From NCBI GenBank assembly GCA_043228905.1, contig JBHGNT010000008.1, positions 5,270,001 through 5,334,000 of the forward strand: 64,000 nt of DNA, read 5' to 3'. This stretch comes from Azolla caroliniana. Taxonomy: Eukaryota > Plantae > Polypodiophyta. A program made the translations under genes and the position numbers. Positions 1 to 64,000 of this stretch are shown here, one piece after another (position 1 is the stretch's first letter; each line of letters opens with the position of its first letter). The notes under the pieces were generated by a model. It made no database searches and was not told where the DNA came from. It was given only the letters and a program-made list of their open reading frames with translations.

Positions 1-510
1 TCAATCAATGTTTCTCCTAGAAGAAAACCACTCGGGTGCGTCGACAAAGAGACATGTCGGTGGCTGACTACACCTCTAAGATCGAGGAGATCTGTGACTC
101 CCTCGCCTCCATCAACGTGAATGTTGAGGAGGACAAAATGATGCAGGTTTGCCTCGGAGGGTTGACGTCGAAGTTTGGAGCATTCCAAATGGCAGTCTGC
201 ACGAGGGAGAATATGCCTTCGTTATTCGAGCTTCAATCGATGTTTCTCCTAGAAGAAAACCACTCGGGTGCGTCGACAAAGAGACATGTTGGTGGCTGAC
301 TACACCTCTAAGATCGAGGAGATCTGTGACTCCCTCGCCTCCATCAACGTGAATGTTGAGGAGGACAAAATGATGCAGGTTTGCCTCGGAGGGTTGACGT
401 CGAAGTTTGGAGCATTCCAAATGGCAGTCTGCACGAGGGAGAATATGCCTTCGTTTTTCGAGCTTCAATCAATGTTTCTCCTAGAAGAAAACCACTCGGG
501 TGCGTCGACA
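1..510 (+). repeat. 232-bp tandem duplication inside copia gag (at least 2.2 copies)
   Basis: TCAATC(A/G)ATGTTTCTCCTAGAAG recurs at 1, 233 and 465. ORFs 36-299 and 268-768 begin with near-identical peptides. Confidence 0.95.
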
Positions 511-3500
511 AGTACGCACATCGACAACAAGATGTTATACATGGAGGCAAATCGGCCCTGTGGTCGTGGTGGACGAGGGGGGTCAGCCGTAATGGAAGCG
601 GTTGACAAGAGCAGAACTCAAGGCATAATCGAAATGTCGACAACAACCGGACCCTCCACGAGCAGGGGGAGCCAAGGTGGCGCCGGAGATTGGCAAGGAA
701 AGGTCGTGTCAGACTGTTGGTACTATGGATGGAAGGGCCACAGAGACAGCGAGTGCTGGAAAAAATGAGTCGATTCGGACAAGGCTGGATCGAGTTGAGG
801 AGACGCGGATTGCGCCAGAGATCACACTACGTCGAAGGCTCGGGACGAGCCGAAATGGGTCTGGCCTTCGTAATAAAGCAAAAAGCCAACTTGATGGCGG
901 TGAACACCTCAAGGTCAAATGAGGTGTGGTACGTGGATTGGCGCATTGAACCACATGACAAATCACAAGGAGTGATTCTCAACTTTGGAAAAGCCGGAGT
1001 AGTTGGGGGTCGTCGAAACTGGCAATGACACCCGTCACCCCATTGAACGCATTTGAGATGTCCTTCTCAGCCATGTCGGTCAGAAGGGAATCATGAGAAA
1101 TGTCTTGCATGTGCCGACAATCACCAAGAACTTGGTGTCGGTCAGACAAATTGTTGACTAGGGCATGCAAGTTCGATTTACTCATCTCAGGTGCTTCATC
1201 GAAGAAGAAGGCAAGATCATCACGCAAGGGTGCCGAGGAGGGAGGATGTTCATTTTCAAAACAAACAACGTCGGCACCCCTATGTTCACCAAGGGGTAAA
1301 AAGTCGAATAAGACATCGACTTGTGGCACAAGTAGTTTGGCCACGTCAACTTCTTGCGGCTTTGGGAGATGCAAACAAAAAACATCGTTTTCGGCTTGTC
1401 GAAATTTAGTGGCCAAAAGGGTCAAGTCTGCAAAGCCTACTAGTTGGGGAAGCATCATTGACTTCCGATCCCAAGTGAAAGAAATTGGAGCTGAAACAAG
1501 CTCGATTTGATTCACTTGGATGTATGGGGACCGGCATAGAAGGTGGCTGATATTTCGCGACCTTCATTGATGACCTCACTCGGCATACTTGGGCATGCCT
1601 AATCAAGAAGAAGAGTGAAGTCTTCTCCCGCTTCTTAAAGGTGAAGAGCCTTGCCGAACGGGAGACTGGCCGAAAGATCAAGTGCCTCACGCCCGATGGT
1701 GAAAAGGAGTATTTTTCCGATCTGATCCCAAGTTATCTGTAAAAGGAAGGAATTTGATGTGAATTCTCCTAAAGATACATGCCGCAAAAGAACGACGTGG
1801 TCGAGAGGAAGAATCAGACGATTGAAGAAGCGGCCAGGGCAATGCTCGAAGAGAAGCATATGCCGAAATTTTACTAGGCCGAAGCCATCAGGACGGCGAC
1901 CTGCAGAATTGGACTTCTGCAAATGGAGGAGTGTCGCCACACGAGCTGTACTTTGGAAAGAAGCCGAATTTTGCACACTTGAGGATATTTGGTAGCATTG
2001 CATATGTGCATGTATTGAAGGAGAAGCGGAGGAAGCTAGAAGTGAAAGCCGAGAAGTGCATTCTCGTCAGCTACTCGGATGAGCAAAAGGGTTATATGTG
2101 TTATAACCCCCGAATGAAAGAGGTGCGAGTAAGCCGAGATGTCGTTTTCGACAAGTCGGCTTCGTGGTATTTGCCTTCACCTCCAATACCCATCTGTTCC
2201 ATTCTGAATTCTCAAGATGAGGCCAAAGAGGCCGATATTCACCTTGAGGAAGAGGAAATCGGAAGTGGGCCGAACGAGCGAATGAGTCGAATGAACCAAT
2301 CAGATGAAGACTCGGCCAGTAGTGGAGACTCGGTCGTGCAGTCCCCGCGCCAGAAATCGAGGAGACGGTTTACATGCAAGGAGAAGGGGAAGATGAGGAT
2401 GCCGGAATATGGTAGTGAGGTTGACACATCGGATCAAAGCGAATTTGATGTGGCCAGGAGCAAAGAGGGAGCTCCGAATATGAGGTCGAAGTCGGCTAAG
2501 AGGGCCATGAAATCGGCGAACCAGAAGTTACGTCGATCCACCCGCAAGACAAATCTCGTAATTTGGTACGGGTATAATGACTATATGGTGCATCATTATG
2601 CATATATGGCGAAGGTGGAAAATGTGTGTGAGCTGAAGAGTTACGTAGAAGTGGCAAAGGACACAAATTGGCATGCCATGATGGACGAAGAGATGCGTGT
2701 GCTAACGGAGAACGAGACTTGGGACCTAGTTGACACCCCCAAGGGTGTGAAGCCAATCGGATGCTGGTGGGTGTACAAGGTCAAGTACAACGCCGACAGC
2801 TCAGTCAACCGATATAAGGCCTGATAAATGGTGAAGGGCTACACACAAAAACATGGCATCGATTACGATGAGACCTTCATGCCAGTCGCGAAGATGACAA
2901 CTGTCCGTGTATTGCTAGCGATAACAGTGGCGAAGGGGTGGCACTTACATCAGATGGATGTAAAGAACATGTTCCTGCAAGGCGATCTTGAGGAACAAAT
3001 GTACATGGTACAACCCCCCGAATTTCTATCCGAATGAAACACCTTGGCAGTTTGCCGATTAAAGAAGTTGTTGTATGGACTTAAGCAAGCCCCGCGTGCC
3101 TGGAACGCGAAAATCACGCAAAGATTGCGTAAGATGGGGTTTGCTCCATCTAAATCGGACTCTTCATTGTTCATTCGGCTGAGTTGGACCAGACTGATCA
3201 ACATTTTGTTATATGTTGATGATTTAGTCATCGTCGATGCCGACCTTGGAGAAATCAGCCAAGTAAAGTCTCAGTTTGCGGCATCATTCGAAGAGAAGGA
3301 TCTGGGGGAACTTCATTACTTCCTCGGGATCGATGTGATCTGAGCCCCCGAAGGCATATTAATAAGCCAATGCCATTATGTGCTGAATATGCTCTTCAAG
3401 TTCAGGATGACGGATTGTAAATCCATCTCAACCCCTTTGGACAGAAATGTGAAGCTTCGCCGAGATTCGGGAAAGACGTGCGATCCGACACGATTCCAAC

Positions 3501-4180
3501 AAATTGTTGGAAGTCTCATTTACTTGATGATCACTCAGCCAGATCTTAGCTACGCGGTCAGCTTGATCAGTCAATTCATGTCGCATCCAAAGGCCAAACA
3601 CCTTCAGTGCACGCAAAGGATATTGCGATATGTCCGTGGCACTATGGATAGGGCGTTGCTGTATTGGGCAGGAGTAACCCAAGAGTTAATCGGCTACACG
3701 GATGCCAATTGGGCCGGAAATGCCGACGATCGCAGGTCAACATCTAGATTCTTGTTTTCTTTGGGAAGCGTTGCGATCGCTTGAAGTAGTAAAAAGTAGA
3801 AGATAGTGGCACTGTCGAGCACTGATGCCGAGTATCAAGGGACTACTCTCGCTACGTGTGAAGCCATTTGGCTCAAAATGCTATTAAAGGATCTGCATGT
3901 AGAGGTGTCTGAGCCAACAGTCATATACTGCAACAACCTTAGCAGCATCCAGTTATTGAAGAACCCCGTCTTCCATGCTCGGACAAAGCACATCGAGGTG
4001 TACTATCACTTCGTCCGCGAGCGAGTCCTTTAGTGAAGTCGAATTTATTTATGTTCCAACCGATTGGTAGGTTGCCGATATCTTCACTAAACCTCTTGGC
4101 CTAGACAAGTTGCGGCAATTCTCGGGCATGCTTAGCATACAACACCTCGATATGCCGAACTTGAAGGGGAGGAGTGAAGT
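36..4180 (+). pseudogene. copia gag-pol, fragmented by stops and frameshifts
   Basis: ORF fragments 268-768, 1931-2824, 2828-3037, 3044-3343, 3380-3784 and 3806-4033 are consecutive pieces of gag/INT/RT/RH. Confidence 0.92.
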
Positions 4181-4846
4181 CGAGGAAGAGAGAAAAAAAG
4201 TCCGAAATGTTGAATCGGATGAAGAATTTGATTTCGGCACGATTGAAGAAGTCGAAACGTTTGGAGCGGCTAGAGAAGCCGAGGACATGTGGAAGGAGAT
4301 TAGCTACACAAAGACTAGCCACATGTAGGGGGAGCGGCTAAACGGGAGAGGCAAAGACAGAGCCAACCGAACTAAGGGGAGGTGAAGCTAAGAAGGGTAA
4401 GAAAGATGACAGAGTTGAAAAGGACAGAGCCACCGAGTGATGGCCAAGACCAAGTCATGGGCAGATGTGGTCAACGGCCTGAAGGAGGATGAATTGGAGA
4501 CAACCGATTCGGTCAAGAGTTGAAGTGAATCAGAAGCCAATTCAATCAAAATGTTCGATTAAGAGGAGCCGAATGAATTGGCTAAGCGGAAAGGAGGCAT
4601 TCGAAGCCAACACTAACACAAAAGAGTCGACAGGTTGAGGGGTGCTAATACTGCGATAGCAAGGGAGCTGACAAGGGCCAGGGAAGTAGACAAGCCAACT
4701 GTAAGGTTCGAGGTGCATAGAGAGGTGCATAGAGCCGGACTGGAAAAGGAGCGCAAGTGAGGCGTCGAGACACCAGGAGAGGAGGTTGGCGTGACGAACC
4801 AGTCAGAGCTGACACGGTGGGACCTCAAGTTGATCTTGAGGGGGAC

Positions 4847-5251
4847 TGTTGAGAGACAAGCTGAGGGCCGAATTGAATAGAGTTCGATTCGGGTGTGCCG
4901 AGTCGGAAGGATTCTGAAAGGCCGTTGAGGGCCTATATTCCTATTATAGTAAATAGGAATATTGTAGGTAGAATTATTGTCGGCCTTTAGGCTCATTTAT
5001 GAGCATTCAAGTACTGATGGTACTTGTGTCAGCCCACTCGTAAGGGCTTGTATAAAAAGTGCTCACTAAGCACAGTGTATGTATAGAGTGTTCATTATTC
5101 GAAATATAGTGTTGTTGTTTGATCTCTGTGGGTGTCTCTCTCTCACCATTCTCTGTGTATACCTAACTGTCAAGTTTCCGAAACCAACTGTGTACTAGGT
5201 GTCTATCGCACACACTTCCACACACGTATTCTTTTACAGTTATACTTAACA
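4847..5251 (+). repeat. 3' LTR of copia A
   Basis: Runs TGTTGAG...TTAACA directly after the PPT, with TATA-like TATAAAAA near 5051. Similar to the LTR at ~47458-47838. Confidence 0.8.
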
Positions 5252-5364
5252 ATCAATGTTGAAGGATATGGCCTACAATACGTATGCGGAAGATGTGAGG
5301 ACCTGTTGGTTATGTGCACAACAAACAACACAAAGAGTATGACAGAAGGAGTAGATGGAAACGT

Positions 5365-6060
5365 TGTCGTGCCTTTCGGCGCTGGATCGTTTGCGTGAGT
5401 TGGGTGGGAACCATTGGGGTTTTGGAATAGGAGAAAGAAGAATATGAGATAATGTTAGTTAGGAAGAGATTGTAAGAAGAAGATATGAAACTCGTGAATC
5501 CCACGAGTATAATGTTTTAATGGGTAATTAGATTGTAAGAGAGAATTAGATGGTAAAATCGTGAATCCCACGAATATTTTGTATTAATCAATCCTTCTAA
5601 AAAAAATCAACAACCCTATACATCTTTCTCTCTTCCTTATATAGTGTTGGAAGAGTCTAAGTTTATCACATGCAAGCATCATGCTTTTCCTAACTTTAGT
5701 TTTCATGCACACTGCATGTGCATGATTAGCTTTACTTTAGTTTTCATGCACACTACATGTGCATGATTAGCTTTCTATCCCATCTTTTCTTTTAACTCGA
5801 GTGTGTATGCATGAATAACTTTTTGTACCATGCATATCTAGAATATTTACATGCAATAAAGTTTAGTATAACTTTAAAATTCATAGTATGGTAGTATAGT
5901 GGTAAGGTTGGGGATTGTTTACGTGGAGGTACAAGGTTCGAATCTTGCCCTAAGCATGTAATAAATATTTTTAATATTTTATTTATTATTTATTATACGT
6001 ACTCTAAATCAGATATAGTGTTTTACATATTTCACGTAGTGTGTGATTCACACTACGACA
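5365..6060 (-). repeat. 3' LTR of element B
   Basis: Near-identical to 11725-12420. Confidence 0.96.
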
Positions 6061-6116
6061 CTCGCCCCCTCCGAACCCGCACATCCTCCGGTATGTGCCG
6101 AAGTCCCCGATGCTTG

Positions 6117-9100
6117 CTATTCACCTTCATCCGAAGCTTCCTCCGATTCTCCCCTTAAGTCAACTATGAGTTGTAATCCACTTTCTTCGCTTTCCGCATC
6201 ACCGCGATCTTCGTCCAATTGCTCCTCCTTGTCAGACTTATCTAGGATCACATAGGGTTCTTCATTAGTCCACTTTTTGAAAATCTTCACCCGTTTCCCG
6301 GCTATAGGCACTCGTAGTATCGTTCCATCCAACTCGCATAGTCGGTAAGTTCCGTTGTCGAAAACTTTCTGAACCTTGTATGGCCCGAACCACCTTTTCG
6401 CGAACTTCCCCATCGTTGTATGTTGATGATCCAAACTACTATCGTAGACAATCACCCAATCTCCTTCTTCAATCTTCCGCAGTCGTAGTCGATGCTTTGT
6501 GTCGAACCGGCTTTTATTCCAGAATCGCGCTTCTTGTTGTCGGCGCATTGCTTCCTCTATGTCTTTTGGTCTTCCCTCTAGTTGTCGTATCCGGACTGCT
6601 AGTAGTTCTTCCCGGCTCATCTATTCCTTCCACGGTAGCATTGTCCATGTTGCAATCGTGGTTTTCGTTGGCATTACCAGTGCTTGTCCGGTCATGAGTT
6701 CTGTTGGCATGTAACCGGTTACGGAGCTATGCGTCGTCCGATCCGCCCATAGTGCATACAAGAGCATCTACGGCCAATCCTTCACCCTTCCATCGCATGC
6801 TTTGGCAAGTGCTTTGACAATCGGACTATGTCCTCGTTCGATTTTCCCGTTGGCCTCCGGATTGTATGCCGTTTTGTTAGTGTTAACCGAACTCCATGTT
6901 TGGTGAAGAATTCCTTAGCTTTATCAGAGTCGAGTTCTCCCCGATCCGCAATCACTTGTCCTACGCACCCGTACCTGCAAAACACCTCCTCCAAAAGAAA
7001 TTAGCATACCGTAGAACACGTTTTCCTTCGTAGCGCCCGACCTTCTACTTGGTTTGTGAGATCTTCCCGAGCTAACACCAAGTACTTCTTTTGTCCGATC
7101 CCGGTTGGCATGGCTACAATATCGACCATCCACTTGAAGTTGATTGTCGGTGAGAATGTCGGATGTAACTCATCTCGATGTCGAACTCCGGAGTAGATTT
7201 GACACTTCTCGTAGCTTTCCGGGAACTCCACTATATCTTTGTACATGTTCTTCCACCAATATTTTTGTTTGATTTTTACAAAAGTTGCCCATGTTCCTCG
7301 ATGTCCAGCCCAATCGGATTCATGAAACTCGGACATTATCTAGTTTCGTTGCTCTTTTGTCCCAACTACTCGAAGTGGTATGCCATCTGGTCTTTTCGGC
7401 TCCCTCCATATTAATCCATTTTTCAAGAAGAACTTTCGGACTTGCCACTTCTTACTTCGGATCTCGGCTCTCTTCTCTTTATTGTCTGATGATTCCTCGA
7501 TTTCTTGTAGCACTTTACCGATCAACAAGCTTTCTCCCTCGTATTCTTCTTCCCGGAATTCTCGGATTATGTTCACCCGGCATATGTGCTCCGAAGCAAA
7601 GTAGTCTTCGGAAATTTCTTCATTATCAGATTCGGTTATGTTGTCTCTGAACTGCGCCCTTGATAGCATATCCGCTACCGCGTTGTCTTTTCTGGAGATG
7701 TGTCGTACCTCCGGATTAAGTGACTTAACATATGCAATCCACCTTAGCATAGCCACATCTAGTATCGTGCAACACCGCATCATCCCGAGTATCAGAAGAC
7801 AATCCATTTCGATCACTACTTCGGCTCCAATCAAATAATCTCGATCCGATTTGATTGCCGACACGACTCCCCATAATTCTCTTTTGACTTGTGCATATCC
7901 GCGTTGCCTTTAGTTGAGAACCTTTGCTCTGAATCGGATTGGATATCATGAACCATCCGAGTCGGCTTGATTGATGACCCATCTGATTCTGGTTGGACTT
8001 GTGTCAACCGTTACTATAACCGGTCGGTCATAGTTCGGCTTCTTTAGTGCTTTTGGTCTCCGTAGTGATTTCTTGAGCTTCTTCACAGCTTTGGTATGCT
8101 CCGGTTTCCATTCGAACTTCTTCCCCTTCCGCAACAAGTGATAGAGTGGGTCCACAATATGTGCATAGTGCGGAATCCATATGTGATAGAATGCACACAC
8201 TCCAAGAAACCTTCGGACTTCGGATTGTGACTCGCACACTTCTCTCATAGCTTGAATTGCATCGATCTTGGTTGGTGATGGTCTTCAGCCGTAGGGCCCA
8301 CATAGATGTCCAACTACCAATATTTCTTCTTGCCCGAATGCCGATTTCTCACTGGAAAGTGTTAGGTGCACATCTTCTAACTTTCGAAGCACTTTCTCGC
8401 AATCACGAATATGGTCGACTACGAACTTTCGGCATCCCCGATCATCCATAGTTTCCTCTTTTTTTTCTACCGCGCATCCTTTCATCGGAATGTCATCTAG
8501 GAACAACATCGTTATCTTCGGAATGTAGTCTCGAAGCACCTTGTTCATTGCATTCATCATATGTGCGACCGAGTTTGTCGCTCTTTGTGGTAGTGTGCAC
8601 ATTCGAACTAATCCTATCGGTGTTCGCATGGTAATGATGTCTCGGCTCTCCACAACTAGTTGGAATTGGTCATACCCCGAGTATAGGTCTCCGATGGAGT
8701 ATATCGCACGACTGGTAAATGCTTCCGCAAATTCGTCCACTATCGGACCGACTCCGGAGTTCCGGATTGTGACCTTGTTCACCGGTTGCAAGTCTTGGAT
8801 AAATCGGAGTGACCCATTCTTCTTCGGAACCGTAAACCATCGATTTGAGTATGGAGCGTTTGATGGCTCTAGAATCCCCATCGCCACTTTCTCCTTGAGC
8901 AAGTCGATGATTTTGGGAATATGCGCCCGCGGCATCGGAATCAGCTTCAAGTTCCATGGCACATGGTCAATCATGAAGATCACCATCAGCTCCACTATCT
9001 TTGGATCAACGCACCCAATCTCTTTCGATGCAAATGCAAATGCTCTTCCATGTTGCTCCAGCATCTCACGGAATCGTTTTTCTTCATTCTTTAAGAGGAA

Positions 9101-9661
9101 CCCACCTCCACTGATCCAAAGTTTCTTCCGGGTCTCATCCGTGAAGGTATGTCCGATATCCACGGACTTTTGAAGTGTTAGATCTCCCGAGACTTCTTTC
9201 CTCTTTTGTTCGCTATCGGCGGGTAGCCGTCCCGCAGCCGGTTTCACTTTCTTCTCCACGGTCTTGTATTTCGTACTTACCATTGCTTCTTCTTTGAGGA
9301 GCACATCCGGCCCCATTTTTGCAATGATCTCGTACATCTCGACTGATTCCACCGGAATTACCCGGTCTCCTTGGCTATTTTCTTTCGCAAGCTCTTCAAG
9401 CTGTTGTAACATGCTCCCATAGAACACTTCTTCGACTACCCCCACGATTTCTTCATCTTCTTTTATTATTAATGCCGACCGTAACTTATCCTCTACCTTT
9501 CGGTATTCTTTCTTCATTCCTCCGGTTATGGCCATGTACGTAGATGCCCCATCCTGACCGATTCGTACTTGTTTTGCTCCGAGAATTTTCTTCCTGTGTG
9601 GGGTATCAGGGCTTCTCAGACTATCACTTCCCCACTCCACAATAGCCTGCTCTAAAAATCC
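6117..9661 (-). pseudogene. pol (RT-RNase H-integrase) of element B
   Basis: RT motifs DLYSGYDQF, LPQRATNS, FLDDIP; RH VTVDTS; INT HRGTWATF..YWW..CQ; several frameshifts and stops. Confidence 0.92.
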
Positions 9662-11707
9662 ATCCTTGTTTGGGACAAGAGCTCTCTCTTCTTCCTTTCA
9701 TGATTTGTCGGCACAGTTAGGAATTGGACGGATTTCCCTCCGCTTTGGCTCCGAATTTGTGCGAAAGCCGCACCGCTATCGAGCACCTTTGTCTTCATTC
9801 GTGAAGCCGTGATAAAGGGTTGCCCGAGGATCACGGAATGTGAGACCTCGTCTTGTACGAAGAAATTTTGGTCGATCTCGACATCCCCGATCTTCACCGT
9901 CACATCTGGACAAGCCACAAACAGATCTTCCGTTGCTTTAGTGGCTGCCCAGATCTTCCATCCATGGTTAGTATTTATAGGCCACTTCCCCTTCCGGTAG
10001 AACTACTTGGACATCAAATTGATCTCCGATCCGTGATCAATCAATGCTAGCACGAGCTCTTTGATGTTGCCGATTCAGATCGGAGTCTCCGTAGTTGCAC
10101 GTGACCAGTGTGGCCTTGTGTAGTGGGAGTTCGGTATTTCATCCTCCACTTCGGTGTCATTCATTAAGACGGTATTTGCATTCACCCTTGGAACATTTTC
10201 CTCCGTACTTTGTTTTTTTCTCTTCACGAGATCCACAAGAAGATCGTGGAACTCCTTCTTCGCTATTCCGAGTAATTCCCGAAGTGAAAATTCTACCTGA
10301 CTATCGAGGATTCTCTCCTCAAACACCTTTTTCAAGTTCGTTTGTTGTTCTATGTCCGAGGCGAGCTTGAATGCCGGAATCGTCTTTTCTTTTCCCTTCC
10401 CTCCGGAGTTCTAGCTTTCTGGTGTCTTCGATGGTCCGGCCGCATCATCCGTGCGCCGTCGTTTTTCATCCACATACACTTCATGCAATTGACATAGCGC
10501 ATGTACACTATTCTTATCTACGGGGCACTCCCATCCCGTAGCTTCCTAGATACATTCCGCAGCGCTTCGGATCTCATTGGATTCGGTCTTCTCGGGGTTT
10601 TGTAGCACATCTAGCCAAAAGGAGGCCTTTGCTACAGATGACTCCCCCACACGTATTCCCGTGGTTGTCCCATAATTGTCTTTCGCCACGATCTCCTCCT
10701 CTAGGACCTTCTTCATGCCGCCTTTCCGGAAGTTCGGTCGGAGTGGCTTCCGAGAATCCATCGAATGAATCCGATTTCCCTCGTAGTAGATAAGAACTTG
10801 TTGTAACGCCTCCTTGTGCTCGTCGCAATCTCTCGTTCGATGCTATCGCACCATATGCATCGACGGTTCATGTACTTGGAACTTGTGGGACGGTCTTCCG
10901 ACTTCTTCACCATTGCGATTTTCAGATTCTCATCTCCTTCAACAATTGCTCCACCTTGGTTGCGTTGATTCCCTTCTCGGTCGTAGTCTCTCGAGCCCGC
11001 GGTTGATGGTCTTCCAATCCGGATCTCCGTTTCGGAATACGTTCCGAAACCCTCTTTTCTTCGTTGGCAAGCCATTGCCCCCTCTTTGTGTATCGCGCGA
11101 CGATATCCCGCACGCTTTCCCATGTTTCGATGAGGCCACTCTCGGTAGTCGTGTCCTCTAGAAGCACTCCAAGATCCTTCCGGTCCTTGACGTCTACGGC
11201 TCGTAAGAACATGATAACTTTGTCCGGTGCGAGGATAGCTTGATCACTCGCAGACAACCTCCCGAACCGACTTTTGAATGCTGAAAATACATCGAGGACC
11301 TTCATCCCCTTGTTCAGCGTTTCCACCCAATCCTCAAATCCTCTCTGCATTGCCTTGGAGGAGTCCTCGATAGTGAACGTGGTCTTTAGCGCCTCTTCAA
11401 ACGCTTCCCACGTCGGATTTTGTTGTCGTAGCCTATGGATACTTGCTTGAAGCCCGTCGGTAGCTACCCAATTGAAGGATGTCACTTGCAATCCTTTCGA
11501 AATCCCACACCGTATCATTTCCGCCTTGTAGTCCCAAAGATAGTGTGATACGTCCTTTCCGTTGAATTGCCCGATCCGTTGCACGAGCCGCTCTACTGCC
11601 GCCGCTATCTCTGACATCGCACGTTGTTCTTGAAGCATCCGCTCGAACATCATCATCATGTTGTTAGCCTCTTGTTGATTCTCCATCTCCTTGCCACCCG
11701 TTTTCAC
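9652..11707 (-). pseudogene. gag-protease of element B
   Basis: gag FNGKDVSHYL, zinc knuckle remnant RCIWCDS, aspartic protease LIDHGSEIN near 10020-10050. The frame ends D-F-stop at 9652. Confidence 0.88.
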
Positions 11708-11720
11708 GTTGGGTTCACCA
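11703..11720 (-). promoter_or_regulatory. Primer-binding site complementary to tRNA-Trp 3' end
   Basis: Minus strand TGGTGAACCCAACGTGAA; plant tRNA-Trp ends ...TTCACGTCGGGTTCACCA (one mismatch). Confidence 0.85.
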
Positions 11721-11724
11721 AATG

Positions 11725-12420
11725 TGTCGTGCCTTTCGGCGTTGGATCGTTTGCGTGAGTCGGGTGGGAACCATTGGGGTTTTGGACTAGGAGAAAGAAG
11801 AATATGAGATAATGTTAGTTAGGAAGAGATTGTAAGAAGAAGATATGAAACTCGTGAATCCCACGAGTATAATGTATTAATGGGTAATTAGATTGTAAGA
11901 GAGAATTAGATGGTAAAATCGTGAATCCCACGAATATTTTGTATTAATCAATCCTTCTAAAAAAAATCAACAACCCTATACATCTTTCTCTCTTCCTTAT
12001 ATAGTGTTGGAAGAGTCTAAGTTTATCACATGCAAGCATCATGCTTTTCCTAACTTTAGTTTTCATGCACACTGCATGTGCATGATTAGCTTTACTTTAG
12101 TTTTCATGCACACTACATGTGCATGATTAGCTTTCTATCCCATCTTTTCTTTTAACTCGAGTGTGTATGCATGAATAACTTTTTGTACCATGTATATCTA
12201 GAATATTTACATGGGATAAAGTTTAGTATAATTTTACAATTCATAGTATGGTAGTATAGTGGTAAGGTTGCGGTTTGTTTATGTGGAGGTACAGGGTTCA
12301 AAGCTTGCCCTATGCATGTAATAAATATTTTTAATATTTTATTTATTGTTTATTATACGTACTCTAAATCAGATATAGTGTTTTACATATTTCACGTAGT
12401 GTGTGATTCACACTACGACA
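11725..12420 (-). repeat. 5' LTR of element B
   Basis: Near-identical to 5365-6060 and adjacent to the PBS. Confidence 0.96.
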
Positions 12421-13004
12421 ACGTAGACACACTTCAAGCTCTAATGGAAGCTTTCGTTATTCTGTAACTCTCTCTTTCTCAAGAACTCAAGATGAAAAGG
12501 TTTTCATTACAATGTTAGGTTAGAGCTTATATACTAAGCCCTAACTATTTGGACGTGTTCACACTAAGATACAAAGTGGAAGGAGTTAGCCTTTTATGTT
12601 AACAAACTCCCCCATAAAAGGTCTACTCTTTTCTATGTATACAAGAGATTTGGGGTTATCTCCCACGTAAACCTAGATTACAAAATTGATTTAAATTTAT
12701 GTTACAAGTCAGTCAGCATATGGTCGAGTTAGCAAAGGTAAAGTCGATGTCTAGCCTAGTTCGGCTAGTCTCAAGGTTTGGCTGATTTGAGTTGGTCAAA
12801 TCAACTTGTTCAAATTGTCTTTCATTTGAATCAGTCCGTTTGTTGGAGTCAGCTTGTGTCCGATTCTTGATTTCGGCCTTGTGTCTATTGTTTGTTGTCC
12901 ACTTGTCCTTGTTCTTGTGCTCCTCACTCGATCCTCGATTTGTATCTGAGTTCATTCGCCTCTTGATCGTTTCCTTTCTAGTCGGTACCTCATTCAGTGT
13001 TGTT

Positions 13005-13250
13005 TCTTCAGTCCCTTGTGTTTCCGGATCTACGAACTTCACTTCTATGGCGAGTTTGTTCGGGTCGGTTTTCGACTTACCTTCTACTCCTCGTTTGGCT
13101 TTCTTCTACTCTGTCGCTTTTCGTAGGCTTCTTCAGTCCCTTGTGTTTCAGATCTATGAACCTCACTTCTATGGTGAGTTTGTTTGGGTCGGTTTTCGAC
13201 TTACCTTCTACTCTGCATTCGTCTTTCTTCTACTCTGTCGCTTGTCGTAG
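13005..13250. repeat. ~123-bp imperfect tandem duplication in copia 3' UTR
   Basis: CTTCAGTCCCTTGTGTTTC..GGGTCGGTTTTCGACTTACCTTCTACTC occurs twice. Confidence 0.8.
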
Positions 13251-13289
13251 GCCCATCTTTGTCCTCAATGCTCCGAAGCATTGATCTGG

Positions 13290-15686
13290 GAGTAGCTTTG
13301 TCAGGCAATCAACGATGTTCACCTCGGTGTCGATCTTTCGGACTTTGAGCTTCTTTTCAGTTACTAGCTCCCAGATGTGATGATATCGCACCTCAATATG
13401 CTTTGCCTTTGCATGATAGAAAAGATTATTGATGAGATGTATTGCACTCTATGAGTCGCAGTAGATGGTCGGCATTGGTCAATTGATTCGGTTTGTTGCC
13501 GAGAAGTCGGTAGTCAGATCGCTTCCTTCGCTACCCCTGATGTTGCTATGTACTTGGCCTCTATGGTAGACAGGGTTGTGCACTCTTGAAGCTTCAACCT
13601 CCATGATATGGTGCCGCCACCATAGGTGAAGATATAACCTGCTGTTGACTTCTGATTGTACAAATTCCTAACTTAGTCAGAGTCGGTGTAGCCTTCGACT
13701 TCGGTCGGATTTGCCGATCCGAAAGTTAGTTGTGCATCTTCAGTTCCTCTTAGGTACCTGAGGATGTGTTTGACAGCCTCCCAATGCTTCCGTCCTAGGT
13801 TCGACATGGAGCGGCTAACGACCACTATGACATAGACAAGGCCGGGTCGAGTTGCCACCATCGTGTACATGATACTTCCTACTACCGACATGTAGGGTAT
13901 CTTTCCGTTGAGCTCTCTCTCCTTATCCGTCGAAGGAGAGTCTCTATCCGATAGTCGGGTTGATGTTGGAAATGGTGTTGGTTCTGGTTTTGTGTTCTCC
14001 ATGTTGAAGCGCTTCAACACTTTACAGATGTAGTCGGCTTGGGAGAATCAGAGAGTCTTTGTCTTCCGATTTCACTCGATCCTCATGCCTAGTATGTGTC
14101 GGGCTTGTCCAAGTTCCTTCATTGCAAACTTGTCGTGAAGGATCTACTTAGCTTTCCGATTTCGGTTTGATTGCACCTTGCAATCAACATGTTGTCGATA
14201 TATAGGATCAGATAGATCCGGGACTCGTTGGCCAATTGCCGAGTATATAGACATGGGTCGGAGTTGGACTAGTTGTAGCCGAGCTATCAGATGTAGGAGT
14301 CGAACTTCTGGTACCACATCGTCAACGCTTGTTTTAAGTCGTATAGGCTTTTCTTCAGTCGACATAAGAGGTGACTTTCCTCCCCCATTGCCAAGAATCC
14401 TACCGGTTGGGACATGTAAATGTCCTCTTCCAAGTCTCCATGTAGGAATGTCGTCTTGACATCCAGCTGCTCAAGCTCTAGGTCCTTTGTCGCCAGACCC
14501 CGAGTAGGAGCCGAAGGGTGTTCATCTTGAAGACTAGAGAGAAGAACTCATCGTAGTCAACACCGTGTTCTTGCTTGAATCCCTTCACAACAAGCCGAGC
14601 TTTATATTTGGGCTTCTTAGAATTAGATACATATTTGTATCTGAAAACCCATTTGTAGGGCAACGACTTCCTTCCAGTTGGTAGTTTTACTAGCTCCCAT
14701 GTTCGATTCTGATGAATCGAACCCATTTCGGATTTCATGGCCTGTAGCCATGTGTTAGCATCTGGTGTGGCTATAGCTTCTTTGTATGTGCTTGGTTCAC
14801 CTACATTGGTGTAGTTGACATAGTCGAGGTCTGGTTGATAGAACTCTATCGACCTTCAAACTCGTCCGGATCTCCTGGGTGCTGTATTGATCGGTTTGGA
14901 TCCTTTGATCAACTCTGTTGGTCGATCGGCATTTGTTGAACCACTTATGTCAGGAGTCCTGTTGTATGACTTGCCCCTATAATAGGATTTCGATGATGTC
15001 ATGACATCCTCCCCTGTTGCGGGATCGATTGACTTGAAGACAGGAGTCTTAGTCGACTCATGTCGGTTTTCCTCCTTAGCCTTTTTGGGTTTGTCGGCCA
15101 AATCGTCTTTGTCTTTTTCGACTTGAAACTTTTGGGCTTTGCTTGTCTCAACTCTTGTCGATTCGGTTTGGCCTTGGTTGGCCAACATTGATCTTGTTAA
15201 TCTCTTAGTAGAATCTGTTTCGGTTAGTGGACCTATTGCCGATTCGGAGTCGATAGGTGTATTGTGAGCTTGATCTAGTTCGACTATTTGTCGAATCTCT
15301 GATTCAGCCAAGTGGGTCAGTCTTTCTACAATGTCGCTGTCAATATCGAATGAGACCTTTTGACCAAATATTTTCTGGTGGTTCCTCTTAGAGAGAATTG
15401 AGTCTTCATTGAAGACTACGTCAGTACTCCAAATCAATTTCCGGTTCTCTAGGTCCCATAGCCTGTAGCCGAATTCCCCATTGGTTCCATAACCGAGAAA
15501 TATGCATTTCGTTGCATGGGGTGCTAACTCGGTCCTTTTCTCCCTGGGGATGAATGTGTAGGATTCACATCTAAATATACAGAGCCTATTGTAGGTCGGT
15601 TGTTTGCCTGGCCATAGTACCTGTGGCACTTCGAGCCTGATTGCTTTCGACGACGATAGATTAATCAGATATACTGCCATCTGCAA
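13290..15686 (-). pseudogene. copia INT C-terminus, RT and RNase H (degenerate)
   Basis: ORFs 14856-15686, 14478-14738 and 13673-14020 carry copia RT/RH motifs. Confidence 0.9.
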
Positions 15687-16727
15687 TGTTTCGGCCTAGA
15701 ACTCCAGCTTTCGTCCGGCTGACGACTTCGATAGGTTGTCGACTGCCTTTGAGGGAAGTTCAACATGTTCCCGATATCAGATTGAATCTTATATTGACTG
15801 GAAGGTTGGATGATGAAGGCTATAGTGGTAGCTTTCGAAACGGCAAGTGGAAGTTCTGCCGAGGAAATCTCATAATGGCCCAAGCACAAAAAGAGGGCAC
15901 TCTATATATGATTCATGTCCGATTGTGCAAGTCAGAAGTGAATGTGGAGAGTTGCGGCATAAGAGACTAGGCCACATGAGTGAAAAGTGAATGCATATCC
16001 TGGCCGACTAGGAACTTCTCTTAGAAGTGAAAGGTGTACACTTGGAGAAGTGTGTCGACTGCTTAGTCGGAAAGCAGAACAGGACAACATTCCACTTAAG
16101 ACCAATGTGAAGAAGAGAAGTGCCACTGGAAATGGTACACACAGATGTGTGCTATGTAGATGCTCCATCACATTGTGGTGGACAGCACTTTGTGACATTC
16201 ATTGATGACTGCAGTCGAAAGTTGTGGGCTTTCATACTAAAGTCGAACGACCAAGTATTGTCGTTCTTCGAGGAGTTCCATGCAAGAACTGAAAGAGAGT
16301 TAATCGGAAGTTGAAGGCTGTCCGAACTGACAACGATGGCGAATATAGAGGGTAGTTCAAAGAATATTGCAAGGCCCAAGGTATTCGAATCAAATACACA
16401 GTACCGAAGACCCTTTAGTTGAACGAGCTTGCAGAGAGGATGAATCGAGCAATCATGGAGAGAGTAAGGAGTATATACGCTCTCTCATGCTAAATTGCCG
16501 AAATCGTATTGGGTTGAGGCGATGTATACAACTATTTATTTGATCAACAAGTCTCCCTCAGTGCCATTGAATGGTGACGTTCCACAGAGGGTGTGGACGG
16601 GAAAGGATGTCTCCTACCGACACCTGAGGGTGTTTGGATGCTTAGTGTATATGCATGTGGTTAAGGATTAGAGGTTGAAGCTTGACAGTAACTCGAAACC
16701 ATCCATATTCATGGGATACTCGAAGGC

Positions 16728-17153
16728 TAACAATCGGCAACGGTTCAGTTCGGTTTGAGAGGGTCCAAACCAAACCGTTTAATTTTTTTGAAACTTGAAC
16801 CAAACCGAACCGAACCGAACCACAAAACCGTTAAACCATTAAACTGTAAAAACCGTGGATTCGTGGTTCGGTTTCAGTTTTCAACATAGGTCAACTTTTT
16901 AATTTTTAAATTTTTTTAAAAATTTCAAGATGGGCCTAAAATGAAAAGATTTTTTAAAAACAATCTTTTAATTTTTTAGAATTTTTTTGAAAATTTTTAA
17001 TTTTTTAAAAATAAAAATAAAAAATAAAAAACCGTTTAACCGTTTAAACCGTAGTTTTTGACTGTTGAAACCGAACCGAACCATTGAAACCGTTTAGTCG
17101 TTAAACCACGGTTTAGCGGTTCGGTTTGGTAATGTAATCGTTGCCAATTGTTA
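16728..17153. mobile_element. Non-autonomous TIR element (MITE) with AACCG/CGGTT subterminal repeats, copy 1
   Basis: TIR TAACAATCGGCAACG...CGTTGCCAATTGTTA. Removing it restores the copia integrase frame (GYSELYEFGYKLWD). Second copy at 46588-47058. Confidence 0.88.
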
Positions 17154-17542
17154 TCGGAGCTTTATGAGTTTGGCTACAAGCTGTGGGACTTAGTCGATAA
17201 GAAAGTAGTGAGGATTCGGGACATAGTCTTCGTGGAAGACAAGATGATTGAGGACTAGAAGGAATAGAAGTCGGAATCGACTTCCCAGTCAACCCCCACT
17301 ACTACCGACTTAAGGCCAACTGAACCGACATAATCGGCTATTCGGAGACCGCCAATCGGCACAGCCAAATCCGAGTTGTTTGACTCTGAGCAACCGATAA
17401 ATATAGATGAGTTGGAGTCGGTTGACCTATTGAAGTCGATCGAAGACTACGGGTCGAAATCGGCTAACCCTCAACAACCGATCGACGCATATGAACCCGA
17501 GCCAAGAGAAGAGTCAACAGAGACATCTGAATTGGAGCCGAC

Positions 17543-20500
17543 TGTCATGAACATCGACTCAAATGTGAACCTTAGGCCCTTGTATATATATTTCTCCTAG
17601 ATAAACTTTAGACTTCAAACCTTTGTATAAAGAGTGGTATGTAAGACTGAGTATGTAAGATTGAGTATGTAAGACTTGGCATGCAAGAATTAGTATGCTT
17701 GATATTATAATATGTAAGACTTGGCATGAGCATGCTTATCATGCATCACTACATGTATAAAAAGGGTTGATCTCCCTTGTTAACATCAAGGAGATCAACA
17801 CCAGTCATGGAATAGATATTCGTACTCATTGTCATCAACTTATCCATCTCTCTATCTCATCAACTTACCCATCTCTTTGGCTTCCAATTGTTCATCCGTG
17901 ACAAATTGATCTCCTTCTTTCATTCTTTCCTTCTTTCCTTCTTTCTCAATACACTATCATGTCAAAATCATCTAGTAATCTTGAGCAAATTTTGGCAGTC
18001 GTGCAACAACTCCAACATGAAAATGAGAACTTGCGAAACTCTGTTCAAGAACTTTAAGCAGCCACACCGGTTATACCTCACCTGATTGTAGACCCTTATG
18101 TTGTAGAACCCAATGTCAGCTTGCTAGACAAATTCGATGGAACAAGGTCACGGCTAAGAGGTTTCATCAACCAAATCCACCTTATTATTCGTCTTCAGCC
18201 CCGACGCTATTCTGATGACTTTAGACAAGTTGGGCTCATCGGCACGTTGCTGACAGGACAAGCACAAGCTTGGTTTGCCCCTCTAGTGGAGACCTCTTCA
18301 CCTCTCTTGAATGACTTCCAAGCATTTCTTACCGAATTTGAGGCAACTTTTGGGGAGACCGACATACGACGAGCCGCACTCAACAAACTATATGCGTTAC
18401 AACAAGGCAATCGTGCATCATCAATCTATGCATCTGAATTTCGTCAGCTCGCGTGCGATGTCGAGTGGGACGGACAAGCCCTCCTCAATCAATTCCGCTG
18501 AGGATTACGAGGTGAGATAAAAAATCTTTTACTTAATTTTCCGGAGCCCACATCTTTGAATGAGGCTATTTCCCAAGCTGTGCGCTGCGAGAACCGTCTC
18601 TTTGAGTTCCGGCAAGAGGAACGTCCTCACCGGATCCATCCACCTTGGCCAGTCGCTACGCGAAGTCACCTACCATGGTTGATGACACCGCCTCCCATGT
18701 CATCCTCCACTTCATCTTCAACTCCCGCCACTGATTCTAGCTCGCCAATGGATCGATCGAATTTGCTATTGACCATTGACTAATGTGCAACGACAACATC
18801 GACGAGCCAACATTTTTTGTCTCTATTGTGGCGGCCCTGACCATTTGATCCGCTCTTGCCCAAAAAGGGACCCCGTCAAACACCACATCGTGTGGATGGG
18901 GTTGACATTTTTGGCCAATAGGAAAACTACAATGTCTAGTTGAAGTAGGGCCTGTGCATCTGGACCACAAGAGTTGACAATTATGTCAAGGGCCCAATCA
19001 ACCGACTTCCTCGACAACAAGTTTCTCGATTCCGATCACTCTTCAATTTGGGTCTACCACTCTGAAGACAAAAGCTTTGTTGGATTCTGGGGCTACGTTG
19101 TGCTTTATTGACATCATGTTTGCACGGAAACACAACATTCCAAGCAACAAATTAACCGTCCTGATTCCAGTAGAAGTGATCGACAGTCGAACGCTCTCTT
19201 CTGGTGCCATCACAAATACAACAATTCCCTTGGGTCTCCACATAGGAGCCCACTAGGAAGAAATCACTTTTAACCTCATCACATCACCTCAACATCCTAT
19301 CATCTTGGGGTTATCATGGCTCGAAACTCACAAGCCAGTTGTGGATTGGCGATCTCGCTCCATCAATTTCACCTCAAATTTTCACTCACAAGGTATTACG
19401 TCCACCCTTCTTCGAGCCAATGCTCCATCATTTGTTTGGCCGCCTACTCCGGTGAGGACCGTCTCAACGGTTGCTCCCACTCATGTTTTTGGGACACCTC
19501 CCGTTTCTACTCCAATGAGAACCACATCAATGGTTGCTCCGATTCCAGTTTCTGCTCCAGTGAGGACCGTGTCAATGGTCGCTCCCACCCATTTTTCAAG
19601 GGAAACTCCCATTTATGCTTCGGTGAGGACCAGGTTATTAGTCCCTCCCATTTCCTCTTCAGCAAGAACCATGTTAGCGGTTGTTCCAATAGAAACAACA
19701 TCGATAGTTAGTCTCGTGTCGTCCTTGGAAACAGTTCCAACTCTTGCTCGGGTAAGCGATACAATGCTGATTGCATCCATTTCTAATTCTAAGGACATGG
19801 TGGTCATGTCCACTTTAGATACTACCCTATGTACTAGCTCTTTTCCATCAAAATACAATGATTTCTCTGATGTATTTGAGAAGAAAAATGCTGATCACCT
19901 GCCCGAACATCGCCCATACGATTGTCCAATTGACTTGAAAGATGGTGCTTGTCCTCCATTTGGCCCTATCTATCAAAATATACATTGAAGAGAATCTCGC
20001 AAAAGGATTCATTCGACACTCAAAATCTCTAGCTGGCTCTCCTATTCTATTTGTCAAAAAGAAAGATGGAACATTGCGCCTATGTATCGACTATTGCAAG
20101 CTCAATCGAGTCACGGTTCGAAACTACTTTCCACTACCTCTAATCCCCGAACTCCTCGACTGACTTCGGGCTGGGCGTATATTCTCCAAAATCGATCTCA
20201 GAGGCGCCTACAGCTTGGTGCATATCAAGCCTGGAGATGAGTGGAAAACGACATTTCGAACCAGGTATGGGCATTTTGAATACATGGTAATGCCATTTGG
20301 TCTCACAAATGCTCCTGCCGTTTTCCAGCATATGATGAATGACATCTTCTGAGAATATCTAGACCAATTAGTGGTCATCTATCTTGACGACATACTTATC
20401 TTCTCACAAGACTACATAGAACACACCAAGCATGTCCGACTTATCTTGAACAAACTTCGGGAACATGGACTTTATGCGAAACCCGAAAAGTGTGAGTTTG

Positions 20501-23133
20501 ATCAAACCTCAGTTGAATTCCTTAGGTATGTCATTTCATCTGATGGTATCACTATGGACAAGAAGAAAGTTGAAACGGTTCAATAGTGGGAAGTCCCTAC
20601 CATGGTCTAGGATGTGCAATCATTTTTGGGTTTTGCCAACTTCTATCGTCGATTCATTAAAGGATTCTCCACATTGGCGCAACCACTTATAGCACTCACT
20701 CGGAAGGATTCCCCTTTTTGCTGGACTCCCACAACCCAACTAGCATTCGAGACACTAAAAAAAGCTTTTACCTCAGCTCTGGTACTTCTACACCCAGATC
20801 TGACCAAACCATTTACGATCAAAACTGATGCCTCTGACTTCGCCATCGGTGCCATTCTCTGTCAATCAGATAACAATGGGATTCTTCATCCTGTTGTCTT
20901 TTATTCTCGAAAGTTCACACCTCCCGAGATCAACTACCCAGTTTATGACAAAGAACTCTCTGCCATTATTGTAGCCTTTGAAGAATGGCGTCCTTACTTA
21001 GTAGGTGCCGAACACCGTGTCCAAGTGGTGACCGATGACAAGAACCTCGTCTACTTCACCACTACTCGCATTTTGAACTGGAGGCAAGTGCGATGGTCGA
21101 CCTTCCTGGCTGACTATGACTTTCAAATTGTTTTTCGTCCCGGTGCCCAACATGGTAAAGCTGATGCCCTATCTCGGCGTTCGAAATCCGAAATTCGACC
21201 AGGAGATGAGACCTATAATCAACAATCACGTTGTCTCCTATATCCACATCAGATTCAGCTCTTTGCAGCTTATATGGGTGTAGATGAATCATTACTTAAT
21301 GCAATAGCCACAGATACTGCCAACGACAAATTTGCAAAAGAAATTAAGGATAATCGAGTCAACAAATCAACCATAAAGGAGGTATGGAATAGTCAAGAAA
21401 AATTTATGTTTCGAGATGGTTTTCTTTTTTGGAACAACTTAATGTATGTCCCAGATGGTTCTTGTCGTATCCGTATCATGAAGGAATGCCATGATGACGC
21501 GCTAGCTGGACATTTTGGCGTTGCAAAAACTTTGGAGTTAATCTCTAGAAGTTATTGGTGGCCACAACCTTGGAAACTTGTTAAACAATTTGTGAAAACA
21601 TGTGATACATGTGCCCACGCCAAAGCAGTACATCATCGTCCTTACGGTCTACTTCAACCTTTGCCAATTCCAAGTAGGCCATGGGCCTCCATCTCGACAG
21701 ATTTTATCACCGACCTTCCCAACATTGAGGGATTCAATTCAGTATTAGTGGTGGTGGATAGATTCACAAAGATGGCACATTTTATTCCATGTTCTAAAGC
21801 AATTTAAGGGATGGAAACAACAGATCTATTGTTAACAAATATTGTGCACCTTCATGGTTTACCGGATGACATTATCTCTGATCATGGTCCCCAATTTATC
21901 TCTCATTTTTGGAAGCACCTCTTCCAGACTCTTGGAACTTCCACAAAATTTTCGACAGCCTTCCATCCTGAGACAGACGACCAAACGGAATGATTAAATC
22001 AAATACTAGAGCAATATCTCCGATGTATGATAAGTTATCAACAAGATGATTGGATCAAATTTCTTCCAATGGCTGAGTTTGCCTACAACAATACTCTCCA
22101 CACATCAACTAGTGTAACACCCTTCTTCGCAAATTATGGATTCCACCCATGCTTTAGTATAGCTATCCCTGCTGGTTCTGTGAATCCATCTATAGAAGAA
22201 CGAGCTCGTCTAATGAAAGAAGTGCATCATGACATATCCCTAGAACTCTCAATTGCTCAAGAACGACACAAAGAGAAGGCTGATCAACATCGATGAGTTG
22301 CGCCTAATTTTAAAGTCGGTGACATGGTATGGCTATTACGTCGGCATATTCTGACAACTCACCCATGCAACAAACTTGATTACAAAAAGTTGGGGCCATT
22401 CCGAATCATTGATAAAGTCAACACTGTGGCTTTCCATCTTGCTCTTCCATCACACTACCGAATTCACAATGTCTTCCATGCATCACTTCTTGAGCTCTAT
22501 CATCCATCCTCAATTCCAGGAAGAAACATCGAGCCACCTCCCTCTGTGGCTTTGGCGATCGGGGATGAGTATGAAGTCGAGACCATTCTGGACTCGCGCA
22601 AGAGCCGACGAAAGCTCCAATATCTGGTATTGTGGAAAGGATATCCCATCTCTGAGGCTACATGGGAGCCCACTAGAAATTTACTAAATGCCCCGAAAGT
22701 GGTTCATGATTTTCATCTCCGATATCCTCACAAACCTGCACCTTCTTGAAGTCGGCACTTAAGGGGAGGATAATGTCATGAACATCGACTCGAATGTGAA
22801 CCTTAGGCCCTTGTATATATATTTCTCCTAGATAAACTTTAGACTTCAAACCTTTGTATAAAGAGTGGTATGTAAGACCTAGTATGTAAGACTGAGTATG
22901 TAAGACTTGGCATGCAAGAATTAGTATGCTTGATATTATAGTATGTAAGACTTGGCATGAGCATTCTTATCATGCATCACTACATGTATAAAAAGGGTTG
23001 ATCTCCCTTGTTAACATCAAGGAGATCAACACCAGTCATGGAATAGATATTCGTACTCATTGTCATCAACTTATCCATCTCTCTATCTCATCAACTTACC
23101 ATCTCTGTTTCTTCCAATTGTTCATCCGTGACA
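17543..23133 (+). mobile_element. Full-length chromovirus C (Tcn1/Tf1-sushi-like), degenerate
   Basis: LTRs 17543-17903 and 22774-23133 (TGTCA...TGACA), TSD CCGAC, PPT AAGGGGAGGATAA; gag KFDGTRSRLRGF, PR LLDSGA, RT YLDDIL, RH TDASDFAIG, INT, chromodomain YEVETILDSR..YLVLWKGY..TWEP. Confidence 0.97.
17960..22749 (+). pseudogene. gag-pol-chromodomain of element C
   Basis: Serial ORF fragments from 18121 to 22749, with many premature stops and a small deletion near 19978. Confidence 0.92.
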
Positions 23134-24809
23134 CCGACAATGGGTGGAAGGAGATACCAACTCAGAGAAAGAAGAGCACCAACAACATATGCCAGTCAGT
23201 ACATCCTCTTGACTGATGAATCATGAAGGTGAACTAGAGTGCTATGAAGAAGCCATGGCCAATGAGCACAAAGAGAAATGGCAAAGTGCAATCCAAGATG
23301 AGATGGACTCCTTGCACGAAAATTATACCTACGATTTGGTGGAGCTACCAAAAGGTAAGAGAGCACTCAGAAATAAATGGGTCTACAAGGTGAAGACTGG
23401 AGAAGTCAACAATACACTCAGATATAAAGCCCACATTGTGGTGAAGGGATTCCAACATAAAAAGGGTGTCGACTTCGATGAGATCTTCACACCAATTGTG
23501 AAGATTACATCCATTCGAACTATTCTGAGCATAGCTACCAATATGGATATGGAGATAAAAAATTGGATGTCAAGACATCATTCTTGCACGAGGAGCTGGA
23601 TGAAGAGATCTACATGCAAGAGCCCGAAGGCTTTGTGGAGAAGGGGAAAGAGAACTTGGTTTGTTGACTGAAGAAAAAATTGTATGGGTTGAAACAAGCT
23701 CCACGCCTATTGTACAAGAAGTTTGAATTCTTCATGATGGAACACAGGTTCCACAAAACACAAGCAGACCATAGTTTGTTCGTCAAAAGGTACGATGAAC
23801 GTGACTTATTGATTATCTTATTATATGTGGATGACATGTTGATAGTTGGACAAGACACGAAGAGGATCGTGAGCTTGAAGAAAGCACTAGGTAAGTCATT
23901 TTCCATGAAAGATCTTGATCCACAAAAACAGATCTTGGGGATGCACATAGTTCGGGACAGAAAAAATAAAGTGTTGTGGTTGTCACAAGAGAAATATGTG
24001 ACAAAGATCCTAGAGAGATTCAACATGTCAAAAGCAAAGCCAGTTGGCTCTGTGTTGCCGAGCAATTGTAAGCTGAATGCAAAGCAATGCCCTAGAAGGG
24101 AGAAAGAAAAGGCTGAGATGAGGAAAGTACCGTATGCCTCGGCCATCAACAGTTTAATGTACACCATGGTTTGTACGAGACCAGACATAGCATTTGCTCA
24201 AGGAGCAGTAAGCCAATACATGAGTAATCCAGGAAGAGAACATTAGGCAGCAGTGAGGTGGATACTCAAGCACTTAAAGGCATCTTGGGGGTATGCCTAA
24301 TGTATGGTGTCGGAAAACCTATGCTCGAAGGGTTTACCAATTCGGACATGTCGGGGGATGTAGACTCAAGTCGATCCACTCCAGGCTATGTAATGACCTA
24401 TGCAGGGGGAGCAGTGTCATGGCAGTCACGACTGTAGACATTTGTGGCCCTGTCAACCACAGAGGCATAGTATATTGTAGTCGTAGAGGCTAGCGAAGAG
24501 CTGATTTGGATGAGAAACTTTCTCAGTGAGTTGGGAATGGAGCAAAGGGAGTTCTTGCTTCATTGTGATAGCTAAAGCGGCATACATCTAGCCAAGAATG
24601 TTGCGTACCACTCGCAGACCAAACATATACAGAGGATGTATCACTGGTTGTGGGAGAAAGTGGAAGAGGGAGAGTTTACACTTGTAAAGATCCATATTGA
24701 TGACAATGGATCCGACATGTTGACAAAGAACCTATTGATGGACAAACTCAGAGTCTGTTGATAGAGGACATGACTAATAGACTGCACCCATAGGAGTGAA
24801 GGGGGAGTT

Positions 24810-25559
24810 TGTTAGGAATATGTCCCTCCTATGGGAGGAGTCGACTGGTCGGGCATAGAGACCCGATAATCAAAGACAAGGAGGAGTCGACTGGTTAGAC
24901 ACAGAGAGCCAATAGTCAAAGACAAGGAGTAGCCGATTGGTCGGGTCGAGAACTAAGAGATGATGTCATGAAGAGTCGACTTTGATAGAGTCGACATGGA
25001 GAGTTGATTGGGGGAGTTGACAATGGGGGGAGTCCAAGTTGAGGACATGACCGACTAGTCAGGCCGACCGGATGGTCAAAGAAAAGTGCGACTAGTTGGG
25101 CTGACTGGACAGTCAACATAGGAGTCGGCTAATTGACTGCTATTATTATTCGTATAATAATAGGAATGAAAGTAGCGGAGGCTACATTTGTAAATAGCCC
25201 ATTCTGTGTATAATTATAAATACAATTAGGGCAATGTTGTAACTGGAGTGTAGAATAGAAAGTGTAGAGTTCTTGTAGCATGAGAGTTAAAGAGAGAGAC
25301 GAGAGAGAGCGGCGGCAGAGTTTAACAAACTTGCCAAGAACCCTAAGTGGTTATCCTCTGAGCATTAGAGAAGATTTGTAACCATTCTTGTATTCTCGTT
25401 GTATAGTGGAAGACTTGTTCTCCCGTGGTTTTCCCCGTTTAGGGTTTCCACGTAAAACTGTGTGCATTGTATATTTTGTCTATTTGTTGCTCTATGTTCT
25501 GAGCTGTGTAATTTTGTGCATCTTCCATAGAGACATTTCGATTCCACCACTACAAACCA
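24810..25559 (+). repeat. 3' LTR of the Tnt1-like copia (end approximate)
   Basis: TGTTAGG directly after the PPT; U5-like TTTTCCCCGTTTAGGGTTTCCACG. Confidence 0.7.
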
Positions 25560-25599
25560 TTCTTGCATTTTTACCTTGAGTTGGAGCCAACATTACAAG

Positions 25600-26070
25600 T
25601 TAACATATGCAATGCAATATTCCAAGTTTCACATTTTAGTATCTTACCACTTCATGCTTAATGTCTTAAGTATTTCATCCTTGATGGTCACATACTTCAT
25701 AGTGTCACATGAGAGCTATAATAGGATCCTTTACTTAAAATCTCTTAAATTTTTTCAACTGTCAAGCACCTAACCAAAAGCGAGGATTTTATTCTTATTA
25801 GTTTTTTGTGCTTGCATCCTTTGTTCCAAGCTTGTATTGGCCATTTATGATCGAAGCTTATTATTGACTTTTATGATATACTAGTGTGAACTTTTTGCAT
25901 ATTTAGTACTTTTATGGGCTGAGCACATGTTTCTAATGGTGGGACAAGGTATGATTTTGAAGATTTTACCCCCAATAGTTTGTGTAAGAACAATTTTTGG
26001 ATTTTCTCTATTTCATTCCTTGCATTGGTCCTAGTTGTATGGTAGAGAGAAAAATTGACGAGCAACAATA
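25600..26070 (-). mobile_element. Probable non-LTR retrotransposon (LINE) remnant
   Basis: Peptide EIEKIQKLFLHKLLGVKSSKSY..LET resembles the post-RT region of LINE ORF2. Short and degenerate. Confidence 0.5.
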
Positions 26071-26407
26071 TTCAAATTTGCACCTCTAGATTTTGTGAAA
26101 TCTAGCACCCTTTCTTTTAGGCGACACTCATACAAGAAAAAAGAAAAAAAAATCCCTAAAGATGATTAACTTATTTCATCACTACATCGGTTATTTGGAC
26201 CTCAAACATGCACTTTTATTAAAGCCCTAGCTAAGGCTGACACCAGTTGTACATGGTCTGGGAGGAAGGAGAAGGCATCAATCTAGTAAAAACTAAGAGG
26301 CACCCAATGAGCAACATGAAAGAGCAGGAAGAGGATGTTTGATGACCATCAATAATCATTGTCGAGCTTCATCACAAGGGCTGAAGTTGCGAATGATGCA
26401 TGGTGTT

Positions 26408-26852
26408 TGTTAGAGTGTAACTAATTAATTAAGCAGAACATAAGGAATTATAGACCAAAGAAAGGAAAGAGGGGTGCTGAACCACCCGACTACCCTCTAG
26501 CAACGACGTGAGACATGTTGTAGACGATCATCAAGCATGGAATCGGAAACAACATGATTAGATGAAGAGTCAAGAACAAGATGATAGAATTAAGCAAGGT
26601 AAGACAACATCAACAAGATGAACTAGATCAATAGAGAAAGTGAGAGAGACAAAACGACACATAAATTGTAACTGTATTATACAGACATTACAATACAAAG
26701 AATGACAACATCATCTACAAACTAGTTATAAACTCAGTTATATACTAATTCAGTTACGACAACTGCCCTTTGATCATATTACAAATATGTCCTAGTCTAG
26801 TTTGTCCAAATAGGACAATGTGAATACGACCATTCAATACCCATATTCGACA
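26408..26852 (-). repeat. Probable 3' LTR of a minus-strand element
   Basis: TGTTAGAG...TTCGACA followed by the PPT complement CTCCCCT. No partner LTR in the window. Confidence 0.45.
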
Positions 26853-26858
26853 CTCCCC

Positions 26859-27680
26859 TGTAATGGGTGCATACATCGAAGAATCTGTAATAGAAAAAAG
26901 AAACACAATACAGATTATACAAGGAGACGATAAGCTCATCGGTTGTTCTCCTCAATAGCCATGGGCGAAATAACTAGAGCTGAATCGAATAGTCCTATTG
27001 ATTGGAGCTGGATCAACTGTCCCAAGAGCCGAATGTCAAATGCCGATGTTTATGGGTGGGGGGTGGAGCCATTCTTGGCTCCACCCCTCTCCCAACGGGG
27101 TTACGTGTGAGGGAGATAGAGAGAGGGAGATAGAGAGAGGGAGAGAGAGAGAGGGAGAGAGAGAGAGGGAGAGAGAAATGGAGACATAGAAAATGAGAGG
27201 GGAATCTTCTTCTATTACATGATTCCCCATGGGTGGGATTTTATATATGTACAAGAGGTAACCATTACAAATAAAGAATGAGACAAGTAGGGAGTTACAC
27301 TACTTACCCATTCTCTCATCTTTGTACACATGCACACAAATGTGCATGTGTTCATACACATACCCATCCTCACACAGTCATGTACATTATGCATACACAA
27401 CAACCACTTAATCGTGTTCCACCCTTATACCTCCCTGTACAACTCCTACGGGTAACACATGGCACACTTGTGGGACACTGCATTGCATGATCGAACCTAC
27501 TTGCCATGGCAAACTCTCATTGACCGAAACTCCATCGGTCTTCTCGTCGGTTAGAAATCCCTCGATCGGATTGATAACTTTTATCAGAGCTTGCTTGACA
27601 CGAACCTTCTCGTTTGGTCAACATATCTCACAATTGGTTCACACACCAATCGATTTGTCCATTGGGGCATGGGTCGTAAA
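26859..27680. repeat. LTR-like segment containing a (GA)n tract
   Basis: Starts TGTAATGG right at the preceding PPT, with a GA microsatellite at 27110-27185 and a reverse TATA near 27240. Right end unclear. Confidence 0.3.
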
Positions 27681-28774
27681 ATTGCATTGCATGTATATGT
27701 ATTCTTCCGTTGCTTCATGTGAGTTGCGTTTTCGAAATTTTATGTGGTACCGCTTGGTATTTTGAAATTTTAATATTTACCTTTATGTTTTTGAAATTTT
27801 ATTGTTTGTCCTCTAGTTTTGGAAATTTTCTCGTATGCCCCTCCTGCCTTACTTCTTTCCTCTATTGTCATTGTCGTGAAGATTTTCGGCAATGGTGTGA
27901 AAATAACATAAAACTATAAAAGGATGAAGGTCTTGAAGAGCTTTCAGATACACTTTACTACATAAGAAACAGACATATAAGTGTAAACTTATGTGGGTAT
28001 AAAGTTTTGCAAAAGAAAAAAAGAAAAGAAAAATGTGAAATATCCCAAATAGATAGGAAAGTTAAGGCCCTGGCTATATAAGCACATTGAGATCCCTTAT
28101 TTCTCATTTTGTGCAAAGAGCACTTTGGCCACTTTGTCTAGATGGATGAATGTGGCCAAATTCCCAAAAACCGACTGACAATAAAATGGAACCGGTCGGA
28201 AATCCATTCGGAATCGGCCGATAAACTAGAAAGCAAACCGGAACCGGCCGGTCGGCGACGGATCTGGCGATGGAGACGCCAACTGGCGTCATCCGGCATC
28301 CGATTATCATGCACCACATGTAATACATGAGATAATACTTTTTTCATTATAGTTTTACATGTAAATTCTGATACATGAGACCTTAAATGAGTGACGTGGT
28401 TATCATGCACCACATGTAATACATGAGCGTCAAATGGCAAACATACATTTTATGCATGTCTTGTACCCTCAAATGCATGAGGGCATCTATAAAAGAGGGG
28501 GGATGTAAAATTTTTGGAGGCTTGGTACTTGATATCAAAACTAAAATTAAAAGTAAGAAATTCGTTATCCAATTGATGATATATCTTGTCTCTCAAAAAC
28601 TCTCTCTCAATCTAAAAATCAAGTGTTCTATCTTATCTCAATCTCTCTATTTCAATCTATCTTAAAACCTTTCTCGCTAAAGCTAGCACCAACTTCGAGT
28701 CCTTTCGGTCCAGAACCCCGGCGGTTCCGTCTCACGATCAACGCGTAGTGTCAGATCTTCACAACATAATTAAG

Positions 28775-28792
28775 TGGTGAACCCGACGTGAA
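28775..28792 (+). promoter_or_regulatory. PBS, 18-nt complement of plant tRNA-Trp 3' end
   Basis: TGGTGAACCCGACGTGAA, 8 nt after the LTR end. Confidence 0.88.
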
Positions 28793-28832
28793 AGAGGGGG
28801 CATGAAGGATCAAATCGAGGATCAACCGATAC

Positions 28833-31800
28833 TTGGAGATGGCGTCCTCAAGCAATCAAATGGGAGACTTCGAAAGGATGATGCTAATCATAGAACAAAT
28901 GATGAGATCTCGAGACAACGATGCGAGCGTGGAGAAGGCCGTCGACCGTGTCGTAGAGCTCAAGGGCCAATTTGATGGAAGGAACGTTACGAAGTTCCTT
29001 AGTGCATACAAAAGGGAGATGAATCAAAGAGACGTGTCTGAAGCACGACAAATCACGAGTTTCAAGAGGGTGGTCACCAACAACATCCAAAGACGCGTCA
29101 TCGAGCTTCAAGAAGGTAAGACAACATGGTCCGAGTTTGAGAAAGCAATATTAGTGGAGTTCGTGACTGAAGACTTAATGAGGATGACTCGACATGCCTT
29201 GATGAAGTGGATCGAAAAGAAGAATAAGAAGATGAGCGCCTTGAGGGTGTACGACGAATTCAACCAGATGTTTAGTCGTCTCCCCAACAGGGATCAAGTG
29301 CTGCTTGAAGAGGACAAGACTTTGTACTTCTTGAAAGCTGTGGACATGAAGGATAGAAGAGAATTGGGGACTCTTCTCGAAGATGATACCCAAGCAAATG
29401 GGCTTGTGGTGGACTGGGTTGCGGTGAAGCGAGCATGCAATAGGCTTGACAAGCATCGTTAGTGGGTTGATGACACCGACTTGGCGGGATTGACTGTTGC
29501 GGAGAAAACAAGACAACCGAAAGTAGTTGAGCTGCCCAAACAAAGCAACCCAGAAGAAAAGAAGATTGATGACAACATCATCAAAGAACTGGCGAAGAAG
29601 TTCGAGATGGTTACGCTAGCCAACATGAATCGTCAGGGGCCCAAAGGAAAAGAACCCTTTAGATGCGTGTGGTGCGATGGCATGGACCACATGAGAAGAG
29701 ATTGTTCGAGCCTTTGAGACACCATTCGACAAAATATCGTGTACATAGATGACAACATGATCTGCTCGAGCGAGACTAGAAGACCCCTACGGGTGAATTT
29801 CAGAAGAGGAGGAATGAAGAAAGCTATGGAGGATGTCGATGCGACTCATGTGGATGCGATGCACTATGCTGCATCGGCCGGAATAAGAGTCAGGAAAGAC
29901 AAGACTGAAGCTGCTAGAGCGGGAGCAAAGTTTTGGACTTCCATTCTCGAATATGAGAAGAATGGAAAAGTCACTTCGAACGAAGTAGAGCTTGCGGATC
30001 AAAGTGTACAAAGTATAACCGGATGATCGGATCCGGTGGATGACAACACCATACTCGCGGAGGTGATGTGCGACAACCACGAGGTGTTCATCAAAGAAAA
30101 GAGAAAAAAAATAGAAGAACAAGGCCCATAAAAAAGACATGAAACAAGGAACGCGAAAAAGAAAGAAGATGCGGAGACGAGTCAACCATTGCAAATGGAG
30201 GAAGGAGACGCAAGCCGAAAAGCAGAGTCGAGCAAACGAGTCGAAGAAACGGTTCGGCCCGTGAAGATTGGTGTCGAAGACCTCGCTCGGAGGACAAGGG
30301 CTATGCCTACCTATAAGTTAAGGTCGGACATAGAGCAGACGGCGGACCTAAAGAAGATTCTCGAAGAACATGTTCTTGATAGCCACGTGACTTTGTCCTT
30401 GAGGGAATTGCTTGGCATTACGAAGGAGTTCCATGACACAATCGTGGACCTTGTAAAGAGAAAAAGACAACAATCGGACGAGGAAGAAGAGAAGCCGCAA
30501 AAAGCAAAAATGAATGCCATAATGATGGCAAGAGACGAAGTCGATGAAGATATGGTGGACAACCAGTATACTCGACCTCATTGGGCACGAGCAACAACGG
30601 AGACGCCGGTGAAGATTGGGGAGAAGAAAGAGACCGTGGTAGCCTTGATCGACCACGGCTCGGAGATCAACCTCATGTCAACCGACTTCTACAAAAAAGG
30701 AAGATGGCCAATCAATACAAATCAGGGATGGAAGATTCGCGCGGCAACAAAGACTACGGAGGACTTGTACGGAGCTTGTCCCAATGTTAAAGTTACGATC
30801 GAGGATGTGGAAATGGATCAACACTTCTTCGTGCAAAAATCGGCGTCGGATCCTATCATCCTAGGACAACCGTATATCACATCATCTCGGATGGAGACCA
30901 AAGTGTTCGATAATGGAGCAGCCTTCGCACAAATAAAGAGTCTTGACAACCAAAGATCGGTCCAATTCCTGACGGTTCGAGCTAATCATGAAAGAAATCG
31001 AGATAGTCTTGGAGGCGAATCCCCGGATTTTTAGAGCGGACTATTGAAGCATGGGGCACAAATAGTCCGAGCAATCGCAAGTCCCCATAAGAAAGTAGAG
31101 CGCGTGGATTGCGAGGAGAAGCAACATGTGTCACACCTAGTGGTGCATGTAAACTAGTACTACTCGACAAGAAGGACAAACATCGGATACAAAACTTCGA
31201 GAAGATGCTGAAAGAAGAAAACATAATAGAAGAAGAAGAGTTCGTGAGTCATATTATGGAAGCAGCCTCATTTAACGACACCATCGGCGAAATCGAGGAC
31301 ATCGTGGACTTGAGCTATCTTCACGATCATCACGTGATTTCGGTTAGCTCCATCAACATGTACATTATCATCGATGAATATCATCGAAGCATCTTGATGA
31401 AGGAACCTGACGTCTACACAAAATATAAAATGGTGGATAAGAAGGTCAAGCCAATTGCAGTTCCACTACCGGAAGATAGTTGGCAAAAGATGAAGGAAGT
31501 CACTAACAATCCAAGCTTAAGAGATCCGAAGACAATAGGTAATGTCTTCACCAAAGAGACGAAGGGAAAGCTACGAGTTGGAAGGGAGGATTTCCTTCTC
31601 CTTGAAGAGGAGCGAAAGTTTCGCGACATGCTTGAGAGACATGGGAAGGCTTTCACATTTTTCCCACAAGAAATCGGATGTGCTGATCCAAGGGCGATAG
31701 AGCCGATGGTGATCTTCACGGTGCCACACGTACCTTGGAATTTGAAATTGATACCGGTTCTAAGAGCACACCTACCAAAGTTGATCGAGCTTTTAAAGAA

Positions 31801-34321
31801 GAAGGTGAATATGGGAATTCTGGAACCGTTGAATGCTCCTTATTCCAATAGGCGGTTCACGGTGCCGAAGAAGAATCGATCATTGTGATTCATCCAAGAT
31901 CTTCAACCCGTCAACAAGGTGACAATTCGAAATGCCGGAATCGGTCCAAGCGTGGACGAATTTGCCGAGGCGTTTGCGGGCCGGTCCATCTACTCCATTG
32001 GCAATCTCTACTTCGGATATGACCAATTCCAATTGGTGATCGACATTCATGACATTACAACCATGAGGACTTCGATCGGGCTTGTGCGGATGTGTACCTT
32101 ACCTCAAGGCGCAACGAACTCGGTGGCTCATATGGTGAATGCCATGAACAAAGTCTTGAAGGATTGTATCCCGGACATCACGATGCCATTCTTGGATGAT
32201 ATTCCGATAAAAGGATGTTTGGATGAGGAGAAAGATGAATCGAAAGATAAGGAAGGGTGTAGAAAGTTTGTCGCGGATCATATGAAAGATTGTGAGAAGG
32301 TGCTTCAAAGGCTTGAAGATGCGAATTTGACATTTTCGGGAGAAAAATCTGCATTCGGGCAACCAGAGATCTTGGTGGTAGGTCACTTGTGTGGAGCATA
32401 CGGATGGAATCCTTCGCCATCCAAAGTGAACGCGTTCCAGGGCATGAAAGAAGAATGTGAAAACCAAACGGAGGTTCGAAGGTTCCTTGGAGCAGCGCGT
32501 TTTATCATATCTGGATTCCTCACTACGCTCATGTCGCCGAACCGTTATATGGACTACTAAAGAAAAGAATGAAGTTCGAATGGCGAAGCGAGCATACAAA
32601 CACGATGCGAAGATTGAAGAAACTACTTCTTGAAGCTCCAACACTAAGAAAGGCCAACTATACCGAAAGGAAGCCGATTTATGTGACTGTAGATACGAGC
32701 CCAACCGGAATCGGGTGGGTCATCAACCAAGAAGGAGAAGATAATGTGGGATATGCCATCCGGTTCGGAGCAAAGGTTCTTAGCGAACAACAACAAAAAT
32801 ACGCCCAAGTCAAGCGGGAACTTTGGGGTATTGTGTCGGCAGTGAAGACGGACAAAGATTACTTGATCGGGACGGAAGTGATAATAGAGACAGATTGGCT
32901 CCCAATCCTCGGAATGATCTCGAGATGTACGACCCTAGATCTAGCTATGCTAAGGTGGATCGCCTTTATCAAGTCTTTAAACCTACAGATCCGTCACATT
33001 GCAGGGAAGAAGAATGCCATGGCTGATATGCTGTCAAGGGCAGGATTTGAAAGTGAAAGTGACATGGTTTCGGAAGATGAAGACGTCACCCTCGACTTCT
33101 TCAAGATGGCTCGATTATCGGCGGAAGACAAGCACACGCTAACCCTCCACGCCTTCAACGAGGACGAGTACGAAGGAGAGTGGTTACTGATCGGCAGATT
33201 CTTAAGAACATAGACGACGGATGCTTCGTTGACAAAGGAGGAGGCTCTACGAATCCAGAAGAAAGCTTATCGATACTTCCTTTGGCGACACCCAAAAAGA
33301 AAGATAGGAATACCACGCCGAGTGGTGGTGAAGAAAGAAGAGCAAGTGACGCTGGTGATTGAATTCCACGAGAGTGCTTGGGCAAGTCATAGAGGAACAT
33401 GGGCGACGTTTGAAAAGTTGAAGGAAAAGTATTGGTGGCCAAGCATGTACAAAGATCTACTCCATTTCATGTCCACATGTGAAACTTGTCAAGTACATTC
33501 CAACATACGTCATCGTGATGAGCTACGACCGACATACCCTCTCACCATACACTTCAAATGGATGGTTGATCTGGTCTCGATGCCAATGGGAGTGGGACAA
33601 ATGAAGTACTTAGTGCTGGCAAGAGAAGACTTGACAAATCAAGTGGAAAGGCGGGCCTTGACAAATAAGACAACGTCAGCTGTTTGCAAATTTCTACTTG
33701 AAGAGGTTGTCTGCCGATACAGATGTGTGGGGAAGATAGTCGTCGATCGATGGGAGTTGGACGCACACGAAGCAACGGAGCTTTTCGAACGACTAGGCAT
33801 GAACTCTCCCTCACGACTGCCTACAATCCAGAAGCGAATGGGAAGATTGAGCGAGGGCATGGAACCATAGTCAAAGCCATCGTATAAGCATGCAACAGTC
33901 TAGTCGGGAATTGGCCACGACTATTGCCCTATGCCTTGTGGGTCGACAGAACGACACACAACTCGGTGACAAGGTATATGCCAACGGAGCTTATGTATGG
34001 ACAAAAGCCGGTGATGCCCATTGAAAGGACGATCGCCTCATGGGTAGCGATACCATGGGAGAACGAGATGAGCTGAGAAGAATTATTAGCAGCACGGATA
34101 AGGCAACTTGAAAGGAGACTTGAAGATCTAGAACATGCGCGAAAAATGATGGAGGCAGCCCGAGTGAAGAACAAAATTCGGTTCGACAAGACACATCGAC
34201 TACGTCCTAAGAGGATCGAAGAAGGAGATTGGGTATTGGTCTACGACAACAGACTTGACAATCAACAAAGTACAACAAGAAAGTTCGCAAGAAGATGGTT
34301 CAGACCGTATGTGGTGATAAG
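28833..34321 (+). pseudogene. gag-PR / RT-RH-INT of element E
   Basis: ORF fragments from 28833 to 34370 are clearly homologous to element B proteins. Confidence 0.92.
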
Positions 34322-35357
34322 TTCTCATTTTGTGCTAAGAGCACTTTGGCCACTTTGTCTAGATGGATGAATGTGGCCAAATTCCCAAAAACCGACTGGC
34401 AATAAAATGGAACCGGCCGATAATGAAATCGGAATTAGCCGGAAATCAATTCGGAATTGGCCGATAAACTGGAAACCAAACCGGAACCGGCCGGTAAGCA
34501 AACCGGAACCGGCCAAAAAGCAAACCGGAACCGGCCGGTAAGCAAACCGGAACCGGCCAAAAAGCAAACCGGGACCGGTCGGTAAGCAAACCGGTCGGTC
34601 GGTGGCGTCATCCGGCGACGGAGGCGACATTTGGCGAACCGACAGTAACCGGTGGTAACCGTCAGCATCCGGCGAACCGATGGTAACCAGCAGCATCCGG
34701 CGAACCGGCGTTATCCGGTAGCATCCGGCGATCGACGGCATCCGGCATCCGGTGACCGGATAGATATATAAATAAATAAATAAGTATATGTATACATATA
34801 TATATATACACACAAGGAGTGCAAGTATATATATACACAAGGAGTGCAAGTGTGGATTTGAACCTTACACCTCCAAGTTGACAGTCTGTAGGCTTACCAC
34901 TAAGCCAAGACATTTTCATAAAATAACATTTTTGTCATTATAGTTTTACATGTAAATTCTCATACATGAGACCTTAAATGAGTGACGTGGTTATCATGCA
35001 CCACATGTAATACATGAGCGCCAAATGGCAAACATGCATTTTATGCATGTCTTGTACCCTCAAATGCATGAGGGCATCTATAAAAGGGGGGGGATGTAAA
35101 ATTTTTGGAGGCTTGGTACTTGATATCAAAACTAAAATTAAAAGTAAGAAATTCGTTATCCAATTGATTATATATCTTGTTTCTCAAAAACTCTCTCTCA
35201 ATCTGAAAATTAAGTGTTCTATCTTATCTCAATCTGTCTCTTTCAATCTATCTTAAAACCTTTCTCCCTAAAGCTAGCGCCAACTTCGAGTCCTTCCGGT
35301 CCAAAACCTCGTCGGTTCCGCCTCACGATCCACACATAGTGACGGATCTTCATGACA

Positions 35358-36301
35358 CCGTGTCTTATTCTTTTTTCATATTCTCTTTGTCAGGCTGCTG
35401 CTTTGAGTTGTTGCCTCTCCTTCTCTCTTCTCCTTCTTGCTTTCTTCTTCCTTACTTCTTATTGTCCTTTCTGCGTGCTTTATTTTCTTATGTTCCTTGA
35501 TTCTCCATGTCTAAGTGTCTCTTGTTCCTATTTTGTGTCTTCGTCTGCAGGGGAGGAGTAGGAGGAGGAGAAAGAAGCCTCCATCCATTTCTTTCTTCTA
35601 CCAAATTAATCATGTATTTTTTCTTATTGATTGTTTACCTTTTGTCCATGTTCATAGTTACAAAAACTTTTTTGATGCTTGTGTGTCAACTCTGGCGTTA
35701 CTTCGTTTACTCCATCTATATAACTCCAGTAAACAATTCAAACTAGATGTTGGTGCATCTTGTAAGATGCATAGTTATTTTGTTCTAGCTTCTTTGTTGG
35801 GAGTGCACTTCCCATGTTTTTGTTCATTCTTGTTGTTGGTCAATTTGTCGACGGTGTCTTGGCTTGTGTCTTCCCGAAAGTCGGCTATAAAGGATTAGTT
35901 TGAACCCTTGCGCTTTGATACCATGTAACGATTTCAGAAGTTGACACACAATCGCCTTGGCTGAACAGAACAATATAACAAATGAGCACAATTACAATAG
36001 AAAACAACAAAAGAACAGAAATGGAGATTATGGTAGAGATGAAGACACCAACACACAAAGATAGTATTCACAAAACATAAGACAATCCTCTCATTGACAA
36101 AACAGTTCTCAATCATTACAACTGTACTCAGAGAGCATCCTATATACAAAGCCCTATATTCGTCTCATAAAGTTAGAGGGCTGACAAAAGTACAATCGGC
36201 TCATTCATGAGCACTTGAATTCTAACTTCACTAGCTTATAGCTTAATTAGATATTATCTAGACTCACTAAAGTCAACCTAGTTGAGCTTGACATCTCAAC
36301 A
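35358..36301 (-). mobile_element. Copia remnant D: 5' LTR 35924-36301, tRNA-iMet PBS, gag N-terminus
   Basis: GCTTTGATACCA (PBS complement) at 35912-35923. Minus-strand peptide MGSALPTKKLEQNNYAS..YWSYIDG near 35680-35815 matches the gag start at 59930. Confidence 0.75.
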
Positions 36302-36601
36302 ATACTTCATTTTGGGTTGTCTGAGGCATTTTGGCTTTTTCTCCTTTGAAGATCTTCTTGCTTCATCTTTGAAATCAGATTTTGTAGAGAAAATGTTGGA
36401 TCGGCTCCATGGATCACTACGAATGAACAACATGAAGTTTGTAAGGCTTCAAACATGACGTCTACCTTCATTTCTTCATCAATCTTCTTGCCCGTTGATA
36501 TTGCTCTATCATATGCAGATGGATATTTGCTTATGAAGGCATGAAGTGAGTCATCTTCTTTCATATCCAAAGTGACAAGGTAATGAAATGGAAGGACTTT
36601 T

Positions 36602-39600
36602 TGTCATGATATGGCAAGACTCGAACCCATGACCTTATGCTACATGGGTCGAGCTCTTGACCATTAGACCATACATTGTAATACGTAGAATATTATTTTC
36701 ATTTGTGTTTTATTATAGAAAATTGATGTATATTCCAGATTTCTCTGGAACATTCTAGAGACTTCAAGAGTATTCCTTAGAACACTATAAAAGGAGGCAC
36801 AAGGCATTATTTCAAACCAAATCGGTTCAATGCCAGTCTTAAGCCTCCTAGCTATTACTGTACATTCTCTTCACATAATATATATCTTCTCTTATCATCA
36901 CTCTCACTCTCTCTCTCTCTCCCTCCCTTTCAGTCACTCTTTCCATCTCTCGAGAGTTCTTCACCTCTCTTAGTACTAATACTTCTTTTAGTACTAATTC
37001 CTTCTCTGTCTTAGTACTGTTCCTGACAGTTTGAACCGATTTTGGTCGATCTTCCTTTCCTCCTCTTCCTTTTATCTTCTTATTAATCCTCTTATCCTCC
37101 CTAGTAAAATGGAAACTGTTAGCGCTCAGGAATACCAATCTGTTTTCTTAGAGCTCCAGTGCTAGTGCTAGTTTTGAAGAATTTATAAGTGAGTTTAAGG
37201 CCTGTTTTGGAGATATTGACAGCATAAGGACTGCAATCAACAAAATCTGACGATTATGCCAAGGTGATCGTCCAGCCTCCGCATACGTTGTAGATTTCCG
37301 CCTACTTGCTACCGATATCCCTTGGGATGATCACGCATTGATGGAGCAATTCCGTTATGGCTTACGCAATGATGTCAAGGATTTACTCATGACCTTCCCC
37401 GAAGAGCCAAAGTCATTAACAAAAGCAATTAGTCGTGCGGTGAGATGCGACAACCGCCTCTTTGAACGACGTTCGGAACGACAATTCCAGATTCCGAGGG
37501 CAAGATCAGAGGCTACCTACGCTTCAGTGGTAGCGAAACCTTTTCTGAGGGAGCCATATAATGTGCCTCCAGTAAGTACTCCAACTCTGATGGAAATTGA
37601 CACCACACGTCGTTGTGGACCGCTATCGGAAGAAGAAAAGCAACGATGCCGAGCAAACCGACTATGTCTTTATTGCAGTGGACCAGGGCATATTGCGGTA
37701 AACTGTCCCCATAGGCCAAGAAGGCAGGTAAACCAAATAGTTGCTAGTTCTGATTGTACTAAACCCGATTCTATTTCAGTAGGGATATCTGATAGTCCTA
37801 ATAGTACTAATAGTCTAAATCTAGCAAACAAATTTGATGTCCTTAGTCAGTTAGAGGAAGAGTTAAACGACTGAGTCCAGCCAAAATAGGAGTCGTTTGG
37901 TTGGACAACCCTAGATCTGTGCAGCCCATTAGTGGTTCCATTCCCTCTAAGCAAGTTAGCAATGTGTTCGTAGCCCAAGTAACAGTTAGTACTAAAAGTA
38001 CTCCTCCAGTACATGTCTTAGCACTTCCAGATTCCGGAGCTAATTCTGGCTTCATGGATAGGAAATTTGCCCAAGCTCATCAGATATCTCTCATAAAACT
38101 CCCGCGTCCTGCCTCTATAGTAGTCATTGATGGTCGTCCCATTGCTTCTAGAAATATCATAGAAGAGTCAGAGCCCGTTAATATTGTCCTAGATAATCTA
38201 GCATGTGTCATATCATTTAATATAATTGGCATCCCAGAACACCCCATTGTCTTAGGATTACCATGGTTCAAATTACATAACCCATACATAGATTGGCGGA
38301 CAAGAGAAATGCGGCATCGAAAAGCCCGTGCGTCTACTCATGAGATTGCAACGATTTCACTACATCAGTTGCATGAGGAATGACGCAAGGAAGAAATGTT
38401 CCTCTTCGCAATATCAGTAAACCCATGCTTGACGAAGGAAGAAACCCATTTGCTTCGTCAAGAAAAAGGATGGCTCACTTCGTCTCGTTGTAGATTACCG
38501 TGGCTTGATTAAGGTTACAATCCGAAATAGGTATGCACTCCACCTTATCTCAAGTCTTTTAGAACAGATCAAGGGTGCTAGGTTCTTCACGAAGATCGAC
38601 TTACGGGGAGGCTATAACCTCGTACGGATCCGACCAGGAGATGAATGGAAGACTGCGTTGTTGCGAAGATTCGCGCGTGCGTGTGCTACTCGAGCGACCA
38701 CCAGGGTCTTAGACTGGGGAGGATGTTCGTAGAATTATCGAAGAGATGAAGGTCAATGTAAGATTAGATGAAATTTGTTCACTTGAGAAGAAGAAAGATT
38801 GTACACTTGAGAAGTAGAAAAATATGAAGAAGATAAAGACAAATATAATTATATTGATGATAATGGTGTTGGTGATATCACATATTGAGCCCCCCTTACA
38901 CAAGCCCAACTAGAGGCTTTTATAGGTCTTTCCATGCTTGTGACATGCACAAAACCATGGGCTAACACCATGGTTTTGTGCACACGGTTTTTCTTATGTC
39001 ATGCACAAACCATGGTTTTGTGCACATGGTTTTCTAATGGTTGTTTCATCTATAATTCATATATGAAAAGTAAATACATAAAATGTACACTATATGATAG
39101 TTGTCCTAGTGGTAAGGCAATTATCTTGGACCTTAGAGGTGCAAGGTTCAAACCTTACTTCCGTCCCTTTGTATGAACTCAAGTGCCACTAGGCCTTAGG
39201 TTTATTTGCTAAGTGCATGTGCAATGTTGCACATCCTTGGTTTATTCGTCTCACTCGGTTTCACACCGTAGTCGAAAATCGTCACGACAACGTTCCACAC
39301 CAGATATGGGCACTTCGAGTATACGGTCATGCTGTTCCGCCTCACTAATGCGCTAGCAGTCTTCCAGCACATGGCAAATGATATTTTCCGAGATATCTTG
39401 GATGTGTGTCTAATCATCTATTTGGATGATCTACTGGTTTACTCAAAGACCCAAGAAGAGCATGATTTTCATGTATTGTTAGTACTAAAACGACTTCGAG
39501 AACATGGTCTTTATGCAAAGCTGGAAAAATGTAGTTTCGGGTGCAACCAGGTGGAATTTCTCGGCTATGTCATTTCCTCAGAAGGCATCTCCATGGACCC

Positions 39601-42259
39601 AGGTAAGGTCAAAACAATGGTAGAATGGCAAACTCCGCGTTCGGTGCGGGATGTGCAATGCTTTCTAGGCTTTTCCAATTTTTACCGGAAGTTTATAAAT
39701 GATTACTCAAAGCTCGTTTTGCCTCTTACACAACTTACTAGGAAGGGACACTCGTTGGTTTGGTTTGAAGAAGCAGACATGGCTTTTGAGAATCTTAAAC
39801 AAGCATTTACATTGGCTCCGATTCTAGCTCACGTTGATCCAGAAAAACCATTCATCATCGAAGCAGACGCATCGGATTTTGCATTGGGGAGCATTCTATC
39901 ACAACGAGGTAATGATGAAAAGCTACATCCTATGGCTTTTCACTCACGCAAGTTTGACGCCGCCGAAATCAACTATGAAATTCATGATAAAGAGCTATTG
40001 GCTATAGTGGACTCTTTTATGCAATGGAGGCATTTTCTAGAGGGATATTCTCATCAAGTCACTGTATTTAGTGACCACAAAAACCTCGCCTATTTTCAAA
40101 GACGCTCGTGTGTTAAATCGACGTCAAGCTCGGTGGGCCCATTTTCTCACGCGTTTCGACTTCAATATTACATATCGACCTGGGAAGCATCAAGGGAAAG
40201 CAGATGCATTATCACGACGTTCGTACCTAGCACCGCGTCCCGGCGAGCCAGCTTTCGATAACCAAAAGCAAGTAATCTTGGGACCGGCACGATTGCAAGC
40301 AACACAGGTCTTTGGCATGCCCATGGATTCCCACATTATCAATATCATACGTGCAGACCTGAAGACAGATGCTTTCGCCCAAGCTATACTAGCACAAATT
40401 GATCCCTCTCGAGCGTCGTGTTCATAGTCGCAACCACTAGGACTATCAACAATTAAAATACCATGATGGATTACTCTTCTTTAAAGAACTTTTGTATGTT
40501 CCTAATGGTTCTTGCCGCCTTCGAGTAGTACAAAACTGTCATGACACATATACAGTTGGGCATTTTGGTAGTACTAAAACATTAGATTTAGTACAACGAT
40601 TATTCTGGTGGCCCTGTATGCGACAATTTGTTGAAGATTTTGTTCGGACTTGTGATATATGCTGCAGAGCAAAAATGCCAAGGCATCATCCATATGGTTT
40701 ATTAGAACCATTACCGATTCCAAGCAAGCCGTGGCAATCCATTGCTCTAGACTTCATCACAGATCTTCCAGTCTCTAAGGGGTTCAATGTGATTCTAACA
40801 GTGGTAGATCGATATACGAAGATGGCTCATTTCTTGCCATGTACTAAGGAAATCTCCAGTGAAGACACCGCCGAAATTGTCATGCGTGAAGTATGTCAGC
40901 ATCATGGACTTCCCGATAGTATCATCAACAACCGTGGATCCCAATTCATGTCAAAATTCTGGAAGCACCTTTTCAAAATGCTCAAGGTCACTTGTAACCT
41001 CTCCTCCGGCTACCACCCACAAACCGATGGCCAAGCCGAACGAACCAATCAAACGCTGGAGCAGTATCTGCGGTGCTTTCTCAACTATCATCAAGATGAC
41101 TGGGCAAATATTCTCCACTTCGCCGAATTTGACTATAATAACTCTATCCATGCATCGACTAAAGTTACACTATTTTATGCTTATATGGGATGTCACCCCC
41201 GGTGGTGTGTACTTGAAACCCCCGAGTTGTCCACAAATCCTTGTGCGGAGGATCGTTTGGAGCGGTTACGCAAGATACAAGCGGATTTATCTACTCATCT
41301 CCAATAAGCTCAACAAACATACAAGGTTTATGCGGATCGTCATCGACTCCCATCCAGTTTTAACATTGGAGATCGGGTATGGCTACTACGACGACACATC
41401 AAGACTACTCGCCCATGCGAGAAGTTGGATTATCGGCGATTAGGTCCTTTCCGTATTATAGGAAAGGTTAATTATGTCGCTTTTCGTCTCCATCTACCTC
41501 CGCAACTTTGGATACATCCGGTGTTTCATAGTTCTCTCCTCGAACAATATCAAGAGAGCACCATCCCAGGATGTATTACACAGCCTCCACCCCCGATCGA
41601 GCTTGAAGATGGACCTGAGTACGAGGTTGCCGCCATCCTTGATTCCAAGATTGTTCGCAACAAGCTCTACTATCTAGTCGATTGGCTAGGATATAGTCCC
41701 AACGAGCATACTTGGGAACCTATAGAGAATGTCACCACTACTCGTGCTCTTCTTGAAGACTTCCATCGTCAATATCCAAACAAACCGGGTTCTCAATCCA
41801 AAACGACTCGTTACACTCATCGTTTTAAAGGGGGGATAGTGTCATGATATGACAAGACTCGAACCCATGACCTTATGCTACATGGGTCGAGCTCTTGACC
41901 ATTAGACCATACATTGTAATACGTAAAATATTATTTTCATTTATGTTTTATTATAGAAAATTGATGTATATTCTAGATTTCTCTGGAAATTCTAGAAACT
42001 TCAAGAGTATTCCTTAGAACACTATAAAAGGAGGCACAAGGCATTATTTCGAACCAAATCGGTTCAACGCCAGTCTTAAGCCTCCTAGCTATTACTATAC
42101 ATTCTCTTCACATAATATATATCTTCTCTTATCATCACTCTCTCTCTCTCTCCCTCCCTTTCACTCACTCTTTCCTTCTCTCGAGAGTTCTTCACCTCTC
42201 TTAGTACTAATACTTCTTTTAATACTAATTCCTTCTCTGTCTTAGTACTGTTCCTGACA
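36602..42259 (+). mobile_element. Chromovirus F (Tcn1-like) with internal deletions and a nested solo LTR
   Basis: LTRs 36602-37028 and 41840-42259, TSD CTTTT, PPT AAAGGGGGGATAG; gag CCHC CLYCSGPGHIAVNC, PR LPDSGA, RT YLDDLL, RH EADASDFALG, chromodomain YEVAAILDSK..YLVDWLGY..TWEP. Confidence 0.96.
38659..39289 (-). mobile_element. Solo LTR of the B/E lineage inserted in the RT of element F
   Basis: TGTTGCGAAGAT...ATCGTCACGACA; 4-bp TSD GCGT/ACGT. Removal restores WKTAFHTRYG. Confidence 0.88.
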
Positions 42260-42647
42260 CTTTTATGGGTCGAGCTCTTGACCATTAGACCATACATTGT
42301 AATACGTAAAATATTATTTTCATTTATGTTTTATTATAGAAAATTGATGTATATTCTAGATTTCTCTGGAAATTCTAGAAACTTCAAGAGTATTCCTTAG
42401 AACACTATAAAAGGAGGCACAAGGCATTATTTCGAACCAAATCGGTTCAACGCCAGTCTTAAGCCTCCTAGCTATTACTGTACATTCTCTTCACATAATA
42501 TATATCTTCTCTTATCATCACTCTCTCTCTCTCTCCCTCCCTTTCACTCACTCTTTCCTTCTCTCGAGAGTTCTTCACCTCTCTTAGTACTAATACTTCT
42601 TTTAATACTAATTCCTTCTCTGTCTTAGTACTGTTCCTGACACTTTT
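42260..42647 (+). repeat. 383-bp tandem duplication of most of the F 3' LTR plus its TSD
   Basis: The LTR end TTCCTGACA-CTTTT-ATGG occurs at both 42259 and 42642. Confidence 0.93.
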
Positions 42648-44065
42648 ATGGTTATGTCTGATGATTTGTGGTTTAGATGACTCGAGGTTTTTGACGAGAT
42701 CGACTTGTCTATCAGTTAGATGCATGAGGATTTCAGTCTTTGCATGTAGATCTTTCGTCTTCCATTTTGCTACTTTATGTTTTGTGGTTGGTTGCTCGAT
42801 TGCACCTTTGATTATTCCGAGCAAATCCATTACTTGTAAGATGAGTCCATCTTTAATTTCCATATCCTATAGTTGTTTGCATTTAACTTTTCAACTAAGT
42901 ACTTTGTTGTCATAGGTGTTGCTAATGTTGTTGTTGAGGTTGTTGACGTTCCTTCGCTCGAAGCCAATTCTACAGACGTTCCATATCGACATGTACAATA
43001 TGCATGGAGAGAGATATATTTATAGGATTGTTTTGGCTCTGATACCATGTAAGTAATTTAGAGATAACAAAAATTCGATGTGTATACACGTGCTGACTCA
43101 TGATGATTTTTATTGATGGTATATATAGGTACAATCTTGGAAAATAGTTACATGTGAACCTTCACTATTCTTGGAATGAAGGGTTACATGTGAACCCTCA
43201 TGATTCTTGATTCATGGTAAGGTGCCCTCTAATATAATTATAATATTCTAAATAATATTGCTTACATTAATAATATTTTAACACAAACCCCCGAACACAC
43301 CTGAAGGCCATATCCCTCAGCAAAGTCACTTCGTATGTAATCACCCACTTAACAAGTATGACATCCCCAATCCCCCCCACCCCATGCTCGAAGAAAACCC
43401 CACCCGACACCTCCCACCACATGATTCCCCACACCATCCTCACACACTTGCTTCATCCCATGTCGACGACACCCTCATATCACCACCGCCATTCCGCCTT
43501 CATGAAATATCTCACACCACCTCTAGCCCCATTTCCCCACACTTCTTCACCATCCCATGCTCCCCCCTCTCCCCCCTGCCCTCTGAATCCTTGGCACAAT
43601 GATATCACACAACTCCATCAATTGATTGATGTGTTCTAGTGTGGTGGACATAGACGCAAATTGGTGTGAATGTATTAGCATCACATTGGACACAAAAAAA
43701 GGGACGGGTTCTTCAGCCTCTAAAGAGGTTGATCAGACAATGTCCAAGCTAGATACAATTGATAAGGACACAAAGTTCGATATAAGCACAACAAAGCACG
43801 AAGATGTTTATATTTTTCTACCAAACCAACCGTAGGGCCTCCAACTTACAGGAATTGAAGGTTTTTTTCACACCATGTCCTTGAAAGATGTTCCTCATTT
43901 ATGTCGGGCCTTCCTTAAGTTGTTATAGTTACCTTTCCAACAACATAGTATATTTCATGAATTTTCGAAAACATTATCTCCGAAGAATTTGCACAATCTC
44001 TAGATTTCCAAAATCCTTTACGATTTTTTGCTCTCTTGTAGCGTCACTAAGTCTAATTTATAATA

Positions 44066-44343
44066 GGGAAAAGTACTAGGATACCCTTGGAAGTTCGTCT
44101 ATTTACCAAAATGCCTCTGGAAGTTCCAAATTTACCAAACTACCCCTATGTCCAGCAAATTACATTTTATAAAGCAATTATACCATTTATTCCATATTTG
44201 GTAAATAGGGCTTGTAGATTTGAGTGTATAATTACTTTATAAAGTGTAAATTTTTGGACATAGGGGTAGTTTGGTAAATTTGGAACTTTCAGGGGCATTC
44301 TGGTAAATAGATGAACTTCCAGGGGTATCTTGGTACTTTTCCC
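44066..44343. mobile_element. Mutator-like MITE
   Basis: ~115-bp TIRs GGGAAAAGTAC...GTACTTTTCCC and a perfect 9-bp TSD TTTATAATA (44057-44065 and 44344-44352). Confidence 0.93.
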
Positions 44344-45014
44344 TTTATAATATCTCTTTGTATTTATAGGCGCCCACGTGGAGAGAGAAAGAAAAGGTAG
44401 CGAAGAAGTATTTTTGGGAGTTTCATGAAAGCTTAGGCATAGTGTGTACACTTTCTTAACAAAATGCCCTCTAAATTTGTAGTGATGTCTCATTATTAAG
44501 GAGTTTTGTTGATTATGTTATTGGATGTGCTATATTTGTTTCTAGTGCCTAACTTCTTAATAAATATATTAGAATTTCCAAACGTAAGTTTGCTTTTTTT
44601 TCAAATTGTAAGTGTGTGAGGTTGTGTGTTTGATCTTGATCACAAAGTTTTCAAATCAACAAATTATTAATGACATTAATAATTGTTGATGCCCACTATC
44701 GAAAACACAAATATAATGAATGTAAACCAAAATTTTCTCAAATGCTTTGAATGGGAGGGTATCGTGGAAGGTTGCAATTCCACGTGGAGAGCAATTCAAG
44801 TTCTTCTTAGAATCATCTTGTGTCCATGTGTATATACAAAGGGAGCATTTCTTCTTGCAAGTCGTAATACACATAAGCCTAGAAATGTAAGTAGACTTAG
44901 CCAAGAAAATAAACAAAAGGATGTCTGAAATGTGTGATTAATGAGGAAACGACAAGAAGAAGTTGTGGTGTCATGAATGGCGTGGCGTGGTTTACTCTCC
45001 GAGAACAATGTGGG

Positions 45015-45501
45015 TGTGAGTGTGTCGAGTGTGTGCATGTGTGTGTGTGTGTGTGTGTCAAATTTCAATGGATATATCTATAACCCTAGAGTGATGATAG
45101 AGCTCCATGAGAGAGGTCTGAGGTAGATTGGGAGTGAAGGTGTGAGCGAGGGTATAGAGACACATGTATGCTCCAACTTAAAAAGTCATGGAGGCCCCCC
45201 CCATCTATCCATCCAACTCCAACTCTTAACTCCAAACTCTAGTTTCCCTTCCTTTGTTGTGCTTGTGGGGCTCACACTACACTATACACAAGAAAGTCAT
45301 CATCAATCATCAATCATCAATCATCAATCATCATATGATAAAATACAGTTATCATCAATAATCAATCATCTATCCAGTGCAGCATGAATTTGAGTTCCGC
45401 ATTCTCACGCTTCCTACTTCCTTCATTGCTATTGCATCATCACGTAGGTATGCATGCATGCATGTATGTATGTATGTATAATCTTTTATTCATTCAATGT
45501 G

Positions 45502-45540
<39 letters not shown>
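45015..45540. repeat. Microsatellite cluster upstream of the KP4-like gene: (GT)n, (ATCA/ATC)n, (TATG)n, (CA)n
   Basis: Directly visible at ~45037-45058, 45297-45335, 45450-45480 and 45505-45535. Confidence 0.9.
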
Positions 45541-45543
<3 letters not shown>

Positions 45544-45647
45544 GGTGGAGGCAGAAGCTTCTGCATAACCATCTGCTTCTTGTGACATAACCAATCAATC
45601 AAAATAGGGAGCTACTAAAGTTAAGCAGCTCCAAGATTGTTAAGAGA

Positions 45648-46034
45648 ATGGAGGGGGGAAGATCTCATGTGGGCTTGCTTGTCATGGTGGCGGCGGCCAT
45701 TGGGATGTTGGCAGTTATGGAGGTGGAGTCGTACTCCGACAACTGCTCGGGCTCCGCGTTGTGCGGCACTCAGGTGAGCAAGTCTGACTGCACGGCCGCG
45801 TTCAACCGCTACGACGACGGCACCGTGTACTCGCAGTACACATCTCGCGTGGCCGGCCACTGCACCGCCATCTTCCGATGCGATGGCAGCTACGAATCGA
45901 AGACGGGCGCCCAGCTCAAGCAACTCTTCTCGCACATCTACACCGACCAGCCGTGTGGCCGCTGCGGTAGCCATGCCTTCGACAACTGCGAGACCACCCT
46001 CAACTACTGCGGCAGTTGCAAGGATGTGAATTAA
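45648..46034 (+). CDS. Secreted cysteine-rich KP4 killer-toxin-like protein (128 aa)
   Basis: Hydrophobic signal peptide; 10 Cys; motifs NCSGSALCG, CGRCGS and TLNY parallel KP4 NCRGSSQCG, CRVCGS and TVNY. Intact, intronless, with GC3-rich codons and AATAAA downstream (~46113, ~46169). Confidence 0.85.
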   Translation: MEGGRSHVGLLVMVAAAIGMLAVMEVESYSDNCSGSALCGTQVSKSDCTAAFNRYDDGTVYSQYTSRVAGHCTAIFRCDGSYESKTGAQLKQLFSHIYTDQPCGRCGSHAFDNCETTLNYCGSCKDVN

Positions 46035-46587
46035 CTAAGTTAATCACAATTTTGCCCCATCCCATCCAAAAATATCTATGCTAAAAACTGTCGTGGTCTC
46101 TGCTACAACCCAAATAAAACACAATGTCTCCACACACTGTTTCATGCTTTAAGTTTTCCTTTCCCTCGAAATAAAGTGACTTTCAAACTCATGTTTGTAA
46201 AGTACCCTACGTTACTCTTCTCTTGTATAACTACTGGATCTATATGAATGGATGGTTCCTCTCACCCATTAATCTTTCATTCCAAGTGCATTACAAGTCT
46301 TTCTTAGCTGTATTCCACATTTAATCATCAGCCGGGCAGCATATAAATATCATGCTGTGTTTGTTTGCGGATTTTATCCATAGAATCGCAAACTAACTCA
46401 TTGCGCAGTGTATGTAGCATTAGCTCTAACTCATCCACTCATTTGCTTCCGCATCTAACTCATTTAGATGCGGAAACAAATGAATGCACCCCATCAGCAT
46501 TGGACTGTCTTTGCAAGTGTGTCTCACAAAAATTGTGCTATGCATGTATCTACATTTGATCTCTTTTCAAAATTCGTTGCTCATGGC

Positions 46588-47058
46588 TAACAATCGGCGA
46601 CGGTTCGGTTCGGTTCGAGAGGGCCAAAACCGAACCGTTTACAATATCTCAAACCTGAACTGAACCGAACCATGAAACCGTTAAACCGTTTTTTTTTTTT
46701 TTTTTTCAAAACGTTAAGCCATTAAACTGGTAAAACTGCGGTTTTGTGGTTCGGTTTCAGTTTTCAGCTTAGGTCAAAATTCAAAATTTTAAAATTTTAA
46801 AATTTAAATATTTCATTTTTTAAAATTTTAAAATTTTAAAAATTTCCAGAATGTGAGAATAAGGCATGAAAATGAAAAGATTGTTTAAAATTAAAAAAAA
46901 AAAAATTTAAAAAAAACTATTAAACCACGGTTTCTAGCTGTTGAAATCGAATCCAAACCAAACTGAACCGTTGAAAAAAATCCGAAACTGAACCAAACCG
47001 GTTAAACCGTGGTTTCATGGTTCGGTTCAGTTCAAACCAAACCGTTTGTCGATTGTTA
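46588..47058. mobile_element. MITE of the same family as 16728-17153, copy 2
   Basis: TAACAATCGGCGACGG...CCGTTTGTCGATTGTTA with AACCG repeats and flanking direct repeat CTCATG. Confidence 0.88.
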
Positions 47059-48376
47059 CTCATGCCTTCCACTTCTACCAACTAGAGTAGTACAATCGTT
47101 GTTAGGGGGAAAACAATAGGTTGATTTCTTAGTACATGTTTAAGACATGGAAGGACATGTTTTACGAGTTGCTATGGTTTGGGTTTTGGATTAAGTGTGA
47201 AATGGGATATCCAACAAGCACTTCACCATTTGGCTTGTCTTGTACAACAAGAGAACTAATTCATCCTCTCACTTGTTGATACGATTTGTTTGGCGGTTTT
47301 AAGTGCATCTTCTAAGGATAGTTTGCAAGTGGTTGTCAATATGAAATGGGACCTAGATTGGTGATTGGAAAACAACCTTACTTTCTTGTTGAACACATGC
47401 CATGATGTCCTAGTTAATTTCCTTCTTTGATTGTAAGATTAAGATTCCTATCAAGTTAGTTGAGAAGCAAGCTCAATATGGGCCGGTTCGGCTGAACAAA
47501 TCGAGAGCCGGATCGGATGAAGACTGATTGGCTAATCCCGGATCGGATCGGAGAACCGGATCTGCAGGGAGCCGGCAGACCCTTAGAGGCCTACGCTCCT
47601 AATTTAGTAGATAGTTATATTTAGCCGGCAGACCGTTAGAGGACTTGTATAAAAGTGCTCATTGAGCACATTCGTTTGTATAGAGCATTGTTATTTTTTA
47701 ATTGAGTTTTTAGTCTTCTGCTCTCTCTGTCTCTCCTGCATACTGGGTATTCTCTCCATTGATTCTTTGTGTTTTCTCTATTGCTGTCCGAATGAACCGG
47801 TTGTGTTTGGTCTTAGCTTCCGCACTTAAATCATTACATGGTATCAGAGTCTGAGGGTTGCGAATCCTCTACTTCCGACAAGCATTCAACACAAACAAAC
47901 CCTAATCCCCGGACAAGAAAAAACAAGAAGAAAATTATTATAGATCTCGGTACTAAAGTAAGCTTAAGATAAGGATAAAGAAATGAAAGATAGAAAGGAG
48001 AAAGAGAAAGAAGGGTGCTGATCCACCCGACCACCCCCGAGCGAAGGGATCGAGACGGACTCGAGCCTCGATCGGCATCCCATACCACCGTCGTGGCGTC
48101 GAGTCGTACCTAGTGCTGGCGCGCTCGCTACAAGAGTTGACCCACCACACGAGCAGAGTCTCGATGTAGTCAAAAGATGATCAAATGAGGGTAGCTAGGC
48201 CTCTTATTTATAGCGATACCCAAGGCCCCCAGGCAAGTTCACACTTGACCTAATGGGTTGTCTCAATCCCGAGGATTAAAAGTAATCCTCCCCTTCTTTA
48301 CACTCTCGTTTAACCCTCACACTTATCCACGTGTATAGAATACTACGGTAAATTCTTACCACGGGATATTATATGG

Positions 48377-51300
48377 TCATGCCCGTAACATACTCCCCCT
48401 CTTTAAAACATTGCACTCTTGCAATGGAAAGTTAGGGAAGTTAGTTCTAAGAGTATTTTCACGTTCCCATGTGGCATCTTTTATTGATTTATCCATCCAT
48501 TTTATTTTAAATTCTCGGATTTCTTTAGTACGTAATTTTTTTGTTTTAACATCGAGAATTCTTTCTGGTACATGTGGTTTAGAAGATAATTCTTCAGAAG
48601 TAACCAGAGTTTCAGTAGTAACTGTATTGTAGCCAGAACCTAGAAGTTCTTTTAGACGACTCACATGAAAGACTGGATGAATTCCGACACCATCGGGAAG
48701 AGCGAGACGATAGGCTGATGACCCAATTCGTTTGAGGACTGTAAAAGGTCCACAAAACCGTGGGGCTAACTTAGCACACTTACCCGTAGACAATGTCTTA
48801 GAATTGTGAGGTACACGTAAAAATACCTTCTGTCCAGGGTTGAATACACCGAGGTTGCCTATGATGATCGGCATAAAAACGTGCTCTATCTTGAGCTTGT
48901 TTTATATTATCTCGTGCAATATGCAACATATCTTGCATATCCCGAAGAAAGTTTTGCGTACTTCGCAACTCATCATGATGTATAGTAACATCAATCGGGG
49001 CTCGTGGCTGAAAACCATACATCAACATAAAAGGACTATATCCCGTCGACGTATGTTTGGAGCTGTTATAAGCAAACTCCAAAATTGGAAGATAACGTTC
49101 CCATTTTGTTGGTTTTGCACCAACGTATGCTCGAAGCATGTCCTCAATAATTTGATTTACTCGTTCTGTCTGTCCATCGGATTGAGGATGATCCGTGGAG
49201 CTCATGCTCAACGTAGTTTCTAACTTCTTAAAGACTTGCGTCCAGAAGTCACTAGTAAACTTTGGATCTCGATCACTCATGATATCCATCAGTAACCCAT
49301 AAAAACGAAACAATTCGTCAACGAATTGGTAAGCCAATTCAGGAGCTGTTACCGTGGTTTTAGTAGCAATAAATCTGGCCATTTTAGTTAGTCGATCAAC
49401 GACAACCCAGATGGCATCATGACCTTTTTGGGTGCGAGGAAGGCTAACAATAAAATCCATGGATATACTTTCCCACTTATTATTGGGAATGTCCAAGGGA
49501 TGTAAAAGTCCTGCGGCTTTAAGTCGCTCGGCTTTGTTAACCTGACACTGGTGACATTTAGTCACATAGCTATGTATGTCAGGACGCATCTTAGGCCAAT
49601 AAAATTGAGTGGAGATGAGAACGAGTGTACGATGTATTCCAGGGTGCCCTGCTGAGGGTGCATCATGGCATTCAAAAAGAATCCTCTTTTTGACCTCGGG
49701 TAAATCTGGAACACAAACCTTCCCATTACGGTAGAGCAAACCGTTAGCAATGTGGAAGTATTCCTTCGAGGATGTGGTGGTGTCTGTTCCAGACTCAACT
49801 CTTGCCCAGTATTTTGCGAAATAACTCTCATCAGGATACTTTCCTCGAAGGTGATCATAAAGATCTGATGATATTTCAGTGAAGCTAAGCGTGTTAACTT
49901 CACGGATGCGACTTAGTGCATCAGCGACAATGTTCATGGAACCTTTACGATATCGTATGGAAAAATCAAAGTCCTGGATGAGATCAACCCATCGTGCCTT
50001 ACGACCTTTCAGGTCTTGTTGGTCACGGTATACCGACATTGAGCAGAATCAAGTTTCTTACTCTCGAATGCTATTGGTTTACCATCTTGATACAAGACAA
50101 CACCTATAGCATAATCGCTTGCATCGGTTTCAACCTCAAAAGGTTTTGAAGGATCGGGTAAAAGAAGTGAAGGAGCCTTGCAAACCAGGTCCTTGAGTTC
50201 CTTAAAGGCAAGGTCTAGTGTAGCATTCCACACAATAGGTTTTGTAGACTTACGCGTTTGACCTTTTAAAAGATCAGTAAACAGCGTCGTCAATTGGGAG
50301 TAATTACGAAGAGACTTTCGCAAAAACCCCACAAAACCAAGGAATGATCGAACTTCTCGAATATTCCGAAGAGTGGGCCAAAGCTTGATTTTCTCAATGC
50401 GAGAAGGATCAATTTCAACTCCTCGTTCGGTTATGAGATGTCCTAGATAAGTAATTGATTTCTTGAAGAACTCACATTTTGAGATCTTCGCATAAAACTG
50501 TTTGTCACGCAATGTTTGTAAAACAAAGCGGACATGTCTAGCATGTTCTTGTAATGTACGGCTATAAACTAAAATATCATCCAAAAAAATAACGACAAAT
50601 TTTCCAAGTTGTTCTCGGAAAATGTCATTCATTTCTTGTTGAAAAGTAGTCGGAGCATTGGTCAAACCAAAAGGCATAACCAAAAACTCGTAATGGCCAT
50701 AGCGCGTACGAAATGCCGTTTTAAGAACATCGTCCTCACTTATTCGTATTTGATGGTAGCCAGTACGGAGATCAAGTTTCGTAAAATACCGAGCTCCCTG
50801 GAGACGGTCAATTAGATCGTCAGCCCGGGGCAATGGATACGAATTCTTGATCGTCACTTTATTCAAGCGTCGGTAATTAATACACATACGCCATGTGCCC
50901 TCTTTCTTTTTAACCAAGAGAACTGGTGCACCCCATGGAGATTTACTATAACGTATATAACCCATTCGTAAATAGTCCTTGAGTTGCCTAGATACCTCAT
51001 CTTCTTCGGATCGACTTAAGCGATACGGAGGTATACTTATTGGTGCAACACCAGGTACAAGATCTATACGATGGTCTATATTACGTTTAGGAGGTAACCC
51101 ATCAGGTAGTTCACTTGGAAAAACATCATGAAAATCATTTAAGATTTCATCAAGTTGTTGTTGTTCAAAATATGTTAATTGAATCGGGACATTATCGATA
51201 TTGTAAACGTGAATGTCCGGATCAAGTACACAATAAAATAACTTAGAACAAGACAACTCGGATATTGATGGACACGAGGAAACAATCGAGAGGGATTGTT

Positions 51301-52699
51301 TTTTTACACATTGAATAAAATGCGTACAATCGTTCAGTACAAAAGAAATGGAATGACGAACCCAATCAATAAATAAAGAAGAGTTTTTATTATAAAACCA
51401 GGGATAACCCAGTATTACATCGGTGGTACAAAGATTCATTACATGGAAGTCTACTTCCTCTATATAAGTATCAATAGAAATTCCTAATGAATGAATCGCC
51501 CCGTTGATGTATTGTGCTCTTCCATCAGCCAAGTGCACCGTGTAGGTGTGATCACTTACGGTGGGTTGGATTCCCCATATCTGAACCAAACGATCATTCA
51601 CAAAATTGTGTGAGCTTCCCGAATCAAATAAAAATTGTACGGGAGATCCATTGATATACCCGTTTGCACGTAGTAAATCATTGGGACCCAATACATAGTG
51701 AGGGAAAGAACATTGACAATTACTTAAATGATGTGTATAGACCTGAAGGACATTAGGAATCTGACCTTTATGGTCTGCAGCTTTAGCTTTGTTTTCGTGC
51801 TCTTTCCGTTGAAGCTTTCGACATTGATCTTTTGTATGACCCTTCTTTTTGCAGAATACACAAAAAGGATGTTGTCGCTTACAATCGCGATCCAGGAATT
51901 CGTTGGGTGTCTTGCGTTTCCCAACAAATTGCGACTGCTTAGTCCCGGGCACTTCGTTGGGTTTGTTATGGTCCTTCTTCGAAGTGCGTTGATAGCGAAG
52001 AACTATTTCAACGACCTCTTCGAAGGATTTTGGATCCTTATCGTGCACTATCCAGTGATAGTCCGAATTGGGGATGCCATTGACAAAACAAGCTATCAAC
52101 CAATTGTCCCCTTCTAGACCCGATTTTTGGATTTGGGTTCTAGCATGGTGAACATAGTCTTCTAGCGAGGAAAATTTCCTGCTAGAGAGGTTCATTAAAG
52201 CTTGTGCTGCCTCGGTTCGAGAGGGAGGTTGCAGAAATTGGCCCTTAAAAACCGTGACAAAATCTGTCCAGGTATCGGGCAATTTCCCCATAGTACGGAG
52301 GCCACGCCACCAGGCGGCGGCCTTACCCCCGAGTTCTCGGCCGACATATGCAATCTTCGTACTATCTGGCGTGGGATAGAGCTCAAAATGAGACTCCCAT
52401 CGTCCCAGCCATGTGCAGATTGCTTCTTCGGTTCTTTCCTTTTTGTCTCCCGTAAATGGCTTAACGACAAATGATAGTTCACCTTGTCGCTCATCAGGTC
52501 TATTAGTCTCACGTTGTAGACTAATGACACGTGCCTCAAGAGCACTCTGAGATTGCCGAAGTTCGGTCATCTGTTGAGCGGTGAAACTAAGGTATTGGGT
52601 TATTTGTGCCAAATACATCTCAGTGGACATTTGTCCAGGAGGATTCCCTTGAGTTCCTTCCGCTTGAGCGGATGACATCGGGTCGTTAATTTGAGCCAT
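48377..52699 (-). pseudogene. gag-pol-chromodomain of G: 896-aa gag-PR-RT-RH' ORF, RNase H deletion, INT, chromodomain
   Basis: [51 protein letters not shown] truncated at ~50030, INT SMDFIV/SDRDPKF, chromodomain PERILD..IKW..ATWE. Confidence 0.93.
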
Positions 52700-53849
52700 T
52701 AAAGATTATTTCTGGAAAAGAAATAGGATAAGGTCAGAGATATAGTCATAACATCATGTTGTGATGTAAACATATCATGGGCAAGCATTAATCGATATCA
52801 TTATCTCACGTCAATACCCCTCTAGACGTATGAGATGAGGTTCAAGATCAGGTTACTATGGTAACACAAAGGTGTTTTAAAAACCATGGGGGTGACAAAT
52901 AAATGTCTTTCCCTGATCTCTATATCGATTTTTTCATGGTGGCTCCCCGAGGCTCAACCATGTATGTTCGCGTCATGAATAGTTTATACACGAAAAAAAA
53001 TGTTAACAATAAACTATGTTTCGGTGCCCACATAAGTGGTTTCGGCTCTTTAAGTCCTATTACGAGGACCCCGAGGTGCACTTAGACCTTAAGTCTAAAC
53101 ATGTGTTATAGTCATATGTATCAAGGATGTTGTATGGTCTTGGTCATATTTGAACTCGAGACCTCGAGAACAAATACATTAAACACTTGAGCCAACCAAG
53201 TAAGTTGCTCTTCTCGAATGCTTAATGTTTGATGCGTATAAGAGATATGCGAGGCAATTGATCATATATGTTTTTTTAAAAGAACATATATGTCAAGGGT
53301 CCTTATTTTGCCCTCATTTACCAAAACTATGTTGGTACATTACCTATCCTCAAGTCTCGTAATTACGATGGCATACGCCAAAGTGCAACCTAATGGTCAA
53401 GCCAAATGAGCCCTCGTTTCGTAGTAGGCTCACGTGGGCCATCACATGGTCACGTCATTACGAATGCCTCTCGTAAGAATGAGCTCATGGTGGCATCGTA
53501 TCCATGTAACGAGGGAGGGATGTTGGATACGTGCGTCATTGGAGCGACCTCACTTGAAGTGGGTCAAGCCCTACGTACTCAACATCATTTTGGCTATTGG
53601 CGTTTCTTTACGTAACGAAATCGAGGTCATCAACGGGGTTATCAACAATAAAAAATTGTTGAAAAAGGGATGGTTACCAACATCCTTTTCCCGACCATGA
53701 CAAGTTTCGACATAATCACGTAATAACGAATATACACATCTGTTTACTTTTCACATATATATGATCAAATACGTATATATGTGACCACATATGCCTATAT
53801 TAAACATATCGTTATATTAAATAGCCACAAATGATGTGATCGAGATACG

Positions 53850-54110
53850 TAATCGAGGTATATACCTCTACGCACACGAAACATCCACAAATAAGAGATC
53901 ATCGTAATACGCAATGGAGGTATTGACCTCTTACGCATACGAGACCAAACGCATATCGTTTACAACAAATCAAGGTATTAAACTCATACGCAAACGTAAC
54001 ATATGTTCGTGAACGTAATACTTAATTGAGGTATTAACCTCGTACGCATACGACACTCATCACATATTATTAATATGTCAAACGAGGTATTGACCTCATG
54101 CACATATGTA
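53850..54110. repeat. ~55-60-bp tandem repeats in the G 5' leader
   Basis: Five copies of a palindromic core GAGGTATT(A/G)ACCTC followed by (A/G)CGCATACG-like sequence. Confidence 0.75.
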
Positions 54111-54392
54111 AACGTTTTAGATAATCAATTAAAGACCACTACAACATCATTGACTTAATGAAAAAAATTACATATAAACTAAACACATGATTAGATGGGA
54201 GAAGAGAGAATAGAAAGAAAAATTATGGAAAGAGTTACCGAAGTTCTTTGTTGATCGTTGTCTGGATCAAGGCCAACCGCACAACGATCGATCAGCATCA
54301 ATCAAAAGACAAATGAAAAACAAAGAAACATTAGTACAAAAATCTGATACCAAATATTATAGATCTCGGTACTAAAGTAAGCTTAAGATAAG

Positions 54393-57300
54393 TGTGAAAG
54401 TGTTTTTAGAATTCAAGGTATTGAAGTCTACAAAAATATAAGGTATGGAGCATTCACACCCGAAGGCCAAGAACACGAGCTAAGGTTTCAAGTATAAGTC
54501 AAATAAAAGCAATAAAGATGGAGAAAAGTAAAAAGAGAAAAAGCAAACCACCAAAACGCAGTCAGAAACAAATGCTCATAACTCTCTCGTTTGACACCCA
54601 AATATCACGTGTAAATATGGGTTAGAAAGTTTATGATGAGAGCTATCCGTAGCTTTTTAAAACTCTAAATTTGGAGCATGGATGAGGGAGATATGACGAT
54701 TAGAAGATCGTTGTGTCATAGCTAAGAATAGGAGATGGAACAGCTCTAAAAAAAGCGTGGAAAAGAAAGCAAGCGAAACTTATCTACTAGAGGAGAACTT
54801 CATATAAAGCAAGAAGAGTGAGGTGGTGAAGAGGAGCTTTTTTCTTGTGATGTTTTTCTTGCCTATTCATGTAGCGCGTTTTTCTAGTGATCAATTCATC
54901 CTTGTAGGCTTGAGTTTATGTATCTTCTTTCTCTTGTTTCTATGATCATCACTCCTTATTAATATATCTTTGTAGATTTGGGTTTCTATATCTTCCTTCT
55001 CTCTCTTTTCTATCATGATCTCTCTTTTCATTTTGGCGCTCCAGGGAGGGTCGATCCTTTCCGTATAACGGGAGGAACGGTTGTCCACTAATTGATGGTT
55101 GTAGATCTACCGATTCATCATCAAACTAATGGCAAGATATGGAGTTCGCGATGCGACAGATCTACGAAGAGAATTTTTCCAATTGCGTATGGTTTCACCA
55201 ATGTGCTACCTCGAGTATAAGAAGATGTTTTTGGATATATGGTCCACTTGGATTGGACTTGTTGGAGGCGTTGAAGATGTATACTTCAAGATGGAAAGAT
55301 TCAAAGCAGGGCTAGATCCATATTTTCAATATGAAGTGCATATGAAGTACCCAAGGTCTTTCCATGATTTGCTTCGAGTATGTCAAAGTTATGATCAACA
55401 ATTGAAGAAGTTGTTATTCGGTGAAGCATATGGAGTATCGGCGTCATATACCATAAATCCAAGCTATAATAATTGTGGATCGGTCATGAGCCAACAACCA
55501 ACATACTTGCAATGTCCGATTCAACAGGTTCCCTCATATCATTATTCTAATTTTTGGAGTTATAATGATGTCTATGAAGGTGATTCCAGAGACAATGAAG
55601 AAGAGGTGATGAATGTGGAGTCCCCCCATCTAGTTCATGAGGACAACCATGATATAAAGAATGATGATGTGAAAGACAAATCTAAGGAGATTGTTATGAG
55701 AAGCGATGTTATGGATGGTGATGCCAATGTACATCATGTTGAGGACATTATTGATACAACAAGCGATATGGTGGTTGATGATGAATATGTGCAAGATGAA
55801 ATGGAAGATATAACAAAAAAAGTTGTTGATGGTGAAGTACCCACAAGGGAGTTGCAAGATGAAGAAGGTAACGTGGAAGTGATAACTGGAGATTGGCTTT
55901 TGGAGATCAATGCATATAAGGAAGCATTGGTAAGTGCCAAGTTGCAGTGTATGAAGGTGTTCGTGCAAGATTTGTGTTTTGGCTTTGCATTGAGTGGCAA
56001 CAAAGTTATGTGGGCATCAACTCTTCAACAACAATTTGATCAAGAGCAAAGAGAATTACTTGTAATGCATGATTGGAGTATCATTAACTTATCACCATCA
56101 AAGGATCCACCACAACTAATCAAATGTATAAAGGAGAAGGAATCATCTATCGACAATGGCAATCAAGAAGAGGAAAGCATAACAATTGATGAATCTTCAT
56201 GGGATAGGGAAAACAAATCATTCCACATGGTGTCTAAGGAGGAAGAAGAAGTCATTGAAGAGAAAAGTATTATCACCCTAAAGGGGAAAAAGAAGATGAT
56301 TTCAAACGATGTCCAAGGAGAAGAGGATCTAAGGTTTATTTCTCTTTTTTTTAAGTTTACAAAGTTATTCATAAATGACTATTCACAGATAAGAGTAGAA
56401 GGCATCAAACACCACATCAAGTTGGAGAATTTGAAGTTTGTCTCACTTATTGTGGTTGTTCCAAAGGAGAAAGACGTCAACTTCCAACCCTTGAATGATT
56501 CAACCAAACGAGATTTATTTTTGCTTCCTTTTCAAGATGAGATTCTAGATGAAATGGTCATACATACAAAACAAGGTAATGTGGAGAATGTGGTGTGCCA
56601 AGAAGAAAGTCATGTTGATGAAGCAAAGATCGACGTAATTCAAAATATGACAATTCTGACAAGTCTCGAAGCTTTGAAGATATTTGTACAAAAGGTTCGC
56701 TCGCTCGAAAGACTTATTCATATGTTAACATGCTTACTTCTATCAAGAGTTATGTATCACATAGACCTACTTCTGTTTGGAAAGTTGATGAAGATATACT
56801 AATTGTTGTAACCTCTTTCTTTGTGTTGACAAGGAGAAAGATGGTGATGGCAATTGTCAATGTGTATGTGTGTGTGTTTAGAAGTGTGAGGTTTTTCCTA
56901 TCGACTAGCGGGGGTTTTACTCACATAGTTTGTTTCTTTTCTATTTATTTTCTCCTTCTTTGTCTATAGCCATGAATAAGGCGAAGGAGAACCTTTAGTT
57001 TTATTAGTATCTTAGGGTTCACCATAAATGGTTCACCAAAAAGCAAGGGGGAGGGCTAAATGTGAAAGTGTTTTTAGAATTCAAGGTATTGAAGTCTACA
57101 AAAATATAAGGTATGGAGCATTCACACCCGAAGGCCAAGAACACGAGCTAAGGTTTCAAGTATAAGTCAAATAAAAGCAATAAAGATGGAGAAAAGTAAA
57201 AAGAGAAAAAGCAAACCACCAAAACGCAGTCAGAAACAAATGCTCATAACTCTCTCGTTTGACACCCAAATATCACGTGTAAATATGGGTTAGAAAGTTT

Positions 57301-57698
57301 ATGACGAGAGCTATCCGTAGCTTTTTAAAACTCTAAATTTGGAGCATGGATGAGGGAGATATGACGATTAGAAGATCGTTGTGTCATAGCTAAGAATAGG
57401 AGATGGAACAGCTCTAAAAAAAGCGTGGAAAAGAAAGCAAGCGAAACTTATCTACTAGAGGAGAACTTCATATAAAGCAAGAAGAGTGAGGTGGTGAAGA
57501 GGAGCTTTTTTCTTGTGATGTTTTTCTTGCCTATTCATGTAGCGCGTTTTTCTAGTGATCAATTCATCCTTGTAGGCTTGAGTTTATGTATCTTCTTTCT
57601 CTTGTTTCTATGATCATCACTCCTTATTAATATATCTTTGTAGATTTGGGTTTCTATATCTTCCTTCTCTCTCTTTTCTATCATGATCTCTCTTTTCA
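54393..57698 (+). mobile_element. Young non-autonomous LTR element H (TR-GAG-like, 3.3 kb)
   Basis: 638-bp LTRs 54393-55030 and 57061-57698 with only one difference seen by eye; TSD ATAAG; PBS TGGCGCTCCAGGGAGGG; PPT AAGGGGGAGGG. Confidence 0.96.
55129..56802 (+). CDS. 557-aa gag-like protein with an acidic middle and in-frame RT fragments
   Basis: Uninterrupted ORF. N-terminal gag signature (LRM..YLEYKKMF..RFKAGLDP); C-terminal RT scraps (HHIKLE, VSLIVVVPKE, FQPLNDSTKRDLFLLPFQDEILD, VDEAKIDVIQNM) with no YxDD. Confidence 0.75.
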   Translation: MARYGVRDATDLRREFFQLRMVSPMCYLEYKKMFLDIWSTWIGLVGGVEDVYFKMERFKAGLDPYFQYEVHMKYPRSFHDLLRVCQSYDQQLKKLLFGEAYGVSASYTINPSYNNCGSVMSQQPTYLQCPIQQVPSYHYSNFWSYNDVYEGDSRDNEEEVMNVESPHLVHEDNHDIKNDDVKDKSKEIVMRSDVMDGDANVHHVEDIIDTTSDMVVDDEYVQDEMEDITKKVVDGEVPTRELQDEEGNVEVITGDWLLEINAYKEALVSAKLQCMKVFVQDLCFGFALSGNKVMWASTLQQQFDQEQRELLVMHDWSIINLSPSKDPPQLIKCIKEKESSIDNGNQEEESITIDESSWDRENKSFHMVSKEEEEVIEEKSIITLKGKKKMISNDVQGEEDLRFISLFFKFTKLFINDYSQIRVEGIKHHIKLENLKFVSLIVVVPKEKDVNFQPLNDSTKRDLFLLPFQDEILDEMVIHTKQGNVENVVCQEESHVDEAKIDVIQNMTILTSLEALKIFVQKVRSLERLIHMLTCLLLSRVMYHIDLLLFGKLMKIY

Positions 57699-58511
57699 AT
57701 AAGGATAAAGAATTGAAAGATAGAAAGGAGAAAGAGAAAGAAGGGTGCCGATCCACCCGACCACCCCCGAGCGAAGGGATCAAGACGGACTCGAGCCTCG
57801 ATCGGCGTCCCATACCACCGCCGTGGCGTCGAGTCGTACCTGGTGCTGGCGCGCTCGCTACAAGAGTTGACCCACCACACGAGCAGAGTCTCGATGTAGT
57901 CAAAAGATGATCAAATGAGGGTAGCTAGGCCTCTTATTTATAGCGATACCCAAGGCCCCCAGGCAAGTTCACACTTGACCTAATGGGTTGTCTCAATCCC
58001 GAGGATTAAAAGTAATCCTCCCCTTCTTTACACTCTCATTTAACCCTCACACTTATCCACGTGTATAGAATACTACGGTAAATTCTTACCACGGGATATT
58101 ATATGGTCATGCCCGTAACAAAAATGGACAGAGGAATGGCTGGTGCTCTTCCAACCATAGAATGAACCATACGTATCATACATGCATTCACATTCGAGAA
58201 TGATTCAATTTACACATGCATGGTAAATCATCTCAAAGTTGGATTGGATTAACTATGGTCTATATTATATATTGATTCACTCTCAATCCCAATAAATGGA
58301 CTCTAATCCATTGTGAACCACCAACATAAGTATGGTTGCAATATTTTCATTGTATCACATGCATACTTTTGGGATGCTTCTTAAGAATCAAGACATCTCT
58401 ATCATCCTCACTTTAGAACTTTACAAAAAAATGAGTATGAACTATAGAGATTGAATCAAAATATGCAATTATAAATTATAATCAAACGTTCAAAAACTCA
58501 TAAAATGTATA

Positions 58512-59154
58512 TGAAAGAGAGATGATAGAAAGAAGAGAGAAGGAAGATATATATATCCAAAACCACAAAGATCTATTGATAATGAATAATCATGATGGAA
58601 GGAAGAGAGAAAGAAGATACATAAATCCAAGTCTACAAAGATATATGGATAACAAACAACACAACCACACTACATGAATAAGCAAGAAAAACACCACAAC
58701 AAGTAGACTCCTCCCTCCCTACCTTACTCTTCTTGCTTTATATAAAGTTCTCTTCCACTAGATAAGTCTCCCTTGCTTTCTTTTTTATGCTTTTTTTAGA
58801 GTTTTTCATCGAGTCCTATTCTTATCTATGACACAACAATCTTCAAATCGTCATATCTCCCTCATCCAAGCTCCAAATTTAGAGCTTTAAAAAGCTATGG
58901 ATAACTCTCTTCATAAAATTTTAACCCATATTTGCACATTATATTTGGCTTCCAATCGAATGATTTATGAGCGTTGTTGTAGACTGTGTTTTGGTGGCTT
59001 GCTTTTTTCTTCTTTTACTTTTCTCCACGTGTCTTGCTTTTAGTTTGACTTATCCTCAAGACCTTTGTTCATGTTCTTGCCCTCCGAATGTGAATGCTCC
59101 ATACCTTATATTCTTGTAGTCTTCAATACCTTGAATTCTAAAAACACTTTCACA
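58512..59154 (-). mobile_element. Solo LTR of the H family, inverted and more diverged
   Basis: Reverse-complement homology to the H LTR (..TTGAATTCTAAAAACACTTTCACA); TSD GTATA. Confidence 0.9.
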
Positions 59155-59159
59155 GTATA

Positions 59160-59830
59160 TTCGATAATATGAAGAAAACATGACATAGGCAGTAGTAGCA
59201 TAAAACCTTACCACTAGGGTGAGCTAATTTCTAGTTACAAAGAAAGAAAAAAAGAAAAGAAAAAAGAAACGCTCAAAAACTCATAAAACGTATATTTGAG
59301 AATATGAAGAAAACATGACATAGGCAGTAGTAGCATGACAACTTACCACTAGGGTGACCTAATTTCTAATAAGAAAGAAAGAAAAAGAGAAAAAAACAAA
59401 GGAACATGACACTAACATAAAATTTTGCCATGACATAGGCAGTAGTAGCATAACAACTTACCACAAGGGTGAGCTAATTTCTAATAACAAAGAAAGAAAG
59501 AAAAAGAAGAAAAAGAAGAAAAAGAAGAAAAAGAAACATGACACTAACATAAAAATTTGCCATGACACTAACAAGAGGATATGAGAAAGTTGGGAATTGA
59601 ACCTGAGACACAAGCAATAGTAGCACAACAACTTACCACTAGGTTGTGCTTAGTTCTAATAATAAAAAAAGAAAAGAAAAAAACTATCATAACAATAACA
59701 ATAACATAAAATTTTGCTATCACATGGTACAAATGAGAAAGAGAGATGAGAAAATTGGGAATCAAACCCAAGACATAGACAAGAATAGCATGACTCCTTA
59801 CCACTAGGGTGAGCTGAATTGTATTTGACA
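59160..59830 (-). repeat. Tandem array (~5 units, 120-170 bp) of tRNA-derived-looking units with poly-purine spacers
   Basis: Recurrent GCAGTAGTAGCAT..CTTACCACTAGGGTGAGCT. Units 4-5 also carry B-box complements GGGAATTGAACC and GGGAATCAAACC. Confidence 0.75.
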
Positions 59831-59929
59831 ATAAATGAAAAAAAAGAAAAAAGAGGGCACGTATTTTTACCATTTCAAACGTGTTCGTTTCCAAACGTTT
59901 GAATGCTTGCACGGACACGAATATTACGT

Positions 59930-61740
59930 TCTATGCTTCCAATAGAGAAGTTGGATAGAAGCAACCACACGTCTTGGGAGTACAAGATGCACCAGTACCT
60001 ACTTGGGCATGGCTACTGGAGTTACATCCACGGAGAAAACGAAGTAGCACTAGAACCGGCACACAAGGATTTTTCGGTGTGGGAGCAAGTGGCAAGTAGA
60101 GTTTTGTACTGCCTTGCATCTTGTGTGCATGACCAGATGTTGGGCTACTGTCATGGACACATGAAGCGGGGACTAGGATGAAGCACGGATGACAAGGCTA
60201 CCAGGAACTTAAGAACCTAGGAACGACATAAGAGAATGACGGCAAAGATGAAGAATGAGACAAGATGGAATGAAATGAGAACACTAGATTAATGTGTCAA
60301 TGACTGGTGTTGAATCCCTTGAAAGGGACCAAGGAGGTTACAAGTATTTATATAGTTAGCTGAAGTACATGCATTAGAAGATTCTAGAGAATATTCTAGA
60401 ACCCTCTATAACCTTCAAGTGAATCTAGAACTTTCTAGAGGTATGTGACTAGAAAGTATTTCTACTGATTAAGTACATTATATATAAATACATGCTCATA
60501 TTAAAATGGTCGAGCATGACATCTTGTTGAATGAGATTGCATGTTCAATCCTCATCAAGTATGTATTTTATGTCAGTGTATCGTGACATCTACGTTCGGG
60601 ATGCAAAGACGGTGAAAGACACCTGGGAAAATCAGAAAAAGATTTTTGCCGTGAGTACCACGGCCCGGAAGTTGCAGCTCCATCAAGAGCTCAACAATAT
60701 CCGATAGAGGGATATGTATGACGACGACTGACTACATGACGAAGATCAAGGAAATTTGTGACGCTTTTAGGTCCATCAATGTTACGATGGACGAGGACGA
60801 AATGGTATAGATTTGCTTTGGTGGTCTAGCTCAGAGGTACGGGCCTATCTAAACATCTATTTGCACAAGGGAGAAACCACCATTGTTCGTTGACCTGCAA
60901 TCGATGCTCATGGTCGAAGAAAACCATGCAGGTGCGTCAAGGAGCACGCAATCTAACAGTCAGATGCTCTATACGGAGGTGGATCAGCCCCGTGGCTGTG
61001 GAGGACGAGGTGGATCGACACGCAATGGTGGCGGCCAACAAGAGTAGAATCAGAGGCATAATTGACATGCTAACAGTAGTTCCAGACTCTCCATGAGCAA
61101 GGAAAGTCATGGTAGTGCTAGAAATCGGCAAAGGAAGGTAGAGACGGAATGCTGGTATTGTGGCAAGAAAGACCACAAAGAAAACGAGTGTTGGAAGACG
61201 AAGGTCGATTCAGATAAATCCGGATCGAGCAAAGCCGAACAAGGAAATCGGCAGCGATCGCACTACACCGAAGGCTCAGAAGGAGCTGGAAAGGGCCCTG
61301 CCTTCGTGATGAAGCACAAAGCCAACTTGACGAAGACAAGCACCTCGAAACCGAATGAGGTGTGGTATGTCGATTCCAGAGCGTAAAACCACATGATGAG
61401 CCACGAGGAGTGGTTCTCAAATTAGGAAAAACTGGAACAACCGGTGGTCGTCGAAATTGGTGACAACACCTCACATCCCATCGAGCATTTCAGTGATGTT
61501 CCCCTCAGCCATGTCAGACCAAAAGGGAGATTGATGAATGTCTTGCACGTCCCGACAATCACGAAGAACTTGGTGTCGGCCGGACAGATCGTCGACCAAG
61601 GGATGCACACCTTGGATGCTTCATTGAAGAAGAAGGTCAGATCATCACGCAAGGGCACCGAGAAGGGAGGATGTTCATCCTCAACACAAATGGTGTCGGC
61701 ATTGCAATGTTTACCAAAGGACAAAAAGTAGAATTGGAAA
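59930..61740 (+). pseudogene. copia gag-protease fragment (A family), split by a solo LTR
   Basis: LPIEKLDRSNHTSWEYKMHQYLLG, CWYCGKKDHKENEC, WYVDS and VLHVPTITKNLVSAGQ, collinear with 268-1300. Confidence 0.9.
60149..60588 (-). mobile_element. Solo LTR (Tcn1-like termini)
   Basis: TGTCATGG...CGTGACA, TSD GCTAC/TCTAC, TTCTAGAA repeats as in the F LTR, reverse TATA near 60345. Confidence 0.82.
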
Positions 61741-61784
61741 TAGACTTTTGGACATCTGTACTTTGGAGATCTTTTGGCGTACAA

Positions 61785-64000
61785 AAAGGAATAGGTATGC
61801 ACTTCCCCTAAACCGAGATCTTTTGGACATATGTTGGATCATCTACTTGGATGATCTACTAGTTTATTTAAAGACACAAGAGGAGCATGATTCTCATGTA
61901 CTATTAGTACTAAGACAACTACGAGAACATGCTCTTTATGCAATGCTGGAAAAGTGTAGTTTTGATTGTAACCCGGTGGAATTTCTAGGCTATGTCATCT
62001 CCTCGGAAGGCATATCTATGGATCCAGCTAAAGTCCAAACTATGTTAGAGTGACAAACTGTACGTTTGTTGCGAGATGCGCAATGCTTTTTAGGATTTGC
62101 AAATTTCTATCGCAAGTTTATACAGGACTACTCAAAGCTTATTTTACCACTCACACAACTTACAAAGAAGGGACAATCATTTGTTTGTTCTAAGGAAGCA
62201 GACACGACTTTTGAAGGTCTCAAGAAAGCATTTACATCGGCTCCTGTTCTAGCTCATGTTGATCCACAAAAACCATTTATCATTGAGGTAGACACGTCAG
62301 ATTTCGCCCTCGATAGTATGTTGTCACAGCAGGGGATGATGAGAAGCTACATCCCATGGCTTTGCACTCGCGCAAATTTGACGTCGCCAAAATCAACTAT
62401 GAGATACATGAAAAGGAGCTATTAGCAATAGTGGACTCTTTTGCACAATGGAGGCATTTTTAGAAGGATGTCTGCATCAAGGCACTGCATTTAATGATCA
62501 CAAAAATCTGGCCTACTTCCAGAATTCTCGCGTGTTAAATAGACAACAAGATCGGTGGGCTCAGTTCCTCACTTGTTTCAACTTCAAGATTACATATTGT
62601 CTGGGCAAGCAGAAGGGAAGGAAGATGCATTATCATGACGCTCATATCTAGCTCCTTGTCTTGGTGATCCAGCCTTCGACAATCAAAAGCAAGTAATCCT
62701 GGGTCTAACACGACTTCAAGCAACGTAGGTTTTTGATACTCCATTGGATTCCCGCATTATTGATACCATACGTGAAGATTTGAAGACATATGTTTTTGTT
62801 CAAGCTATTCTAGATCAAATCGATCCCTCTCGAGCATCTTGTTCACGGTGACAACAACCAGGTATGTATTATCAACAATTCAAATGTCATGATGGTTTAC
62901 TCTTCTTTAAGAAACTTTTGTATGTTCCCAATGGTTCTTGTCGCCTTCAAATAGTACAAAATTATCATGACACATACACATCCGAACATTTTGGTAGTAC
63001 TAAAACGTTGGATTTATTACAACGATAATTTTGGTGGCCTTATATGTGAAGATTTGTCGAAGACTATGTTCGGACATGTGATACATGTTGTAGCGTGAAG
63101 ATGCCTCGACATCATCCATATGGTTTGTTGGAGCCATTACTGATCCCAAGCAAACTGTGACAATCTATTTCTCTAGATTTTATCACAAATCTTCCGGATT
63201 CGAAGGACTTCAATGGGATCTTAACATTGGTAGATCAATATACTAAGATGGCACATTTTGTGCCATGTACTAAAGAAATCATTAGTGCCGGAACCACAGG
63301 ATTTGTTATGCGTGAAGTATTTCGGCATCATGGTCTTCTTGATAGTATCATCCGTGATTGTGGACCTCAATTCGTCTCTAAATTTTGGAAGCATGTCTTC
63401 AAAATGCTCAAGGTCACTTGCAATCTCTCCTCCGTCTATCATCCCCAAACAAATGGACAAGCAAAACGTACCAATCAAACGTTGGAACAATATATTCGGT
63501 GTTTCCTAAGCTATCAACAAGATGATTGGGCAGATATTCTACACTTTGTTGAATTTGCTTATAATAATTCTATCCACTCCTCTACTAGGGTTACACCATT
63601 CTACGCTTATACCGACTATCATCCTGGTTGGTGTGTGTTAGAAACTCCTGAGTTATCCACAAATCCTAATGCAGCGGATCATTTGGAGAGGCTACGACGA
63701 ATTGAAGCAGAACGATCTATCCATCTACATCGCACCCAACAAACACATAAGGACTATGAGGATCGTCATCGGCTTCAATCTTCTTTTGATATTGGAGATC
63801 GAGTATGGCTATTACGATGACACATCAAGACTACTCGACCGTGTGAAAAAATGGATTATCGACGGTTAGGGCCTTTCCATATTAACGGAAAATTTAACGA
63901 TGTCACTTTTTGCCTTCATCTACCTCCACAACTACAGATACATCTAATATTTCATAGTTCTCTTCTAGAACTCTATCGGGAAAACAATATCCCAGATCGT
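61785..64000 (+). pseudogene. Tcn1-like pol (RT-RH-INT) fragment of the F family, running off the window
   Basis: YLDDLLVY, FLGFANFYRKF and HPQTNGQ..RTNQTLEQY, collinear with 39380-41580. No LTR or gag upstream. Confidence 0.92.

Follow-up and report, generated by a model that had tools for sequence, protein, structure and literature searches.

Sequences resembling the promoters of genes transcribed by RNA polymerase III (Pol III) have been described within the LTRs (long terminal repeats) of several retroelements. The closest case is Helenus (TRIMp3), a set of non-coding TRIMs of 311-1263 bp with tRNA-derived sequence in their LTRs (Kojima 2024, PMC10886601). In Helenus, as in the elements considered here, this sequence is conserved around boxes A and B and mostly corresponds to no functional tRNA. 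Its origin was proposed to lie in tRNA or SINE capture, and one of the families comes from a lycophyte (PMC10886601). In the LTRs seen in the supplement of that paper, the tRNA part is in the sense orientation, lies near the 3′ end of the LTR and is thought to drive the element. In contrast, the carriers considered here are gag-pol elements of 5-7.5 kb with a Pol II TATA-like box, and their tRNA-like cassette lies upstream of this box and is mostly divergent. Kojima also mentions that tRNA-like sequence occurs in "not a few" of the LTRs in Repbase, the analysis being confined to TRIMs, and argues that autonomous elements need Pol II (PMC10886601).

Cassandra TRIMs likewise have a Pol III promoter captured in a plant LTR, but it is 5S-derived (type 1), the element is non-coding and the promoter is that of the element itself (PMC10886601). 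Simian foamy virus is a coding, Pol II-driven retroelement with A/B-box Pol III units in its LTR. These units have a demonstrated miRNA hairpin product, and the accessible part of the report states no tRNA-register layout (PMC3993851), whereas the cassettes described here are known from DNA alone. The gypsy element Ty3, whose primer binding site (PBS) is bipartite, has anti-tRNA sequence in U3. That segment matches the primer tRNA (PMC5371799), whereas the present cassettes mostly do not, and they also occur in the sense orientation and in a self-primed element.

Two groups of gypsy elements provide the frame for classification. Phygy has a 4-bp NCGN target site duplication (TSD) and, in 81%, a tRNA-Trp primer (Neumann 2019, PMC6317226); these marks are shared with elements B and E and a solo LTR described below. 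Tcn1 combines a chromodomain with self-priming (PMC6317226, PMC2864245), as do elements F and D. A tRNA-like LTR module is not mentioned in the accessible parts of these descriptions, nor was the arrangement found in those of PMC2864245, PMC3286476, PMC2774510, PMC10533338, 10.1101/2022.12.06.519325 and 10.64898/2026.03.01.708851. The literature searched holds no account of it; subscription journals, Repbase reports and bioRxiv supplements lay outside the search and may hold one. The earlier note on this DNA, made from the letters alone, knew of no description. This has to be narrowed: tRNA-like sequence in LTRs is known from Helenus (PMC10886601), and what appears to be new, no description having been found, is a cassette upstream of the TATA box, mostly antisense, in coding gypsy elements.

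Host Elements

The window, which is the whole 64-kb stretch of DNA analyzed, consists of nested LTR retrotransposons stacked around a single short gene-like ORF. The elements relevant to the cassettes are as follows.

5365-12420, minus strand: element B, 7.1 kb, gypsy pol domains without chromodomain
5365-6060, minus strand: B 3′ LTR, Phygy-type, TSD ACGT/ACGT, 97.6% identity to the B 5′ LTR
11725-12420, minus strand: B 5′ LTR, then a tRNA-Trp-type PBS at about 11703-11720
27872-35357, plus strand: element E, 7.5 kb, gypsy pol domains without chromodomain
27872-28766, plus strand: E 5′ LTR, cassette-free; PBS at 28775-28792
34322-35357: E 3′ LTR, 5′-truncated, cassette present
36602-37028: F 5′ LTR (element F: Tcn1-like, with chromodomain and pol domains, about 5 kb minus its insert)
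37031-37042, plus strand: self-priming site of F, the complement of LTR positions 218-229
38659-39289, minus strand: Phygy-type solo LTR inserted in the RT region of F, TSD GCGT/ACGT
41840-42259: F 3′ LTR, cassette present
42265-42642: third, partial F LTR, first 42 nt missing, B box included
60149-60588, minus strand: Tcn1-like solo LTR with a weak cassette

The 4-bp NCGN type of TSD is common to B, E (TCAT/CCGT, with two transitions) and the solo LTR at 38659-39289, and B and E also have the tRNA-Trp-type PBS. One and the same PBS is found in B, E and at 12 sites in 11 related loci; we take it to be of the Trp type from a row of the Phygy supplement and the tRNA end. Elements F and D have the chromodomain PF00385 and complements of their LTRs (12 nt and 11 nt) after the 5′ LTR, and a tRNA-type PBS was not seen in F. 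By these marks (TSD, PBS, chromodomain and self-priming), the carriers are placed in two gypsy lineages, as the earlier note had it: Phygy-type (B, E and the solo LTR at 38659-39289) and Tcn1-like (F and, weakly, the solo LTR at 60149-60588). These lineages suggest a non-seed land plant as the host. The Tcn1-like side rests on F, the weak copy at 60495 and one F-type LTR in a related locus (L026).

Several other features were observed in the window. The third F LTR is 99.7% identical to the F 3′ LTR and its 5′ end begins within the cassette hairpin; it is either a recent tandem duplication or an assembly artefact. The gene-like ORF (45641-46015) is short and GC-rich, has the appearance of a gene for a secreted cysteine-rich peptide, and is the sole host-like gene seen in the window. 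A young non-autonomous LTR element, H (54393-57698; LTRs 99.8% identical), is nested in the 5′ LTR of element G, and its single ORF of 565 codons has no Pfam match. A foldback element lies at 44065-44344, with inverted arms of 119 bp that are 90% complementary. Two copies of a MITE-like element (16725-17150 and 46585-47060) are rich in AACCG repeats, and these repeats give rise to false B-box matches.

Cassettes in the Window

The boxes were sought with the textbook consensus patterns, TRGYNNARYGG for the A box and GGTTCRANYC for the B box, 40-48 nt apart. The 64 kb contain four perfect pairs and six at no more than one mismatch, against means of 0.00 and 0.01 in 100 block-wise dinucleotide shuffles of the window. 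All six lie within LTRs and are antisense to the element. The A and B boxes of the cassettes are 43-44 nt apart, a tRNA-like spacing, and such pairs far exceed those in shuffles. The cassettes of the window are listed below with one possible relic.

5886-5956, plus strand: cassette of the B 3′ LTR, antisense to the element; A box 5892-5902, B box 5935-5944
12246-12316, plus strand: cassette of the B 5′ LTR; A box 12252-12262, B box 12295-12304 with one mismatch, T5 run 12328-12332
34844-34912, minus strand: cassette of the E 3′ LTR; A box 34907-34897, B box 34864-34855
36608-36674, minus strand: cassette at the 5′ end of the F 5′ LTR; A box 36671-36661, B box 36627-36618, TATA-like box 36785-36793
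39096-39166, plus strand: cassette of the solo LTR 38659-39289; A box 39102-39112, B box 39145-39154, TATA-like box 38917-38925
41846-41912, minus strand: cassette of the F 3′ LTR; A box 41909-41899, B box 41865-41856
60495-60560, plus strand: weak cassette of the solo LTR 60149-60588; A box 60499-60509, B box 60542-60551, TATA-like box 60346-60355
17562-17615, minus strand: possible relic in the LTR of element D, in the same place as in F; B-box-like sequence alone, A box absent

In the B 3′ LTR, a T5 run follows about 12 nt beyond the cassette end and the A box is 248 bp from a TATA-like box (5635-5644). In the E 3′ LTR, the TATA-like box (35078-35086) is at 171 bp and a T4 run is absent within 60 nt.

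The seven tRNA-like segments reported earlier were all recovered at their coordinates and strands, with one correction of letters: the 12246 copy reads GGTTCAAAGC, not GGTTCGAATC. Each LTR was scored against 300 of its own shuffles with a matrix whose training included no sequence of the window, and all seven cassettes outscore 300/300 shuffles. The scores are 47.9 and 43.2 bits for B, 48.7 for the E 3′ LTR, 46.5 for the solo LTR at 39096, 36.6 for both F LTRs and 13.6 for the copy at 60495. The last was already described as weaker, which agrees with its score, near the 13.4 bits reached at a coding position in the window. The segment in the LTR of D scores 6.1 bits, above 300/300 shuffles but as one among 20 regions tested, and its reading as a cassette relic is doubtful. 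The scan gave no cassette in the E 5′ LTR, the third F LTR, G, H, H2, the LTR at 27021 and five copia LTR regions (for one of them, the part right of B only). In the E 5′ LTR, about 165 bp are swapped for a 29-bp filler copied from downstream; the cassette has been lost by deletion with filler. The cassette sites counted as five LTR types by the earlier note all stand; five separate origins do not follow, since the E LTR and the solo LTR at 39096 are related.

One further region gave tRNA-like scores outside any delimitable LTR. It is a tandem array (59155-59900) of about five units with T-rich tracts, 40 bp of which match the related locus L054. Its units at 59594-59646 and 59759-59811, both on the minus strand, reach 21.0 and 20.6 bits, the former value being above all shuffles of the array.

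Distribution in Related Loci

The B integrase end, aligned with 46 of the 120 listed homologues, was used to fetch related Phygy-type loci, and the best 80 of 287 confirmed loci were taken. The loci were thus found by integrase alone, which also defined the families I01-I18. In this sample, a single accession series accounts for 78 of the 80 contig names, and several rows are identical or nearly so. The 3′ LTR was scorable in 53 of 80 loci; the other 27 were left out for a contig end or an interrupted or rearranged LTR, and among them L030, L055, L074 and L077 all have less than 450 nt and no match.

A cassette is present in 29 of the 53 scorable LTRs and absent from 24. It is antisense in 22, cut in half by a contig end in one (counted as antisense where 23 are given) and sense in six. 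Antisense cassettes belong to families I01, I04 (the half), I05, I06, I07, I14 and I17, and sense cassettes to I03, I08 and a nested LTR in L037. Families I02, I12, I13, I15 and I18 are cassette-free. The rule that the cassette is always antisense therefore holds in the window and fails beyond it (23 antisense against 6 sense, and none in I02). The cassette is also dispensable, because I02, the second largest family found, has none in 16/16 scored rows and three of the four scored I04 rows are without one. In I01 it is present in 13/13 scored loci. Family I07 has two antisense cassettes in tandem and a sense unit farther downstream. In L060 and L071, the two tandem antisense cassettes of U3 are joined by a sense one at about 660 nt of the LTR and downstream of its TATA box; this is a Helenus-like position, yet in a coding family. 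When the integrase tree (54 rows) is rooted at its midpoint, both halves include carriers, and the pattern of presence takes at least 7 gains or losses.

With each family left out of training in turn, its cassettes score 16.8-49.4 bits, and no shuffle maximum exceeds 17.0. Among 55 coding controls, a score of 16 bits was reached once, probably in L020, which has an inverted LTR piece inside. In 268 kb of loci, every match of at least 16 bits lies within an LTR or LTR fragment. The F-type LTR of L026 has the same cassette type as F; this solo LTR (1480-2340) sits in a DNA-transposon-like repeat in which the cassette end is copied twice more, inverted. Sequences headed by a tRNA and SINE-like, unlike the LTR cassettes, occur outside LTRs in L042 (about 3530-3600) and L054 (about 3040-3160).

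The earlier note had left room for cassettes that are copy-specific SINE insertions with TSDs of their own, and this is not so. No TSD was found around the seven cassettes of the window, whose flanking repeats of 6-7 nt are the same as in shuffles. Together with the cassette in 13/13 scored I01 loci, this rules out copy-specific insertion. The cassette is an inherited module of the LTR, because 29 of 53 related LTRs carry one, usually upstream of the TATA box.

In public DNA contigs of four organisms, the U3 of B is covered in 4/4. The summed depth of the 3′ half of the cassette exceeds that of the U3 body about 2-3-fold in one organism (X1), about 5-fold in another (X4) and several hundred-fold in two (X12 and X13), contig depths not being copy numbers. 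The loose ends of contigs over this half lead to other A boxes and T runs. The excess shows that the 3′ half of the cassette is widely shared, and it fits many LTR families and a free SINE alike.

Conservation of the Boxes and Number of Captures

The earlier note held that the boxes are conserved while the anticodon arm is scrambled, and this is the case. Between nine groups, identity is 0.67 in the A box, 0.38 in the anticodon arm, 0.67 in the variable loop and T stem, 0.78 in the B box and 0.30-0.33 in the flanks, the values for the boxes being partly built in, as cassettes were picked by their boxes. Comparison within I01 (12 rows; L011 and L045 excluded as truncated) bears out the proposed conservation of the boxes over the rest of U3. 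The fixed letters of the boxes reach an identity of 0.86, and base-matched U3 letters, taken as background, one of 0.63 (p 1.5e-4), the latter being lowered by misalignment; the nearest flank has 0.72 and the anticodon arm 0.76. The 53-nt core has 0 gap openings, as against 14, 19, 20 and 26 in four equal flanks. The contig variant table holds no B-box variant of 5% or more, but it is biased by seed matching and is not counted as evidence for conservation.

The cassette is the sole BLAST-detectable homology of the B, E and solo 39096 LTRs besides a shared terminus of 31 nt. Outside the boxes, I01, I14 and I17 cassettes share 63-73% although their integrases are distant, and sense and F-type cassettes have 18-49% in common with the antisense types of Phygy. 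As these two kinds differ from the main antisense type, the cassette was probably captured more than once; the sequences point to several captures, plus exchange or strong constraint among families.

The B box has not been spared by decay. Its C56 and G57 are changed in 7 of 12 assembled I01 rows, the CpG being intact in 5/12. Around the cassette, 41 of 102 CpG cells are intact, as against 371 of 586 at the integrase end, where coding CpGs are also held by selection. Old copies show no methylation-free patch, because CpGs near the cassette are less intact than at the integrase end. For the anti-silencing role suggested in the earlier note, this decay counts against a lasting methylation shield, and any protection given by the cassette would not be lasting.

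Fold and Terminator

The cloverleaf is lost. The covariance model of Rfam (RF00005), which the earlier note had proposed as a check, gave no match at E<=10 in the window cassettes and none in 16 loci, and ARAGORN called no tRNA in the window or in 34 related loci (0/34). For the stems of the anticodon arm, T arm and acceptor, pairing does not improve on that with partners swapped between 13 groups (anticodon stem: own 0.40, swapped 0.47), which rules out a functional tRNA, and so a tRNA product is not the thing kept. The acceptor pairing GTATGG/CTATGC that had been pointed out in the 12246 copy lies outside the tRNA register, and across the cassettes such pairing does not exceed that of between-family swaps.

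An alignment across families gave no common RNA fold (covariation term 0, consensus energy -1.3 kcal/mol), and most single cassette folds have z above -2. The F cassettes fold as one long hairpin (z -4.65 for 36608-36674 and -3.93 for the other), as does the F-type cassette of L026 (-4.0). In many antisense Phygy cassettes the B box sits in a hairpin loop, its 3′ partners differing by family. By raw count, 25 of 36 cassettes have a T4 run in the next 60 nt, and such a run is absent from the cassettes of E, F and solo 39096 in the window; T runs follow five of the six sense cassettes.

In tRNA numbering, position 33 is an invariant U. This letter was not part of the consensus or of the matrix. 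It is T in all but one of 11 groups, a value reached in 85 of 20000 shuffles; shared descent weakens it as evidence. Positions 44-47 are nearly fixed (0.97 or more), and positions 43-47 fit what we take to be the m7G46 motif.

Position Relative to the TATA Box

The placement of the cassette upstream of the LTR TATA box, as first reported for the window, extends to the related loci: in 23 of 29 rows, the A box is separated from a TATA candidate by 114-299 bp. The distance from cassette to LTR end varies from 69 to 585. The 5′ flank is 79% AT, with A-rich sequence before the cassette and T-rich sequence after it, and this polarity flips together with the cassette in the sense family I08. A pyrimidine-A step at -14/-13 in the 5′ flank is a possible start site. 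Between cassette and TATA box, CATGCA (RY-like) motifs are repeated in Phygy-type U3 (window 5640-5860 and 38930-39040); they could possibly be bound by B3 factors.

Possible Roles of the Cassette

The cassette may be described as a decayed tRNA-gene look-alike in the U3 of coding gypsy elements. We put at roughly 50% the probability that it acts in cis as a type-2 Pol III promoter, docking TFIIIC and TFIIIB beside the Pol II promoter. A site for these factors at the level of DNA fits best, because the boxes and their spacing are kept while the stems are lost, either orientation occurs and the TATA box is near. TFIIIC would bind the A and B boxes and load TFIIIB onto the AT-rich 5′ flank. In a new insertion, the bound patch would leave few nucleosomes on the LTR promoter and would stop read-through from neighbouring elements, until the B box is killed by methylation; a short transcript ending at the T run, if any, would be a by-product. 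In this way, the docking of host tRNA-gene transcription factors would likely help the promoter of the element to stay usable. In yeast, Sir spreading is limited by TFIIIB/TFIIIC (PMC9540200), and upstream Pol II read-through transcripts are stopped at TFIIIC sites (PMC4228148). A limit to silencing and a block to read-through would both benefit an LTR landing inside other elements. Several points count against a promoter acting in cis. A Pol III complex on the 3′ LTR would be in the way of the element's own transcript, TFIIIC binding does not account for U33 and positions 44-47, the cassettes of E, F and solo 39096 have no near T4 run, I02 thrives without a cassette, and the CpG of the B box has decayed in most I01 rows.

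Other roles differ in what they take to be kept. An RNA product of Pol III, tRNA-like or a hairpin, about 85-110 nt in length and serving as a decoy or a source of small RNA, would explain why U33 and the variable-loop letters 44-47, hallmarks of tRNA at the RNA level, are retained. The long hairpin of F and the B box held in a hairpin loop in many antisense Phygy cassettes would agree with it, and the LTRs of simian foamy viruses contain Pol III miRNA genes (PMC3993851). We consider it unlikely: families share no fold, most single folds are unremarkable, a near T run is absent at several cassettes, and antisense RNA is impossible from sense cassettes, so that the antisense small-RNA role suggested in the earlier note cannot hold for I03 and I08. 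The cassette could instead be a passenger, formed by tRNA or SINE heads that inserted repeatedly into ancestral LTRs and were carried without benefit. Its patchy presence on the integrase tree, the large families that do without it and the CpG decay of the B box speak for such a history, as do the SINE-like tRNA heads in L042 and L054; conservation between families is partly built in by the search, and the several hundred-fold depth in two organisms could also come from a free SINE. This is nevertheless quite improbable, given that the cassette is nearly the sole homology of the B, E and solo 39096 LTRs, that the I01 core combines zero indels with higher identity, that matches of at least 16 bits in 268 kb keep to LTRs or LTR fragments, and that the window cassettes have no TSD.

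A role in reverse transcription would require an antisense copy in U3 in a fixed register, both of which are seen. In the genomic RNA, such a copy would anneal to the primer tRNA at its D and T arms and aid the first strand transfer. The similarity to tRNA stops at C61, where the PBS takes over, and a tRNA-Lys3-like stretch is present in the U3 of HIV-1. The 3′ half of the bipartite PBS of Ty3 is a precedent (PMC5371799). We regard this role as very improbable, since the T-stem 5′ strand of the primer, deduced from the PBS and compared at positions 49-52 only, matches the cassette at 0-2 of 4 letters in all Phygy U3 groups (11 in number) but I07, which has 3 of 4, the same PBS serves families with antisense, sense or no cassette, and F is self-primed, yet has the cassette.

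Implications

The reading of the cassette as a docking site for TFIIIC and TFIIIB can be carried further, tentatively. In a non-seed plant, two coding lineages of gypsy elements, distant from each other, may have captured tRNA-type promoters repeatedly. Kept upstream of the TATA box at about the length of a nucleosome, these would form a portable boundary of TFIIIC/Pol III and protect new insertions from silencing and read-through. This is possible rather than probable. A review of barriers names tRNA-gene insulators in animals and yeast, plants not being named in its accessible part (PMC9540200).

For annotation, such cassettes can lead to too many SINEs or pseudo-tRNAs being counted in genomes of this kind. 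The coexistence of families with antisense, sense, doubled or no cassette on the same primer site is a natural comparison for TFIIIC insulation in plants. The observations bear on the means by which LTR retrotransposons of plants remain active where the genome is packed with elements and heavily methylated. If the portable boundary is real, the elements would have borrowed an anti-silencing device acting in cis from the tRNA genes of the host, and this would provide first evidence for working tDNA barriers in plants.
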